Shown piece after piece: positions 1-64,000 of a stretch of 64,000 nucleotides of DNA. Both the position numbers and the translations under genes were made by a program. Under the pieces are notes generated by a model. It made no database searches. It was not told where the DNA came from and saw only the letters and a list, made by a program, of their open reading frames with translations. The stretch comes from Trypanosoma brucei (taxonomy: Eukaryota): positions 1,440,001 through 1,504,000 of the forward strand of contig CH464491.1 of the NCBI GenBank assembly GCA_000002445.1, in the 5' to 3' direction. Within the stretch, counting starts at the first letter, position 1. The number at the start of each line of letters is the position of its first letter.

Positions 1-22
1 CGGCTCATCTGTCAGTGAGCAT

Positions 23-853
23 GTGCAGTGCGGCCACTGTTACCGGTACACTTGCGTGCCACTGCGCGGAGATGGGGCGGAGAGTAAAGAAGTTGACCCA
101 CTTCTCTCCCAAGTTGTGCCATGTTCTCATTGTGGCTTGGACTGCTCATGGTCACCCGAATCATGTGACGGTGTGGAGAGGATAATAGATTCGTTGAAGG
201 AAGCGACATCTTGTCCATCGTATTATGAACTTCAGAAGTGGTTTCTGGTTAATGTTCGAAAAGTGAAGGAGCTTCGCGTGCACCCGGAGCACTGGCTGTA
301 CCGCATGCTGCTCTACTACTTTTGTTTTGTTGTTACTCCTTACATAGATGATGCGTTCGTGGGTTACCAAAGGGTTGGGTGGGGGGCGCCTAATGTTGGC
401 ATGTTGTTGCTCAACTTCGGGTTCTGCTCTGAATATAGTCTGCCCAGTGAAGGCGATTGTGGGACTGTGAGGTGCAATGATCCTAACACCGGTAATGTAA
501 CCAACAATGGCTCTCATGACACCGATTCTATCATGGATGGAAAGGTACTTGGCGATACGCTATACATTCTTTGCTTACTGTGGCGGTTGATTGAACCGTT
601 TTACCCACCATATGAAGGATGGGCGGTGCATCGCGCAATATGTTACATGGTGCTCTTTGCACACACCCATCCAAAAGGAGAAATGGTCTTACCTGGGTCC
701 CTGACACTGCAGCTACTTAGCAAACATGGAAAATACATTGGAAGAAATGAATTATCTACGTGGGTTGCTGCGTATAGTCGTCACAAGCTACCAGACAGCC
801 AAAAGGGGATACTAAGCGTTAGGCAAATTAAAAAGGCAGTCGAGAAGGTGTAA
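23..853 (+). CDS. Hypothetical Cys-rich protein. It may be 5'-partial, because the reading frame is open back to the window start.
   Basis: 276-aa + strand ORF. The frame has no stop between position 2 and the first ATG at 23. It is co-oriented with all other genes. I recognised no domain. Confidence 0.35.
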   Translation: MQCGHCYRYTCVPLRGDGAESKEVDPLLSQVVPCSHCGLDCSWSPESCDGVERIIDSLKEATSCPSYYELQKWFLVNVRKVKELRVHPEHWLYRMLLYYFCFVVTPYIDDAFVGYQRVGWGAPNVGMLLLNFGFCSEYSLPSEGDCGTVRCNDPNTGNVTNNGSHDTDSIMDGKVLGDTLYILCLLWRLIEPFYPPYEGWAVHRAICYMVLFAHTHPKGEMVLPGSLTLQLLSKHGKYIGRNELSTWVAAYSRHKLPDSQKGILSVRQIKKAVEKV

Positions 854-1948
854 GGTACTTTCTCCATGAGAGCTAAAAAAAAAATCGCATATGTAAAAGT
901 TTTTCCTTCTTGCTCTTTTGTACACATATACTTCTGTATGATATTAAGTGGACCCTAGTTTTCTGTTTTGTTTTATTTGTGAGAGATTCTCAACCAGATA
1001 TTTCAGTTTATCGCTACGTTACTGGTGTCGAGTAGTAGTTGTGGTGAAGCCGAAAAGTAAAATAACCCGAACTCTCCACCGTTATCAAGTAATAATAGTG
1101 GTAATAATTACAATTCTCTCACTCTGATTTTTTTAAACTTTATCCCCCGCTTGATGTACTGTGGTTCCTTTCCCACTTATCATTTTCTTCCTCCATTTTC
1201 CGTTTCTTATGTTTTTTTCTTTTTGATTACTTGTGTTGTTCTTAATTTTGTTGGTACCAAACTACACATCATGTTGTGCGGTCGCGAAAATATATGAGTT
1301 TGCGTATCTGTATGTGCTGTTGCCTCGGCCTGGGGATGGACCATCCTCCTTTCTTTCAGCCCCCCTCTGCAGCGAGCTTTGGTCCTGCACACATGAATTA
1401 AAGAGAGCGAAATGAATGGGGAACAAAAAAAATAATAATAAAAGGTACATGGTGGCGTCTATGTGTTAGGCCACTGCGCTATCATTGATTGCACGGAGGA
1501 TGGTGAATTTTTTTTTTTGGTGCGGAGTTGTGTTGTTGAGTTGTCACACTCTGCGATCACTTCCGTGTGTTATGAAGTTTGCCCGCTTTTTCGCCTGCTC
1601 TGCTACCTGGGCATTCTTCAGTTGGACTCGTTCGCGTTGTGGCTGCGTGCTCTGATGTGGCTGCGTGTAATAGTCGTAATATGCTCGTGTAGTGATTCTG
1701 ACTAATCACGTTTCTTATACTGATACATTTTTTCTTTTCTTTTCAACATTGAGCCATACTCCGTGTATGGCGGTTACCTTTTATACAATAACTGGATACA
1801 TTCATTTCACTTTTCTCTCTTATTTGCTGACGCCTTTTTCGACGCCCCGGGCGAAGCTATGCGGTCACCATGGTATTGTTATGTGCCAGCGTTACGTTAT
1901 TAGAGGAAACCCATGCATAGGTTATAAGTTTTGCTTGTAATCATCACC

Positions 1949-2017
1949 TCCTTCTCTGCTCCCTACTGCCATCGTCTCTCCAATTTTTTCTTTTTTCTTC
2001 TTCTTATTTTTTTTTTG
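1949..2017 (+). promoter_or_regulatory. Polypyrimidine tract plus AG, a putative trans-splice acceptor signal for the downstream gene.
   Basis: An almost pure C/T run of about 70 nt, with AG at 2019-2020, lies about 30 nt upstream of the ATG at 2048. The ORF-track start at 1931 would translate this tract (MLVIITSF...FFFFLLLIFF), which is not plausible coding sequence. Confidence 0.5.
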
Positions 2018-2047
2018 AAGGCGCTGGAAGTTGGTGCGGGAAATCTG

Positions 2048-3883
2048 ATGGTGGAACTTACAGTGTACGAAGGTCATGATGTTTTTCTCCAGAACGCCGT
2101 GCGGTTGCACATTCCTTGCAAGGTTGATACGATTGAAGGACTTCTGTCACTAGTTGGTAGGGCAGTAGCATCCTCCCCTGGAGGCCCTTCAGCGGCAAGG
2201 AGGTATCGTTTTGTTTACTCGTTAGATGGCTCGCCTTTGAGGAGCGTCGATGAATGCCTTGAGGTGGGAACGGTGATCGTAAGCTGCACGCCTGGGTTTC
2301 AAAAACGCAAACATCATGTCGAGTCACCGTCCAACCCGGTACTTGACTTGCTCAACAGGAAAGGGTATGAAACATATAGTGCTGCGGAGAGCCGAGGCTT
2401 GTCCGCCACTCCTCCATCCCACGACGGTTTCGTGCCGATTTCTTTCCAACAACATTCAGTTTCTCGCGCATCCCCAAAATATGTTTTCTGCGATAGTAAT
2501 CCTGGGCCTATTCCCAATTTTTCGTCAATTGGGGGAGCTTCCGTGGAATGGGGTGGAGTGTCCTGCCGTGTTGGGGATGAGAGGATTGTTCTTCCACCAA
2601 CACCCAGTTTTGACGTACCGTTTCCCGACATGAATTTAGACATATCGCACGCTGAACGCGTCGCTGCTGTGAAAACGCTGATAACACTGAAACTGTGCGG
2701 GCGTTCCTTCTTGAATGACGAACTTCTTTTCGAAAAAGAGCTTGAGGAGGTATTTCGACCTATTGTTGCAGAACAGGCCTCGTGTCCATCGTGGAGGGAT
2801 CAGACTTTAGATCGACCTCCCCCTCATGTAGTGGTGGATGGCCCCCCAAAAAGTGGTGTTTCGACTTCCCTGGCGTATTACAGTTCCATGCTGGTCTCGT
2901 CGGCGGCGAGTCGGTATGCCACATTTCTGATATTGCCGCTGAACTTTGAGCTTCTATTTGACGGATCGTTGGGCATTTCATCTTACAGTGCAAATCGTCA
3001 TTTGAGGGGGAGTAAAAGTGCAAATTATAATGATGCAAGAACTCAGTCACTACTTTTGGACGTTCCGTTCTTCTATATGACAGTAGTTCGTGCTCTCATA
3101 GACTCTGTTGTTGCTCAACGCCCTAGTGTGCGTAACTGTTCCACGGCACTTGTGGAAATGTGGGAACAACTTATCAAAACAACCGCAGGCAGCGGGGTTC
3201 GTTTGAACACATGCGAGGTCGCGCACGCCGTTGGGCACTCTGCGCTTTATAGATGGGAGACATTTGCCGCCCCTGCTTCCCAGATACTGAGGGCTGCCAA
3301 ATTGAACCCACGCGACATGAAACTACGTGATGCCGTGTTGGAATTAGTGCTAGTGGAGCTCGTAGCGCAGGTCGCTTCAGCACTTCACTTTTCCGGTGTT
3401 GTGTATGTGGTTGACGGACTGCGGCCGCTTGCACGTTCGTTGTGCGACCGATTGAGGCGACCGGGTGGAGATGCAGCTGTTTTCCTGGACCGAGTTGCAC
3501 AACGGTCATGGGTTCATCTTGCCGTTGGTGTTGATTCCCTTTCGACCCAGGTGTTAGAATCCGCTCTGCTTACTCGGGTGCGCCGCGTCAAACTTCTCCG
3601 TATGCTTTCCGTGGAATATGTAACGAAGATGTACGGGTTCCCCAAGGCTATACACTGTGGCAGCAATAAGTATCCACTTGAGATGTTTCTTGGAACACCT
3701 GGTTACCTGCGAATGGTGCACGACCTTCTGCGCTCGTGTGAAGGTCGTAAGGCTCACAAGGGAGATTCGGACGGTTACGCTGTTCGGATTGAAGATTTGG
3801 ATGTCTCTAACGCCCTGCTGGAATTTGAAGCGGTGCGAAAGTTGGGACAGGATACGCAAAAAGAAATGTGGTCATTGTCGTGA
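2048..3883 (+). CDS. Hypothetical protein with an N-terminal doublecortin-like (DCX, ubiquitin-like fold) domain.
   Basis: 612 aa from the ATG at 2048. Residues ~3-95 (ELTVYEGHDVFLQNAVRLHIPCKVDTIEGLLSLV...RRYRFVYSLDGSPLRSVDECLEVGTVIVSCT) follow the DCX-repeat pattern (R-Y-hydrophobic-hydrophobic ... DGS ... SVDEL-EVG ... hydrophobic ... C). Downstream there is a degenerate P-loop-like stretch, VVVDGPPKSGVSTS. Confidence 0.55.
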   Translation: MVELTVYEGHDVFLQNAVRLHIPCKVDTIEGLLSLVGRAVASSPGGPSAARRYRFVYSLDGSPLRSVDECLEVGTVIVSCTPGFQKRKHHVESPSNPVLDLLNRKGYETYSAAESRGLSATPPSHDGFVPISFQQHSVSRASPKYVFCDSNPGPIPNFSSIGGASVEWGGVSCRVGDERIVLPPTPSFDVPFPDMNLDISHAERVAAVKTLITLKLCGRSFLNDELLFEKELEEVFRPIVAEQASCPSWRDQTLDRPPPHVVVDGPPKSGVSTSLAYYSSMLVSSAASRYATFLILPLNFELLFDGSLGISSYSANRHLRGSKSANYNDARTQSLLLDVPFFYMTVVRALIDSVVAQRPSVRNCSTALVEMWEQLIKTTAGSGVRLNTCEVAHAVGHSALYRWETFAAPASQILRAAKLNPRDMKLRDAVLELVLVELVAQVASALHFSGVVYVVDGLRPLARSLCDRLRRPGGDAAVFLDRVAQRSWVHLAVGVDSLSTQVLESALLTRVRRVKLLRMLSVEYVTKMYGFPKAIHCGSNKYPLEMFLGTPGYLRMVHDLLRSCEGRKAHKGDSDGYAVRIEDLDVSNALLEFEAVRKLGQDTQKEMWSLS

Positions 3884-4464
3884 TGTGTGACATTCTCTTC
3901 TTTTATCCATGTTCGGTTAACTCATTTGAGTATCCAATATCTGCGTTACTTTCCACCACACCTTGCGTACGAGCCGTTGCTACAATACCTACGTATGATA
4001 CGTTGCCATAGATGTTGTTGATGAAGATTTTTAAAATATATATTCGCTTCCTTTTGGGCTCATATATCGCCTTCTTAGTTGTTTTTTTTTTTAAAAGACA
4101 TTTCCCTTTGCTTTCTTTACCTCCTTTCTGCCTCAACTGTTCTTACCATCACTTTCGCATTGGACGTGCATGGTCACGATGTTGATGATGGACTCGTGTG
4201 TTTTCTGTGCTACCGGGATTGTCTCGAAGCGCCACTAAGATTACTTGTTATATCCATCATTAATTTGCTTCTTTTCTCCCCGAGCGTTTGTATCAAAAGA
4301 GTTTCAAAGAGGTCAAAAAGAAAGCACCGGCAGGCTATAAGCGTATCGTTTCGCCGCGAAGTGAAGGGCAATATACACCAGGGTGCAGATAAACCTACCT
4401 GTATACTAGCTTTTGCTATCGGTGTGAGCTTTGCATCGTGCGGGAATAATCTCCTCGCTGCTGT

Positions 4465-5403
4465 TTGTTCCATATGCCCAGTTGGTGTCTTATTGAAAGC
4501 GATCCAGCGGTTTTCACGGAGCTTATCCAACGGTTCGGCGCCCAAGGCGTGGCCGTTGAGGAAATCGTACAGCTTGAGCAGGAGTATCTACGCGTCCACA
4601 CTAATGTCTACGGTCTGATTCTTCTTTTCAAATGGAAAGCAAGGAAGGAAGGTGCTGCGACTGATGGTGTAGTCGTTCCAGATGCCCCTGTATTTTTCGT
4701 CCAGCAGACTGTTAACAACGCCTGTGCCACGCTTTCCATCGTGAATATTCTCCTGAACCACAAGGAGAGTATTGAACTTGGGGAGGTGTTAGGCAATTTT
4801 CTCTCCTTCACCCAGGACATGAATCCGTATCTTCGAGGCACGCAAGTGGGCGAGTGTGATGCCCTTCGTGAGGCTCACAACTCTTTTGCGCCGGTGGAAC
4901 TCTTCTCTTTAGACCATAGTGTGCCTGATGCAGGCGATGCATACCACTTTGTTTCGTTTGTGTACAAGAACAGTGCCATATGGGAACTAGATGGGCTTCA
5001 GGAGGGACCTATTCTCGCCTCCGATGCTAGTGATGAGAACTACAGGGACAAACTGATGGAAGTTGTGCGGAAACGCATCAGGGATCACAGCGCTGAGGAC
5101 ACGACAGGAGCTGGGCAGGGGATTTCCTTCTCTCTCATGGCTGTGGTTGATGATCCCCTTGTATTGTTGGAGAGGAGAATATACGAAGCGACACTACAGG
5201 AGGCCCCCACGCATTATTTGGAGGAGCAGTTGAATCAACTGACGAAACAGCGTGCGCGTGAAAAACTCGAAAACCAGCGCAGGCGTCATAATTACGTTCC
5301 TATGATCGTGGAGTTGTTGAAGGCACTCGCTGAGAAGGGGCAGTTGAAGGGGATCTTGGACGATGCGCTCGCAAAAAAAAGTGGTCAAGGGGCTAAGCAG
5401 TAG
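4465..5403 (+). CDS. Ubiquitin C-terminal hydrolase, peptidase family C12, UCH37/UCHL5-like.
   Basis: 312 aa. WCLIESDPAVFTELIQRFG, QTVNNACATLSIVNILLN (the catalytic Cys box), HFVSFV and WELDGL (the His box) all align with human UCHL5. The C-terminal KEKE/ULD-like tail (RRRHNYVPMIVELLKALAE) matches the UCH37 C-terminal extension. Confidence 0.9.
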   Translation: MFHMPSWCLIESDPAVFTELIQRFGAQGVAVEEIVQLEQEYLRVHTNVYGLILLFKWKARKEGAATDGVVVPDAPVFFVQQTVNNACATLSIVNILLNHKESIELGEVLGNFLSFTQDMNPYLRGTQVGECDALREAHNSFAPVELFSLDHSVPDAGDAYHFVSFVYKNSAIWELDGLQEGPILASDASDENYRDKLMEVVRKRIRDHSAEDTTGAGQGISFSLMAVVDDPLVLLERRIYEATLQEAPTHYLEEQLNQLTKQRAREKLENQRRRHNYVPMIVELLKALAEKGQLKGILDDALAKKSGQGAKQ

Positions 5404-5770
5404 AGCGACATGTGGAGATTCCAAATACATCCAACATAACACGAATTTATGTGCCCGGATGTCATTGGCATAACTTCTTAGCCCTTAGAGAGAAAAAAGA
5501 AAGAAGACTGAGGAGGGAGGATAAGTTGTTCTGGAGGACGACAAGCAGCCGGTAAGGGCAAATCGGTGCTATCTTTGCATATATATGCGTGATTGTTTGT
5601 GCCACTAGGGATAAATTAAAAATAGTGTATAATACTGTTTATTTACCGATGTTTCCCTGTTTCCATCGTCCCTTTGTGTCACGCTTTCCATCTCCATCGT
5701 GTTTGTTTTGCAACCTACTTGGTGAGGTAGTTTCGCAGCCTGAGTCTGTGAGGTATCTTGTGTCGAAGAA

Positions 5771-7357
5771 ATGGATAAGGCATTGTGTACCTCTCTGAGT
5801 TGCCAGTCGCGCCCAAAGCGATGCCGTGGGAGTGACAACCCACAATTTGGCACTAGCTTTTCATCAGGAAGCAACGTCCCTGAGATGTCTTTGTTGTCCA
5901 GCGCTGTGCAGCAGGCTGTTGAGAAGGTGTTTTCGGAACATGCTAGTGATGTGGGCTCGGAATTGTTGAGCGATGAAATTTTTACTTCATCAGTGTGTAG
6001 GGCAATATTACCTTCAGAGGACGGAGCGAAGCCACTGAGTGATCAGGAATTACAGCAGAGGGTTCGTTCGTGTTTGGAGGTTGTCCTTGCGGGAAAGGTG
6101 GATGAAGAGAGGCAGTTACTAGTTTCCGAGGCACTTACGCACCAGTTAGCGGAGGTACTGCTCAAAGCACCTCCTTTGATCGCTGCGACTGGGGTGTCAC
6201 AGGAGGAAAACGTGCAGCCGGATGTCAAACGCGTACGTTCAGTGTTTGCGGGCTCTTCCATGTCCACAGTGAGAGTAGGTGTGGCACCCGTGGGGAAGGT
6301 GAATTCCTCAGGGTCCCTGTTGCCGCCACCGGCGCCGCTTTCGAGCGTTTTTTCGGGGAGTGCTGTTTATCCTGTTCGCGTTGTCGCGTTCCACAATTTG
6401 CCCTCGAAGTACTGCGAAAAGGAGGCACTAAAGGAACAGCTCGCCGAGATATGCGCTCGAATACCCCATTCATACTATCTGAACGTCCACTGCGTCCAAT
6501 CTGAACACAAAGCTATTGCCTCATTTGGTACGAAAGAGGCGGCTGCTGCGGTGGCATTTATAGTCAACACATCAGGCATACATGCCCCACAGACGGACGG
6601 CAAGGATGCGGGCGCACCGACTGTTTCTGCACAACCGGCGACTGAAGAAGAGCAGGAGGCGGTGTGGGCCCCTCTTGTCGAGCAAGTGAAGGCATTGGAG
6701 GAGAGTTGGTCCTCTTGGGACGAAAAGTTTCGGGCAAACCCGCCATATAAACTTTATCAGGAGTGGGTGGAAGCGAAAAACAGAGGTGTTGGCCTGGACG
6801 AGGCCCTGCAGCAACTTACCGCTACCAATAAAGTTAGTGAGGGACAGGTGACAGACACTGCTAGTTACGGAGTAGTTGAGAGCGGCACCGCTACCGTGGG
6901 TTTAACACAAGAAGGTTTGCAGAAGAAGTTGGTGCTTCTTCAGGGTCGGCTGGAGTGTAAAAAAATTATCGAGCGGACTGAAGAATGCATGAGGGAGTTA
7001 CTTGGGGACACATTTAGTGGAAGCCTTGAACGCGCTTGTTCTGGACCCACGCACTCCACTAGTAGTGCAACACTATCAAATCCACGTAAGGCTCTCTTCA
7101 TCTATGACCTGCCGCGACCCTTCGATGACGTTGAGTTGGTGCGATTTCTTCAATATGTTGGCGTAGAACCTGTCCACATTTGGCGAAATTCGGCAGTACC
7201 AACAACAGTTTGTGTCGAACTACCGTCCATCGGTCGGGTATTTACAGTCCTTCGGCAACTGGATGGCACTAACATGAAATTCGCAGGCGCAACCTTCTCC
7301 CGTAAATACGCCTCCACCCCTCAAAACGCGTCTTCCTGTCCATTAACAGTGACATAA
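5771..7357 (+). CDS. Hypothetical protein, possibly RNA-binding, with two weak RRM-like segments.
   Basis: 528-aa ORF. The segments VRVVAFHNLPSKYCEKEALKEQLAEI...AIASFGTKEAAAAVAFI and ALFIYDLPRPFDDVELVRFLQYVGVEPVHIWRN...TVCVELPSIGRVFTVLRQLDGTNMKFAG resemble the RRM beta-alpha-beta topology. No canonical RNP1 is present. The true start may be the downstream Met at ~5886. Confidence 0.5.
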   Translation: MDKALCTSLSCQSRPKRCRGSDNPQFGTSFSSGSNVPEMSLLSSAVQQAVEKVFSEHASDVGSELLSDEIFTSSVCRAILPSEDGAKPLSDQELQQRVRSCLEVVLAGKVDEERQLLVSEALTHQLAEVLLKAPPLIAATGVSQEENVQPDVKRVRSVFAGSSMSTVRVGVAPVGKVNSSGSLLPPPAPLSSVFSGSAVYPVRVVAFHNLPSKYCEKEALKEQLAEICARIPHSYYLNVHCVQSEHKAIASFGTKEAAAAVAFIVNTSGIHAPQTDGKDAGAPTVSAQPATEEEQEAVWAPLVEQVKALEESWSSWDEKFRANPPYKLYQEWVEAKNRGVGLDEALQQLTATNKVSEGQVTDTASYGVVESGTATVGLTQEGLQKKLVLLQGRLECKKIIERTEECMRELLGDTFSGSLERACSGPTHSTSSATLSNPRKALFIYDLPRPFDDVELVRFLQYVGVEPVHIWRNSAVPTTVCVELPSIGRVFTVLRQLDGTNMKFAGATFSRKYASTPQNASSCPLTVT

Positions 7358-7700
7358 CTACCCGATTCATAACTGTCGCCTTTTTGTCCAAGCACAAAAG
7401 TTCTGCTGTTACTCATCTCGTTTAAGAGGTTGCTACTGCCGTAATCTCTTGACTACCTGCTTTCTTTTCCTCTCCTAACGCGGCAGAAGCAGTGTTGGTG
7501 TAGAAGGTTGCAGAGAGGTGCATGCGAGGTGGAACGAAAGTTAAGATGCTGTTGCGTCTGTTGGTATTACCCTTGGTGTTGGTGGACTACGTTATTTCTC
7601 ACGTCTTACTTACCCACAGGGCCAAATGTCGGAGGCGGCGATGTGACAAATAGGTTTTCTGGGGTGAGATGGTACTTGAAGAAAGCAAAAGTTGTATATG

Positions 7701-7725
7701 ATATATATATATATATATATATATA
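7701..7725. repeat. (AT)n microsatellite, about 12 units.
   Basis: A pure atatat... run in the intergenic region between the genes at 5771 and 8055. Confidence 0.95.
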
Positions 7726-8054
7726 GGTGAAAAAGAAAGGGGTATCGGAACAGGAATGATCGGTTTATTCACATCTTTCTGCATTGTGTTGTGCTTGTGC
7801 GTAATCATTTTTTTTTTTGAAACTAGCAACTCCAATGGTTGGCTCGAGGCTTTTTGTTCGTGCCATCCTTTGGTATCCCTTACTTTGCTAGAAAATGTTC
7901 CGCATATTGCTTCATGTTTCTTTTTAACGTTTTCCCACGACCTTTTCCTTTTCTTGTGTCTTTATTTTCTTCAACAATGTGTTTGTTTGTGTGTCTTGTT
8001 TAATAGATGGACCTGTATACAGGTGTATAGAAGCCACCATTAACCACACATTAC

Positions 8055-11000
8055 TTGGTTGTTGCGCAAGAGGAATACAAGACGCAACCTCTTTTGCGGC
8101 GGCGACTAGTGCTGTTGCAGGGCTTTCCGCCCTTGGAAGTGACAAAACGATTTGGTGGTTGCGCTTTGGGGACCGGATGTGGAGCACCCGACAAACCTGG
8201 AAATTATAAACGTAATGATCGACCAAGTTTCGCTCTTCCACACGATTCCATACTTCGAACAAGGCGGTGGCTTAGCGTTGTTTGTAACCGTCACGTACTG
8301 GAACGCGAGGGTTACGTTGACTCAGTGCGTGAGTTGGGTGCATTCATAGTTTGCTCGGCTTATTGTGCCGACGATACAGCTTGTATGAAGGAGTTAAACG
8401 CCATTCTTCATGTATTGCACACTGACGCATTGTTGGCACTCATGGAATATATTTTGGTATGCCATCCCCGCGTTCTATTCCATCCCGCTGTTGGTGGTGT
8501 GGGAGGGACTAGCGGCAATGAATCGCCCTTTTGCAACGCCATTCTGTCGGCAATTCTCTGCCGATGTGTTGAGCTTTCCTCCAAACACGTCGCGTTCCTG
8601 GCCGGGCTCTGCGGTTCCAATGGCATAAGCTCTTATTTGTTGCTTTTAATTCTGTACCATACGCGGCAATCATTGCGACGGACCCAGGCAACACAGGTTC
8701 TGCAGTCGCTGTGTTCCCTCGCCCTGCACCGCAAACCCATAGTGGCGGGAGAAGCCACAGCCTCCCATATTTCTGTGCAGTCCACCGTACTAAGTTCGCT
8801 GCTGGTGCGCTGCATGGAGTTGGAGGCAGTGCATGAGGGACATGATATGCGACTGTTGCTTTGCCGCGCCTTACTTCTTCACGGAAGCGATATGCAGAAG
8901 GAAATTAGAGCTGCGTGCGGTTGGTGGTGTCGAAAGGGAACCACCTCTCGCCGTCGTGCCGAGGTCCGCAACGATAGCTATATCAAAAAAGGGAATGCAT
9001 CCTTACTTTCACTTCCATTCGAGATAGAGCTAAGTGATGCTTCGTCACCTGCAGCCGCCTTCGCCGCAATGGAGGCGGCTAGTCGGCTGCTCAATTTGCC
9101 TGACGTCAACAAAGAATACTTGTTGTTGCTTGCGAGGCGTCGAGTTCTTGTTTCCTCTAGGTCGCCATCGTGTACCGGAAGCGTTGGACCGATATCAGTG
9201 AAGCTGGGACCCTCAGTTGCTTCGACTGATACCATCTCGTGTAAAGTACCTCCCGCACTCCACCAAGAGATACCAGCGGCGAAACAGCTTAAGGGTGAGG
9301 CCAGACTTTTAGGGTTGGAGGCACTGACACGGCGCTTGTTGGATGTGACACAATTACACTCGGCGGTCAGCTTGGTCGACGCCGTTCTTCAGAACTGCCC
9401 GGCCCTAAGCCAATTGCTGGTTCACCGCATTTTTCAGCTTTGTCTCGCGGAGGAGCATTGGGATGTGAGTCCGGCTGGAGTTTCCGCGGCGGAGGAACTG
9501 ACAGTGGAAGTGCTCACTGCTTTGTATCGTTTATTACCACACGTAGACGTGGCGGATACCCTGGAAGAAGTCATTATGTACTGCGGACCGGCCTGTGTGC
9601 GGTGTGAGGAGGCATGTGCACGTAGCAGCACCTCGCTGACACTGTATTATTCGCTAATCAAATGTGTCGCGTTACACATTCCGCCTGATACTCTTCCTAA
9701 ACTCTTTTGGCGGCTGCACCGTAAGCGAGAGCTTGCGGCATTTCGGGTTTCTTCAATAATGCTGCGTATTTTACTGCAATCAGTGGAGTACAGTGCCCTT
9801 GGCTCGTTCACTGCTGAAGAGGTGGGAATTGTACACAGTTTTGTGCAGCAGGAACGTACGAAAGTAGATCCATGTGTTGTAATTGAACATCAACAAGAAG
9901 GGAAAGAGTTGAAGAACAGTGACAATAGTACCACGGAGTCGAGCGGCGCTCTTCTAGATGCTATTGATGAATATACAAGGATGAGATTACAATGTGTTGG
10001 TAACTTTAAATCGTTGCCCCTCTACTTGCTAGGAAGCCCTAACGATGCTGTGGAAGGGGATTCAACGTCTGCGCAACACGCGTTTTCGGTGGCCCTGATG
10101 GACATGTTCGGTTTGAAGGCTGCAAGTTACGTTGGACCAACTGCCGTGCTGCGGTACCGGGAAATGCTGGCGTGGTTGTATGTTGTTTATCACATGTCGA
10201 TATCTGTTGGTTGCGATGTGGAAGTTCTTACAAAATTGGCCACGACGCAGGGGATGAAGCTGCGCATTAGCGAGAGGTGCAGGGTGCTGGTAGAGTTATC
10301 GGAGTCTCTAACGGATAATGTTGTCATGACTGCGTTTAGCAGCCAAGTGTTGCGACAGGAAAGTGTTGCGGAGACCCCAGGGTGGAATATATGTTTCAAG
10401 AGTTGGTTGCTTCGTCGGCAGCAAAGCCAAGCAGAGCTTCAGCATGTGCTCGCAGGGGCTGATTTTGACGAGTCAGCGGCCGCATTCATCAGCTATGTTG
10501 CACTGTCCCAGAACGATACTGCAGTTATACACCAAATCAAGCAACGTACATCGTGGACGTCTTGTGCTGCTGTTCTCCTCCGCACAGACACCGAACTGAA
10601 CAGCGAAAAGTACCGAGCTCCATTTTCAGGGGGTGAAGGCGGCGTGACATTTTGTGCCAACTTCAATATTGATAATACTTTCGGCGGCACATATGGTGGA
10701 GGTGTTGTTAGGGAACAGGTTGCACTTGTGGGTGAAGTTCTTGCGGTTGCGAGGTGTGCTATAAAGTTTGCTGAGGGGTGGTGGGACAACCCTTATTATG
10801 AAAACAGTGAGATGCCTGCAACGGCACAGCTGGCGTGTATTTGGGCTCACACCGACTTGCTTTTTCTGGAGGAAGATTGCGTTCGAAAGTTAGAACATTA
10901 CGAAGCTCTTCTACGGCTGTGTAAGGGCGAAAGGTACGTAAAGTTCCTGCAGCACTTGCCCGAAGGTACTCACTCCGATATATTTGGTCTCACTCTGGGA

Positions 11001-11165
11001 ATGTGGCAACGAGGGTTGGCGTTGCTTGGACTTGCAGAGCAACTTCCTCAGAGTTTCTCCCTTCCAGCTGAGGTGTATCGTACAAGCATGCGGGCATGCC
11101 TGATGAACCGTGTACCGATCCCTAGCTTCATCCGTCAGAAGGCAATGGGCCTAGGTCCAAGCTGA
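8055..11165 (+). CDS. Hypothetical protein (1036 aa) with no recognisable domain.
   Basis: Long uninterrupted + strand ORF with codon usage like its neighbours. It is predicted to be largely alpha-helical. I saw no motif I could name. Confidence 0.6.
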   Translation: MVVAQEEYKTQPLLRRRLVLLQGFPPLEVTKRFGGCALGTGCGAPDKPGNYKRNDRPSFALPHDSILRTRRWLSVVCNRHVLEREGYVDSVRELGAFIVCSAYCADDTACMKELNAILHVLHTDALLALMEYILVCHPRVLFHPAVGGVGGTSGNESPFCNAILSAILCRCVELSSKHVAFLAGLCGSNGISSYLLLLILYHTRQSLRRTQATQVLQSLCSLALHRKPIVAGEATASHISVQSTVLSSLLVRCMELEAVHEGHDMRLLLCRALLLHGSDMQKEIRAACGWWCRKGTTSRRRAEVRNDSYIKKGNASLLSLPFEIELSDASSPAAAFAAMEAASRLLNLPDVNKEYLLLLARRRVLVSSRSPSCTGSVGPISVKLGPSVASTDTISCKVPPALHQEIPAAKQLKGEARLLGLEALTRRLLDVTQLHSAVSLVDAVLQNCPALSQLLVHRIFQLCLAEEHWDVSPAGVSAAEELTVEVLTALYRLLPHVDVADTLEEVIMYCGPACVRCEEACARSSTSLTLYYSLIKCVALHIPPDTLPKLFWRLHRKRELAAFRVSSIMLRILLQSVEYSALGSFTAEEVGIVHSFVQQERTKVDPCVVIEHQQEGKELKNSDNSTTESSGALLDAIDEYTRMRLQCVGNFKSLPLYLLGSPNDAVEGDSTSAQHAFSVALMDMFGLKAASYVGPTAVLRYREMLAWLYVVYHMSISVGCDVEVLTKLATTQGMKLRISERCRVLVELSESLTDNVVMTAFSSQVLRQESVAETPGWNICFKSWLLRRQQSQAELQHVLAGADFDESAAAFISYVALSQNDTAVIHQIKQRTSWTSCAAVLLRTDTELNSEKYRAPFSGGEGGVTFCANFNIDNTFGGTYGGGVVREQVALVGEVLAVARCAIKFAEGWWDNPYYENSEMPATAQLACIWAHTDLLFLEEDCVRKLEHYEALLRLCKGERYVKFLQHLPEGTHSDIFGLTLGMWQRGLALLGLAEQLPQSFSLPAEVYRTSMRACLMNRVPIPSFIRQKAMGLGPS

Positions 11166-11518
11166 TTCAACTACCGTGGTTTCATTTTTCATTTCCAAGA
11201 CGACGACTGCTGTTCATCAAACCATGCCAATGAGCACCGACCATCGTTCTGCCAGCACGCTTTGGTTTGAGCGAGTGTTTGCAGCGCCCTTTGAGTGGCT
11301 CTTGTTTTGTAGTGTAGTTGGATGGAGGATTGCTGTTCTTGTTCCATCCCCCTCCTTAATCGCCGTCCCGCACTTCATGCTGAACGTTTCGGTGTTTAGC
11401 CTCTAGCATGTTGTGGAAAAGGGTGAGTTGTACCGGCATAATATATTGTTTGGAGTTGCATCCTTCTGTTTTTGTTTCTAACCCAAGGCTAGGTTTGTCA
11501 TATACGCTGAGGTAAGTT

Positions 11519-12481
11519 TTGGGTGGTTGTGGTTCGAATTTCCAAGCAGTTCATCAACCAACTCAAACTGCAGCTCGCGCATACGCAAGAGACACATCAT
11601 CAATTATTAGGCGAGGGCCAATATTGCGGTCCAGACGGTGGTGGGGCATGTTGAATGCGGCGCTTTACGAGCGGACGCAAATTATAATCGGAGATGAGGG
11701 CGTGAAAAGGCTCCATCAGGTTAATATATTTCTTGCTGGAGTTGGGGGTGTGGGAGGCCACTGTGCTGAGGCTCTCGTGCGAGGTGGCGTCGGTAAGATT
11801 ACCATATGCGACTACGATGTTGTGTCCGCGACCAATAAAAATCGACAACTCGTGGCAATGGATAGCACTGTAGGAAAAAGCAAGGTAGACGTCCTTGCTC
11901 GTCGGTTGCAGGACATCAACGCCCACTGTCGCGTGACAGCATTGGAGGCGTTGTTGCTTCCAGAGGATATGGAGGATTTTTTGACACGTCAGCGCTACGA
12001 TTATGTGGTGGATTGCATTGACAGCGTCGAGTGTAAGGTTGCGCTGCTGAGCACAGCGGTGCGACTCGGGCTGCGCACGTATGCCTCATGTGGTGCTGGC
12101 GGCCGGGTGGACCCTTCACTCGTTAGGGTTAGTGACATTTTTGACACCGTGAACGACGCCTTAGCTCGCTGTTGTCGAAGTGAGCTACGTAAGCGCGGTG
12201 TTGGACCTGGTGCCATTACAGCTGTGCACAGTAGTGAGTTGGGTTGTCCTCCCTTGGAACCCCAACGGCAAGAGGCGGGTGGACGGGACCGAGCCATCAA
12301 CGGTACGGTAAGTTACATGCCACCTTTGTTCGGGCTGTTGCTTGCATCTTCTGTACTGAGGCACGCGGTGGACCCTGTAAAAGCAGAAAAAGAAGCAGAG
12401 CGGAGATTGAAGAAGGCAAAGAAAGAGGAGGCTCGGGCTCACAAGAAGGCTTCCCGGTTGGTAGGCGTGAAACGATGCTGA
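11519..12481 (+). CDS. ThiF/MoeB-family E1-like enzyme of the TcdA/CsdL (yeast Tcd1/Tcd2) type, a tRNA threonylcarbamoyladenosine dehydratase, with a C-terminal membrane anchor.
   Basis: NIFLAGVGGVGGHCAEALVRGGVGKITICDYDVVSATNKNRQL is the Rossmann/ATP motif of ThiF-family proteins and aligns closely with E. coli TcdA. Residues ~265-285 form a C-terminal hydrophobic stretch (YMPPLFGLLLASSVLRHAV) followed by a basic tail, as in yeast Tcd1. Confidence 0.8.
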   Translation: MGGCGSNFQAVHQPTQTAARAYARDTSSIIRRGPILRSRRWWGMLNAALYERTQIIIGDEGVKRLHQVNIFLAGVGGVGGHCAEALVRGGVGKITICDYDVVSATNKNRQLVAMDSTVGKSKVDVLARRLQDINAHCRVTALEALLLPEDMEDFLTRQRYDYVVDCIDSVECKVALLSTAVRLGLRTYASCGAGGRVDPSLVRVSDIFDTVNDALARCCRSELRKRGVGPGAITAVHSSELGCPPLEPQRQEAGGRDRAINGTVSYMPPLFGLLLASSVLRHAVDPVKAEKEAERRLKKAKKEEARAHKKASRLVGVKRC

Positions 12482-13011
12482 AGGAGCGTGTGCGTGCGTG
12501 TGTCATATTGTAATAATTGCGATGAAGCACCGGACTTTTGCATCTTTGGTTTAAATTGTGTTGCGCATTGCTTGTCCACACGTTTAATGGGCATTGGATT
12601 AAAGCATGCACATCACCTGCGCTGTCGCTTCGCATAACATCTCCATGCCCTCAAGTTCGTTGGTACTTGGAAGCTGTGTGTGACACGCACATGAGGCATA
12701 GCTAGTGTCTGAAGGTAATGAAGCGGAGGTCCCCTTTCCCGTAGTTTCCCCCTTCTTACCGGCGGATCATTGATGTCTCCCTTTTATTCTCCTTATAAAG
12801 AAAGGAAAAAAGTTTAAACCACCCATTACGCAATACTCCGTTCCTGACACATACATACAGGATCTAATAACACCAGCGAGGTCAACATCACATACACATT
12901 TACATTTGTTCCACTAGCTTAGTTAGTTGTTAGGTGAAGTGCAGCGGAACAGCGCGGTTGGCCTTTTGCTGCGGCCTTACGCTCCTCTTCTAATTTATTA
13001 CTTAGGGAAGT

Positions 13012-13776
13012 TTGGTTTTAGGGATGCAAAGGCACAGTTCGCACCTGCTTTTGCTCCTAGTTGCAGTTGTCATCCCCGTTTGTTCCGAGGATAAACTGGA
13101 CTTTACTAAGTTGCGTGACCCGTTTGACATGGATGAAATAAACAGGAAGCTTCAGGAAAAAGTTGCCGACGATGATCCGGTCCAGAAGGCGATGCCAGAT
13201 CCAATGGATCCAAAGTTTCGCGCACCCCTCCGGTGCTCCGCATGTGGAGCCGTTATTGAGCACGCTGTCCGACTTCTAAGGCCCATCATTGAACGACAGT
13301 CAGAGCGAGCAGCTCGCAGCGGCGGTGTTTTGCCGGCTGACGCACTGCCAAAAGAGTACGAAATGGTTGACATTTTTGAGAATTTGTGCGGTGAGGTGGG
13401 GCGCCTGTACGGACTGGAGGTTGAGAAAGACAAGAAGAGGCCCACGTTGCGCTTTTCCAAATCATTTGGTGTAAGCCGCCTGCAGGGCGCATGGATGCCA
13501 TCTTTTCTTACCTCTACATGTGAGGGTGTACTTGATGTGGAGGGGGAAGAGAAACTTGCCGCCATGATCCTTGGGGTTGCGAGGTCTGAGGCTGAGGCAG
13601 GGAGGGGAAAAGTAATATCAATGAATCCAGATCAAGGGATCGTAGACAAGGTACGCGAGATGGTCTGCACAAAATGGGAAGAGTCTGCGAAGGGATGTGA
13701 CGCATATGGTGTGGCAATCGATCCGAGGGAGACTGACAACGATGATGGTGCTGAAGAAGCTGCTAGTGATCTATAG
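13012..13776 (+). CDS. Secreted or ER-lumenal hypothetical protein with a signal peptide, possibly a saposin-like/canopy (DUF3456) fold.
   Basis: The N-terminus MVLGMQRHSSHLLLLLVAVVIPVCSEDKL is a classic signal peptide. The mature part has six spaced cysteines that include a CxxC (RCSACGAV...NLCGEV...TSTCEGV...MVCTKW...KGCDAYG), and it ends in an acidic tail. Confidence 0.5.
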   Translation: MVLGMQRHSSHLLLLLVAVVIPVCSEDKLDFTKLRDPFDMDEINRKLQEKVADDDPVQKAMPDPMDPKFRAPLRCSACGAVIEHAVRLLRPIIERQSERAARSGGVLPADALPKEYEMVDIFENLCGEVGRLYGLEVEKDKKRPTLRFSKSFGVSRLQGAWMPSFLTSTCEGVLDVEGEEKLAAMILGVARSEAEAGRGKVISMNPDQGIVDKVREMVCTKWEESAKGCDAYGVAIDPRETDNDDGAEEAASDL

Positions 13777-14437
13777 GGCCTGCAGGGACGTATGATCACT
13801 TGCTGAATTAATGTGAGTCGTGGGATCTGTAGAGATGCGGCGGAATGTCGTTCAACGTTTTGTTAGTTACTATTTGTTGTTATCATTATTAATACTGTTA
13901 TTATGTTTTGGTCGTCAGTTTATATTGTGTGATGTTCGTTACGCTACTACATGAGTTTTTTTTGCCGGTCTCCTGGTATGATGAGAGCATTTCGCCATAA
14001 TCCTCCACTGTTACCCCCTCTTTCCGTTTGTTTTGGTGTGTGTTTTTTGCCTATCTCAGTGGGTCGACTGCAAGGTCGATGTCTTCTCTATTTATTTTGT
14101 TGCTTTTCAATCTTCCTTTTTCTTTTTAATTTTTTAATGGTTACAGTGGAACAGTAACGCACACAAGGGATCCAAAAAAAAAAAAAGTAATAATCATATA
14201 CGGTAATCCTTGAGGGCATTTTCAGTACCATTAATTCCTAGGGTTGGCCGCGGAAGCCTTCCCACGAACTCTTTGTTTTTAAATTTGTTTTCTGCTGTTA
14301 TTGCTGTTGCTAACACAGCTTTCGTTTTGGGTTCAAGAGAGAAAGATCACGTAGGTTCGTTATTCGTAGCGAGGGAGAGGAGTCGCAAAAAAAAAAAAAA
14401 AAGAAAAAAGTGGCACTTGTGGAAAAGGCCAAAGAGG

Positions 14438-14469
14438 CCTCTCTTCTTCGTGTTCTTCTTCCTTCATTA
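14438..14469 (+). promoter_or_regulatory. Polypyrimidine tract plus AG, a putative splice-acceptor signal for the LRR gene.
   Basis: cctctcttcttcgtgttcttcttccttcattag lies about 90 nt upstream of the ATG at 14559. Confidence 0.45.
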
Positions 14470-14558
14470 GTGTGAGGGTTGAGTTTACCACCGAGAAAGT
14501 GACTGTGTTTGCTTAGTTTCACCGTGTCCTACATTTTACTAGAGGGTGTGACGAGAAA

Positions 14559-17500
14559 ATGGTGTATGAGAGTGAATCTTGCAGAAATATTACTTCTGCT
14601 GAAGATCGTGGTAGGGCATCGTCAGTCGTCGTGGAGCACCTGCGCGCTGCAATCGTTCAGGCAATGAAGAGTTCTGAGACGGCGGAGCTCGTCGCATTAA
14701 TATGTGACAACAACGGGCTAACGGTGGAGGAATTTCTTCAGGCGCCGCATGAATTTACGGAAATGGAACTTTTTCTGCTGGCGACACCACAGCTTCCTCA
14801 ACTGCGCTTATTTCCGTACCTTACCGTTGTTAAGGTCATGCACGTTGGACTGGAAAGTATGGAGCCTTTTTCACCTCTGCACCACATAGAGGAGTTGTGG
14901 TTGTGCGATAACAACATCACTGTGATTGAGGGCGTGCGGCAAATGCGGAGCCTCAAATATCTTTATTTGCAGGGCAATCTTATCGAGTCAATGGATGGTA
15001 TTCCGTCTCTTCCCAATCTGGAAAGACTGTGGCTCTGTAGGAATCGGCTCCAGAATATACGGAAGCTTGATTTACTGCCGCAGTTACGGTCGCTGTGGGT
15101 CGCATCGAACCGTATCACGTCACTGGAGGGCGCTTTTGATTCCAGTATGACTGCATTGGAGGAACTTAACTTGTCCAACAATCAAATATATTTCTTCGGA
15201 CAAATCAAGAATTTGAGTGTTCTCAAATCTCTTCGCGTTCTGTGGCTGAGTGACCCTATGTACGGTGACGCCCCCATTTATCACTTGAGTAATTACACTA
15301 CCTTTTCATTGCAACATTTACCACACTTGGAGCAACTCGATGGTGTTTCAATTACGATGGAGCAACGTTCATTGACCGTGTCTGTGTACGCAAAAAAGAG
15401 CATATATTACAGCATGAGAGGGGCTATACTCAACGGTAATGTAGCTCTCATGTATAAATTTGCGCAACAGGAGGCGGAGAAGAAACGCAACTTCGCGCGC
15501 GATGCGATACGTCGTTTGGATATACAACTGATGAAGTTAGGCGAGTATGGCCGTGACGGCCAATATGTGAGTCGAGTTGTAACCGCCGAAGAGGAAGCGC
15601 ACCGTCAAACGCTGAAGCGTGCGCGAGAAACCCGGGAGGTGGAATTAGAGGGGATTGAAAGACAGTTATTAGAAGCATGGAGCCGGACCACGTTCGAAAC
15701 GGAAAGTTTACACGAGAGACTGCTTCTAGAACTTAATTCGTGTGGAAGCATTCGACTAGAAGAAGGCTCTGAAGCCGATAGTTGGTATGTCAATGCCGGG
15801 GAATTGCTGACTTCGCGCTTTGACGCCGATTTGTACGAAGGTATGGGCGTGACGGGCGTAAAGGTGAATCGCGTGTTTCGCATTACCTGTCAGGGCCTGC
15901 GGGAGCGCTTTGACAACCGGATACGTGAACTTGACGTTGACCTCGCAGATACTCGAAACCGACGCGCACTAATTCGTCTCTTTAGTGCAATACCTCGACA
16001 TGCTAAAGACCAGCGTAGTTTCCTGTATGAGGTAATGACTAATGGTTTTCCTGGACTCTATGCTGAGGATGAGGGTGTACCTTTAACGAACAGTTTGTTT
16101 TACGCGGATCAAGAACGACTTCTTTCATTGAAGAGGAATCGGAATATATTCGGTCTGACGTCGCAACCGGATCAACTTTCCGCCCAGCTTTTGGTCTCAC
16201 GCTTATTCCTAGGCAAATGTGTTGCAGAGATGGGAGGCGGTCGGGACACCAGTTTGGAAGAAGGAGGTGATAAGGCTGTCGAACAGCCTTTCATGACCGG
16301 ACGCCGCAAAGTCACGAGGCGACACTATGGTGACGGGGTATTTTCTGTTTATCGCGCATCCGAACACAACCCTGCTGTGAAGGTGTGGCACGTCTTTGAT
16401 AAGTGTCTCTTGCTTCCCGAGTACGTGATTGATTTTACGTACACGACGAAAGCGCACCTCACCATCAGTCCTCCACTGTCCATGTATGATAAAAGGGAAT
16501 CGTTACAAGCTCTGCTTGATAAAGTAATGCCTATGGGCGCCCAAGACGCTATCAACGACGCGCGGACGGCAGGATATCCACTGCTTCACTTCTTGCATTG
16601 GTTGGACAGCAACGCCTTTCATGTTTATAGCAGTGGTGAGACGGAGAAGGCTATTAGTCGCGCCAAGGAACTATACCAACCTAAACACGGTCTGATGCTT
16701 ATCAATGGGCCACTCACTAATGAACTAGTGGACTCATACATTAGCAACTACGGCACTCTTAGTGACTCTATGTTAACATATTGTGACATATCTGAAAAGC
16801 AAATTCATTGCATCCCAGAATCACTCACCACTTCCGCGTGGGGAGCACTGAAAACACTTCTTCTACACCATAATAAAATAACTACTGTTGCGTGGGAGGC
16901 CCTTGCAAACGCTGCTCCGACCCTCGAAACGTTAGACCTTGGAAACAATGAAATTGCGCGAATCGATCTCGGAGCTGCATCGTTTCCAGGCCTGAAAAAA
17001 TTGTGTTTGAGCTTCAACAGCTGTAGTGCGATGGATGACCTGCGTCAGTTGCCGGCGAAGATGCCGGAGTTGTGCTGCCTTCACATAGACCATAATCCGT
17101 GGATGATGAACAAGGTTGTGGAGCCCTTTTGCGTTTCTATCATGCCAGAGTTGCAGCAACTCAATGGTATTGCCATCTCAAGGCATGCCCGCCTCAGCTA
17201 TTTACGGAAGCGAACTTTAATGCTGAACCAGTCTACGTTGCAGTACATAGTTTCTGAAGAGCAGAAATTGCGCGCGGAGTCGGCGACCGAAGCATTTCCC
17301 AACAGTGGGTGCGGGAATGTGTTAGATGACAGTAGTAGTAGTAACAATAACAATAGCGATGTCTTTAGATCACGCTACTTCGAGCAGGTGATTGCGAACA
17401 TGGCTGATAGGGTGAACCAGGATCGCCCGTTCGCGCCAACTGCGGGGAAGGAGTTGTCAGGACCACCACTGAGAAGTGTTCGCGCCTTTTCATTTCATAG

Positions 17501-19055
17501 TAGTCTTAGCAGTGATATCAAGTGGGTCACACTACTGCCGCAGTTACGTCATCTTAGTCTTACTTCTCACCTAATAGAGGATATTAGTCCTCTGGCGCAG
17601 CTGCGGCATCTTAGGACACTGAATTTGAATGACAATCTTGTTAACTCAACAAAACCACTGGAAGGAATGAGGTTAATTTCCCTCGATCTTTCTAGAAATT
17701 GTCTTTATGAGGTGGACGGTATAGCAAGTCTTTGTGATTTGCGGTTTCTCTCCATCCGGCAGAACTTCATCACCAGTGTTACGGAACTACAGAATTGTCT
17801 TTCCCTTGAAGAACTATACCTTGCAGACAATAATGTCCCCGATGTACGTGAATTGTGCTTGCTTCAGAGCTTACCGAAACTAGTTTCAATGGACGCTGCG
17901 GGAAATCTTTGTGCTGAGCGTGAGAACGCGGAGAAGCTCACGGAGTATCGAGACTGTCTCTTGTACAATATGCCAAAGCTGAAGGTGCTTGATGGTCTCC
18001 CTGTTGCGGAGGCCGACCAGCAACGTGCACGGGATGTTTTTGCGGGACGTGTAAGCGCTGACTTACTTATTGAGCGTGTGGGGCCCGTTGAAATGTGGGG
18101 CACGGCTCAAGAGGTGGATCTTTCACACTGCGGTTTGAGGGAGTTGACCTTACTCGATCCCTTCAGTTGCCTCAGGGTGCTCCACTTGCATCACAACAAT
18201 TTGGAACGGATTGATGGGCTCTCATCCTTAACCAGTATTGTTGCACTTGATCTTTCCCACAACAGGTTGGGACATTGCGCCGTTGGCCGAGTGCTACGGA
18301 ATCTTCCGAACATTCATTCACTTTCTCTCGAGGGTAATCACATTACTGATGTTTCAGCCCTAAGCCTTGCTTTACCACGACTTCAATTTCTGAATCTCAA
18401 AGGGAACGAAATTTCTTCGATTGAAACGGGCTTACAAGACCTCCCAGCACTACGCGAACTACTGTTGGACAACAACAAATTACGTGCCTTAGGACCCGAT
18501 TGCTTTGCGAACAATCACCAGCTTACAGATGTTTCAGCCGACGAAAATTATATCCGCACCATCGATGGTCTGCAGTCGTTACCGAGGCTCTCAATCTTGT
18601 CACTTGGGTCCAACCGACTTGGCGATATCCGTGCAATCGCCCAGGTTCTGCGGCACAGCGGCTGCCTCGCTGCTGCCACCTTTATAGGGAATGCTGTTGC
18701 CCGTAAACCTCCGTATCGCGTGCATATGATAGCGGCACTTCCCACGCTAACAACTCTGGATCATCGTGAGATTACTGATGATGAACGTGAGCGAGCTGAA
18801 TTGATGCGTAACGCGGAGATCGGTACTCCGCATAATGTCGTACTCGATACAACTTTCCCCGCTGAAGCGGTGGGTGGTGCCCGAGCGAGTGCTCCTGTTG
18901 GGACCCTTCGCTCGATTGTGTTACATTCGCATCGCTTTCCTGCCCCAGCAACCCCGCGCCTCCAACTGCCGGTATGTAAAAACCCTCGTGGGGAGCAGCA
19001 TGGACGAGAGGGCGTTGGGAAGGGATTTGCTCCGCGGCTACACGGTGCCCGTTAA
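14559..19055 (+). CDS. Large leucine-rich-repeat protein (1498 aa) with three blocks of SDS22-like LRRs.
   Basis: The repeat LxxLxLxxNxIxxIxxL recurs many times (LWLCDNNITVIEGV..., LYLQGNLIESMDGI..., LWLCRNRLQNIRKL..., LNLNDNLVNSTKPL..., LHLHHNNLERIDGL..., LSLEGNHITDVSAL...). The blocks fall at about aa 100-260, 980-1130 and 1190-1380, separated by coiled-coil and low-complexity spacers. Confidence 0.85.
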   Translation: MVYESESCRNITSAEDRGRASSVVVEHLRAAIVQAMKSSETAELVALICDNNGLTVEEFLQAPHEFTEMELFLLATPQLPQLRLFPYLTVVKVMHVGLESMEPFSPLHHIEELWLCDNNITVIEGVRQMRSLKYLYLQGNLIESMDGIPSLPNLERLWLCRNRLQNIRKLDLLPQLRSLWVASNRITSLEGAFDSSMTALEELNLSNNQIYFFGQIKNLSVLKSLRVLWLSDPMYGDAPIYHLSNYTTFSLQHLPHLEQLDGVSITMEQRSLTVSVYAKKSIYYSMRGAILNGNVALMYKFAQQEAEKKRNFARDAIRRLDIQLMKLGEYGRDGQYVSRVVTAEEEAHRQTLKRARETREVELEGIERQLLEAWSRTTFETESLHERLLLELNSCGSIRLEEGSEADSWYVNAGELLTSRFDADLYEGMGVTGVKVNRVFRITCQGLRERFDNRIRELDVDLADTRNRRALIRLFSAIPRHAKDQRSFLYEVMTNGFPGLYAEDEGVPLTNSLFYADQERLLSLKRNRNIFGLTSQPDQLSAQLLVSRLFLGKCVAEMGGGRDTSLEEGGDKAVEQPFMTGRRKVTRRHYGDGVFSVYRASEHNPAVKVWHVFDKCLLLPEYVIDFTYTTKAHLTISPPLSMYDKRESLQALLDKVMPMGAQDAINDARTAGYPLLHFLHWLDSNAFHVYSSGETEKAISRAKELYQPKHGLMLINGPLTNELVDSYISNYGTLSDSMLTYCDISEKQIHCIPESLTTSAWGALKTLLLHHNKITTVAWEALANAAPTLETLDLGNNEIARIDLGAASFPGLKKLCLSFNSCSAMDDLRQLPAKMPELCCLHIDHNPWMMNKVVEPFCVSIMPELQQLNGIAISRHARLSYLRKRTLMLNQSTLQYIVSEEQKLRAESATEAFPNSGCGNVLDDSSSSNNNNSDVFRSRYFEQVIANMADRVNQDRPFAPTAGKELSGPPLRSVRAFSFHSSLSSDIKWVTLLPQLRHLSLTSHLIEDISPLAQLRHLRTLNLNDNLVNSTKPLEGMRLISLDLSRNCLYEVDGIASLCDLRFLSIRQNFITSVTELQNCLSLEELYLADNNVPDVRELCLLQSLPKLVSMDAAGNLCAERENAEKLTEYRDCLLYNMPKLKVLDGLPVAEADQQRARDVFAGRVSADLLIERVGPVEMWGTAQEVDLSHCGLRELTLLDPFSCLRVLHLHHNNLERIDGLSSLTSIVALDLSHNRLGHCAVGRVLRNLPNIHSLSLEGNHITDVSALSLALPRLQFLNLKGNEISSIETGLQDLPALRELLLDNNKLRALGPDCFANNHQLTDVSADENYIRTIDGLQSLPRLSILSLGSNRLGDIRAIAQVLRHSGCLAAATFIGNAVARKPPYRVHMIAALPTLTTLDHREITDDERERAELMRNAEIGTPHNVVLDTTFPAEAVGGARASAPVGTLRSIVLHSHRFPAPATPRLQLPVCKNPRGEQHGREGVGKGFAPRLHGAR

Positions 19056-20656
19056 ATGAACGTTTAGGAAGTTTCTGCCCCGTAACTTCTCACCTTTTTT
19101 TATTTTTGTTACTGTTTCCCATTGCCTAACGGAGCCGATGCATGTTTGTTTGGCTGATGGCGTAGTAGTTTACTTCCTCTTGTTTTTTCCTCTCCCTGTC
19201 TCGTACGAGTTTTGATGAGCGTGTTTATAGGCCGTGAAACTGAGGTACGCTGCGTTAGGTTTGCGAAGTACGTGTGCTTGTGTTGGCGCTGGTGTATTCC
19301 GTTTAATTTTTTCTCTTTGTTTCGGTTTCACCACCCTTCTCTATCTCTCTCTTCATTTCTTTTGGTTGCTTTTGTTGTTATTGCTGTTTCACACCGTTTC
19401 CTTTCACTTCAACCGTTTTCGCGCGGGGTGTTGTACAAGCAAATATATAGATATATACCCATGTACAATTCGTAGAATTTTTGTGTGTGTGCGAGCAGTT
19501 GTATATCTGCCAGCACCATCAAAAAGAGAGGGGGGAAAATGAATGTGGGCCACGAAAGAAAAAAAAAAATAATAACTAAAATAACATAATAAACGCGGGA
19601 TCAGAAGGATGAAAAACTGTGTAAAATGCCGAGTGTGTTGAAGGATGCAGAATGAGGGAGTGATACAGGGAAGGAGATGACGGTGGTGTGAGAAGTCATT
19701 TTTTTAAAAAAAGTTTTGAAGGAAGATGACTTCAACCTTTTTTTTGTTTTAAAGGACTGCATTAAAGGGGGAAAGTAAAAACATTGCCCTATGTATTTAT
19801 ATAATTATATCTCAACTTATATATTTATAATTTTAGGAAAGCTTTCCCCTCGAACGTGTGGGAAGAGAGAAACAAGGAAGAATTATGTACATTGCGTACC
19901 GTTGGCACCGTGTAAGATAACACACCATCACTTTCTTTTTTTTTTTTTGTGGTATTTGTCTCTCACACTTTTTTCGCCGCTTTTTTGTTTATTATTCTAC
20001 ACGACTACTGCGGTACATACATACTTATTTGCATGCATGACCAGACGTCGGTAACTTTGTTCGGTGCCCTTGTCACCGCTGTATTACTGTCCTTGTTGCT
20101 TAAGTTGATGCGGCGGTGAGATTGTCACTCCTTCTTTTCAACGTCAAGTGAGTAGTTATAACGGGGCTCTCGGGTCACCAGCGCAACACGCTCACGCGGA
20201 AAAAAAATATATTGCAAACCAAAACGGTTGTTACAATCCCTCTTATTTCCCTCTTTCAATCATTTATACATTTCCAGTTTACCGTCAACAGTTATTCGGA
20301 ATACACGTCACACGACTGCGGTTCAGCAGGAGAATGCATAAATAGCCAAAGTCGGCGATCCTTGTAGTCGCTGCAATAACTGATTAAAAAAAAAAACAAA
20401 AACAACATGTCAACATATTTCTTGCACATCCCTTCTCCTCATACAACTGTTTGCTTCTGCCGTTCTTGTGAATACCCCTTTCACATTTAGTTCAGCGCCA
20501 CTCTCACAAATCAAGGAAGGAGATCATTGGAGCGGCAAGTTTACGAATTGAGGAGGAAACTGGAGGGGGATAAGCTGACACGCTACCTTTCCTGTCAAAA
20601 AGGTGGATAGGCGGAAACGTGTTTACCTGCGTCGAACGATATTTGCTTCACCGTAA

Positions 20657-21253
20657 GTGATGGACAAGAGTAAAACGATGGAGATCCTCCGGAGCATGAA
20701 GTTTATGCAACGCAAAGAGGAGGCGAAACGCCGCGAACTGTTTGAAGCAGACCAAAAGAGGCGAATGGAGGAGCGCTTGCGCAAGCCTTCAGCGGCGGGA
20801 AGTGGTACCAGTGGCGCTGGGGATGGCTCTTTTGTTACACCCGCAATAAATGGTCCATCCGCCGACACGGGCCGAAAAACAGCGACGATTTTCTACGATG
20901 TCAACTTTCCCCGTGAACTCTACTCTCACTCACGCCTCTCCTTCGCTGCGAAGGCGTTGGCAACAGCTTCATCTTCTTCAGTTGCTGGAGCAGGAGCGGA
21001 AGAGGCAAGGGAATTCCAGCAGCGTGAAAAAGAGGAGGAAGATTGTGGGTCGCGACACGGTGGAGGTGCTGAACATTCCTCTGATGACGGGGAGTATTGG
21101 GAAGATATTAATGAGAAGGATGCTACAGCTGTTGAGTTTGGAAACAAAAAGAAGCGTTTCTGCGTGAAATCGAATGCCCCGAAGTTACCCAAAGATCTTG
21201 AACGAAAGGTGTCTGGGGTTAAGCGAAAGCGACGCGGAGGCCGGGGCGAGTGA
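20657..21253 (+). CDS. Small basic/acidic protein, possibly M-phase phosphoprotein 6 (MPP6)-like, a nuclear exosome cofactor.
   Basis: The N-terminus ...EILRSMKFMQRKEEAKRREL... matches the conserved N-terminal motif of MPP6/MPHOSPH6 (LSKNLLRMKFMQR). The protein is 198 aa, charged, with a C-terminal KRKRRGGRGE nuclear-localisation-like tail. Confidence 0.45.
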   Translation: MMDKSKTMEILRSMKFMQRKEEAKRRELFEADQKRRMEERLRKPSAAGSGTSGAGDGSFVTPAINGPSADTGRKTATIFYDVNFPRELYSHSRLSFAAKALATASSSSVAGAGAEEAREFQQREKEEEDCGSRHGGGAEHSSDDGEYWEDINEKDATAVEFGNKKKRFCVKSNAPKLPKDLERKVSGVKRKRRGGRGE

Positions 21254-21612
21254 GTAGTTGAAGTACATGTGCTAAATAACAAAACACCAGGCATTGTCGG
21301 ACAATGTTTTTGGTTGTTATTGTTGTCGATTCACGGACCACATCTGTCAGTAGGTGGGAAAATAGGTGGAGTTACCGAGAGGGGTTGGGGGTAGAGGGAC
21401 GATGCGGATGATGGAATCGTACCTTAGTGTCGCAATAATTGGTTTTTCCCGCTTCATTTCTAACGACAGGATGGATGGGTGCTTCGATTGCAGACTACAT
21501 CTTCTTCAACCCCTCATTTTTTCATATTTTGTTCGCTGCGCTGTTATCGCAGCTACATTTAAGGAGACGACGGTAAATATACAGAAGAAAAAATTACATC
21601 AAATAACCGTTC

Positions 21613-23400
21613 ATGGCCGAACTACGGGAAGGTCTTCATCCTCAGACACAGGAGTGTTCTGGTACGAAGTCTGAGACGGACGCAGATGAAAACTTTGAGG
21701 CCATGCGCCACGCCGCCCTTTCAATGTTTAAACAGCGTACCAAAGATCTTACGATGGTTTCAGCCCTCACCGCAGAAGCCGACCAGGTGGAACAACTAAA
21801 CACACAGGTGCAATCAACTATACAGAAACTGCAAGAGCAGAAGGCTTCACTGGAAGCTCAGATTGAGGCGGAGGAGCGTCGAGTCAAGCAGTGGGAAGCA
21901 CAGCTGCGTGAAGTACACGGAATGCTCGCGCAAATGAAGGAGGACCAGACAATGTTTGCGGGTACGCAACGCTCATCCGAAAAAATAGTGCTGACGTTGC
22001 AACATTTCGTCTCACAATACACTGAAAAGGGTGGTGACGTTTCACGTTTGCTGGATCGAGCTCAGGAAGCGACAGGGGGGCGCACGCCTAATGAGTGGCG
22101 CGGGGCTGCTAACGACTTGCGCAGGCGTGGAGTTGTGCTCCGCGAGCACATTGAACAAATCGAGAAGCAACAAATCGTCCCTCAGGCACTCATGGATTTA
22201 ATTATTGAGTGGACAAAAGGCGGGTGGAAAACATCTCCGGATTACTCCCCTGCGCTCTGTGTCTGTGAACAACTCGTTTTCTACGATCCTGAACAAGACG
22301 TAAGGGAGTTGGTAGCCTCGCGGTTGCGTTGGGATGCGGCGAAAAGCAGAACCATAAATGCCTCAACAGAGGGAGCAGAGACACTGGTTGATGACGCCAT
22401 CCGTGAATTGGATGAACTTCTCGAAGCCGTAGCCGCCGTGGAGAGGGAGTGCGAAGATGCTGGTCTCTGTTGCACTTCTACCTTGAAAGACAGTCTAAAC
22501 GGTGTAAAAGAACAGTGGTTAAATGTCCCACAATCACGGCAATTACTCATTGATGGTGTGAGATTGACTGAAGTTTGGAAGAAGCAACTGGAAGAACATG
22601 TTCTGGTGTCCAATCTTGTTTCTGAGCGCGTGGGTACACTGAGTTCTCACATCGATGAAGCTGAATCAAATTTTCAACATGAGAAGAAAAACTCAGAGTC
22701 TTCGAGGGAAATGTGCAACAACCTCCAGCTTTCGTGGACCAAGGCTCTTAATTTGGTGCTGATGCACGAGCGGAACATTGCGATCCGTGAAGTGGCAATA
22801 TGGACTGTAGAGGCGGAGTCACAGAAACTTCAAACAAAGTTGGAATCCATTTTGGCACTGACAGATGCTCGCTGGGGGGCGATCCAAGCGCAAGTAATTC
22901 AGCTCTGTGCCGCCGTTGCTGCGGGGAAACAGGAGGCGGCAGCAGCGCAGTTGCTGTTGGAGGGCACCGCAAAGGATTGCAAGTCAGTGTCAGAAAACCT
23001 CTCCGAACTGCAAGACACTTGTACAAAGTTTGAAGCGGAGTTGCGCCACGAGTGCGAAATGATTCCCGGGAGACTGCCAATATGCTTTACCACAGAGCCT
23101 CCACAATCGGAGGAAGAAACTTCACAGACAGAGGAAGAGGAGGAGAATCTCATTCCTGAGACCACCACACGTCAGGACGTTCTGGACGAATTGCTTAAGT
23201 TTCCTGTGGGCAGCGATGTCGGTTTCACTGCTTCGGCATTAGGCACTGGATTAACTTCAACTGGGCTGGAGGTGGAGTTGTTGCGGTGTGTTGCTCAATG
23301 TGTCATTGCAATGAAAAAGCAGGGACTTGATGTTGAGGAAAAGTATCGTGCGTGGAAGTGTCGCATGGATGAGGAGCTCGCTGCAGCCAATGCCGACTAA
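21613..23400 (+). CDS. Coiled-coil hypothetical protein.
   Basis: 595-aa ORF. Heptad-rich segments (QVEQLNTQVQSTIQKLQEQKASLEAQIEAEERRVKQWEAQLREV) and a C-terminal acidic EEEEEN stretch. No enzymatic motif. The start codon is uncertain. Confidence 0.55.
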   Translation: MAELREGLHPQTQECSGTKSETDADENFEAMRHAALSMFKQRTKDLTMVSALTAEADQVEQLNTQVQSTIQKLQEQKASLEAQIEAEERRVKQWEAQLREVHGMLAQMKEDQTMFAGTQRSSEKIVLTLQHFVSQYTEKGGDVSRLLDRAQEATGGRTPNEWRGAANDLRRRGVVLREHIEQIEKQQIVPQALMDLIIEWTKGGWKTSPDYSPALCVCEQLVFYDPEQDVRELVASRLRWDAAKSRTINASTEGAETLVDDAIRELDELLEAVAAVERECEDAGLCCTSTLKDSLNGVKEQWLNVPQSRQLLIDGVRLTEVWKKQLEEHVLVSNLVSERVGTLSSHIDEAESNFQHEKKNSESSREMCNNLQLSWTKALNLVLMHERNIAIREVAIWTVEAESQKLQTKLESILALTDARWGAIQAQVIQLCAAVAAGKQEAAAAQLLLEGTAKDCKSVSENLSELQDTCTKFEAELRHECEMIPGRLPICFTTEPPQSEEETSQTEEEEENLIPETTTRQDVLDELLKFPVGSDVGFTASALGTGLTSTGLEVELLRCVAQCVIAMKKQGLDVEEKYRAWKCRMDEELAAANAD

Positions 23401-24161
23401 GTGGTCGGATGAGTGTGAATGATTTATTACTTCAGGCTACTTTTTTTTCACTTATGATACTTGTTTTTTTTTTAAAAGAATACTGTACATATGTATGTTT
23501 CTGCATCGCTTTTTGGTTTGTTTCACATTCACAGGGCCTTGCTTTGGCAGTTCGTGAAGAAAAGATTTTTTTTCTTTTTTGCAAAGCTGGTGATGGACAC
23601 ATCACCTGACAGCTTGGAGGTAGATCCAAGGGATCAAACCAAATAACTCAAAAAGTTTCATCGTTTTTCATTTATTTTCGTTGTAATGGCTTAGCAGCGC
23701 TGAACATTCAATGTTCGTAGGTTTTTCCTTGTTTCACGTGTTTCAACTTATTTGATTTTTTTTTCGCAATTGCTGCACAGTGCACCCGGTTCAGTCGGCG
23801 TCCGTTTTCTTTAAAATATTAATGACAGATGACGAAACTTCTTGTAGCCTTGCCTTGTAGTTTTCTCTGAGTGACTGTTGTTGTACCAATTTTGCGACAT
23901 AATCAAATTCATTCACTGTCTCTTATTTACACATTTTTTTTTTTACGTCCATTCTCCCCCCAGGTTCATTTAGTCGTGACCTACCGGTTAGCAGGTGATA
24001 GTTTCATTTCATTGTAATCAAAACAAGACGTGGGGGTGACGAAAGAAGAAAAACGAGTTTTTGTGCGCGAAATAAGTACAAAAGTAGAAGGGGGTATCAG
24101 TCAAGGAGAGGACATCAGGAGGAGATATCGCCATTAAAACAGAGAGACGGAGTGGAGAATC

Positions 24162-26462
24162 ATGCAGTTGCATTTATCTTCAATCAGCATGATGTGTTTG
24201 CTGTTAGTAACACTGCAGTTGTCCTTCACCCCAAAGGTAACGAATGCCTCCATTTTTGGACAACCTAATGACCGTGATCTGTATGGTCTACTGGGTGTGT
24301 CACGTGGCTCCACAAAGGCCGAAATTAAGCGAGCATTCCGTACGATAACGCGGGAGCACCACCCCGACATGCAAGAGGGTGCTGAAGCAAAGGAAAAAGC
24401 CAAGGAATACATGGCAAAAGTGCTTGTCGCGTATAATATTCTATCAGATGATATCAAACGCAGTGATTATGATCAGTTCGGAAGGATTGCTGGTGAACGG
24501 CTTAACGCGGCAGATTTTACATCCGATGAGTTATTCGAGCGCTTTAATCAGCATCCACCTATTTTATCGAAATCTTTGCAACTGGAGAATCTCATAGTCT
24601 TGCGAAGGATTCTCAACTTCCGCGGAAACCGACTTTTCCTCCTTCAAGTGTACGATGACACGTGCAAGTCATGTCAATTGTTCTCTTCAGTGTGGGAGAA
24701 TCTTGTGCACTCCACCCTCGTTGAATCGGGTGCAGTTGTGCTGTTACGTATTGACGCCTATTCTGACGAGGGTCCGGAACTGCTTAAGGAACTTCATGCT
24801 TCATACGACAAGGAAGTGAAGGTTTATGGTATTGCAGATGGGGTGGTGTGGAACATGCCACAGATGGCCGTCGCGGTGAAGAGTAACAGTCAGCGTCAAT
24901 TGGATTACGCCTTAATGGAGTTCGTTGGCAACTTTTTTTATGACCGACGTGCCGAGGTGAATTCAATGGGCAATGTGGAGGATGTACAAGTTCTCCTTCA
25001 ATGGCTGCGGGAGCGCCGTTCTGAGGGCGATTCCGTTCGCGTTTTGCTTCCCCCACTTGCAACAAACGATATGGGGGTGGCTTTATCCGCTCTATACGAA
25101 GGTTCAGCACTGGTTCGCAGTGTTCCACGGGCAGTGCTACTGAGTCTTGTTGAAGAATACTGTGCGCAATCCGTTGATGTGCTCGGTGGTGGTGGTGAGC
25201 CCGTTCCCTTACCAGAGTTTGTGGTCGCTTCGGTTGAGCAATTACCTAATATATCTAGTGATGAATCCGCTGGTAATAAAAGTCAAATGAGAAGTTGTAG
25301 AGGGATAGTAGTTGGAGCTGCTGCTGCCCTGACCTACCGCAAGGCCGTTAATTTCCTGAAGGAGAGTTTTCCACAACGTCACCTCGGCATGTCAGGTCTT
25401 ACGCATGTTACCAGTGTATCTTTCTTTGATATATGCAAAAAACACTGTTTGCTTTGGTTACGTGATAACTGCGAGGGTGAGCCCACCGGCACTTGGTTGG
25501 AAGCGTTAAGAGGTGACTACAAACCGTTCAAAGTGGGTTACATCTGTTTGAGCTCCGAGCCTTCTCTTAGGGATGCAGTTCCTCTGCCTTTGGGCACAAC
25601 GGGGAACTTACTCCTGGCTCTTGTCGATGGTGACGATAGTAAGCTTCACGTGATGCCGGACATTCCTGATAAGGTAAACATAGCGCAGTCACTGTCCAGT
25701 ATACTTGCAGAAGTTGGTTCCACCACACCACTGCAACTTGATGCACCACTTTCCCGCATTCTGTCGTCAGTACCGTTCCGAATGTCACGCAATCAATACT
25801 TATACATGTGTTTCCTCTGGATTTTTGGCCTGGTGTATCCATTCTTCTCTACGTGTTACCCCTTTTTCATGATGTTTGTGACGCACAAGTTGTTACAGCG
25901 GTATAACCTTCTCGGAAACAACAGAAATGACAACAACAGTCAGACAAACGAACAGCCATCGGGTGCGTCCAACACCTGCAGCCGCTGTAGCGGCACCGCC
26001 CCTTCAGGCAGTTGTAAATCCACCGCTTCAGTCACCCGTGGAAGCGCATGTGATAATGGTACATCTAGCAAAGAGGTTATTTCGTGCCCTATTGAGGTTT
26101 ACACCTCAGCTGATTTGAGGGAGGCAAAAGATGGTCGAGGGTTTCTTATACTAATCTTTGCCGAAAACGGTAAAACTATTGAGCCGCCACAGTGTTTCGC
26201 GAAGGACTCACGCTTTGTCTTCCGCGCTGTTCCAGAAGATGACACCCTGTGGAGGCAGTGGCTTTCGCAACATGTGACTTCCACACACACGGGCGGTGCA
26301 GAAGAAAATGGCTTGAATAAGGGGGGTGCATTGCATGTTGTTGCGATCCGTCGGGGGAAAATGCTCGCTGCAATTAAATCCCTGTGTGCTTCGGTGGAGG
26401 CCTGGTTGTTTGATATGGCTGATGGTACAATTGTCGCTGACTTACCGCTTCCGGAGCTGTGA
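24162..26462 (+). CDS. ER-type DnaJ (Hsp40) protein with a thioredoxin-like domain and a C-terminal transmembrane segment, with DNAJC16/ERdj8-like architecture.
   Basis: Signal peptide (MQLHLSSISMMCLLLVTLQL). J domain with an intact HPD (DLYGLLGVSRGSTKAEIKRAFRTITREHHPDM...YDQFG). A thioredoxin-like segment with a CxxC-type CKSC motif (LLQVYDDTCKSCQLFSSVWENL). A hydrophobic transmembrane segment (YLYMCFLWIFGLVYPFFSTCYPFFMMFV). Confidence 0.85.
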   Translation: MQLHLSSISMMCLLLVTLQLSFTPKVTNASIFGQPNDRDLYGLLGVSRGSTKAEIKRAFRTITREHHPDMQEGAEAKEKAKEYMAKVLVAYNILSDDIKRSDYDQFGRIAGERLNAADFTSDELFERFNQHPPILSKSLQLENLIVLRRILNFRGNRLFLLQVYDDTCKSCQLFSSVWENLVHSTLVESGAVVLLRIDAYSDEGPELLKELHASYDKEVKVYGIADGVVWNMPQMAVAVKSNSQRQLDYALMEFVGNFFYDRRAEVNSMGNVEDVQVLLQWLRERRSEGDSVRVLLPPLATNDMGVALSALYEGSALVRSVPRAVLLSLVEEYCAQSVDVLGGGGEPVPLPEFVVASVEQLPNISSDESAGNKSQMRSCRGIVVGAAAALTYRKAVNFLKESFPQRHLGMSGLTHVTSVSFFDICKKHCLLWLRDNCEGEPTGTWLEALRGDYKPFKVGYICLSSEPSLRDAVPLPLGTTGNLLLALVDGDDSKLHVMPDIPDKVNIAQSLSSILAEVGSTTPLQLDAPLSRILSSVPFRMSRNQYLYMCFLWIFGLVYPFFSTCYPFFMMFVTHKLLQRYNLLGNNRNDNNSQTNEQPSGASNTCSRCSGTAPSGSCKSTASVTRGSACDNGTSSKEVISCPIEVYTSADLREAKDGRGFLILIFAENGKTIEPPQCFAKDSRFVFRAVPEDDTLWRQWLSQHVTSTHTGGAEENGLNKGGALHVVAIRRGKMLAAIKSLCASVEAWLFDMADGTIVADLPLPEL

Positions 26463-27058
26463 CGAAACCAGTCATTTTTAGCGTACGTTTCTACGTCTTT
26501 TCCATTTTGTTGTAACCTCTTCTTCTTTTCTTCACTTCCGAGGCTCGCGGTGGAATGAGGTACAGATACTTTTGACATTTTTTAAAAAAAATGACAACAC
26601 AGCGGATTAACGAGTGACCTTTCGGAATTCTTTGATATTGTAAGTAATTTGTGTGCATAGATGGTATTTTGTATCGTTACCTCTCCCATGGTTCGTTTCC
26701 TTCTCTTACAGTCGTGCGAAACATTTTTGTTACATAGTCGCGGCGAAAGCTTCTTCTTACAGCACCACCTTTTCCCGTACCCCCGGGTATTTTGCATGCT
26801 ATTTTTTTTTGTTGTTGTTGCTTTTACCTGTTGACTCCAATTACTCGTCTACGGCGCTTAAACCTTTCGCTGCGCTCATCATTGTGTAACTCCCTTTCGG
26901 ACCCCCTTTCGATAATACCCATGGCAAATACAGATTAAAAAAGGAAGGAGGGGAACGTACACAATAGACGAAAATAAGATAAAAATAGAAAACGTATTTG
27001 ATTTTGTTGGCTAAAACAGCACATTTTCCCGTTCTGTGATTACGTGAAATAGGCTTCT

Positions 27059-27766
27059 ATGAGTGCTTCTGGAAGTGGAGTGGCTGCCATCTATGGCAGG
27101 GCGGAGGAGGCCCAAAATGCCCCGGTGAAGCTGCAGCCAGTCCCCGCTTTTGAACTCTATAAAGCTGCACGCGAGGAGGAGCTGTGTTCGTACCGCAGCC
27201 TTTGTCGGGTGTTGTGTATGCACAGCGGCGGGAAGTTGACCAAACAACAACGACGGATTTTGGAGGACATGCGGGAGGAGTTGTGTTTGCCCACGGAGCG
27301 CGCCGAAGCCGAATTGGCGGCGGCCCGGGAGGATGTTTTGGTCACGAGTGTTGCCGCCTCTGGTGTGTTGAAGCGTCGCCAGGATTTTTTTGATGGGGTC
27401 ACTGATGTTCCTCTTGACACACTGAGCTACGCGGAGTCTGCGAAGGATGATAATAATTCCTTATACGTCGCACAAACGAAAGTGGCGAGAACAGAGCAGA
27501 TTGTCGGTGGTGTTCACGGTCGTCATGCAGCTCCAAGTAAGATGTCGATCCGAGAGATTCATAAAAACTTGGAGCGAATCGGGAGGGAAGTTGCTGCAAC
27601 TAGCAGTAAGTTGCTTTACTGCACCTCTGTGGTAGATCAACAAGCGTACCGTAACGTACTGCAACAGAAGCGGGAACAACTTCAAGCGATGCTTAGGGAA
27701 GTGGAGGATGCCCCTCCAGACATGTCTGGTATCGCCAGTGTAATGCCTTCAGAGCATGTCTACTGA
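27059..27766 (+). CDS. ENT (EMSY N-terminal) domain protein.
   Basis: Residues ~25-95 (FELYKAAREEELCSYRSLCRVLCMHSGGKLTKQQRRILEDMREELCLPTERAEAELAAARED) follow the ENT-domain pattern (E-x-EAY-x-VL-RAF...G-LT-EKE-LL-LR-EL-I). 235 aa with a basic/coiled C-terminus. Confidence 0.5.
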   Translation: MSASGSGVAAIYGRAEEAQNAPVKLQPVPAFELYKAAREEELCSYRSLCRVLCMHSGGKLTKQQRRILEDMREELCLPTERAEAELAAAREDVLVTSVAASGVLKRRQDFFDGVTDVPLDTLSYAESAKDDNNSLYVAQTKVARTEQIVGGVHGRHAAPSKMSIREIHKNLERIGREVAATSSKLLYCTSVVDQQAYRNVLQQKREQLQAMLREVEDAPPDMSGIASVMPSEHVY

Positions 27767-28369
27767 TGGTGGTTTGTATTGGTTTCCCCCTTCTCTCTCT
27801 ATCCTCCCCTCTTCTGTTTACTTTTTAATTTTTATTTGATGCGTATTTGGTTGCACTTTGTGGGTCTCAGACTGCTCTCTGGTGGTGGTGTTGGTGATTA
27901 TGGTGTAATTGTTGTGTTTGATTCGGGTTGGACCCACTTGATTCCACGCATCGTGTATTCCTCTTTTTTTATATCCCTTTTCACATACCGGTGGTGGCAG
28001 GTGGAGGAAGGCGCTTCGTATGCTTTTCCCTAATTGCCCTGACCAGTAACAATTAAAGAAGGAAACATCCCTGAAATTATGACAGCAGCGAATTGGTGTA
28101 CGCCCTTTTTGTGGATTGCTGCAAAGGTTTCCGTGACGTACTATTATTTCTGCTCTCAGCCTACTTTGTGCTATACTGGAGCGTTGTGTTACTCTGTGGG
28201 TAGCGGCGTTACCTCCCTTCTTATCATTGTTATCGCTCACCTTTGCCATTTTGGAGTGACCGTCTTTTTCTTCTTCTCAAATTGTGTTGACACTTTCTTC
28301 TACATATCTATCTAGCGTCCCGTTGCGACTCATTGTTGTGTCGTAAAGTAAGACAGCATTACGAATGGA

Positions 28370-29902
28370 ATGCAAGGGACCGCATGTGCTAGCGCATATG
28401 CCAGGTACAACTGCCGCCAGAAGCAATACCACGGCATGCGCAACGCCGTTCAATTCGTGTTCCCTCTTCTGAGGAAAGTTTTATCTTTTGCCAGAACTCC
28501 CCCTCGCGAGCAGCTGTTGAGCATGTTGGTAGGTGCCCCTTATTCGCTAGCGCACGAGGGTCCTTTAACTTGCACTCACCTGCACGCATTTGTCAACACT
28601 CCTGAGGGCGAACTTCTACGCATGTTCGAGGGATGCATTGCAGAACGGCTTGCAGCGCCACCTTCGCAACATGTGATGAAAATGTGGTCACCTGACTTGC
28701 AGGAATATTACAAACGCGCAACTGCCAAAGCGTGCGTGGACGCATCAGGCGAAAGGAAACCACAGAGATTCGAGGCTGGTCTAAGTGCTTGTAGCGTTTT
28801 TTCATTAGGAGTACAAAATCACACTGTCGAGAGCGATCTCTGGGGGGAATTCGGAAGCGGACATACACATCAAGGCACTTATTTGAACCCGTTTGGAGAT
28901 CAGGCTGCACGTGAAGGTGAGGAGGACATAGCGAGTGATTGGTGTCGCTTAATTGACATGTACTCCTTGTTTTTACCAGATCGCTCTCCGTTGCATGAGT
29001 TGGAGAACCTTCCACAAGAAATCGGAATTGGCGAACTCTTGCTGTCACTCCTGAAACATGTCTACATGACTGATATAGATATCAAAACGATTGTGGATGT
29101 GGGTGGCGGTAATGGTTTTTTAGCTGCACAGCTCGCAGAACGGCTTGGTTGTGAATCTTTTGTGGTCGACCCATTTACACCTAAACATGCTATTGATAAT
29201 GCGAATTTTCCACACTGGACCGTGGGAGCTCGCGTTAGGCAACGCAGGGAACGTCGATATCCGCTGCACCGTATTTCCAAGCGACTACAGGATGTTGACT
29301 GGGGAAATACTCACATAGATTTTGATTCTTGTGCCGTTGTGGCAAAGCACCTCTGTGGAACTTCTGTTGATAGTTGTTTGCGTCATTTAATGGCTTCTAA
29401 CAAGCTTCCTCGGGTACTGGTTGTGGTCCCCTGCTGTTTTAATAAGGGAAGATACGCTGAATACTGTAACCCTGGTTTCCTCTCTCATGTGGCTGATGTG
29501 GAAGGTGAGTTGTCGTGGGAGCAGTGCACTCGCCTCACTGATTGGAATAAATCCTGTTACCAACAAGCTGGGAATCCATTAAGTTGCTCGTCTTGTTGCA
29601 GCTGTTGTAATGGTAGTTATGATCGAAGAGCTGGGGAGAAGAAAGTCAGCCGGAAAAGGAAGATGGAACACTTTCTTCCTTGTATGGACGACATAGCTAC
29701 TCTAGTGGAGGTGATTATAAATTATGGACGCGTGCTGTGGCTGCGTGAGATGGGTTACCAGACCTCCGTCGTAGAATATGTTCCTCGCTGTGTTACACCG
29801 AAGAATCGAGCAATTGTAGCGGTGCGCAGAGAACGCAGTAGTGACGCAAGTCTGGAAATTACGATGTCGGACACACACCCCTCATTACCTGCCTTTCAAT
29901 AA
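28370..29902 (+). CDS. Putative SAM-dependent methyltransferase (METTL25/Methyltransf_32-like).
   Basis: Class-I methyltransferase motif I, IVDVGGGNGFLAAQLAERLG, is followed by an acidic post-I residue (FVVDPF). 510 aa with Cys clusters near the C-terminus (CSSCCSCCNGS). Confidence 0.55.
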   Translation: MQGTACASAYARYNCRQKQYHGMRNAVQFVFPLLRKVLSFARTPPREQLLSMLVGAPYSLAHEGPLTCTHLHAFVNTPEGELLRMFEGCIAERLAAPPSQHVMKMWSPDLQEYYKRATAKACVDASGERKPQRFEAGLSACSVFSLGVQNHTVESDLWGEFGSGHTHQGTYLNPFGDQAAREGEEDIASDWCRLIDMYSLFLPDRSPLHELENLPQEIGIGELLLSLLKHVYMTDIDIKTIVDVGGGNGFLAAQLAERLGCESFVVDPFTPKHAIDNANFPHWTVGARVRQRRERRYPLHRISKRLQDVDWGNTHIDFDSCAVVAKHLCGTSVDSCLRHLMASNKLPRVLVVVPCCFNKGRYAEYCNPGFLSHVADVEGELSWEQCTRLTDWNKSCYQQAGNPLSCSSCCSCCNGSYDRRAGEKKVSRKRKMEHFLPCMDDIATLVEVIINYGRVLWLREMGYQTSVVEYVPRCVTPKNRAIVAVRRERSSDASLEITMSDTHPSLPAFQ

Positions 29903-29906
29903 CTCA

Positions 29907-29916
29907 GGGGGGGGGG
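29907..29916. repeat. G10 homopolymer immediately 3' of a stop codon.
   Basis: gggggggggg begins 5 nt after the TAA (29900-29902) of the methyltransferase gene. Similar runs are G9 at 35818-35826, G12 at 53654-53665 and G8 at about 43149-43156. Confidence 0.9.
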
Positions 29917-30496
29917 ACGGCTTACCCCACTAATTTTTTTTCGTGTAATATGGCATCCATGCCTCTACAGCTGCTGCCAAAGCGACTGATGCAGTGACTA
30001 CTTGGGACTTTCATTAGGAACTGTGTTATGCGAGACAAAAATTTAGCGCACCAATGCATCATTTCCATGGGACCAACGCGAGATGTAAGTGCTTTTTGAT
30101 GAAGCGATTTGGTATTGAGTTTGTTGATGGGCGTATATGGTGGTGGCTGGAGCGAGTGGTGGCAAGTCTGTTAGGTGGACATGAAAGGGGTGGGTGGGTA
30201 TGACTGCCCTTTCCTTTTACAGTTAACTAGCGTTCGAGGTTCCGCGATACAGCGGTGAATGAAGAGTTGACATATATGAAGGAAATTGTACCGAACCGCT
30301 ATACAAATTCCCTCTTTATTTTGTTACTTCAACTACCATGTGGGTGCGGTGGTATTTTTTTTTTTCTTCCTTCTCTTCCAGTAACCTTAAACAGCACCCT
30401 GAAGATCCCGAGTGGGTATCGTAAGTGGGCACATCACGTCAGAGCTAGTGCATTAGGTCCCCTCTGCTCCATAGGTTAACGCAATCACATTAACCA

Positions 30497-33400
30497 ATGG
30501 CTCTCGTGGAACCACTGGTAGGTCACTTATTGTCTAAGCACAACGACACCGTGATTGAGGGTCTTAGCAAAATAAAGAAAAATGCAACGGATAATGAGGG
30601 GTTTTCAACGGAGTTTTTACTTCATCCACAAGGTTTTGCAGCGCTTCAAAATGCACTATACAAGCAGGAACTTGCTGCTCCCGTTCTTCAAGCGATGGCA
30701 GAACTTGTGAAGTCGTGCAATAATGCTGGAGTTCGTTCGTTTGTTCTACGAGAAATGTGCCGTGGGCCATGCTTCAGCGTGCTGCGACATGCCCTCTCCG
30801 TGCTGTCCGATGCGACACTTCCAACGACGATTGCCGCGCTACAGTTTGCCTCTGTAGCTGCCGTTTATACGCCTAAAGTTCTTCTTTCGCGTTTTGGCAA
30901 TGTGGTCCCCTTTCACTTTGCCTGCTTCCGCCCGCAGTTGCCGTATTCTCAGCGGCGCATTCGTCTTGCGCGGGCGAAGTTTTTAATAGATCTTGTTATA
31001 TCCTCGCGTGCCGATGTTGCCGAGTCCGTTCTGTGTATGCACGGTTTTCTCACTCACCTCCTTGAGGACGCCGGAGAACTTCTTCAGGAAGGAACAGAAA
31101 CTGGTGTTGAAGTTGCACAAACTGCGCTACAGGTGTTCGGCAAGCGGTTCATTGACTCGCGGATCCCGCCAGCAAAGAAACGATCGGTTCTTCTTGCGCA
31201 GAAACACACACTCCGCTTACTGGTTAAGGCACTGGGCCATTCACTGGTCTCTGAGAGTGTGCTGCATATATTATACCGAACAGTTACTGAGCTAATGGAA
31301 TCACCGATGGATTTTCAGCTCATGCATGTCGATGAAGAGGACAAAGGAATGCCAAACCGGCTGCTTTTCTTCATTTTGAAGCGACTCCGACCGAGAAACA
31401 CACCGGCGGCAGCGCGGCTTCTGATATTTATCTTACACCAAGCACCAGGTCTTATTCGACCATACTTCACTCGTGCGTCTTCCCATCTGGAGGAGGAAAG
31501 CGGGAATGGTCGTGTAAGCGCGTCTATCGGAACAATTTCCACAATGAACGTTATAACACGGGCAATGTTGGCGCCAATACCTTACCATCTGGCAGCTGGC
31601 AAGGCGAAGCTGGAGCCTGTGGAGGCGAGGGCCACAACGTTTTTTACAATGAGCCCCGCACACGTAGCCGAGGAAGTGTGCCCACCGTGGGTAGCTGAAT
31701 ATGTTCATCGAATGATCAATGGGTCCACCGATCTACTGATGCTTTCCTTCGCTCTGCAAATGACGTACGCCATTCTAACACGAGCAAAAACCGTATTGGG
31801 TCTTGTGGTCAAACTACAAGAGAAACAGGGAAGAATCGAGGATGAGGAAAGTGTTGAAAGTGAAAATGAGGACAACGAGTGCGACTGGGACGCGTACAAC
31901 GCAAAGGTTCAGTCAGCGTTGTTGAAAACCGTTCCCAGTTGGGAGGAGTTTTGGCATCGGATGACCCAGCAACTTCATCACATGATGCTCCCGCCAGGCC
32001 GCAGTCCGCAGGAGGAGAACAACGGGTGGAAACCTGACGGGAAGGTCATGTTTTTGTCGCAGCGCATGTTCTTGTTGATGGAACTTTACAGCGAGGTGTT
32101 CCATCTTCGTATACCATGGTTGAGTGCCCTCCCAACGCGGCTTCCAGTGTTCCGTCCCTGTGATCAACCAATCGTAGATGCTTTGCGCCGTGGCGAGGTG
32201 GTTGTTTCGAGGTGGCCAGCTCCAGGTATTGCTGCGCTCTGTTCGCTCCTTGTGTCATCTCTCTCCCGGGGTGTCTCAATGACAAAAATGCACCATATTA
32301 CCATGAGCTCCCCAACGGGTGGTGTTCAGGAGTGGCCGTTGCTCCTGAACGTGGTGGCATGGGCCATCAAGCACCGAGACGAACCGAGTGAGGAGATTCA
32401 ATTTGCCCTTGCTTGGGTTGCGCGTCTACTTCAGTGGACTGTGCATAGTGTAACTGTGCGTTTTGTGTGCGAGTTGGAGGAGGCCTACTTGTGGCTTTCA
32501 GTGTTGAATGAGGCAACACTTCCCTGCTTTTTGCATATGATCAACAACTTACTCCAGCGGAGTTTATCAAAAACTGCGGACCGTGTAACACAGGAGTTAG
32601 CGCATGGGGAACACGGTGTGCTTGTTAACGCTGCGCGTACATTTGCAGCTAAGTTTGACGCAAAAACCTCGGGGAAGGACGATGGGGGTGGTGAAAATGA
32701 CATTAAATTCCTGAAAAGTGATGACAGCGGGGGCGTAAAGCGGGAGAAGAATAAAAGGGACGGGAAGAAGTTCGTGAAGGATTTATGGGTGCTTGATATG
32801 CAGGAGAATATGGCTTTGTTTAAATTAGTCATCGATCGTGTTGAACGAAAATGGTGCAACCGTGTGGATTTAATGAGGGAGCACCTACACTCTGTTTTTA
32901 CCGTATGCCATGAAGAGCATGGGAAGCGTCGAATCGCGCTTACGGTCTTGCAAGCAGAAAGAGAGCAGCGCGCGCTGCAGCCGCTGCACGATCAAGTGAT
33001 TGGCTTTTGCCGCACATTGACTCCTCCAACGCTAGTGGTTGATACGGAGGAGGCAGAAGTTCAACTCCTCTCATTCATTCGTGATTGCGATGTGAGGGAG
33101 GGACGGCAACGCGCGAAACTCATCCGGCGACTTAGCAAACACAGTAGTCCTACTCTGTGGTGTCGCTATCCAACGGTATGTTGGGAATTATCAGCACTCT
33201 TCTTGGTTCGGATTAAAACTCGCAGTGGAGAAAGGGACAATGATGCGATGAGCGAGACTACTGAAGTAAGCGACCTTGAGGATTTGAGTCAGGCCTTACT
33301 TCAGCTTGTAGGAGGAGAAATTGGTGATATCACGAAAGTGCTTTTGGAAAATAGCTCCAATGAAGGAAATGCCGTCGCATTCCTGTTCCTGCTCTTAGTT

Positions 33401-35251
33401 ACTGTTTGGACACTCTTGAAGGAGCATTCTAGTGTTTCCCATTATAGGAGCAGTACACGCACGACTATTGACGTGAATTTGTTCGCGCCCCTTTCAGTTC
33501 TGCTTCTGCGTACGTATTCGGGTACTCTGTCAATGGTGGACCGTATACGGTACTGCACGCTTCTATCTATGAATTACTTCCTTCGCGCGCAATCACAATC
33601 AAATCCACTGGTACCAGATGGGAATGATCCAATGGACTTGGAATCAACTCCCGAGGAGAGCGACAAATCAGAGGAAGCGGATGATGAGGGCTGTTGCGGG
33701 GACTCCCGTTGTTACGACAATTCAGCAGTTTTTAGTGGTATCGATGTACTGCAGTTTCTGACGGAACATCGCTTTCTTATAATGGACCATCAACGTGCTC
33801 CCCAAGTCACGCCTGAAGTCGATATGTTGTCTCTCCTCGTCGATGCCTGGACCCACGAGGAAGTGGCCACGGCAGCGTTACAGTGCCCTGTGAGGCTTCA
33901 CAATAACATTTTACTTTCACGGAGGGGTGATGTGGGCTGGGAACTGTTGCGCACCGTGTTCCCTGAATTCAACACGCCAAAGGACGTCGAGCTGGCCTCT
34001 TTTGACACGGTAGTTTCAGCCAATGTGATGGATCCTCGGTATCTTGTTCCTCTTCTTCATACTGTTCTCGCGATGCCGGCTGAACAGTTGCCACGACGGA
34101 ATGTTGGCACGAAGTGCATACCTGTTTTGTTGCGTTCTCTTTCCTTCACGGACTCGCACCTACGGCGCATGGGAGCGGCAGCGTTGGGTTCTGTGTGGAC
34201 GCCGAGTGGGCCGACGCGTATTGTTGTTGGATATACCCGGTTGAAGCTGACACAGTTGGCTGCTAAGAGGGAGCGTCAGTCCGGTAGTGGGAGCCGGCTT
34301 GAACGGCAGCAACAAACAGAAACTAGTGCTGAATGGAACTGCCCACTGCTACCAACACCTATATCTGCCTTCTTGGTCATGGCAATGGCTGTACTTGGAG
34401 ATGCACGGCATCCAATGTATCACGATGTTATGCATTTCTTGCTGGCAACAAAGGCAGCATTTTCGGACCCAGTACCGCTTCATCGGTTCCTGCTGTCGTT
34501 TCCACTGGCATGCATCACGACGCCAATTATGATCAAGCGCCACGAAGATATGAGAAACAAGGCAGACAAAAGTTCTATGGTGGCTGCTTCAGCCGAGGGG
34601 TTACTTGATCAGCTGCGTTCTGAAGGTCCAATCCACCTTGAGTTCGTCACCCGCCTCGTTGCACATGGATGTCAAACCTGTAGCGACATGAAGGCGATTC
34701 TGCATTCTGAGTCCCTGTATTCCCTCACCATGCTGATCTCTATGCTTGCTGCCGCGGATGACATTCGGCTTATGATGCTGCGATCTGTACACGCAATTTG
34801 CACTACATCCACAACTGTTGGCATAATGGCTGTATCCGACGGTCATATACTTCAGTGGTTGTTGGGATTTATACAACAGCTGACAGCGGAATACGGCAAG
34901 GACGTTCATTCATATGGAGGAGTGCTCTTTATGGAAGCTTTGTGTTTCTTGCAGAAACTCGCTTCACTCGCGTTTATGCTGCCGCTATACGGGCAACATG
35001 TGCGGCAGCAAGTGTGCATCATCCGTCGCGCGCTCACAGTGAACGGCGTGACAACTAAAGCTGTATTGGATGCTGTGGATACCGTTGCCGGGCAGTTAGA
35101 CGGCGAAGCGGAACTCACAGCGTCAGGAGCGTCGATGCTTCAAGGAAGGAGACGAAAAGTTCCTTTCCGTGGTCCTACCAATGGACACAACAATAGCCGA
35201 ACCAGTAGAGGCGGGTATGGCAGTCGTTCAGGGAATCGTCGACGGCGCTGA
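30497..35251 (+). CDS. Very large (1584 aa) helical-repeat protein with a C-terminal RGG/Arg-rich tail, possibly a nucleolar pre-ribosome factor (URB1/NPA1-like; low confidence).
   Basis: Uninterrupted 4.75-kb ORF, predicted alpha-helical throughout. Acidic stretches (EDEESVESENEDNE; ESDKSEEADDEG). The terminal NNSRTSRGGYGSRSGNRRRR is an RGG/RG-type motif typical of nucleolar and RNA-associated proteins. Confidence 0.65.
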   Translation: MALVEPLVGHLLSKHNDTVIEGLSKIKKNATDNEGFSTEFLLHPQGFAALQNALYKQELAAPVLQAMAELVKSCNNAGVRSFVLREMCRGPCFSVLRHALSVLSDATLPTTIAALQFASVAAVYTPKVLLSRFGNVVPFHFACFRPQLPYSQRRIRLARAKFLIDLVISSRADVAESVLCMHGFLTHLLEDAGELLQEGTETGVEVAQTALQVFGKRFIDSRIPPAKKRSVLLAQKHTLRLLVKALGHSLVSESVLHILYRTVTELMESPMDFQLMHVDEEDKGMPNRLLFFILKRLRPRNTPAAARLLIFILHQAPGLIRPYFTRASSHLEEESGNGRVSASIGTISTMNVITRAMLAPIPYHLAAGKAKLEPVEARATTFFTMSPAHVAEEVCPPWVAEYVHRMINGSTDLLMLSFALQMTYAILTRAKTVLGLVVKLQEKQGRIEDEESVESENEDNECDWDAYNAKVQSALLKTVPSWEEFWHRMTQQLHHMMLPPGRSPQEENNGWKPDGKVMFLSQRMFLLMELYSEVFHLRIPWLSALPTRLPVFRPCDQPIVDALRRGEVVVSRWPAPGIAALCSLLVSSLSRGVSMTKMHHITMSSPTGGVQEWPLLLNVVAWAIKHRDEPSEEIQFALAWVARLLQWTVHSVTVRFVCELEEAYLWLSVLNEATLPCFLHMINNLLQRSLSKTADRVTQELAHGEHGVLVNAARTFAAKFDAKTSGKDDGGGENDIKFLKSDDSGGVKREKNKRDGKKFVKDLWVLDMQENMALFKLVIDRVERKWCNRVDLMREHLHSVFTVCHEEHGKRRIALTVLQAEREQRALQPLHDQVIGFCRTLTPPTLVVDTEEAEVQLLSFIRDCDVREGRQRAKLIRRLSKHSSPTLWCRYPTVCWELSALFLVRIKTRSGERDNDAMSETTEVSDLEDLSQALLQLVGGEIGDITKVLLENSSNEGNAVAFLFLLLVTVWTLLKEHSSVSHYRSSTRTTIDVNLFAPLSVLLLRTYSGTLSMVDRIRYCTLLSMNYFLRAQSQSNPLVPDGNDPMDLESTPEESDKSEEADDEGCCGDSRCYDNSAVFSGIDVLQFLTEHRFLIMDHQRAPQVTPEVDMLSLLVDAWTHEEVATAALQCPVRLHNNILLSRRGDVGWELLRTVFPEFNTPKDVELASFDTVVSANVMDPRYLVPLLHTVLAMPAEQLPRRNVGTKCIPVLLRSLSFTDSHLRRMGAAALGSVWTPSGPTRIVVGYTRLKLTQLAAKRERQSGSGSRLERQQQTETSAEWNCPLLPTPISAFLVMAMAVLGDARHPMYHDVMHFLLATKAAFSDPVPLHRFLLSFPLACITTPIMIKRHEDMRNKADKSSMVAASAEGLLDQLRSEGPIHLEFVTRLVAHGCQTCSDMKAILHSESLYSLTMLISMLAAADDIRLMMLRSVHAICTTSTTVGIMAVSDGHILQWLLGFIQQLTAEYGKDVHSYGGVLFMEALCFLQKLASLAFMLPLYGQHVRQQVCIIRRALTVNGVTTKAVLDAVDTVAGQLDGEAELTASGASMLQGRRRKVPFRGPTNGHNNSRTSRGGYGSRSGNRRRR

Positions 35252-36374
35252 GGTCGCAATGGTGTGAAGGACGCTGCTGCTGCTTTTTGGGGTTCCTCGT
35301 TTTAGTGGAAGAGAGGAAGTGTGGTGGCTTACAGATGAGAAGGGCAATAGTCAGCGTGCGTGAAAGGGTGACAAGGGATATGGTGGCGAGTAGTGGTCGT
35401 TGTTAATAGTATGCGAGACGATGTCCCTAAGAATATGGAATAAAGGATGGGCGATACGAGCATTTTAACACCTATTGCTGAAGACGATTAAACGAATAAC
35501 TAGCTGAAATGTGAACTTATGTGCCTGCACGCCAGGTGATAAGAGATGTGTTGGCACAGGAAAGGGGAGATAACGTTGCGTTGCGGGTTGAAAGAGGGAG
35601 GTGTGTGATATGGGAGGAGATAAAAAGGTAACTGTGGGTGTTTGAAAAACATGTATAAGGAAACGGGCACACCCACACGGAAACACGCAAATATCTGTTC
35701 TCAACTACACTCTTCCGTCGCGTGAAACGGAACCCTTGGGTTTCACATACCTCACTTTCTGAAGTCACTGCGCAATCAGTGCTGGTACCGGTTGTAAATA
35801 ATCTTTTGTCTTATTTAGGGGGGGGGCTGGATCCCCATCTACTCATCTTATCGGACAAGGCGTTACACCCCTGTGCAAGCGTACTACTGGTGTTCACTCT
35901 AATGAGGACATTGCGACTAAATGTTTACTTCTAAGTTTTGACCACTTCTTTGTTTTAGCCTTTTTTGTCTTCACCTTGATTGCTCGTTTCCATATATATT
36001 TGTTTTGCCGATTGCCCCACCTATTTTCCCTTTTATTCTCTCATTTTTACCCGTACCGCCTTATGATGCACAAGTGTTTTTCCACGCAGTAGGTAGCGGC
36101 TGCTATTGCGGGGGGAAGGAAGTACTGAAAAAGTGACGCGAGCCAATTATATTAATACATATAGAGGAGTGGAAAGAGGAAGCCATAATAAAGAATCATA
36201 AAGCGTGGAGAAAAACTATTTGCGGCAGGTTACCCAAAGCACACGTGGACAAGCAGAGGCTTGTATATCCATATACATATATGGATATACGTCGATTTGC
36301 GTTTAGAGTACAATAAGTTTTTCTCTAGTTGTATCAGGGGGTTGCTTACTCCCGTTACGTTTCTTTAACCTCTC

Positions 36375-39281
36375 ATGAATTGCAACTGTGGCACACCAGT
36401 GCGTTGTGTAGTAGACAAAAGTGGCAAAATCTGTTACGTATGCCAATATCACAGATGCCGCTTTTGTGCCAACTCCCCCATTCAGGCAGAGGGTTGGCGT
36501 CGTATTGTTCCTCAACCTCCACCAAGAAACGGTTCGGGAGCTGTTTCCAGTATGGAGACATGTGCTATTCTGCGATTTGAAGCCCTTCTGCATCCGGAAA
36601 AAAAGGTGATGTATTGCACCGCCACACCGACCGCGCCGATGTGCAAGGAAGTGCTGGCGGTGTTGGAGGACGAACAGTTCAAACCAATGTGGTATGTGAA
36701 AAGGATGGCGTATGTTTACCCGATAGAATCATACGAACGTTTGATTCTTGCGCTCCGAAAGTTCTCTTCACATCAGCTGCAGGTAGAAAAGATACCACCG
36801 TTTTTCTTCAGTTGTGTACAAGCTGCGAAGGACAACGTACTTGAGCATGAGAAGCAGGTGAAGGTGAATCTGTCTCAGGGTCCAGATCCAGATGATGTGG
36901 TTTACTCTCAACTACACCCTTTTCAAAAACGAGGTGTGGGATTTGTTATTGCTCGTGGGGGTCGTGGGATGATTGCAGATGACATGGGTCTTGGTAAGAC
37001 AGTCCAAGCGATTGCCTTTGCCCATCACTACCGTAACGAGTGGCCACTGCTTATCATTTGCCCGCTTTCCTTGGTAGACAATTGGGAAAAGGAAATAATC
37101 CGATTTTGCTCGATACCGGTAGGGCGGATAGCCACGGCACACACAACAAAGAGGTTTCGCATCGATGGAGTTCATAGTATTGTTATTGTACCGTACTCAT
37201 CTTTAAAATGTCTCGAGGGTGTCTCGGTGACCTTTAAGGTTGTTATAGTGGATGAGTCGCACTACATAAAATCAGGCACCGCTCAGCGAACTACAGCAAC
37301 ACTTAAACTGTGTCGTGCAGCCAAACGAGTCCTGTTGCTTTCAGGAACTCCTGCTATGTCTAGGCCTGTCGAACTATATTCTCAGCTTCAGGCCTTCGTA
37401 AACCCTTCATGCATGCCGTCAAAAACACAATTTTGCGCGAGGTACTGCAATTCTTTTCAAGGCCGCTTTGGTGTAGACTGCACCGGACACTCCAATATCA
37501 GCGAATTGCATGCGTTAATACAGCATTTTGTTGTCCGTCGAACAAAAAGTGAACTGGCGAACGAGTTACCGTCAAAGAGCAGGCATTTGCTCTATCTGTA
37601 CATTACACCAAAAGAAAAAGCAGCCCTTGAAAAGGATATTACAAAACTGCGTGAATGCCTGAGAAATGGTTTGGCATTGCCGGGTTTGACAGATCCCCTG
37701 ACACCTTCTGCGTTTGCGTCAGATCCTCATGGCACTCCTGGTGGTCCTCCATCGCAATACTCAGCAGGTAAGCAACTAAATATTCTCGAGCTGCGCACAG
37801 CAACAGCGAGGGCAAAAACAACGGCTGTCCAGGACTACATACGTGGCGTAGCAGAGCAACTCGTTGAAACAAATGAAAAAATGATCGTTTTTGCCCACCA
37901 CCGTGTCATGTTAGATGGCATTCGCGATGCCATTGAATCTGTCAACCCGCGAAAGCCCCTAGACTATATTCTCATTTGTGGAAATACGGCCGCCGCACAG
38001 CGTGAGGAATTGCTTAACCATTTCCGTACATCACCCACCTGTCACCTTGCTGTATTGTCTATGCTCGTTTGCGGAGTGGGGCTAAATTTGACATGCGCAA
38101 CGATGGTTGTCTTCACTGAACTTGACTGGAACCCATGTACACATTTGCAGTGTGAGGATCGTGTGCATCGCATCGGGCAATCGTCATCATGCTTTATCAA
38201 GTATCTCCTAGCTGAAGGAACCTCTGACACCATCATTTGGCCACTGCTTCAAAACAAGCTGAGTGTCACAAAGGCACTACTGGAGGATGGCGCTGCTGCC
38301 AATGGTGTCAACGGTAGGTCTGACGGCCTTGTCAGCAAAAACACTAATGTGGAAAGTGTCCGTCGTTCTGATCTATCGACGACTCCACCTCTTCCGAAGG
38401 GAAGGCAGCTAACACTAGGAGAATGCAAGAGCAGTCAAACTTCAGGTCCTAGCACACCACGCACACCTTGCACAGAGCGTGCGGAGGAAACCCCTTCTTC
38501 TGCCGCTGAAGGTGATGGTAACAAAAAGACCAACGCCACGCAATTGCCTTCGCAGGGAGGTCAGACGGCGAAATCAGAAGAGAAGCCTGTTTTTATCGAT
38601 ATACCAACACTGCAGAAGCAGCGTCAAGAGAGGCAATCGAGTCTTGTTGTCCTGCAATCTACATGCAGCGGGGGGCAACCTGCTCCTAGTGTAGTGATTC
38701 CCGTTGCTGTTTCCCCTCAAATTTCTCCATCGGGTTCAAAACCACCCGTGACGACTGTGCTGTTGGGAAAGGGTGTGGTCAGTAACGAACCGCAGATAAG
38801 CACAGCGGAGAAACAAGTATGTATTGCTTCTTCTGCCGCGCTTTCGCCAATGCCAGACCTTGCTGCTAATATAACCCCTGCTGCTGCCATTACCTCCCCC
38901 CGTACTACTACTACTACTCAGGGTGTTACTAAGTTGGTTGAAAGTCCTGCCACCGGCCCTATTTGTTCCCCGTCTACTCAACTTCGACCAACGCCGCCGT
39001 TTTGTTCTCCCTGCGGTACTGTGAGGAGAACACCTTTTGTGCTTAGTCCCGCAATTGCGATATCTGCTCCTTCAAGCGTATCTCAGGGTGTAGGTGGGAC
39101 ATGTGTGTCTGCAGTTCCCTCCAACAGGGATGTGGATGATGGTGTCTTGCTTTCAAATGCATCAGCAGTGTCACAATCTGAGGCCTTACGCAGTTACAAC
39201 TCAAGGCGCACGCGATTTACCGTAGGAAGTGTGGGGGAGAAGCGAGTGCGAAACAACAATGAAACCGGTGAGACTCAGTGA
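36375..39281 (+). CDS. SNF2-family ATPase of the SMARCAL1/ZRANB3 (annealing helicase) subfamily.
   Basis: LHPFQKRGVGFVIARGGRGMIADDMGLGKTVQAIAFAHHYRNEWPLLIICPLSLVDNWEKEI is motifs Q, I and Ia and is nearly identical in pattern to human SMARCAL1/ZRANB3. DESH box (VVIVDESHYIKS). LLSGTP (motif III). Helicase-C motifs (LSMLVCGVGLNLTCATMVVFTELDWNPCTHLQCEDRVHRIGQ). N-terminal Cys cluster (CNCGTPVRC...CYVCQYHRCRFC). About 300 aa of S/T/P-rich low complexity at the C-terminus. Confidence 0.9.
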   Translation: MNCNCGTPVRCVVDKSGKICYVCQYHRCRFCANSPIQAEGWRRIVPQPPPRNGSGAVSSMETCAILRFEALLHPEKKVMYCTATPTAPMCKEVLAVLEDEQFKPMWYVKRMAYVYPIESYERLILALRKFSSHQLQVEKIPPFFFSCVQAAKDNVLEHEKQVKVNLSQGPDPDDVVYSQLHPFQKRGVGFVIARGGRGMIADDMGLGKTVQAIAFAHHYRNEWPLLIICPLSLVDNWEKEIIRFCSIPVGRIATAHTTKRFRIDGVHSIVIVPYSSLKCLEGVSVTFKVVIVDESHYIKSGTAQRTTATLKLCRAAKRVLLLSGTPAMSRPVELYSQLQAFVNPSCMPSKTQFCARYCNSFQGRFGVDCTGHSNISELHALIQHFVVRRTKSELANELPSKSRHLLYLYITPKEKAALEKDITKLRECLRNGLALPGLTDPLTPSAFASDPHGTPGGPPSQYSAGKQLNILELRTATARAKTTAVQDYIRGVAEQLVETNEKMIVFAHHRVMLDGIRDAIESVNPRKPLDYILICGNTAAAQREELLNHFRTSPTCHLAVLSMLVCGVGLNLTCATMVVFTELDWNPCTHLQCEDRVHRIGQSSSCFIKYLLAEGTSDTIIWPLLQNKLSVTKALLEDGAAANGVNGRSDGLVSKNTNVESVRRSDLSTTPPLPKGRQLTLGECKSSQTSGPSTPRTPCTERAEETPSSAAEGDGNKKTNATQLPSQGGQTAKSEEKPVFIDIPTLQKQRQERQSSLVVLQSTCSGGQPAPSVVIPVAVSPQISPSGSKPPVTTVLLGKGVVSNEPQISTAEKQVCIASSAALSPMPDLAANITPAAAITSPRTTTTTQGVTKLVESPATGPICSPSTQLRPTPPFCSPCGTVRRTPFVLSPAIAISAPSSVSQGVGGTCVSAVPSNRDVDDGVLLSNASAVSQSEALRSYNSRRTRFTVGSVGEKRVRNNNETGETQ

Positions 39282-40140
39282 AAACTCTAGTTGTTTTATA
39301 TTTGGTTAAAATATATTTACTTGTTTTTGCTTTTACGTTCTCTTCCCTTGTGTACCGTTAGCGGTGTTTTGTTTACATATGGCAAATGGTGGTCAGATGA
39401 GGTGAAGCCAGTTCCCTTCCTTGTAGCCACAAACATATAGGTGCAGTTCTTAATTCATGCGGAAAAAAAATCAATTATTTATGTGCAGTGTTTTTCTGAG
39501 TTTTGTATACTCGGTCGCTTTTTTTTTCTTTTTTTTTTGCGGCGGGTGAGGGAGCATGAATACGTCGGTGTCGTTTGCAGTGACACTTTATAAGTATGTG
39601 CGGTGCCCTCATATGGATTGGAGTTATGGTTCATGAAACACGGTAAATTTGTTGATTCTTTTTACATTTGGAGTTCTTTGGCATAAGAATGGATGCGTCA
39701 GAGGGGGGAAGGAAAGGTGGAGGAGCAGAAGGAGGAGGAGGAGAACTTTGAGGGAAAATGTTATTTGTGGTGGTCCCACGGTGGGATTTATGCAAATGAC
39801 CGCTCTGCTGCGCGACCCATAAAAGTGGTAACCACCATCTCTTCGGGATCTCTTATCTTTTTTTTTCTCTTTGCTTTTGTTTTCGTTGAGAGGAGTATAG
39901 TCCAACGGCAGTCCCCTAAATGTTTGGGGTTGTATTTTAACACTTGTCATAATTTTTTTTCTTTACATTGTTGCACAATTCTGTGCTAACTAGTTCCTTA
40001 CCCGCCGCCTTGTATTTCAGTAGCCTGAATATGTGTCTCTTTGCATGCGCGTACTTGGTGGGTGAGAAAACAACGAAAGGTAACTTATGCAGTAAAAAAA
40101 AAAGAAATAAGAACATTTGTGCTCGTCACCGCTCACTGCG

Positions 40141-40226
40141 CCTGATTACCTCTTTTTGCATCTCTATCTCCTTTTTTTTTGTTTTAATCTTCTCTTTTTG
40201 TTACCTCCCATTGCCTTGCATATAGA
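40141..40226 (+). promoter_or_regulatory. Polypyrimidine tract plus AG, a putative splice-acceptor region for the USP gene, followed by a purine-rich 5'UTR of about 500 nt.
   Basis: A C/T-rich run (cctctttttgcatctctatctcctttttttttgttttaatcttctctttttgttacctcccattgccttgcatatag) is followed by a strongly G/A-rich stretch from about 40300 to 40740 that ends at the ATG at 40743. Confidence 0.4.
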
Positions 40227-40742
40227 CGCGGTACTCCCCTCATCTTTACAATATATTTAAGCACTTTTAGAAATCGTACACTTGCAATCGGGGGAGAGTT
40301 GAGTGAGATCAACGGAGCGATTTCGATTTTTTTTTTTCGTTGTTGTTTGAGGAGTAAGGACAGGAAAAAAAACTAACCGGGGAAAAAGGGGAAAATAGTT
40401 AATATATTTATAGTTAGGTGTATAGTCGAAAAGGGATATTGGGGGCGAAGAAGCGGAAAGCACAAAAGGAAAGAAGGAGGGAAGTGAAAAGGAATTTTAG
40501 GGAAAGCGTAATAACAAAGAAAATAAAAGGGAAAAAGTAGAAATCTAACCGTATAATTTGGGTGTAAAGGGTGCGACGTGGGCCATTACCGGCGCGAGGG
40601 GATCGAGGTATTTTTCTGAACGCGGGAATAAACTAGTGGGGAATTGAACAGGAGGGAAGGGGGAGGAAATAATTTTGTATACCTCAAGGAAGAGTAACGA
40701 GATACCTGTGTAAGATAGCGGTGGTCACAACTCTGTGAAATA

Positions 40743-43040
40743 ATGGATATCGTTAATAACAATGGTTCTTTTGTGACACGCACTACTGTTTCCCGTCCCA
40801 TTCCGTTTGAGCGCTATCGTAAACCGTGCATCGCCACTTACCCGAGAAGTGCCGTTTTTCTCAACAAGCGCCGCGCGAATGAGCTACATTGCAGTGGCGC
40901 ACCCGGAAATGAAAATGGAAGTGATGACAATGCGTCTTCCCTCGCCTTTGGTGAAGATAATGGAAAGAATGAGGCGGCAGACGATGACGACCCGCTGAAC
41001 ATCGACCCAGAAACAATGCTTTGCTCCGATGAGCAACTAAAACAAGTGCTTGCTCTCCGCTGGCGCGACGTTGGTCCTAACGGATGCGGGTTGCAGAACA
41101 TGGGAAATACATGCTTTATCAATTGCGTGCTTCAAGCGATAGCGTATACACCTGCTCTTTCGCAATACTTTTCGACTACTTTCCGTTCTCCACACACAGA
41201 CCGGGTGTTGAATGCGCCATTTGACTACGCTTATGCTTTGGGAGAGACAATTCGTAAAATACACACTCCTTCGAGAAACGCATATAAACCAACCGTAATC
41301 ATCAGCAACATTAAGGTGCTTTCACCACACTTTCGCCTTGGAGTGCAAGGTGACGCGCATGAATTTGCCGTGCACCTGCTGCATGCGTGCCACCGTTCAA
41401 TTTTGTTTAGGCAAGTGGGTTCTCGTAAGCTGCCGCAACACATCGAACAAACTTCGACATTACAGCGGATCGTTGGTGGTTACCTTCGTTCCACTGTCAC
41501 TTGGAGTAGGCGGGAGGAGATTCATTACTTGTTAAAGGAGGGGAACCTTCAGGAAGCAAGTAACTTAAAGATGAACGCGAATTCGCGCAAAAGTGATAGT
41601 GATGATGGACACAAGGAACTCATCTCCAACACATATGATCCATTTGTGACGCTTAGCCCAGAGATCTGTGGTCAAACGCTCGAACACTGTTTGTCCAAAC
41701 TCTGCGCGAAGGAAAGGTTGGAGGGACGGGTGTATATAACGCCTCGCGGCGTTACCGTGAACGCTACTAAACAATTTATGTTGCATAAGTTACCGAATGT
41801 TTTAATTATCCATTTGAAACGTTTCAATGAGTTCGGGGCGAAGGTTGGGAAGTTTGTACGATACCCGAAGATACTGAACGTGGGGCCCTTTTGCACGACC
41901 GATGGAACGTTGAAAAAGCTACGTAACCACAAGAGGAGGGGTTACAAGCCCTCGAATGGTCCCGCTAGTTGTGACAGCAGCATTTATAATAGCGAAGCGA
42001 GCAATAGGTCAGTTGAGTGCCTATACGAATTGAACGCCATTTGTGTCCACCAGGGTTCCTCGCTCTCCCATGGGCACTACTTCAGTGTTGTTCGCGCACG
42101 CAATGAATCGTGGATTGAGTGCAATGATGGCCACATTTCACATTGCAGCGAGGACCATGCCCTATCGCAGTCAGCGTATATGCTTTTCTACTCCCGAGTA
42201 GCGGAAAGCTCTGCCACGCCCGATATCAAGTGCAGTCGAGACAATCATACAACACACAGGGGCATGGAACTATCATCGGGTCGTGTTAAACCCTTTACGG
42301 GAAGTACACCACGTAAAATAGTGGGTGAGTGCCCTACTAGCGATGTAGGTCGTGAGTTAACCGACCAAGAGGCGCTACGACTTATTGGAAAGAAGAGAGA
42401 AGTACCCCAGCAGCAGTTAGTACAGACGAACGGTGAGAAGAGAGTTCAACATGTTGGTCTTCCAGCTAGGTTGAAAGGACTCAACACCAAGTCGTCATCA
42501 TCTACTGCTGTACGGGACAACAGCTCCAACAACTCACTGTGGAGTGAACAGGAGACGTGTTCATCTTCCTACGCTTCCTCGGCGGCTTTCGACAGAGAAG
42601 AGAATTCAGTTTGTTCTTCTCGGAAGAATAGTGCACCCGACAGATATTGCGGAATAGTGAAAGCCCTAAAGGTAAACGGGTCGAGGGATGTTGGAAAGGG
42701 AGGGACTTCTCCAACTGACCCTTTGGGGGGCCACAGAAGCAGCGTTGTGGGGGAGGAGGTGTTGAGGGCTATGGAAAAGCATAAGCTGGAGGCTCCATTG
42801 ACTGTTATGCGTCAACCCCATGCGCCAAAGTTTCGACAGCAAGTGCGAGATCCTTTGTGGGAGCAGGAGATGGATCGTGGCCGTACAAAGCGATCAAGGT
42901 TGAAGCGGGATGAAAGCACGGATGAGGAGAACAAATTTCAGAAGGCAGACATTGGGTTTGACAGCCGTGGAAGGCGTCTCCTGAACCAACGAAATGAACG
43001 AGCTAACGGCCGGAGTTTCGCCCACGGAAAATTCTCGTAA
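40743..43040 (+). CDS. Ubiquitin-specific protease (USP, peptidase C19).
   Basis: Cys box GLQNMGNTCFINCVLQAIAYTPAL. His box region HQGSSLSHGHYFSVVR...WIECNDGHIS...AYMLFYSRV. 765 aa, with an N-terminal extension and a basic Ser-rich C-terminal tail. Confidence 0.9.
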   Translation: MDIVNNNGSFVTRTTVSRPIPFERYRKPCIATYPRSAVFLNKRRANELHCSGAPGNENGSDDNASSLAFGEDNGKNEAADDDDPLNIDPETMLCSDEQLKQVLALRWRDVGPNGCGLQNMGNTCFINCVLQAIAYTPALSQYFSTTFRSPHTDRVLNAPFDYAYALGETIRKIHTPSRNAYKPTVIISNIKVLSPHFRLGVQGDAHEFAVHLLHACHRSILFRQVGSRKLPQHIEQTSTLQRIVGGYLRSTVTWSRREEIHYLLKEGNLQEASNLKMNANSRKSDSDDGHKELISNTYDPFVTLSPEICGQTLEHCLSKLCAKERLEGRVYITPRGVTVNATKQFMLHKLPNVLIIHLKRFNEFGAKVGKFVRYPKILNVGPFCTTDGTLKKLRNHKRRGYKPSNGPASCDSSIYNSEASNRSVECLYELNAICVHQGSSLSHGHYFSVVRARNESWIECNDGHISHCSEDHALSQSAYMLFYSRVAESSATPDIKCSRDNHTTHRGMELSSGRVKPFTGSTPRKIVGECPTSDVGRELTDQEALRLIGKKREVPQQQLVQTNGEKRVQHVGLPARLKGLNTKSSSSTAVRDNSSNNSLWSEQETCSSSYASSAAFDREENSVCSSRKNSAPDRYCGIVKALKVNGSRDVGKGGTSPTDPLGGHRSSVVGEEVLRAMEKHKLEAPLTVMRQPHAPKFRQQVRDPLWEQEMDRGRTKRSRLKRDESTDEENKFQKADIGFDSRGRRLLNQRNERANGRSFAHGKFS

Positions 43041-43569
43041 GCGGGTGTATATCTCGGAAGCAGCTACCCAACGTTATTTGCCTTTTGTTAATGTGGTTGA
43101 TGGCAAGGTTTTTATTTGTTAGTCGAGTGATGGCTGTAAGAGTTTGGAGGGGGGGGAGTCTCCCCCTTTTTTTTACTTGCAGTAGATGTGTCGCATCACC
43201 ACTATCAGTGTATATTTAATAATAGCTCGGTTATTGACTAAATGAGAAATGCTACATCGCTAAACGGACTAAGAAATATGTACAGTCATTCCGTTAACGA
43301 AGTCTGTATTTGCCTCTTTGCTCCTTTACCTACGTTTTCCATGATTGAAGGAAAGGGGAGCAAACTCGTCACAGCGTTCTGCTTGTATGTTGTTCTCTCC
43401 CTAATCCTTTACTGCTACGCGCCTCGTCGGTTGGTGCGTTGAAATCACATGGTATTCCGCTCGTCGAAGCATGTTCTCTCGCCTTCTTCACTGTCTTCCA
43501 TTTGTCGAAAACCACTACGTTTTAGAGTCTCACCACAAAACAAAAGTTTTTCTTTATTTACACACCAAG

Positions 43570-43926
43570 ATGATGCGCCGCCTTGCCCTTCAGTCCTCGC
43601 TCCGTCGCGTCACGCCCGCTGCCGTTTCTGTGATGACTCCTGCAAAAGTTACGAGCCCAATTGGCCACGCTATCGCCATTCGTCAGGCCTCCACTGTGGC
43701 CATATCTGTGCAGGGCCTGCATTACGTCGGTACGGGTCTCGCTGCCATTGCTCTTGCAGGTGTGGGTCTCGGCATCGGAACCATTTTTGGTAACCTGCTG
43801 GTCGCTTGTGCTCGGCAACCCAATTTGACAAAGATGCTCTTTAATTATGCAATTCTTGGTTTCGCGCTCACGGAAGCTATCGGCCTATTCGCACTCATGC
43901 TTGCGTTTCTGATGCTCTTCTCGTAG
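43570..43926 (+). CDS. Mitochondrial F1Fo ATP synthase subunit c (proteolipid), nuclear-encoded with an N-terminal mitochondrial presequence.
   Basis: The C-terminal 75 aa, [71 protein letters not shown], is the canonical c-subunit helical hairpin with the GxGxGxG glycine zipper and the essential acidic Glu in helix 2. It is preceded by a roughly 45-aa basic, hydroxylated presequence ([21 protein letters not shown]...). I place the start at the MM pair (43570), not the upstream in-frame ATG at 43471, whose codons lie in pyrimidine-rich UTR-like sequence. Confidence 0.88.
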
Positions 43927-44694
43927 AGTAGTTAGTTGAAACAACGAGTTGCATGGGAAATGTGCAAAAAAAAAAAGTGGCGGAGGGGGGAGAGGGAGAG
44001 GGAAGTGGAGGTGCTGTTGGTTCTCGTTGGTGCATTTATGGTATTGTAACCAACATCCCCCACCGAGGCTGCCTTTTCTAGTTGTACCGTAATTGAATGA
44101 ATGAATAAATGGGGTCTGCATGCTGAGACGGGAAATTCTTATAAGTTTCACCGCGCCCACCCATGCGCAGCATACTTTTGTGTAATGAAGAATGCCACAA
44201 TGGAATGATTATCAACTGGGGGTGGTGGTGGTTGAAAGGTGAGTAGGAGTAAGAGGTGGAGTAATGAATGCAACAGAGCACACTCACCGTATTACGTTAA
44301 GTGGTGTTTCTGTAGTTTCCGCATAGGATAGGAAAGTAGGGATTTTCTCGCGTTTCTTTTGGTCGTTGGTGGCGTCAAATGGGTGTTACTTCGTTCGGTG
44401 TTGTTTTACGTCCCCATCTTCTTGGGTGTAATGAGTGTCTGCAGCGATAGTATATATTTTCCTGCATCCCTGTATTCATTACAATAATTTCTGGTATCAT
44501 TAGAAAAAAAAATCCTTCTCTTCCCCCATTATCTCTTTCTCGTGCGACCCGTTATTGCATTTGTTGATTTTTATTACAGCTGACAAAGTATTCAAAGCTT
44601 TTACGACAAACTGAGGGTGACTGTGGTGTTAGCAGTTTATACATTTTTTTTTTGACATCAAAACTACTGGCTGTTGTGGTAGACAGGAACAAAT

Positions 44695-45543
44695 ATGGAA
44701 GTTGTTGTAAGTTTTTTAAGTGGATGGGCCGGTGGCATAAGTAACCTGCTCGTCGGTCATCCCTTTGATACCGTAAAAACCTTGATGCAAGGCAACAAAG
44801 GGGAATATAAAAATTCTCTTCATTGCGCGAAACGTATTGTGATGGAGGGAGGACCCTTTGCCCTCTATAAGGGTGTTATTGCTCCAATGACGGGAACAGG
44901 TGTCGTCATGGCTCTTTACTTTGTTGCTTACGACGCCACCGAAACCCTAATCCGTAAACTGAAGGGTGTGGATTCACTCACTCCATTGTCTATGGGTGAA
45001 ATCATGTTGTGTGGCGGCAGTACTGGAGTGCTTGGGTCCCTGGTGCTTGGACCTGCAGAACTCCTGAAAGTTCGACAGCAAACCGCACTAAGCTCCGGTG
45101 CCCGTGGGTCATTGCGTGATGTTATTTTAAATATTTATCGGAAAGAGGGACCATTGGGTTTCACACGTGGGATCGGTGCCACTATGCTGCGTGATGTTCC
45201 TGGAAGTATGGCCTGGTTTGGGGCCTATGAATACACAAAGTTGCTGTTGTGTAAAAACCCAAAGGATCCTTCTGTAGGTGAGGCACTTTTTGCCGGTGGG
45301 ATGGGAGGTATAGCCGTATGGTCCTTCTCACTTCCTCTCGATTGCATTAAGACACGAGTGCAGGCAAGCCCTGTACCCCTCACTCCAGTGGTTGCATTTC
45401 GTGCTATTTTGAGTGAGCACGGAATCAAGGGATTCTATCGAGGCATCGGTCCAGCATTACTTCGTGCGTTTCCTGCAAATGCTGCCTGTTTCGCAGCCCG
45501 TGATAAAACGAAGTCCACACTAAACAATCTCTGTGGGATGTAG
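44695..45543 (+). CDS. Mitochondrial carrier family (SLC25) protein of the carnitine/basic-amino-acid carrier type.
   Basis: Three tandem ~95-aa repeats, each with the PX[DE]XX[KR] signature (PFDTVKTLMQ; PAELLKVRQQ; PLDCIKTRVQ). 282 aa with six predicted transmembrane helices. Confidence 0.9.
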   Translation: MEVVVSFLSGWAGGISNLLVGHPFDTVKTLMQGNKGEYKNSLHCAKRIVMEGGPFALYKGVIAPMTGTGVVMALYFVAYDATETLIRKLKGVDSLTPLSMGEIMLCGGSTGVLGSLVLGPAELLKVRQQTALSSGARGSLRDVILNIYRKEGPLGFTRGIGATMLRDVPGSMAWFGAYEYTKLLLCKNPKDPSVGEALFAGGMGGIAVWSFSLPLDCIKTRVQASPVPLTPVVAFRAILSEHGIKGFYRGIGPALLRAFPANAACFAARDKTKSTLNNLCGM

Positions 45544-46458
45544 CGTATTCCTGATGATGGTGGAATGTGGACCCCGCTATTTTTAACGGTTATTTATATA
45601 TGTGTCGTGCCGTGAAAGCGTGATGTGAATTGTCGAATCACGCTGACAGTTTGGCAGGCAAAAGCACTTTGCATTGTCACGTCACGTGTAGGGTTTCAGT
45701 TCATCATCTATATTTTGTTCTTTCAATTTTTTTTTTCGTCATCTACCGTCCCGTTTCCACTTTCCTTTCCAATTGTCAGTGTTTTCTCCCTCTCCCTGTT
45801 ACCGTTGTCCACGGTTTCGGTGCTGGATTTCGGTGATGTAGTGCACTTGATTCCTCATTGCATTCACCCCTCCCCCTTTCCCCGCCTTCCTCTCTCTCTC
45901 TCACACACTCACATGCACATACCATCATTTTTCATAACCCTCAATCAAAAAAAAAAAAAATAATAATAATCTTTTTTCCTCATTGGTCAATTTCTACCCT
46001 TGTGTTTAGATTGTTGAAGAACCCTCTGTACTTACTTCACTGCGTAGCAACAATGTTTTCTTGCAAGAGGTATTTGGTGTGTTTTTGTTGTTCGTGGGGA
46101 GGGGGAGGGGGGCACAGGTGCTCCACACCCTTTAATTTTTTTCCTGCTACTCATTTTTTTTGAATTTAAAGAACAACAGCAAAAACAACAACAACAAAAC
46201 AAACAAACAAACTTTAAAGCTACCGGGTGACAAGCAATATCGGGGTGTTAGGCACAAAAAAAAACATTATACTTTTTCTCTTCTATACCCATCGCTCCCC
46301 CCTTTTTTTGTGGGAACAACGTGCCTCTGCGTGCGAGTGAAAGTTTGTTTTACTTGATTCTTTCTTTCTTGGAACCAAAAGTGGGTATAACAGAATACAG
46401 GTCCACGAATAGGACGCACACCTAAAGCGTATTTTAACTGATAAGAAAAGGAGACTAT

Positions 46459-48171
46459 TTGCATTACCGGATGAATAATAGCCGCATTTGCGTTGCGGTG
46501 CGTAAACGCCCAATAGTTGATGTGGACAAGGATATTGTTGTGGCGCAGTCCCCGCATTTGGTTGTTAATGAACCAAAAGTGAAGTATGATCTGACGCCAT
46601 ACACGGAGCGGCATCAGTTCACCTATGACTGTGTACTGGATGAGAATTCCAACAACGCACTAGTGTATCAGCACTGCTGCTCAAAGCTCATTGATACTAT
46701 ATTTAACCAAGGTAACGCTACGTGTTTTGCATACGGTCAGACTGGCAGCGGCAAAACACACACTATGCTGGGTAATGATCACGAGGCAGGTCTCTACGCT
46801 ATTGCCGCAAAGGAGATATTTGCACGATCTGCCCCACTGAATTCTGACGTTTATGTTTCATTTTACGAGATTTACGGTCGGAAGATATTTGACCTTCTGA
46901 ACAACAAAGAAAAGTTAGTTGCCCGTGAGGACGCGGACAAGGTCATAAACATATGTGGGTTAACGGAACACAAGGTAACAGACATTCAGGGGCTTTTTGA
47001 CATCATTTCACGTGGAAGTACTTACCGTGCGGCTGGCCAAACAAGCGCTAACAACGAGAGTAGCCGGTCACATGCCGTACTACAGATAGAGGTACGTGAC
47101 CCTAATAATCGACGTGGTAAATCTATTGGGCGTATATCTTTTATTGACTTGGCTGGAAATGAGCGAGGAGCGGATACCTTTGACTGCGACCGCAAGACGC
47201 GTATGGAGGGAGCGGAGATCAACAAGTCTCTCCTTGCCTTAAAAGAATGTATTAGGGCATTGGGAATGGGCAAGTCGCACGTTCCATTTCGTGGCTCTAT
47301 TCTCACAGAGGTGCTGCGGGACTCATTTGTTGGTAATAGCCGTACAACAATGATCGCAACCATTTCTCCCACGTCAACTCACTGCGTGAACACCCTCAAC
47401 ACACTTCGGTACACTCAACGTGTAAAGGATCTCGGTGGTGAGGCAAAAGCAGCGCCGAATGAAAAGGCAGAGCGCCGTCCCGTGAGGAGATCGAAACTAT
47501 TCGAGGCACCGCCACCTCTCAAGGCTCGCCCAGAATGGGTTGACAACTTTAGCGCTAACGATGAGGAGCGCGGCGCGGAAGAGGAGGCTAACAGCCAAGC
47601 TGATGTCTCGAAAGCACCACCAAAACCTCGTGCCAATAAAATGGTCGGTAGCGGAGCAACTGGAGGCGGGGCACCGTCGGCTGGCGGCGCCAACAGGGGT
47701 CGGCCACCAAAGCGTGAGGTGGTTGTAAGGGACCCGAAGATCGCAACGATTGTTCAAAATCACATCTCAGCTCTTGATGATGATAGTGATGAAACTGATG
47801 AGGATGAAGAAGAGGCGCCAGCAGCAGGTGCTGTGCTAGATGCCTTGGCCAAGAGTGAAGAGAAGCAGGTGCGCAAAGTTCATGCCCATGTTGTGGAAGA
47901 AATCGCCAAAGCAGAAGAGAAACTGGTGGCTCTGCACCGTCGACACATTGACGCTAAAATGACAGGCATTAAGGATGAGATACGTGCCATCCAGGCTTTT
48001 GAAGAGTCTGACTCTGTAGATGAGTACGTGGGTCGTGTTCGCACTCTGCTGGTGAAGCAAAAGCAAGATGTGGAAACAATTCTTGATTTGCTTAACGGTA
48101 TCACTGGCATGCTCCGTGAGGAAGAAGAACTTTCTTGCACCCTGAACTCTTCCATGAAGAGACGCAATTAA
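46459..48171 (+). CDS. Kinesin-13 (MCAK/Kif2-like microtubule depolymerase) with the motor domain at the N-terminus.
   Basis: ICVAVRKRP. P-loop FAYGQTGSGKTHTM. Switch I NNESSRSHA. Switch II DLAGNERGADT. The kinesin-13-specific LALKECIRALG and KVD/KEC-class residues align almost residue-for-residue with the MCAK motor. The C-terminus has an acidic (DDDSDETDEDEEE) and coiled-coil tail. Confidence 0.9.
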   Translation: MHYRMNNSRICVAVRKRPIVDVDKDIVVAQSPHLVVNEPKVKYDLTPYTERHQFTYDCVLDENSNNALVYQHCCSKLIDTIFNQGNATCFAYGQTGSGKTHTMLGNDHEAGLYAIAAKEIFARSAPLNSDVYVSFYEIYGRKIFDLLNNKEKLVAREDADKVINICGLTEHKVTDIQGLFDIISRGSTYRAAGQTSANNESSRSHAVLQIEVRDPNNRRGKSIGRISFIDLAGNERGADTFDCDRKTRMEGAEINKSLLALKECIRALGMGKSHVPFRGSILTEVLRDSFVGNSRTTMIATISPTSTHCVNTLNTLRYTQRVKDLGGEAKAAPNEKAERRPVRRSKLFEAPPPLKARPEWVDNFSANDEERGAEEEANSQADVSKAPPKPRANKMVGSGATGGGAPSAGGANRGRPPKREVVVRDPKIATIVQNHISALDDDSDETDEDEEEAPAAGAVLDALAKSEEKQVRKVHAHVVEEIAKAEEKLVALHRRHIDAKMTGIKDEIRAIQAFEESDSVDEYVGRVRTLLVKQKQDVETILDLLNGITGMLREEEELSCTLNSSMKRRN

Positions 48172-49850
48172 ATTTTCGAGCTTTCTTCAATTTCAATGCT
48201 CTCAGTTGAAAGGTAAATATATATGTTTATACATATATAAAGGGGTATAGAAGTTGCCCCTAGAGGTGGCGAACGGTTGGTATTTTATTGGGGGTGGGGC
48301 GTGTGGTTCTTTTGTTTTTTTCTCTCCCCCTTCTTAAGTTTCATTCTTTTTCTCTTACGTTCTATTTTCGAAAAAAAAAACCTCTCGGAGCTTCATTAAT
48401 GTTATTGTTATTTCGTTTCACATATTCTGGAGTTCTGACTTTTTAAAGTTTTCCCGCCGGGAAGTACGGCATCCGACGTTTAACGCAGGATGACGTGTTT
48501 TACTATGATGAGAGAAGAGAAGGTTGCCCAATTCCTCTTCCAAGGGAAATAAGGAAACAGAGAGGCAAAAGGGGGAGATAAATGCATACAACCATTTATT
48601 ATTGAACGTGAAGGGGTAGAGTGCGAAATTGTTACCTCCCTGTGTGGTGCGTATCTTTCGATATCTTGAAGTAATGATGCCGTTCGCGCACGCTCACATC
48701 GTTCACGAAAATGCAATCAATCAATACATTCACATCGACACCCACGTAGCGATAGGAATGACAGCGGGCGGGGGAGAGTAAAAAGAAATATATTGAACTG
48801 AATTAAATGGAAGGAAAAGAATGACGGAAAACAAAAAGAAGGAACGGGAGAGATATTAGTGCGAGTTAGTTGGGTGTTAGTCATGTTGAAAAGTGAAGAA
48901 GAGTATGGTTGACGGAGGAGGAGGAGGTTGGAGGGTGGAGGAAGTAAAAAAGGATATGGATGTTGCGATTTGATGTTTTCGTTTCTTCCTTATATTTTTG
49001 TGCACCTACTCGAGTGCGCGTGAAGCCACGAGTAGCGTGTTGGGCGAAGGAAAGAAGGGAGGAGGCAAATACGAAGGGAGTACGTTAGTATATGAAGAGA
49101 AGGAAGTGGGTTTGTAAATGCATGGATCACTAATGTTTGACGATAAGGTCCCTTGTTCTGCCCATTTTATTGTCCTATATTTATTGACTTGCTTTCCCTT
49201 TCTTTTGCGTTCGTTTTAGAGCCAAACCCACTGACTTCTGTCCCTACTAAATTGGATCGTTACACTTCTTCCTGGACGCAATGGACACGCATTTCAATGT
49301 TACACAACGTTTTTATTTTGTTTGTCGTTTTAGTAACACCGTCCTTCACTTTCCCGTACTTAGCACTGGTGTAGCCAGTGTTGGATATCTACTGTCGCGC
49401 GGGACACGATTGCACGTGTTTGGCTTCCCTTTTCCTCCAGATCGGTACCCCTCTTTTACGTAATTATTCCTCCTCCCCCTTCCCTCTTCTCGTGGTTCAC
49501 ATGACTTCCGAGTTCGATGCCATTTCGTCTCAACACGGACTGCTGCGATTGACTGTTGCATCTGTTATCGCTTCCACCGTCGCTGTTCCCTGTTAACGCA
49601 AACCTGTAAATACCTTACATTATCACTTCTTTTTATTTTTTTAATTACCGTCCTTTTCCTTCTCTCCCTTCGTTTTTCTACTGTATGGTCCCTATTCGAT
49701 TACGACTGCTGACTGAACGGAAGCTACGCTTTGTGTAGGGTTGGTTGAGGCAAACCTGCCACCGAGCGCGGTGTGTTGTGTTGCTCACTTACCTAGGGAA
49801 GGGACTGCAAGGTGAACACCAAGGGCGTTTGCGTTTGAGGGAGAGATAAT

Positions 49851-51821
49851 ATGCCTCTCTGCTGTTGTAAAGATGAAAACAACAGTACTGTTGATAAGAT
49901 ACCGGACACCATTGAAACAGGTGAAGTGGTGCTGAAGCGTTGTGCCCCTCCGGTGCTTACGCGTGATGATTTTGTCGAGGTTCAAGTACATGTCAATGTG
50001 TATAGTCTTCTGAAGCGAAATGGCTGCTTTAAGAAAATAGGTATGGGAGTATTTCACTGCGGTATCGTTGTCTACGGAATCGAGTGGGGTTACGGTGAGT
50101 GTATGGATCCCAACACTGCATCAGGTCTTTTTTGCGTCTGTCCCGGTCATGCAGCTGGGTCGCTGTATCGCACTATATGTCTAGGCGTCACTACCCGCTC
50201 CCCAGAGCAGGTGGACACAATTCTTCACAGACTAGAGAATGAGTGGCGCAGTGCGGACTATCACATCCTTGCTCACAACTGCAACCACTTTGCACAACGT
50301 TTCTGCGACATGCTTTCTACTGTGCAAAAGTTACAGTTACCTGCATGGTGCAATCGTGCGGCACGTGTGTGCAACAAGGTCGTACCGCGACGACTAGCTT
50401 CATATATTCATCGTATGATGGACGAGCCCCCTCCTAAAGCGACACCTGCAGCACCGTCACGCGTAAGGGAACTTCCAACCTCGGTCATACCACCATTATG
50501 GTATAATTATTACTGTGTTTCGAAAAACCCACGGTACGTTACACTACAAAACACGGAGTCGGAGAGGCTGTTCTTCATGCGAGAGAACGGAGATACACCG
50601 CAAGACAAAAAACGATTTGGCGTACAACAGCCTCGTGTGCCTAAGACGAGGGCAGCCGTTCCCAAAATATCCATCGTGCGACGAGGTGGTGTCGGCGTAG
50701 CAGAATGGAGCACGCTTCGTGAAGGTAGTGCCCCACCACCAGCTCCCAAACGGCGTGGTACAAACGTTACGGACAGTCTTGCTATGAAAGATAAAAGTAA
50801 CGGAGTCTGCAACGGTGAGTCTTCTTCTGCTTCAGATAGTGAACCTTCAGGGGTTCTAGATAAACACTCGACGTCTGTAAGGGTTGTTGATTCCCTACGG
50901 TATATTCGTGGTGGAAGTGTGTCTGGTGCGAACACGGATCGTAGAGCGCCAAGTGGCTCGTCGAAGGAGACCCCAGGAGACCGAATCGATCCAGAAGAGA
51001 GCGATGATGAAGATGATGCATTGTATAGCTCCGAGGATGGGGCGACCATAAGGATAGAAAGAAAGCTCGAAACAGGAAGTTCTCGTACAGATACATCAAG
51101 TACACCAACGGATGAGCATCGCGCTTTCGAAGGGGGTGTTGTTCTCCCCAATGGCGTGTTAGCCTCAGACTTCTCATCTGCGGAGGCTTCTCTAAACGAT
51201 GCACGTGAGTGTAGGGAGGGCTTTAATGGAGCGGAGCAACTCATGAGAAGCAACGACACCGTCAGCCACGTGATTCATGTGCATCATGGTAAAATACTTA
51301 GGAGTGTCGACCAGAGTCAAACACGGGATTCTGCAGGTGAGACATCATTCGTTGACTCATCAAGAGGCGTTACAGCAATGAAGACGATTGCACCGTCACT
51401 GACAGTCACATCCACATCTCAAGCATATGGTTCAGGAGATCGTACACGCAACGAAATATCTCGGAGTAGTATTGGCATGCATGGCAGCAGTTGTGGTCTC
51501 GGAGACCTCTCGTTGCCATCAACCAGACGATGTGGAGAAGGCAGTGATTTACCTGATGGCGGGGTTGTAGGTTTTTCTTCTGCACCCGCGAGTCGGGCAA
51601 TGTGTAGTGATAGCGTGACAGTGGAGTTGCAGCATGAGGAGAATGGCGATTTGTATAGTGATCCTGGAGGTGGGAGGATTGCAGGGGTTGATAGCTCGCT
51701 ATTTCACACATCGGTATCGTCGACAAAAGGAGGTTCCCTCTCAAATAACTTACCAAATCCGCTCCTAGCACTAAATAAGAGACTTGGACCTCATATGAGA
51801 ACTTACTCTTCGCCATTCTAA
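49851..51821 (+). CDS. PPPDE/DeSI-type (peptidase C97) putative deubiquitinating/deSUMOylating peptidase with a long disordered C-terminal extension.
   Basis: The N-terminal ~170 aa (VQVHVNVYSL...GVFHCGIVVYGIEWGYGE...SGLFCVCPGHAAG...ADYHILAHNCNHFAQRFCDML) matches the PPPDE domain with its catalytic His (HCG/HS-x-VE) and Cys (HNCNHF) dyad. The remaining ~450 aa are Ser/Thr/Gly-rich low complexity. Confidence 0.8.
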   Translation: MPLCCCKDENNSTVDKIPDTIETGEVVLKRCAPPVLTRDDFVEVQVHVNVYSLLKRNGCFKKIGMGVFHCGIVVYGIEWGYGECMDPNTASGLFCVCPGHAAGSLYRTICLGVTTRSPEQVDTILHRLENEWRSADYHILAHNCNHFAQRFCDMLSTVQKLQLPAWCNRAARVCNKVVPRRLASYIHRMMDEPPPKATPAAPSRVRELPTSVIPPLWYNYYCVSKNPRYVTLQNTESERLFFMRENGDTPQDKKRFGVQQPRVPKTRAAVPKISIVRRGGVGVAEWSTLREGSAPPPAPKRRGTNVTDSLAMKDKSNGVCNGESSSASDSEPSGVLDKHSTSVRVVDSLRYIRGGSVSGANTDRRAPSGSSKETPGDRIDPEESDDEDDALYSSEDGATIRIERKLETGSSRTDTSSTPTDEHRAFEGGVVLPNGVLASDFSSAEASLNDARECREGFNGAEQLMRSNDTVSHVIHVHHGKILRSVDQSQTRDSAGETSFVDSSRGVTAMKTIAPSLTVTSTSQAYGSGDRTRNEISRSSIGMHGSSCGLGDLSLPSTRRCGEGSDLPDGGVVGFSSAPASRAMCSDSVTVELQHEENGDLYSDPGGGRIAGVDSSLFHTSVSSTKGGSLSNNLPNPLLALNKRLGPHMRTYSSPF

Positions 51822-51912
51822 TGGGGTACAGCAGCATTCTTCCTTTTCTTCCCATCCTTCTTTAGTCCTCCATGATGCATGTACCTTCTCGCTCCTGTTA
51901 TATGCTAAATTT

Positions 51913-51939
51913 CCCAACCCCCAACCCCCTACCCCCACC
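51913..51939 (-). other. Canonical G-quadruplex motif on the minus strand (a C-rich i-motif-type run on the plus strand).
   Basis: The plus strand reads CCC AA CCCCC AA CCCCC TA CCCCC A CC. The minus strand therefore has G-runs of 3, 5, 5 and 5 nt with 2-nt loops, which fits G3+N1-7 x4. It starts about 90 nt after the PPPDE gene stop codon. Confidence 0.6.
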
Positions 51940-52348
51940 TCCACACTCCTGTAGAGTATTGCTGTACTGCATGGAAAGCTTCCACTGCTGTGGTGTCCAC
52001 GGCAATTTTTTTTTGTTTTTGTTTTTTCTTTTCTCTCTTCCTATTGCTTGTGTTTCTTTTCACACGATTGGGTATGATTATTGTGTTTTGTATCGGCTCC
52101 GTTGATATCACATCTCTCAGTAGGTATTATATCCACGTTGAGTAGGTCTGGAATGTGGGGCAGAGATGATTTGTTGCGACTGATATTCGTCGAGGGAAGA
52201 TGGAGGGAAAGGTTGGAAAAAAAAATGTGTAATAAATATGTGTTTCTGTGCGTAATTTAGATGAGTATTGAATGTTAGTCGTTTATTCTGTGCGCTGGTT
52301 TGCCTTCTGTAGTGAATCCGTTTCTTTTACATTTTTCGTGTAAATAAA

Positions 52349-52363
52349 TATATATATATATAT
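52349..52363. repeat. Short (TA)7 microsatellite.
   Basis: tatatatatatatat in the long ORF-free interval. Confidence 0.85.
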
Positions 52364-54016
52364 TTGTATACACGTGGGTTAGTTATTTTGCCTTATTGTT
52401 GGCGGATGGCTGCAGTAGTGTGATCCGAAAGGAGATTGAGGAAACAAGACACTCACCAAAACCTCGTCCTTTTCACCATACAAGGATAAAAACATTTTTT
52501 TTTTTACCAACGTGCTTGCATGAACAAACAGCAGAAAAAAAAAAAGATGTATTTGTCGATTTCGTGTGCATGTTGATGCGTGCTTCTTTATGTAACGCAG
52601 AAAAATTTCCATCGTTGAGGTACTTGTATGGTTTCTGAATTTTCTTTAAAGATGTGGGGGTTTGTTTAATCGCCAATGGGGGAGCAATTATTCCTTACCA
52701 TGCCGCACGGCTCCATTTTTTTCTTTTTCTCACCGCTATCATGCCTCATTTTGTGACCTTCTTTTGATTTCTTTTTTGTTGTTGCTGTTCTTCTTTGAAC
52801 CACTTGCCGAGAGAAAAAAAAATGAAGTGTAACTCTATAATGAAGCCTTCCCCCCACACACTTTTTTTGAAGGGGGTTGAAAGAAGGGAGGGTGGGAGTC
52901 GGAGGAGAGTACATTTGGGAACGAAGATCAGGAGTTTGGAAAGATTTACCTTTAAATGAGATGTCTTTGGGCGTGAAGCGTGTAATTATACCTGTTTAGA
53001 AATAAATATGAGTCAGTATGTGTGCCGCTGCGTATTCATTATGTTCTTTCCTTATTCATGAGTCTGCCAAAGCTGGAGAGAGGGCTAAAGTATAATAGAG
53101 CAAAATAAATGAGTAGAGAAGAAAGCAATCAATAATGGCAAATGGTTAGTAATTTATGCAGACAGAGACACACAAACAGCAAATGTACTTTCATACCCCT
53201 GTGGCACTGCTTGAGATTCAACGTTTCGCTTGAGATTTAGCCAACTTTTGATGTTTGTTTGTTTGTTTGGTTGGTTGATTGTTCTTTTCCCTTTTTTTTC
53301 TTATTTTTCCCGTTGTAAAGCCTTTGGGTTTGGCCGCGTTTAATACGCGGGGCATAGTCAAGGGGAGGCTCTTTTTTTGTCTGTGCAATGCGTTTGTGTG
53401 TGTTTGTGTGTGGAAGTGTGTGGAAGTGTAGCGCAATGAGATTCTCAATGCCTTTTATGAGAATGGATAGGCGGCCGTTTCCAAATATCCTCGTCGTCCA
53501 GCCCCCAGTTATGAGTTCCCATGTATTGGAAGTAACTCTTAATTTCTTTTTGTTATCACTGTTTTTTTCTTTTTCTTTTTCTTTTTTTGTGATGGGGAAA
53601 GTGCAGCTGCAAAACAAGGAGAAAAGAAATAAGAGATATTGTTTGTTGATAGCGGGGGGGGGGGGAAAGAAAGTGGAATTACGGGTATTTTTTTCCACTG
53701 TTTCTTACTGTGGAAGAAGAGGTTAGATGGAGGAAGGATGAGTTGAAGATGCCGTCAGAGGGAATGTACGTTTTTGATATATAAATAATGAGGTATTACA
53801 AATGCCTGTGAGCCTCTTTGAAATGACTTATTATTCCCTCTTGGATCCCAAGCATTGTGAATGTTTTTTTTTTTTAATTTGCAGTTGCACGTCTCCAATT
53901 TTTTCGATGCGTCGCCGCAGCTTGCACCGTCTTTTTTTTTTCTGATGTTTTAACCGCAAAACCTTTTTGTCTTTTTTAGCGTTAGCTATACACAACTGCC
54001 TGCGAAGTCAGTCCCC

Positions 54017-56329
54017 ATGAGTTGGCTTCAGGCTCTCGGAAATCTTCAAAGACGAGTTATAGTTTTGGACCGGGGGCGCACCCCGCTTCCCACAGCTGCT
54101 GTTTACAATCGTGTCATGACTCCCAGCAACAGCAGGAGATTAAACTTGGCGGAGCATCCATCAGCTTCTGCCACCGACGAATTCGTTGAACCCTCGACAG
54201 CAGCGCTCCGTTGCACCAGTGATACATGGCAAGGGGCACTTGATGTTGTACATTTTTCTCAGTCAAATCTCCAAGAAGATGTGAATTCAACCATGCAGCG
54301 CTTCCCGCCCTTATTGGCAGCTCAATGTATTGCCATACTTCTAGAGGCAGGGAAGAGTGACCAAGCACTGGAACTTCTTAGAACGTGGGAGATGAACCAA
54401 GGAGAATGCACGGTACGTTTAGCGGTGTTTAAACCACATGTAAAGCTCAGTGTCACACGGCGTTTACGTAAAGCTATCAAGACGTTAGGCATCATTGGAG
54501 ATGTGGAAACTCTACGGGCATTAATTGCGGTTCTTCATCAATCTTTACTGGAGTGGCGAGACAACAGACGATATTTCGCTTTATCCCAATCCTCGTCGTC
54601 AAGTATGTCACCTTCGCGGTTTGCAGGAAGCGGCCTAACACAGCGAGAGGGAAGAAGCAGTGGTTTTCTTTCACATTTAGGACGCCAGCGCATGAGGGTG
54701 CTACTCGTGGATGCCACTCATGAACTTGTCAGGCAAGATGAGAGTCTCGTCTCCGTGAGTGAAAAACTTACGTGGATCAATGAGACAACGTTGGTGGTGC
54801 AAGTGCCATGCACTCAGGTACCGTGTGTCATTCCCTATAAATTGCAGGATGACTTTAGGAAGCACATCGAGTGTAGTTCTTCATATAATGAGAATGCTTT
54901 GCGGTTAGTAGGACCAACGTTTGCGGAAGGTTTTGTGAGCCCTGCACAATCTAATCTGATAAGTCTGCTATGTACCCCACGAAGCGAAGTGCGGTGGGTA
55001 CGTGACAACTGCTCTGTTGGAAAATTTGGTGAGTTGTGGGGAGCGGTGAAGGACCTTGTGTTGCCTCATTCTGAACTCATAAACAACTATGTTTTGGTTG
55101 AGTCCCTAATGAATGCCATGCTTAGTCCCGTTGGAGCCAAAAAATCTTGGCGCCGTTGTCACAGGAGGCTTCGGAAGCTTCTTCCAACGGAGCGGAAGTT
55201 GCGCAGCTTCATATGGAGTCAGTTGAATTCAACACGATCTTCTCAGCGGCGTTTGTGGAGTCATACCTTGCTGCGCCACCCCAGGTTGATGTGCAAGTTA
55301 GATATGTCGCCGCTGGTGATATTTAGCGTCTTTGCTCTGACTTTCCGCAGTAGGTCCACTCATCTCCCGTTCCTTCGCTGTTGTCTCCTGTCGATGCAGC
55401 GCATGCGTCGTATAGGTCGTGAAGAAGAAGCTGCGCGACTTGTGTGGAACCACGTTTCCCATTGTAGTAGCGCACTGCTCCGTCAATGCATCCGTCGTCC
55501 AAACCTACTTGAGGAAGTTACAGTGGCTTTGTGTCGCACAATGCACCGCGGCATATCGGGTCGTAAAGATTCGTGGATGGGTCATCGATCGCTCGCGGTA
55601 CTTCGCTCCGGCGCGGCTCTACGTCAGTTCACACCTGCGCTTTGCATTCCTCTTTGCGCGGCAGCACTGGACTGCGGGGTGCATTTCGCCACCGTTCAAC
55701 AACATGTTGCGGAGATCTATCGGTGGGACGAGCGCACTGAACGGTGGGTTCTCAACATGGTGCGACTCATAGCTGACTGTCACAGTGCTCTCATGCGTGT
55801 TCCCCTTAATTGCTCACTGCACTCTTCATACATGCGGGGGTTGGTGCAGAGAGTTGCGTATGAGCTTCCAACGCTTAGTTCCACCTGCTCTATTGAAGTT
55901 CAAGTGCCCTCCCGCAATAAATTACTGGCTCTTTGGACTATAGTTAACGACGATGTTGCAAATGGCAGATTGCGGCAACTAACTTGTCAGCTGTTTCTAG
56001 ACCCGGTGGCACGAAGCGCCTTCAAAGAGATGCGATTGGCGGATGAGGTGGATAACTGTAATTCTGGCACTGATGGAGGTGGTGGAAGCAAATGTAGGGT
56101 GCCTCGGAGCACCTTAAAAGGTTTACTAAATGAAGAAGTTTTTGTTTCTGTTGCCGTTAACTGTACCACAGAGCATGCTTTTGCAATTTTCATGAATGCA
56201 TTCCTTTCGACACGTCAAGCTCGCGACAAATTGAGATACATGCACTTGGTGCTGAGTGAGATGCCCTTCGAGTCGACCGATATTTGTCCGCGTTGCACCA
56301 CTGAAACCGGGAATTGTGAAGTTTCATGA
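54017..56329 (+). CDS. Hypothetical protein (770 aa) with an Arg-rich N-terminus (possible mitochondrial presequence) and a helical-repeat body.
   Basis: The N-terminus MSWLQALGNLQRRVIVLDRGRTPLPTAAVYNRVMTPSNSRRLNL is basic and hydroxylated with no acidic residues. Repeated helix-turn-helix-like stretches (LAAQCIAILLEAGKSDQALELLRTWEMNQ...) could be PPR/TPR-like. No catalytic motif found. Confidence 0.55.
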   Translation: MSWLQALGNLQRRVIVLDRGRTPLPTAAVYNRVMTPSNSRRLNLAEHPSASATDEFVEPSTAALRCTSDTWQGALDVVHFSQSNLQEDVNSTMQRFPPLLAAQCIAILLEAGKSDQALELLRTWEMNQGECTVRLAVFKPHVKLSVTRRLRKAIKTLGIIGDVETLRALIAVLHQSLLEWRDNRRYFALSQSSSSSMSPSRFAGSGLTQREGRSSGFLSHLGRQRMRVLLVDATHELVRQDESLVSVSEKLTWINETTLVVQVPCTQVPCVIPYKLQDDFRKHIECSSSYNENALRLVGPTFAEGFVSPAQSNLISLLCTPRSEVRWVRDNCSVGKFGELWGAVKDLVLPHSELINNYVLVESLMNAMLSPVGAKKSWRRCHRRLRKLLPTERKLRSFIWSQLNSTRSSQRRLWSHTLLRHPRLMCKLDMSPLVIFSVFALTFRSRSTHLPFLRCCLLSMQRMRRIGREEEAARLVWNHVSHCSSALLRQCIRRPNLLEEVTVALCRTMHRGISGRKDSWMGHRSLAVLRSGAALRQFTPALCIPLCAAALDCGVHFATVQQHVAEIYRWDERTERWVLNMVRLIADCHSALMRVPLNCSLHSSYMRGLVQRVAYELPTLSSTCSIEVQVPSRNKLLALWTIVNDDVANGRLRQLTCQLFLDPVARSAFKEMRLADEVDNCNSGTDGGGGSKCRVPRSTLKGLLNEEVFVSVAVNCTTEHAFAIFMNAFLSTRQARDKLRYMHLVLSEMPFESTDICPRCTTETGNCEVS

Positions 56330-56758
56330 AGTAGTGAAGCCTACTGTAGCAACTGTTGCAAACAATAGCGATGGGTAGACGTTTCTGAAACTTTGTCTGA
56401 TGTTTTGCGAAACATTATATTATTATTTTTTTTTTTTAAATGGTGCCTGCGCCGCTGCACATCATCAACTGTAACGTTCGTTGTCTGTTTTTGAGTGAAA
56501 AGTATTCCTACGTTTACTTGTTTATTTTTTTAAAAATTTTCTCCGTTCCCTTTTCCTTATTACAGGAGGTTGCTCTGCCACGAGTGCGCAGCAGTGGCAC
56601 TCCGTCCACTTTGTCGTTGTGTTTAGTTTGGCGAAGTGATGAGATACTCTAACGAGTAATTCTTTTGGTATGCGGGAATTTAAAAAAAAATTACCCGCTT
56701 GTTTGTGCGATATCGATTCCTCCACTCGTGTTTCCCAACTAACTTGGTCACACGAACG

Positions 56759-56784
56759 ATATATATATATATATATATATATAT
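56759..56784. repeat. (AT)13 microsatellite.
   Basis: A pure atatat... run of 26 nt in the intergenic region upstream of the kinase gene. Confidence 0.95.
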
Positions 56785-57163
56785 GTCGTATTTGATTTAA
56801 TCCTCAACATTCTTCTTCCACTTGTATTTGTCATCACAAGGGAGGGAGAAGTGCAGTATCTTTTCCCTCTGCAGGGATACCTTCCCATAAACATACGGAT
56901 ATATAAATATATTTGTTTCACATATACATAAGGACGTAGTAGAGGTAGAAGAAGGTTCACAAGCACACCCACTTAACCAGAAAACCCGCCTACAGTTTTC
57001 CATCCCTGTGAGCAACGGTTTAGACATTTTTATTATAAGAAACTGGAGGAAAATATAAAACGGGAAGAGGGGTGAACAAAAGGAGGTGGTGAAGGGAGAA
57101 TAGATATAGTTTGCAAAAGTAGAGAGTGAAAGTGCCCGTTTAACAGTTGAAGGTAAGAGAATC

Positions 57164-59185
57164 ATGAGGGTGATGAGACACCTCTCAAAAGAGGTTGAGA
57201 CAGAGTTCAATTATGAGATTAGTAAAGTGAAGCTTGGTTCTGGTAGTAGTGGTGTGGTGTTTCTCGCACGGCACCGCGTAACTCATGAACTCGCCGCCGT
57301 GAAACGTCTTTACATGCGTGGAGCCCCCGAGTGTATGAAGATCTCGCAGCAACATAACAGCCAGTCTGATAACACCAATGACGCACATATTGGAGGAAAC
57401 ACTTTGGCACCAGCATCACCCGCCAAGAGTAGTTCGCACAGGATGCAGACAAGCGATAAGAACAGTAACCCTGTTAGCGGCAACCGTTCAAATGAGCTTT
57501 GTGAAGAAAAAATTTTTTCTCACTACACAAGTATGAAGCGTGAACGAGCACTTTCCGAAGACACTTCACCTCCTGCAGCCATTTGTCCTCCGTGGTTACC
57601 GTGTGAATACGCTAGCATGAAGTATCTTGGCCCCCATCCGCATATCGTTCGGTTCCTGGGAAATTGTGCGGATGTAAACGGGGTTTCGTACTTTGCCATG
57701 GAACTCATGGATAGTGATCTCGGGAAGGAACTGCGTGCTGGAAACGCAAGTTTTATGGAGGAGGAGGCCATCAGACCACTGCTTTATTGCGTAAGTTCTG
57801 CCATTGTTCATCTCCACGAGCGAGGCGTTGCACATCGGGATATTAAACCAAGTAATGTTCTTCTTAAGTTTGTTGGGGATATGTGTCCCACAGAGGAGGA
57901 GCACGGGATGCCTAACGGAGGCGACAAGGCCTTTCCATCGTCGGACGAGACAAAAGATGTTGGTTCTCTCCGAACAAAACATGTAAAAGCGTCGTTGGGT
58001 GACTTTAGTACAGCTCATTTTGCAAGCCAAAGCGAGAGTGTCGGTGGATTCTGCGGCACACTTTACTACAAGTCCCCGGAGCAGCTGCTTGGTCAGGCTA
58101 AAGACTTTCTCGCATGCGACATGTGGGCCCTCGGTTGCACAATGTTTGAAATGATAACAGGATCGGTTGCTTTCCGAGGATCAAATGATTTGCAGGTTTT
58201 TCACCAGATTTGCTCACAACTCGGTACGGACTTTCAGCAGTACCCGAAGAATACACATGAACAAACCATGTTTGACGGAATTTCTGGTGTGTCTACGGAG
58301 TTCATTGACTTGCTTAAGGGACTTCTTGCACTAGATCCGTGTGAACGCTTGAGAGCGGAGGAAGTTCTGAGGCATCCTTTTTTTCGTTCCATTCATCAGG
58401 GATGTGGAACCCAAGAAACCGCAGCGGAGTTGACTTTTCCTATGAAAATTTATTGTGCAGTGCCTCCAGGGGTGGTTCGGTTGGCGAGATTCAAACCTAT
58501 TATTTGTGCACACACCACACGTTCTGGAACGACGAAAGTTAGTGGTTCTACGGAAACTAAATTTGGTATGAGTCAGTCGGATAGTCAAGCTTCGAGAACT
58601 CTGCATGGAAGCGATGTGTGGCCGTCGCTTATCAGCGGCATGCCGAGCCCTCTCCAACGATCCGCTTTGCAACCTTCCAGCGATGGCAATGAAGGTCCTC
58701 TCCGTCGTTTTACGTCAACCCTCAGCTGTGGGAAAAAATATTCAGTCACCCGGCGTCTCTCCGTTTCTTCGTCCGTTACTATGATGAGCAATGGGGCTGT
58801 ACAAAAACCGGATGACTTTACAGGTATTTCCGACATCAGTGCATCACTTGCGGCGTTGAATTTTAGTCCAATTCCTTCAGTCGCAAAGTGTTGTGGCGCT
58901 ACTTCTGCGGAGCGAAGCTTCTCCCCTCTCGGCACACATGTGTCAGCGCCAGGTTCATGTCATCCGGCGCCAATTCCACTAAAATCATCGCATAGTTTTG
59001 CTACAAAGAGCCGTCACCCAGAGCATCAACACGACTCAACGTTTGCTAGTAATGGCTATCCGCCGCCACGGCGTGTGTTATTTGACAGTGATACCACTGA
59101 TGGTAATGATGTAGATGAAAGCGTGAACTTAATGCTTCACAACAGTGGAGACTCCCCAAAAGTTCGCAAGGTGCTGTTTGAGTGA
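57164..59185 (+). CDS. Serine/threonine protein kinase (CMGC-like catalytic core) with a large insert between subdomains II and III and a non-catalytic C-terminal half.
   Basis: Gly loop LGSGSSGVVF. VAIK-type lysine (LAAVKRL). HRDIKPSNVLL catalytic loop. DFG replaced by DFS (LGDFSTAHF). YYKSPEQLL (the APE region). DMWALGCTMFEM (subdomain IX). Roughly 90 aa of low-complexity insert after the AVK lysine. About 270 aa of Ser-rich C-terminus. Confidence 0.85.
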   Translation: MRVMRHLSKEVETEFNYEISKVKLGSGSSGVVFLARHRVTHELAAVKRLYMRGAPECMKISQQHNSQSDNTNDAHIGGNTLAPASPAKSSSHRMQTSDKNSNPVSGNRSNELCEEKIFSHYTSMKRERALSEDTSPPAAICPPWLPCEYASMKYLGPHPHIVRFLGNCADVNGVSYFAMELMDSDLGKELRAGNASFMEEEAIRPLLYCVSSAIVHLHERGVAHRDIKPSNVLLKFVGDMCPTEEEHGMPNGGDKAFPSSDETKDVGSLRTKHVKASLGDFSTAHFASQSESVGGFCGTLYYKSPEQLLGQAKDFLACDMWALGCTMFEMITGSVAFRGSNDLQVFHQICSQLGTDFQQYPKNTHEQTMFDGISGVSTEFIDLLKGLLALDPCERLRAEEVLRHPFFRSIHQGCGTQETAAELTFPMKIYCAVPPGVVRLARFKPIICAHTTRSGTTKVSGSTETKFGMSQSDSQASRTLHGSDVWPSLISGMPSPLQRSALQPSSDGNEGPLRRFTSTLSCGKKYSVTRRLSVSSSVTMMSNGAVQKPDDFTGISDISASLAALNFSPIPSVAKCCGATSAERSFSPLGTHVSAPGSCHPAPIPLKSSHSFATKSRHPEHQHDSTFASNGYPPPRRVLFDSDTTDGNDVDESVNLMLHNSGDSPKVRKVLFE

Positions 59186-60256
59186 CCGGTGTCCTCGTCA
59201 TCGTACCCCCCTTATCTGTGTATTTTCGCATGGCCATTACTTGGCATAATTTTGGTGCGATGTTTTCGGTGAAGCCGGCGGTGACGGTAAGTGGAATTTC
59301 CATGGAAATTAGGAAGGCACTGAATACGTATGCTCTCTTTTCTTTTCTTTACTTCAGTGGTTTAGCGGCACTTTGATAGATTCTTTCTTTAATTTTCCTT
59401 TTTACATTTCTTTTTTTTTACATAAAAAAAATGAATCATCAGATTGATACCGCCTCACTACGTGGTCATTCGTAACGTCCAGTAGAAAATTTTTCTTTTA
59501 TTCTTTTTTTGTGCACACAAGAGGAGCGGCCTTTACTTTTGTAGCGCGCATACAAGCCCGAGCTTGTACTGCATCTGCGTCTAACTTTAAAGTGAACTTG
59601 CGGTGTCACAAACCCACTATTAATAGGATCATATTTTCTATAATATCAACACAAACGGTAACACACGTGCAGAGAAATGGTTGCTGGAGGTGTGAAATTC
59701 ACGAAAGGATAATATGTTCCTCTAAGTGATGCCGATACCACTTAGAACCCATACCACCCTTTTAATAGATAGAAATTCCTTTCTTTTTTTTTTACTTTTT
59801 TACTTTTTTTCAGATTTTGCTTTTCTTCTTTCTTCCATGTTCATCAAAATAAATAAATAAACAAGATAATATATTCCCATCAAGAGTTTTGCTGCTGCTG
59901 TTTCTCATTCCTGTTGTCACGTGCGCCAACTCTCATATTCTCTTTATATGTCTCTTTTAAATCTTATATATATATATACGTGCATATGTATTGTTACATA
60001 TTTCGAAGTCTATTACGCGGGAGAAAGGATAAAAAATTGGGAAAGAAAAAGGGCTACTGGTAAGCACGGGGCGGGAGATAGATTTGTCCTGATACATTGT
60101 CTACATTCGTATCAAGTAATATTTGTTGGCGGGAAACCTCAAATAAAGTAAAAAGCAAATAAAAAGCGATATAGTAGGAAGAGTGATACGAGTTCGATAA
60201 CACAAACAGGGTGAGCGAGGGGAAAACGTAGGGGATCAGGTCAAGTCAGTGGAAGC

Positions 60257-61708
60257 ATGAAGTGGCGCGTGAAGATATTTGCTGCACTCGGTGGGTTTCT
60301 TTTTGGATACGACACCAGTGTAATAAATGGCGCTCTCTTTCAAATGAAGGAACATTTCGATTTTCCAGCACATTCATGGATATCCGGCCTCATTGTCAGC
60401 ATTGCCATAGCGGGGGCGTTCGTTGGCGCATTTGCATCCGGCTTCATTTCAGTACGGTGGGGTCGACGGTCGTGCATCGCCTTGGCTGATATATTCTTCA
60501 CTTTGGGCTCTATCATGATGGCTTTTGCTCCTAATGTGGAGGTGATATTTGTCGGACGCGCCATTGTGGGTTTAGGCATTGGTATATGCTCTGCAACAAT
60601 TCCAGTGTACTTGGCAGAAATTACGTCAGCCGGTAACCGTGGGTCTAGCATTGTGTTTAACAATGTATGTCTCACTGGGGCGCAATTCATTGCTTCAGTT
60701 GTAACCGCGCTGCTTGTGCAGTTCACCGGGACAAATTTTGGCTGGCGTGTAGCTCTTGGTTTGGGCGCCGTTCCGTCGGTAATACAGTTTGTCGGTTTGA
60801 TATTCTTTCTCCCAGAAAGTCCGCGGTGGTACCTTGCTACTGGCAGAGTTGAGAAGGCACTGAAAACATCTGAGATGTATGATATTGATATTGTCGATTG
60901 TGCGGAAGGAGGGGGACTCGTTATTGATTATCGTGCCCTCTTTTCAACGGTGATGCGGCGACGACTACTAATTGGTTGCATGCTCCACATATTGCAGCAA
61001 ACCTCAGGCATTAATACAATTATGTATTATAGTTCTGTGATACTGTATGACGCAGGTTTTAAAGATCCTAAAACACCAGTATTGTTGTCGATTCCGCTCG
61101 CTGCAATCAACACACTCTTCTCACTCTTCGGTGTCTTTACTGTTGATCGCTGGGGTCGTCGTCTGCTACTTCAGATTAGCGCATGCGGTTGTTTCGTCGT
61201 TACGGTTGGTATGACAGTTGTTGGTTTTATGCTTGACAAACAAATTCCATACGAAATCGGTGGTTGGATATTTCTTTCTCTACTTGGTTTCTACCTTGTG
61301 TTCTTTGCACCTGGTCTCGGTGCTATGCCATGGGTTGTCATGGGGGAAATATTTCCCAACACGCTTCGTACATCTGCGGCTTCTGTTGCAACAATGTGCA
61401 ATTGGGGTTCGAATGCTCTTGTTTCACAGGTGTTCCCAATTGTTTTGGGAAGCATAGGAGTTGGTGGAACCTTTAGTTTGCTATGTGCATGTATCATTGC
61501 CGCGGTATTATTCATACAATTCTTTGTGGTGGAAACAAAGGGGCTCACACTGGAGGAAATTGAGGAAATGTTCGACCCGAGAGCGCGCCACAGGGGGAGC
61601 GACGGTTCCCAATGCAGTGAAAGTTGTAGCAAAACGGAAAGAGAAAATGAAGGAGAGGGAACGGATCATGGATTGAACCAAGCGGAAACCGCCCGTGCGC
61701 CCATTTAG
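60257..61708 (+). CDS. Major facilitator superfamily sugar porter of the myo-inositol/H+ symporter (HMIT/ITR) type.
   Basis: Twelve predicted transmembrane helices. Sugar-porter signatures GRRSCIALADIFF...GRAIVGLGIGICSATIPVYLAEI...NRG (the GRR and PESPR motifs: FLPESPRWY). PETKG (VVETKGLTLEEIEEMF). The alignment pattern is close to human SLC2A13/HMIT and to plant and yeast inositol transporters. Confidence 0.85.
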   Translation: MKWRVKIFAALGGFLFGYDTSVINGALFQMKEHFDFPAHSWISGLIVSIAIAGAFVGAFASGFISVRWGRRSCIALADIFFTLGSIMMAFAPNVEVIFVGRAIVGLGIGICSATIPVYLAEITSAGNRGSSIVFNNVCLTGAQFIASVVTALLVQFTGTNFGWRVALGLGAVPSVIQFVGLIFFLPESPRWYLATGRVEKALKTSEMYDIDIVDCAEGGGLVIDYRALFSTVMRRRLLIGCMLHILQQTSGINTIMYYSSVILYDAGFKDPKTPVLLSIPLAAINTLFSLFGVFTVDRWGRRLLLQISACGCFVVTVGMTVVGFMLDKQIPYEIGGWIFLSLLGFYLVFFAPGLGAMPWVVMGEIFPNTLRTSAASVATMCNWGSNALVSQVFPIVLGSIGVGGTFSLLCACIIAAVLFIQFFVVETKGLTLEEIEEMFDPRARHRGSDGSQCSESCSKTERENEGEGTDHGLNQAETARAPI

Positions 61709-62306
61709 ATGGTTTTCGTTATTTTTATTTTTGGTTATGATGTTTTTCTTTTCTTTTTTTAAAGATGAAGGAATGGAAAAAAAAAATAATTATAAACAAG
61801 CTTTCGGTAAACTGGTGGACACGCGCACACACGCACGGTTTTGCAAATGTAGTGCAAATGTATCCGACCGTTAACGGAACTGGTTGGTTTAATATCACCA
61901 CTGCCTTTTGTCGGGCATCATCTCGCACTTGTGGTCGCTTCGTGGAATACTCGAAAGATGCGAATAAAAGTTGGTTTGTGCCCGGTTGTTCCCGAAGCTA
62001 CATTCAACATTGTTCTATCGTTATGGTTAGTGGTTTTGTTTTGTTTTTTTCTTTTTTTTTTCTTTGTTCATACTTTTCCATGTAAGTGCTGTTGTTATTT
62101 GAGGCGCCGCTTGGCGGATGTCTGTAATTTGTTGTTGAGTGCTGAAATTACATTGGATGAGACAGAGCCGTGTAGTGCCGCAATAATTCGTGAAGGTTAA
62201 GTTGAGTTGAGTTGGGTGAAATGAATTAAAAGACAATAAATGTCGTGACCGAAGTGGAACGGGGGAGTGTAACTGAGGCGTTTTAATTGAGTTTTTTTTG
62301 TTTATT

Positions 62307-62325
62307 TGTGTGTGTGTGTGTGTGT
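62307..62325. repeat. (TG)9 microsatellite.
   Basis: tgtgtgtgtgtgtgtgtgt in the 3' region after the transporter gene. Confidence 0.9.
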
Positions 62326-62813
62326 TTTTGAGGGAAGAACTTATTGAGGGGATGGGGGAGGAAGTGGATTATCATCGGTTGGGGTTTACTGGTAAAAAGC
62401 ATGTCGCTTAGAAGGAGTATGGTTTTCCTCATCTTTTTTGTTTCTTTTTGTCAGTGTTTTTTCCCCCCTTCATTTTCATTTTTTTTCTTTTTTCATTCAG
62501 CCATTTTGGCATTGTTGTTGTCATAAGAACGCATTACCCCTCTGTAAGTTCGCTTACTTCCTAATGTTATACCCACCACTAGACAGTTGTATGCTCCAAC
62601 ACAACATGAAAGAAAAAGAGAAAAAAAAAAGAAACAACGCACAAATACACGCGCAAACACAAACACATACTTCTACATATACAACTGCATCTTTGCGCGT
62701 GGAATTAAAATTTCAGGTTTTCTCAACACGCGCAACGCCGTACTTTCCACACGAGTGGTTAATGTAATTACATTGCATTAACTGCTTTGATGTTGCTTCT
62801 GCCCGTTTATCTT

Positions 62814-62840
62814 TATATATATATATATATATATATATAT
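62814..62840. repeat. (TA)13 microsatellite.
   Basis: A pure tatata... run of 27 nt in the intergenic/3'UTR region after the transporter gene. Confidence 0.95.
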
Positions 62841-63850
62841 CTTTTCATTTATTTGTTTTGCCATGTTTCTTCTTTTTTTTTTCTTATTTTACCACACATC
62901 ACTATTTTGATATTGAATTGGGCCCTGCTTTTCTTCTTCTTCTTTAATGGACATGACGGAGTTAAAGCAACTGAGGGTCAAAAATATTTATGGGAAAGAA
63001 GGACAATAGAGAGAAAGAAAAAAGAAAGGGATAAAGAGGAAGAGAAAAGGAACGTGGTTTTCGTATGTTGAAGGAATTATGTGGGACGAAAAACGGTTCA
63101 GATGATGTTGAGTGTGAGTGTGTGTGCAACTAATAAAGCAAGAAAGTGGTAAGGGTTGCTGAAGCATTTATGTTTTATATTACTTATTTATTTATTTCTT
63201 CTTTTTTTTCTTCTTTATTTGAATAGCATGCGGTTCGTTTTTTTTTCTTTTTTGTGTGTATGTGTGACTTTAGGAGGTACGTCTCACCAGTCGCTTTCCC
63301 ATCCGTCACTCGTTCCATATGAGTTCACTCACAAGGTTTTTTTTTGCGTTTGTGACATATCGTTTCAGCTTTTTCTTTTCTTTTCTTTTCTTTTTTCGTT
63401 TCTGCGGGTTAACACTTTCGTTGATAGTGTCCTTTCATCAAAGCCAGTTGTTGCCCAAGGGCGTCAGGAACATAATAAGCAAAAAAAATAAAAATAAAAT
63501 AAAATTGGAAAACGACGAACGAAAAAAATGAACGCTGACACTTGAAGCAAACCCCATAACTGTCAAAAGTACAAAAGCAGTAATCGGGCACTGCTATATA
63601 TTTCTTCTTTTATTTTACATTTTTCTTTTTTTTTTTTGTAGGACATATTCGAAAACTAAATACACATATCACTACTCCCCGCTGCTCCCGCTTCTCCATA
63701 CACTTGCGCTTGCCGAAGGCGGCAATAGGGAAAAGGATAATCACTGATTGGGGTAAGGGATAAATATCATTAACAATATCGGAGTCTCTGGGAAATAACA
63801 ATACCGCTTTGACATATCCCTTTGCGTTCAGTAAAACCTTCCAGGAACTA

Positions 63851-64000
63851 ATGGACCGTATTCCATATTTGGTTTCATCTGGTGGGATGCAAATTCCTCA
63901 TATGGGTATTGGCACCTATGAGTTACGTGGTAAGGAGTGCGAAGAGGCAGTTTTATCAGCATTAAAACTTGGGTTCCGTCTAATCGACACAGCTGCTGGA
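63851..64000 (+). CDS. Aldo-keto reductase family protein (first 50 codons only; continues beyond the window).
   Basis: MDRIPYLVSSGGMQIPHMGIGTYELRGKECEEAVLSALKLGFRLIDTAAG matches the conserved AKR N-terminus (MP-x-G-x-GT-x ... A-x-x-AL-x-GYR-x-IDTA). A pyrimidine tract lies upstream. Confidence 0.6.
   Translation, partial: MDRIPYLVSSGGMQIPHMGIGTYELRGKECEEAVLSALKLGFRLIDTAAG

What the first reader, a model, noticed from the sequence alone, without database searches (positions are those of the whole stretch)
2048..3883. A protein with a doublecortin-like N-terminal domain fused to a large uncharacterised body carrying a degenerate P-loop-like motif
The first ~95 residues have the spacing and key residues of a DCX repeat (…RRYRFVYSLDGSPLRSVDECLEVGTVIVSCT). 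In animals this is a tubulin and microtubule-binding module. In trypanosomes, whose biology is dominated by the subpellicular and flagellar microtubule arrays, a DCX protein is a candidate cytoskeletal or flagellar component. The body contains VVVDGPPKSGVSTS, which resembles a Walker-A motif with a broken consensus. That may point to a pseudo-NTPase or a divergent NTP-binding fold. The ORF-track N-terminus (1931-2047) is translated polypyrimidine tract and should be trimmed.
Basis: inference. Interest (0 to 1): 0.5.

Follow-up and report, generated by a model that had tools for sequence, protein, structure and literature searches.

The report
Doublecortin-like domain fused to dead NTPase
This Trypanosoma brucei gene encodes a protein that joins a divergent doublecortin-type (microtubule-binder-like) domain to an ATPase-fold body that has lost its key catalytic lysine, although the same gene in other kinetoplastids still has that lysine; it is a plausible but untested cytoskeletal scaffold.

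Summary
Window 2048-3883 (+) is a 611-aa gene, identical to T. brucei TREU927 XP_828588.1 / UniProt Q385Q5, which UniRef already names "Doublecortin domain-containing protein".

**N-terminal domain (residues 1-88).** It models as a beta-grasp fold. Its 19 best PDB matches are all doublecortin domains. Sequence support is specific but weak: Pfam DCX scores 14 bits against a cut-off of 22, and hhalign against human N-DC gives 89%.

**Body (residues about 196-611).**
- It has no Pfam family.
- Homologues occur across Euglenozoa.
- Six kinetoplastid homologues share conserved gene order, downstream of a SET-domain gene and (five of six) directly upstream of a UCH37-like gene. Three of them keep a canonical Walker A (GK[ST]T).
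- All Trypanosoma and Leishmaniinae-like sequences have Val or Ile in place of the lysine. Trypanosoma also has Arg where relatives carry an acidic residue after Walker B.

Microtubule binding and localisation remain untested, and I could not recover the gene ID or TrypTag data. This is a new domain combination and an uncurated NTPase family, of moderate interest.

The parts
1947..2020 (+). Pyrimidine-rich tract followed by AG (2019-2020), 28 nt upstream of the ATG. Candidate trans-splice acceptor region, not coding.
   Evidence: Sequence read. There is no in-frame ATG between 1931 and 2048. The annotated protein starts at 2048. The splice-site role is inferred from general trypanosome gene structure.
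2048..3883 (+). Coding sequence of 611 aa plus stop. Equals T. brucei TREU927 XP_828588.1 / Q385Q5.
2048..2311 (+). Residues 1-88: divergent doublecortin-type beta-grasp domain.
2312..2632 (+). Residues 89-195: poorly conserved, low-confidence linker. It holds a short conserved V-L-P-P-T-P-x-F element near residues 181-191.
   Evidence: pLDDT below 50 for residues 84-169. Gappy, variable alignment with invariant P184 and P191.
2633..3880 (+). Residues 196-611: P-loop NTPase-fold module (AAA+/STAND-like) with a large helical insert. No curated family covers it.
2828..2866 (+). Residues 261-273, VVVDGPPKSGVST: strand 1 plus a Walker-A-like loop with Val271 (codon GTT) in place of the lysine.
   Evidence: Homologues in conserved gene order have GPQGSGKST, GPGGSGKTT and GPPRSGKTT (AAG codons) at the aligned position.
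3110..3133 (+). Residues 355-362, VAQRPSVR: family-specific conserved motif in the helical insert. Role unknown.
   Evidence: Invariant V355, A356, Q357, R358, P359 and R362 in Trypanosoma. [QH]-R-P-x-L-R recurs in diplonemid and euglenid relatives.
3398..3424 (+). Residues 451-459, VVYVVDGLR: Walker-B-like strand with conserved Asp456. Arg459 sits where many relatives have Asp or Glu.
   Evidence: Motif table. D456 is nearly invariant across 29 sequences.
3692..3709 (+). Residues 549-554, GTPGYL: nearly invariant G-x-P-G-[YF]-L motif, 93 residues after Walker B. Candidate counterpart of the STAND 'GxP' motif.
   Evidence: P551 is invariant and G549 nearly invariant across 29 sequences. The equivalence to the STAND GxP motif is my inference from recalled family descriptions and was not tested.
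23..853 (+). Upstream neighbour (partial): homologue of the SET-domain gene that lies upstream of this gene's relatives in four of the kinetoplastid loci examined.
   Evidence: tblastn. Pfam SET on the matching genes.
4465..5403 (+). Downstream neighbour: UCH37-like deubiquitinase (Peptidase_C12 + UCH_C). It anchors the conserved gene order used to argue orthology.
   Evidence: Pfam. The same neighbour lies directly downstream in L002, L003, L005, L006 and L007 at 36-53% identity.

Best explanation
The gene encodes a kinetoplastid two-module protein.

**Module 1 (residues 1-88)** is a divergent doublecortin-type beta-grasp domain.

**Module 2 (residues about 196-611)** follows a disordered linker of about 100 residues. 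It has the fold and motif order of an AAA+/STAND-class P-loop NTPase: strand-P-loop, Walker B Asp, then a conserved GxPGYL motif about 90 residues later.

**Degeneracy in Trypanosoma.**
- The nucleotide site is degenerate. The Walker A lysine is Val271, and the position three residues after the Walker B Asp is Arg459 instead of an acidic residue.
- The rest of the loop is invariant across Trypanosoma.
- Homologues in other kinetoplastids, sitting in the same gene neighbourhood, keep GK[ST]T. The lysine was therefore lost within this gene lineage, probably more than once.

**Most likely mode of action (inferred, not shown).** The NTPase-fold module now serves as a non-hydrolysing scaffold for self-association or partner binding. 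The DCX module docks the assembly on a tubulin or microtubule surface. In relatives with an intact site, a nucleotide switch would regulate that assembly.

**My confidence in each layer.** Domain anatomy about 0.85. Loss of catalysis about 0.7. Microtubule docking about 0.35-0.4.
For: - **Identity and gene model:**
- **DCX fold:**
- **DCX-specific sequence signal:** (7 of 22 family members hit Pfam DCX, best E 8.6e-4).
- **Canonical Walker A in relatives:**, with codons checked.
- **Orthology by conserved gene order (SET-like gene, this gene, UCH37-like gene):**
- **Constraint on the degenerate loop:** G265, P266, S269, G270, V271 and T273 are invariant among 7 Trypanosoma sequences.
- **Repeated loss:** L003 (Lys) and L007 (Val) share gene order and GC content and group together in the NJ tree.
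Against: - No curated HMM threshold is reached for DCX or for any NTPase family.
- I obtained no experimental or localisation data.
- The protein matches no chain in the PDB copy, so it is not in any deposited trypanosome assembly held there.
- A single DCX domain binds microtubules weakly in animals (recalled, not tested).
- By my own numbering of the human sequence shown, checked only against recalled patient-mutation positions, human Arg59 aligns with Glu8 in Trypanosoma (alignment), so that basic position is not kept.
- Lys/Arg268 inside the loop is conserved in Trypanosoma and might partly compensate for the lost lysine.
Confidence: 0.55

Rival explanations
1. The body is still a working nucleotide-binding or hydrolysing NTPase with an unusual P-loop. 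The Trypanosoma-conserved Lys/Arg268 (GPP[KR]SGVST), or a residue supplied in trans, would take over the role of the missing Walker A lysine.
For: - The loop glycines and the Ser/Thr are invariant, and the Walker B Asp456 is kept.
- Position 268 is K or R in all 7 Trypanosoma sequences.
Against: - Other Val/Ile-type relatives have L, I, Y, G or S at the position of residue 268 (only P0011 has R), so there is no general compensation.
- Trypanosoma also replaced the acidic residue after Walker B with Arg.
- Substitution of the Walker A lysine classically abolishes nucleotide binding in P-loop NTPases (established knowledge).
Confidence: 0.2
2. The N-terminal beta-grasp domain is a general ubiquitin-like or adaptor module for protein-protein interaction, as in the N-terminal effector domains of STAND proteins or Ubl-AAA+ combinations. 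It would not bind tubulin, and the protein would have no cytoskeletal role.
For: - The DCX fold belongs to the ubiquitin-like beta-grasp assemblage, grouped with CAD as adaptor domains (PMC1949818).
- Weaker Foldseek hits include multi-ubiquitin, PB1 and ubiquitin domains.
- The layout of an N-terminal small domain followed by an NTPase is typical of STAND proteins (recalled).
- The gene sits next to a UCH37-like deubiquitinase across kinetoplastids.
- No localisation evidence points to microtubules.
Against: - DCX domains outrank every other beta-grasp type. They take the top 19 Foldseek hits, with E values of about 1e-3 to 3e-2 against 4e-2 or weaker for non-DCX domains.
- Only DCX is picked out at sequence level, by three independent searches.
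- Gene adjacency in trypanosomatid polycistrons does not normally imply shared function (established knowledge).
Confidence: 0.3
3. The DCX resemblance is a chance similarity of a small beta-grasp domain, and the Walker-like motifs are coincidental.
For: All curated HMM scores are below threshold.
Against: - Sequence, profile-profile and two structure searches converge on DCX.
- The Walker A position is canonical in homologues sharing the same gene neighbourhood, and the family profile retrieves only P-loop proteins.
Confidence: 0.05

Closest known systems
Doublecortin (DCX) domain proteins: human DCX and DCLK1 N-DC/C-DC repeats, DCDC2, Toxoplasma TgDCX (apicortin)
   Same: - Beta-grasp fold with DCX as the best structural match.
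- By my numbering of the human N-DC sequence shown, checked only against recalled patient-mutation positions, the aligned landmarks are: Tb Tyr7/Asp11 to Tyr58/Asp62, Arg54 to Arg102, Tyr57 to Tyr105, Asp60-Gly61 to Asp108-Gly109, Asp68-Glu69 to Asp117-Glu118, and a C-terminal aromatic.
   Different: - There is a single repeat rather than a tandem.
- It falls below the Pfam threshold.
- Human Arg59 aligns with Glu8 (same numbering).
- The partner domain is a P-loop NTPase fold, not a kinase, a p25-alpha domain or a second DCX repeat.
- Tubulin binding is untested.
- The 2006 survey of the DCX superfamily does not mention kinetoplastids (PMC1550402).
STAND / AAA+ P-loop NTPases (NACHT, AAA_16, nSTAND families, ORC/Cdc6) and the mitoribosomal P-loop protein mS29/DAP3
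   Same: - The motif order matches: a helix with hLF[RK]xE upstream, then Walker A, then hhhhD[GD]x[DE], then G-x-P about 90 residues later.
- Relatives give sub-threshold Pfam hits to AAA_16, NACHT and nSTAND3/5.
   Different: - No curated family threshold is met.
- A helical insert of about 100 residues, with its own conserved motifs, lies between strand 2 and Walker B.
- There is no C-terminal repeat or sensor domain.
- The T. brucei protein lacks the Walker A lysine.
- The family was found only in Euglenozoa.
[not shown]
   Same: An NTPase fold is kept under selection while a key nucleotide-site residue is lost.
   Different: There is no detectable sequence relationship. The partner proteins and assembly state of the trypanosome protein are unknown.

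Membership tests
Doublecortin domain (Pfam PF03607) | Match to the curated family HMM at its gathering score | tested here: not met
   E 0.052, 14.1 bits against a cut-off of 22 for residues 27-80. 7 of 22 family N-domains hit DCX, best E 8.6e-4. No match in any search reached the cut-off: the highest bit scores shown are 14.1-14.9. DCX is nevertheless the only or top family each time. UniRef names the protein a doublecortin domain-containing protein; the basis of that name is not visible here.
Doublecortin domain (Pfam PF03607) | Specific sequence similarity to solved DCX domains | tested here: inconclusive
   In the family profile search against the PDB, 10 of 11 hits are DCX or DCDC2, best E 0.014. 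hhalign against human N-DC gives 89% probability, pairwise E 2.3e-6, over 73 columns. This is specific but not strong.
Doublecortin domain (Pfam PF03607) | Ubiquitin-like beta-grasp fold closest to DCX domains | tested here: met
   [not shown]
Doublecortin domain (Pfam PF03607) | Binding to tubulin or microtubules | not testable with these tools
   No localisation or biochemical data were found.
P-loop NTPases, AAA+/STAND class | Walker A GxxxxGK[ST] | tested here: not met
   The T. brucei protein has G265-PPKS-G270-V271-S-T. The feature is met in related kinetoplastid genes sharing the same gene neighbourhood (P0018, P0036, P0035) and in diplonemid and euglenid relatives.
P-loop NTPases, AAA+/STAND class | Walker B hydrophobic strand ending in Asp | tested here: met
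   VVYVVD456 is conserved in 28 of 29 sequences. The following acidic residue is Arg in Trypanosoma.
P-loop NTPases, AAA+/STAND class | Three-layer alpha/beta fold matching solved AAA+/STAND domains | tested here: inconclusive
   [not shown]
P-loop NTPases, AAA+/STAND class | Match to a curated family HMM (NACHT, AAA_16, AAA, NB-ARC and others) | tested here: not met
   The T. brucei protein has no hit. Relatives give only sub-threshold hits.
P-loop NTPases, AAA+/STAND class | STAND-specific GxP motif and upstream GRExE-like helix | tested here: inconclusive
   Candidate motifs sit at the right spacing. Their equivalence rests on recalled descriptions of the family, not on an alignment to STAND proteins.
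P-loop NTPases, AAA+/STAND class | Nucleotide binding and hydrolysis | not testable with these tools
   This needs biochemistry.

The most novel reading that the evidence does not exclude
Kinetoplastids possess a lineage-specific microtubule-associated switch. In it, a STAND-like NTPase oligomerises single DCX domains into multivalent lattice binders that help pattern or cross-link the subpellicular or flagellar microtubules. Trypanosomatids have repeatedly frozen this switch by destroying the nucleotide site, turning a regulated assembly into a constitutive structural component.
Probability: 0.15. Interest if true: 0.7.

Novelty: new variant of a known kind. Interest (0 to 1): 0.45.

Why it matters
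- **Biological context.** Trypanosome shape, division and motility depend on microtubule arrays, and few of the proteins associated with them are understood. A doublecortin-type domain is one of the few recognisable tubulin-lattice readers.
- **New combination.** In the literature I could search, this domain has not been described joined to an NTPase-fold module.
- **Natural experiment.** The comparative series runs from orthologues with an intact Walker A to trypanosomatids with a dead one. It shows how an enzyme module becomes a pseudo-enzyme, and it offers ready-made controls for biochemistry.
- **Limit.** The protein is already flagged as DCX-containing in UniProt, and nothing yet shows that it acts on microtubules, so the practical value is as a well-defined candidate.

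Tried and rejected
- **PDB sequence searches.** The full protein and the 6-sequence N-domain profile found nothing. Only the wider 22-sequence profile reached DCX chains.
- **Word-indexed homologue searches.** They returned only the six Trypanosoma proteins. With the Lys-type core alignment they returned only two unnamed ENA proteins. Names and taxa for most distant relatives therefore stayed unknown. Only Leptomonas, two diplonemids and one euglenid were identified.
- **Pfam on body fragments.** No hits.
- **AFDB fold search.** That library was unavailable.
- **Foldseek PDB on the full-length model.** No body hit with E <= 0.001.
- **Literature.**
  - No paper in the library links doublecortin to a Tb927 gene.
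  - The TrypTag supplements held as text contain neither "doublecortin" nor the IDs I tried.
- **Gene-ID inference.**
  - I guessed Tb927.11.5130 by equating the window's ThiF gene with Tb927.11.5170.
  - I rejected the guess. Tb927.11.5230 is an EMSY-ENT protein and Tb927.11.5250 is listed only as a conserved hypothetical protein. Neither fits the TRM13-like and SNF2 genes that the window's gene order would place at those IDs.
- **Single-nucleotide path K to R to G to V at the Walker A position.** I dropped this idea because the Arg codon is CGG.

Full report
**What is there.**
- The + strand frame is open from 1931 to 3883. The first ATG is at 2048, and the product from there is 611 aa.
- That product is identical to T. 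brucei brucei TREU927 XP_828588.1 / EAN79476.1. GenBank lists it as a conserved hypothetical protein. UniRef lists it as "Doublecortin domain-containing protein" (Q385Q5).
- The 117 bases before the ATG contain no in-frame ATG. They are a pyrimidine-rich tract ending in AG. All Trypanosoma homologues begin at the same Met.
- All large ORFs in the first 14 kb, and nearly all in the window, are on the + strand, as expected for a trypanosome polycistron.

**N-terminal domain.**
- Pfam finds nothing in the whole protein. For residues 1-110 it finds only DCX (PF03607) at E 0.052 and 14.1 bits, below the 22-bit cut-off.
- An AlphaFold model of residues 1-90, built from six Trypanosoma sequences, has pLDDT 80. 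Its topology is strand-strand-helix-strand-helix-strand.
- In Foldseek against the PDB, the 19 best hits are all doublecortin domains: human DCX N-DC, DCLK, and Toxoplasma TgDCX. TM scores are 0.58-0.70 and identity is 9-21% (about 20% to the animal domains, 9-10% to TgDCX). Other beta-grasp types (multi-ubiquitin, PB1, ubiquitin) come after them.
- I built a 22-sequence profile of this domain from all relatives that have it. Ten of its 11 PDB hits are DCX or DCDC2, best E 0.014.
- Seven of the 22 members hit Pfam DCX individually, best E 8.6e-4.
- hhalign against human N-DC gives 89% probability over 73 columns.
- Conclusion: a divergent DCX-type domain. The evidence is specific and convergent, but each sequence test is weak on its own.
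- Using the human sequence shown, numbered by me from recalled patient-mutation positions (not independently checked), the aligned landmarks are:
  - Tb Asp11 with Asp62.
  - Arg54 with Arg102, Tyr57 with Tyr105, and Asp60-Gly61 with Asp108-Gly109.
  - Human Arg59 aligns with Glu8.

**Body.**
- Residues 89-195 are variable and modelled with no confidence.
- From about residue 196 the protein is well conserved. The full-length model is poor overall (pLDDT 53, pTM 0.48).
- Foldseek is weaker, with best body E 0.019.
- Profiles of the family hit only P-loop proteins in the PDB, and always around the Walker A strand-loop-helix.

**Relatives.**
- An exhaustive profile search of 1.84 billion representative proteins found 31 relatives.
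- The named ones are Leptomonas pyrrhocoris, the diplonemids Namystynia and Diplonema japonicum, and the euglenid Keelungia. The NTPase-like module is therefore Euglenozoa-wide.
- In my local HMM search, the DCX-like domain was present in the kinetoplastid-type relatives. It was not detected in the diplonemid and euglenid sequences (some of them fragments) or in the divergent P0028.
- At the aligned Walker A position, among the 29 aligned sequences (codons checked):
  - ten have Lys (GPxxSGK[ST][ST]; P0032 ends in SS);
  - one has Arg and one has Gly;
  - 17 have Val or Ile, including all 7 Trypanosoma sequences and five sequences that group with Leptomonas.
- Walker B Asp456 is kept almost everywhere.
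- Three residues after it, many relatives have Asp or Glu (DGxE, DDxD). All Trypanosoma sequences have Arg (DGLR).
- A G-x-P-G-[YF]-L motif lies 93 residues downstream and is nearly invariant.
- Relatives with an intact loop give sub-threshold Pfam hits to AAA_16, NACHT, nSTAND3/5 and AAA.
- I read the motif order as STAND-like. That step rests on recalled family descriptions.

**Orthology.**
- In T. brucei the gene lies between a SET-like gene (window 23-853) and a UCH37-like deubiquitinase gene (4465-5403).
- The UCH37-like gene sits directly downstream, on the same strand, of five relatives (36-53% identity). Their Walker A motifs are:
  - Leptomonas P0010 (GVST);
  - P0018 (GKST);
  - P0036 (GKTT);
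  - P0030 (GRST);
  - P0037 (GVST).
- The SET-like gene is directly upstream of P0035 (GKTT) and of the Leptomonas gene.
- These are therefore orthologues, and the lysine was lost inside this gene lineage.
- Two loci with the same gene order and GC content differ in state: L003 has Lys and L007 has Val. They group together in a neighbour-joining tree. This suggests more than one loss, but the tree is crude.

**Mechanism.**
- Shown: the domain anatomy, the degenerate nucleotide site, and its derivation from an intact one.
- Inferred: the T. brucei module no longer hydrolyses NTP and probably does not bind it. It is retained under constraint as an interaction or oligomerisation scaffold, since the loop is invariant in Trypanosoma. 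The DCX domain would target it to tubulin.
- The main rivals are an atypical but active site using Lys/Arg268, and a non-tubulin adaptor role for the beta-grasp domain. DCX is grouped with CAD among beta-grasp adaptor domains (PMC1949818).

**Known or new.**
- The DCX label already exists in UniProt.
- The body is unannotated and has no Pfam family.
- I found no paper that links doublecortin to this or any Tb927 gene.
- The 2006 DCX superfamily survey does not mention kinetoplastids.
- The protein matches no PDB chain.
- I rate it a new variant of known kinds: a new domain combination plus an uncurated NTPase family with a clear pseudo-enzyme trajectory. Its interest is moderate, because the function is still only a hypothesis.

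Noticed in passing
window 4465-5403, 11519-12481, 40743-43040, 49851-51821: Four ubiquitin-system-type genes lie in one 64-kb polycistron: a UCH37-like Peptidase_C12+UCH_C, a ThiF/E1-like protein, a USP-type hydrolase and a PPPDE (Peptidase_C97) protein. This is possibly coincidence. The UCH37-like gene is this gene's conserved neighbour across kinetoplastids.
   Followed up: partly
window 3059-3133 (residues 338-362): A strongly conserved family-specific motif, D-x6-V-x3-h-D-x-h-V-A-[QH]-R-P-x-L-R, lies in the helical insert between strand 2 and Walker B. It is kept from diplonemids to Trypanosoma and has no assigned role.
   Followed up: no
window about 2588-2620 (residues about 181-191): A short conserved V-L-P-P-T-P-x-F element sits inside the otherwise variable linker. 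It is modelled as a small hairpin with pLDDT about 60 and could be a docking motif.
   Followed up: no
L003 8001-10448 versus L007 8001-9791: Two unnamed kinetoplastid-like assemblies have the same gene order and 43% GC, but differ at the Walker A position (Lys AAG versus Val GTA). This hints at recent, independent loss of the lysine.
   Followed up: partly
window 28370-29902: This is a TRM13-like methyltransferase ORF. A published table gives the T. brucei TRM13 as Tb927.4.4030, on another chromosome, so this may be a second, divergent paralogue.
   Followed up: no
window 14559-19055 and 46459-48171: A 1498-aa leucine-rich-repeat protein and a 570-aa N-terminal-motor kinesin lie in the same transcription unit. 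I did not examine them further.
   Followed up: no
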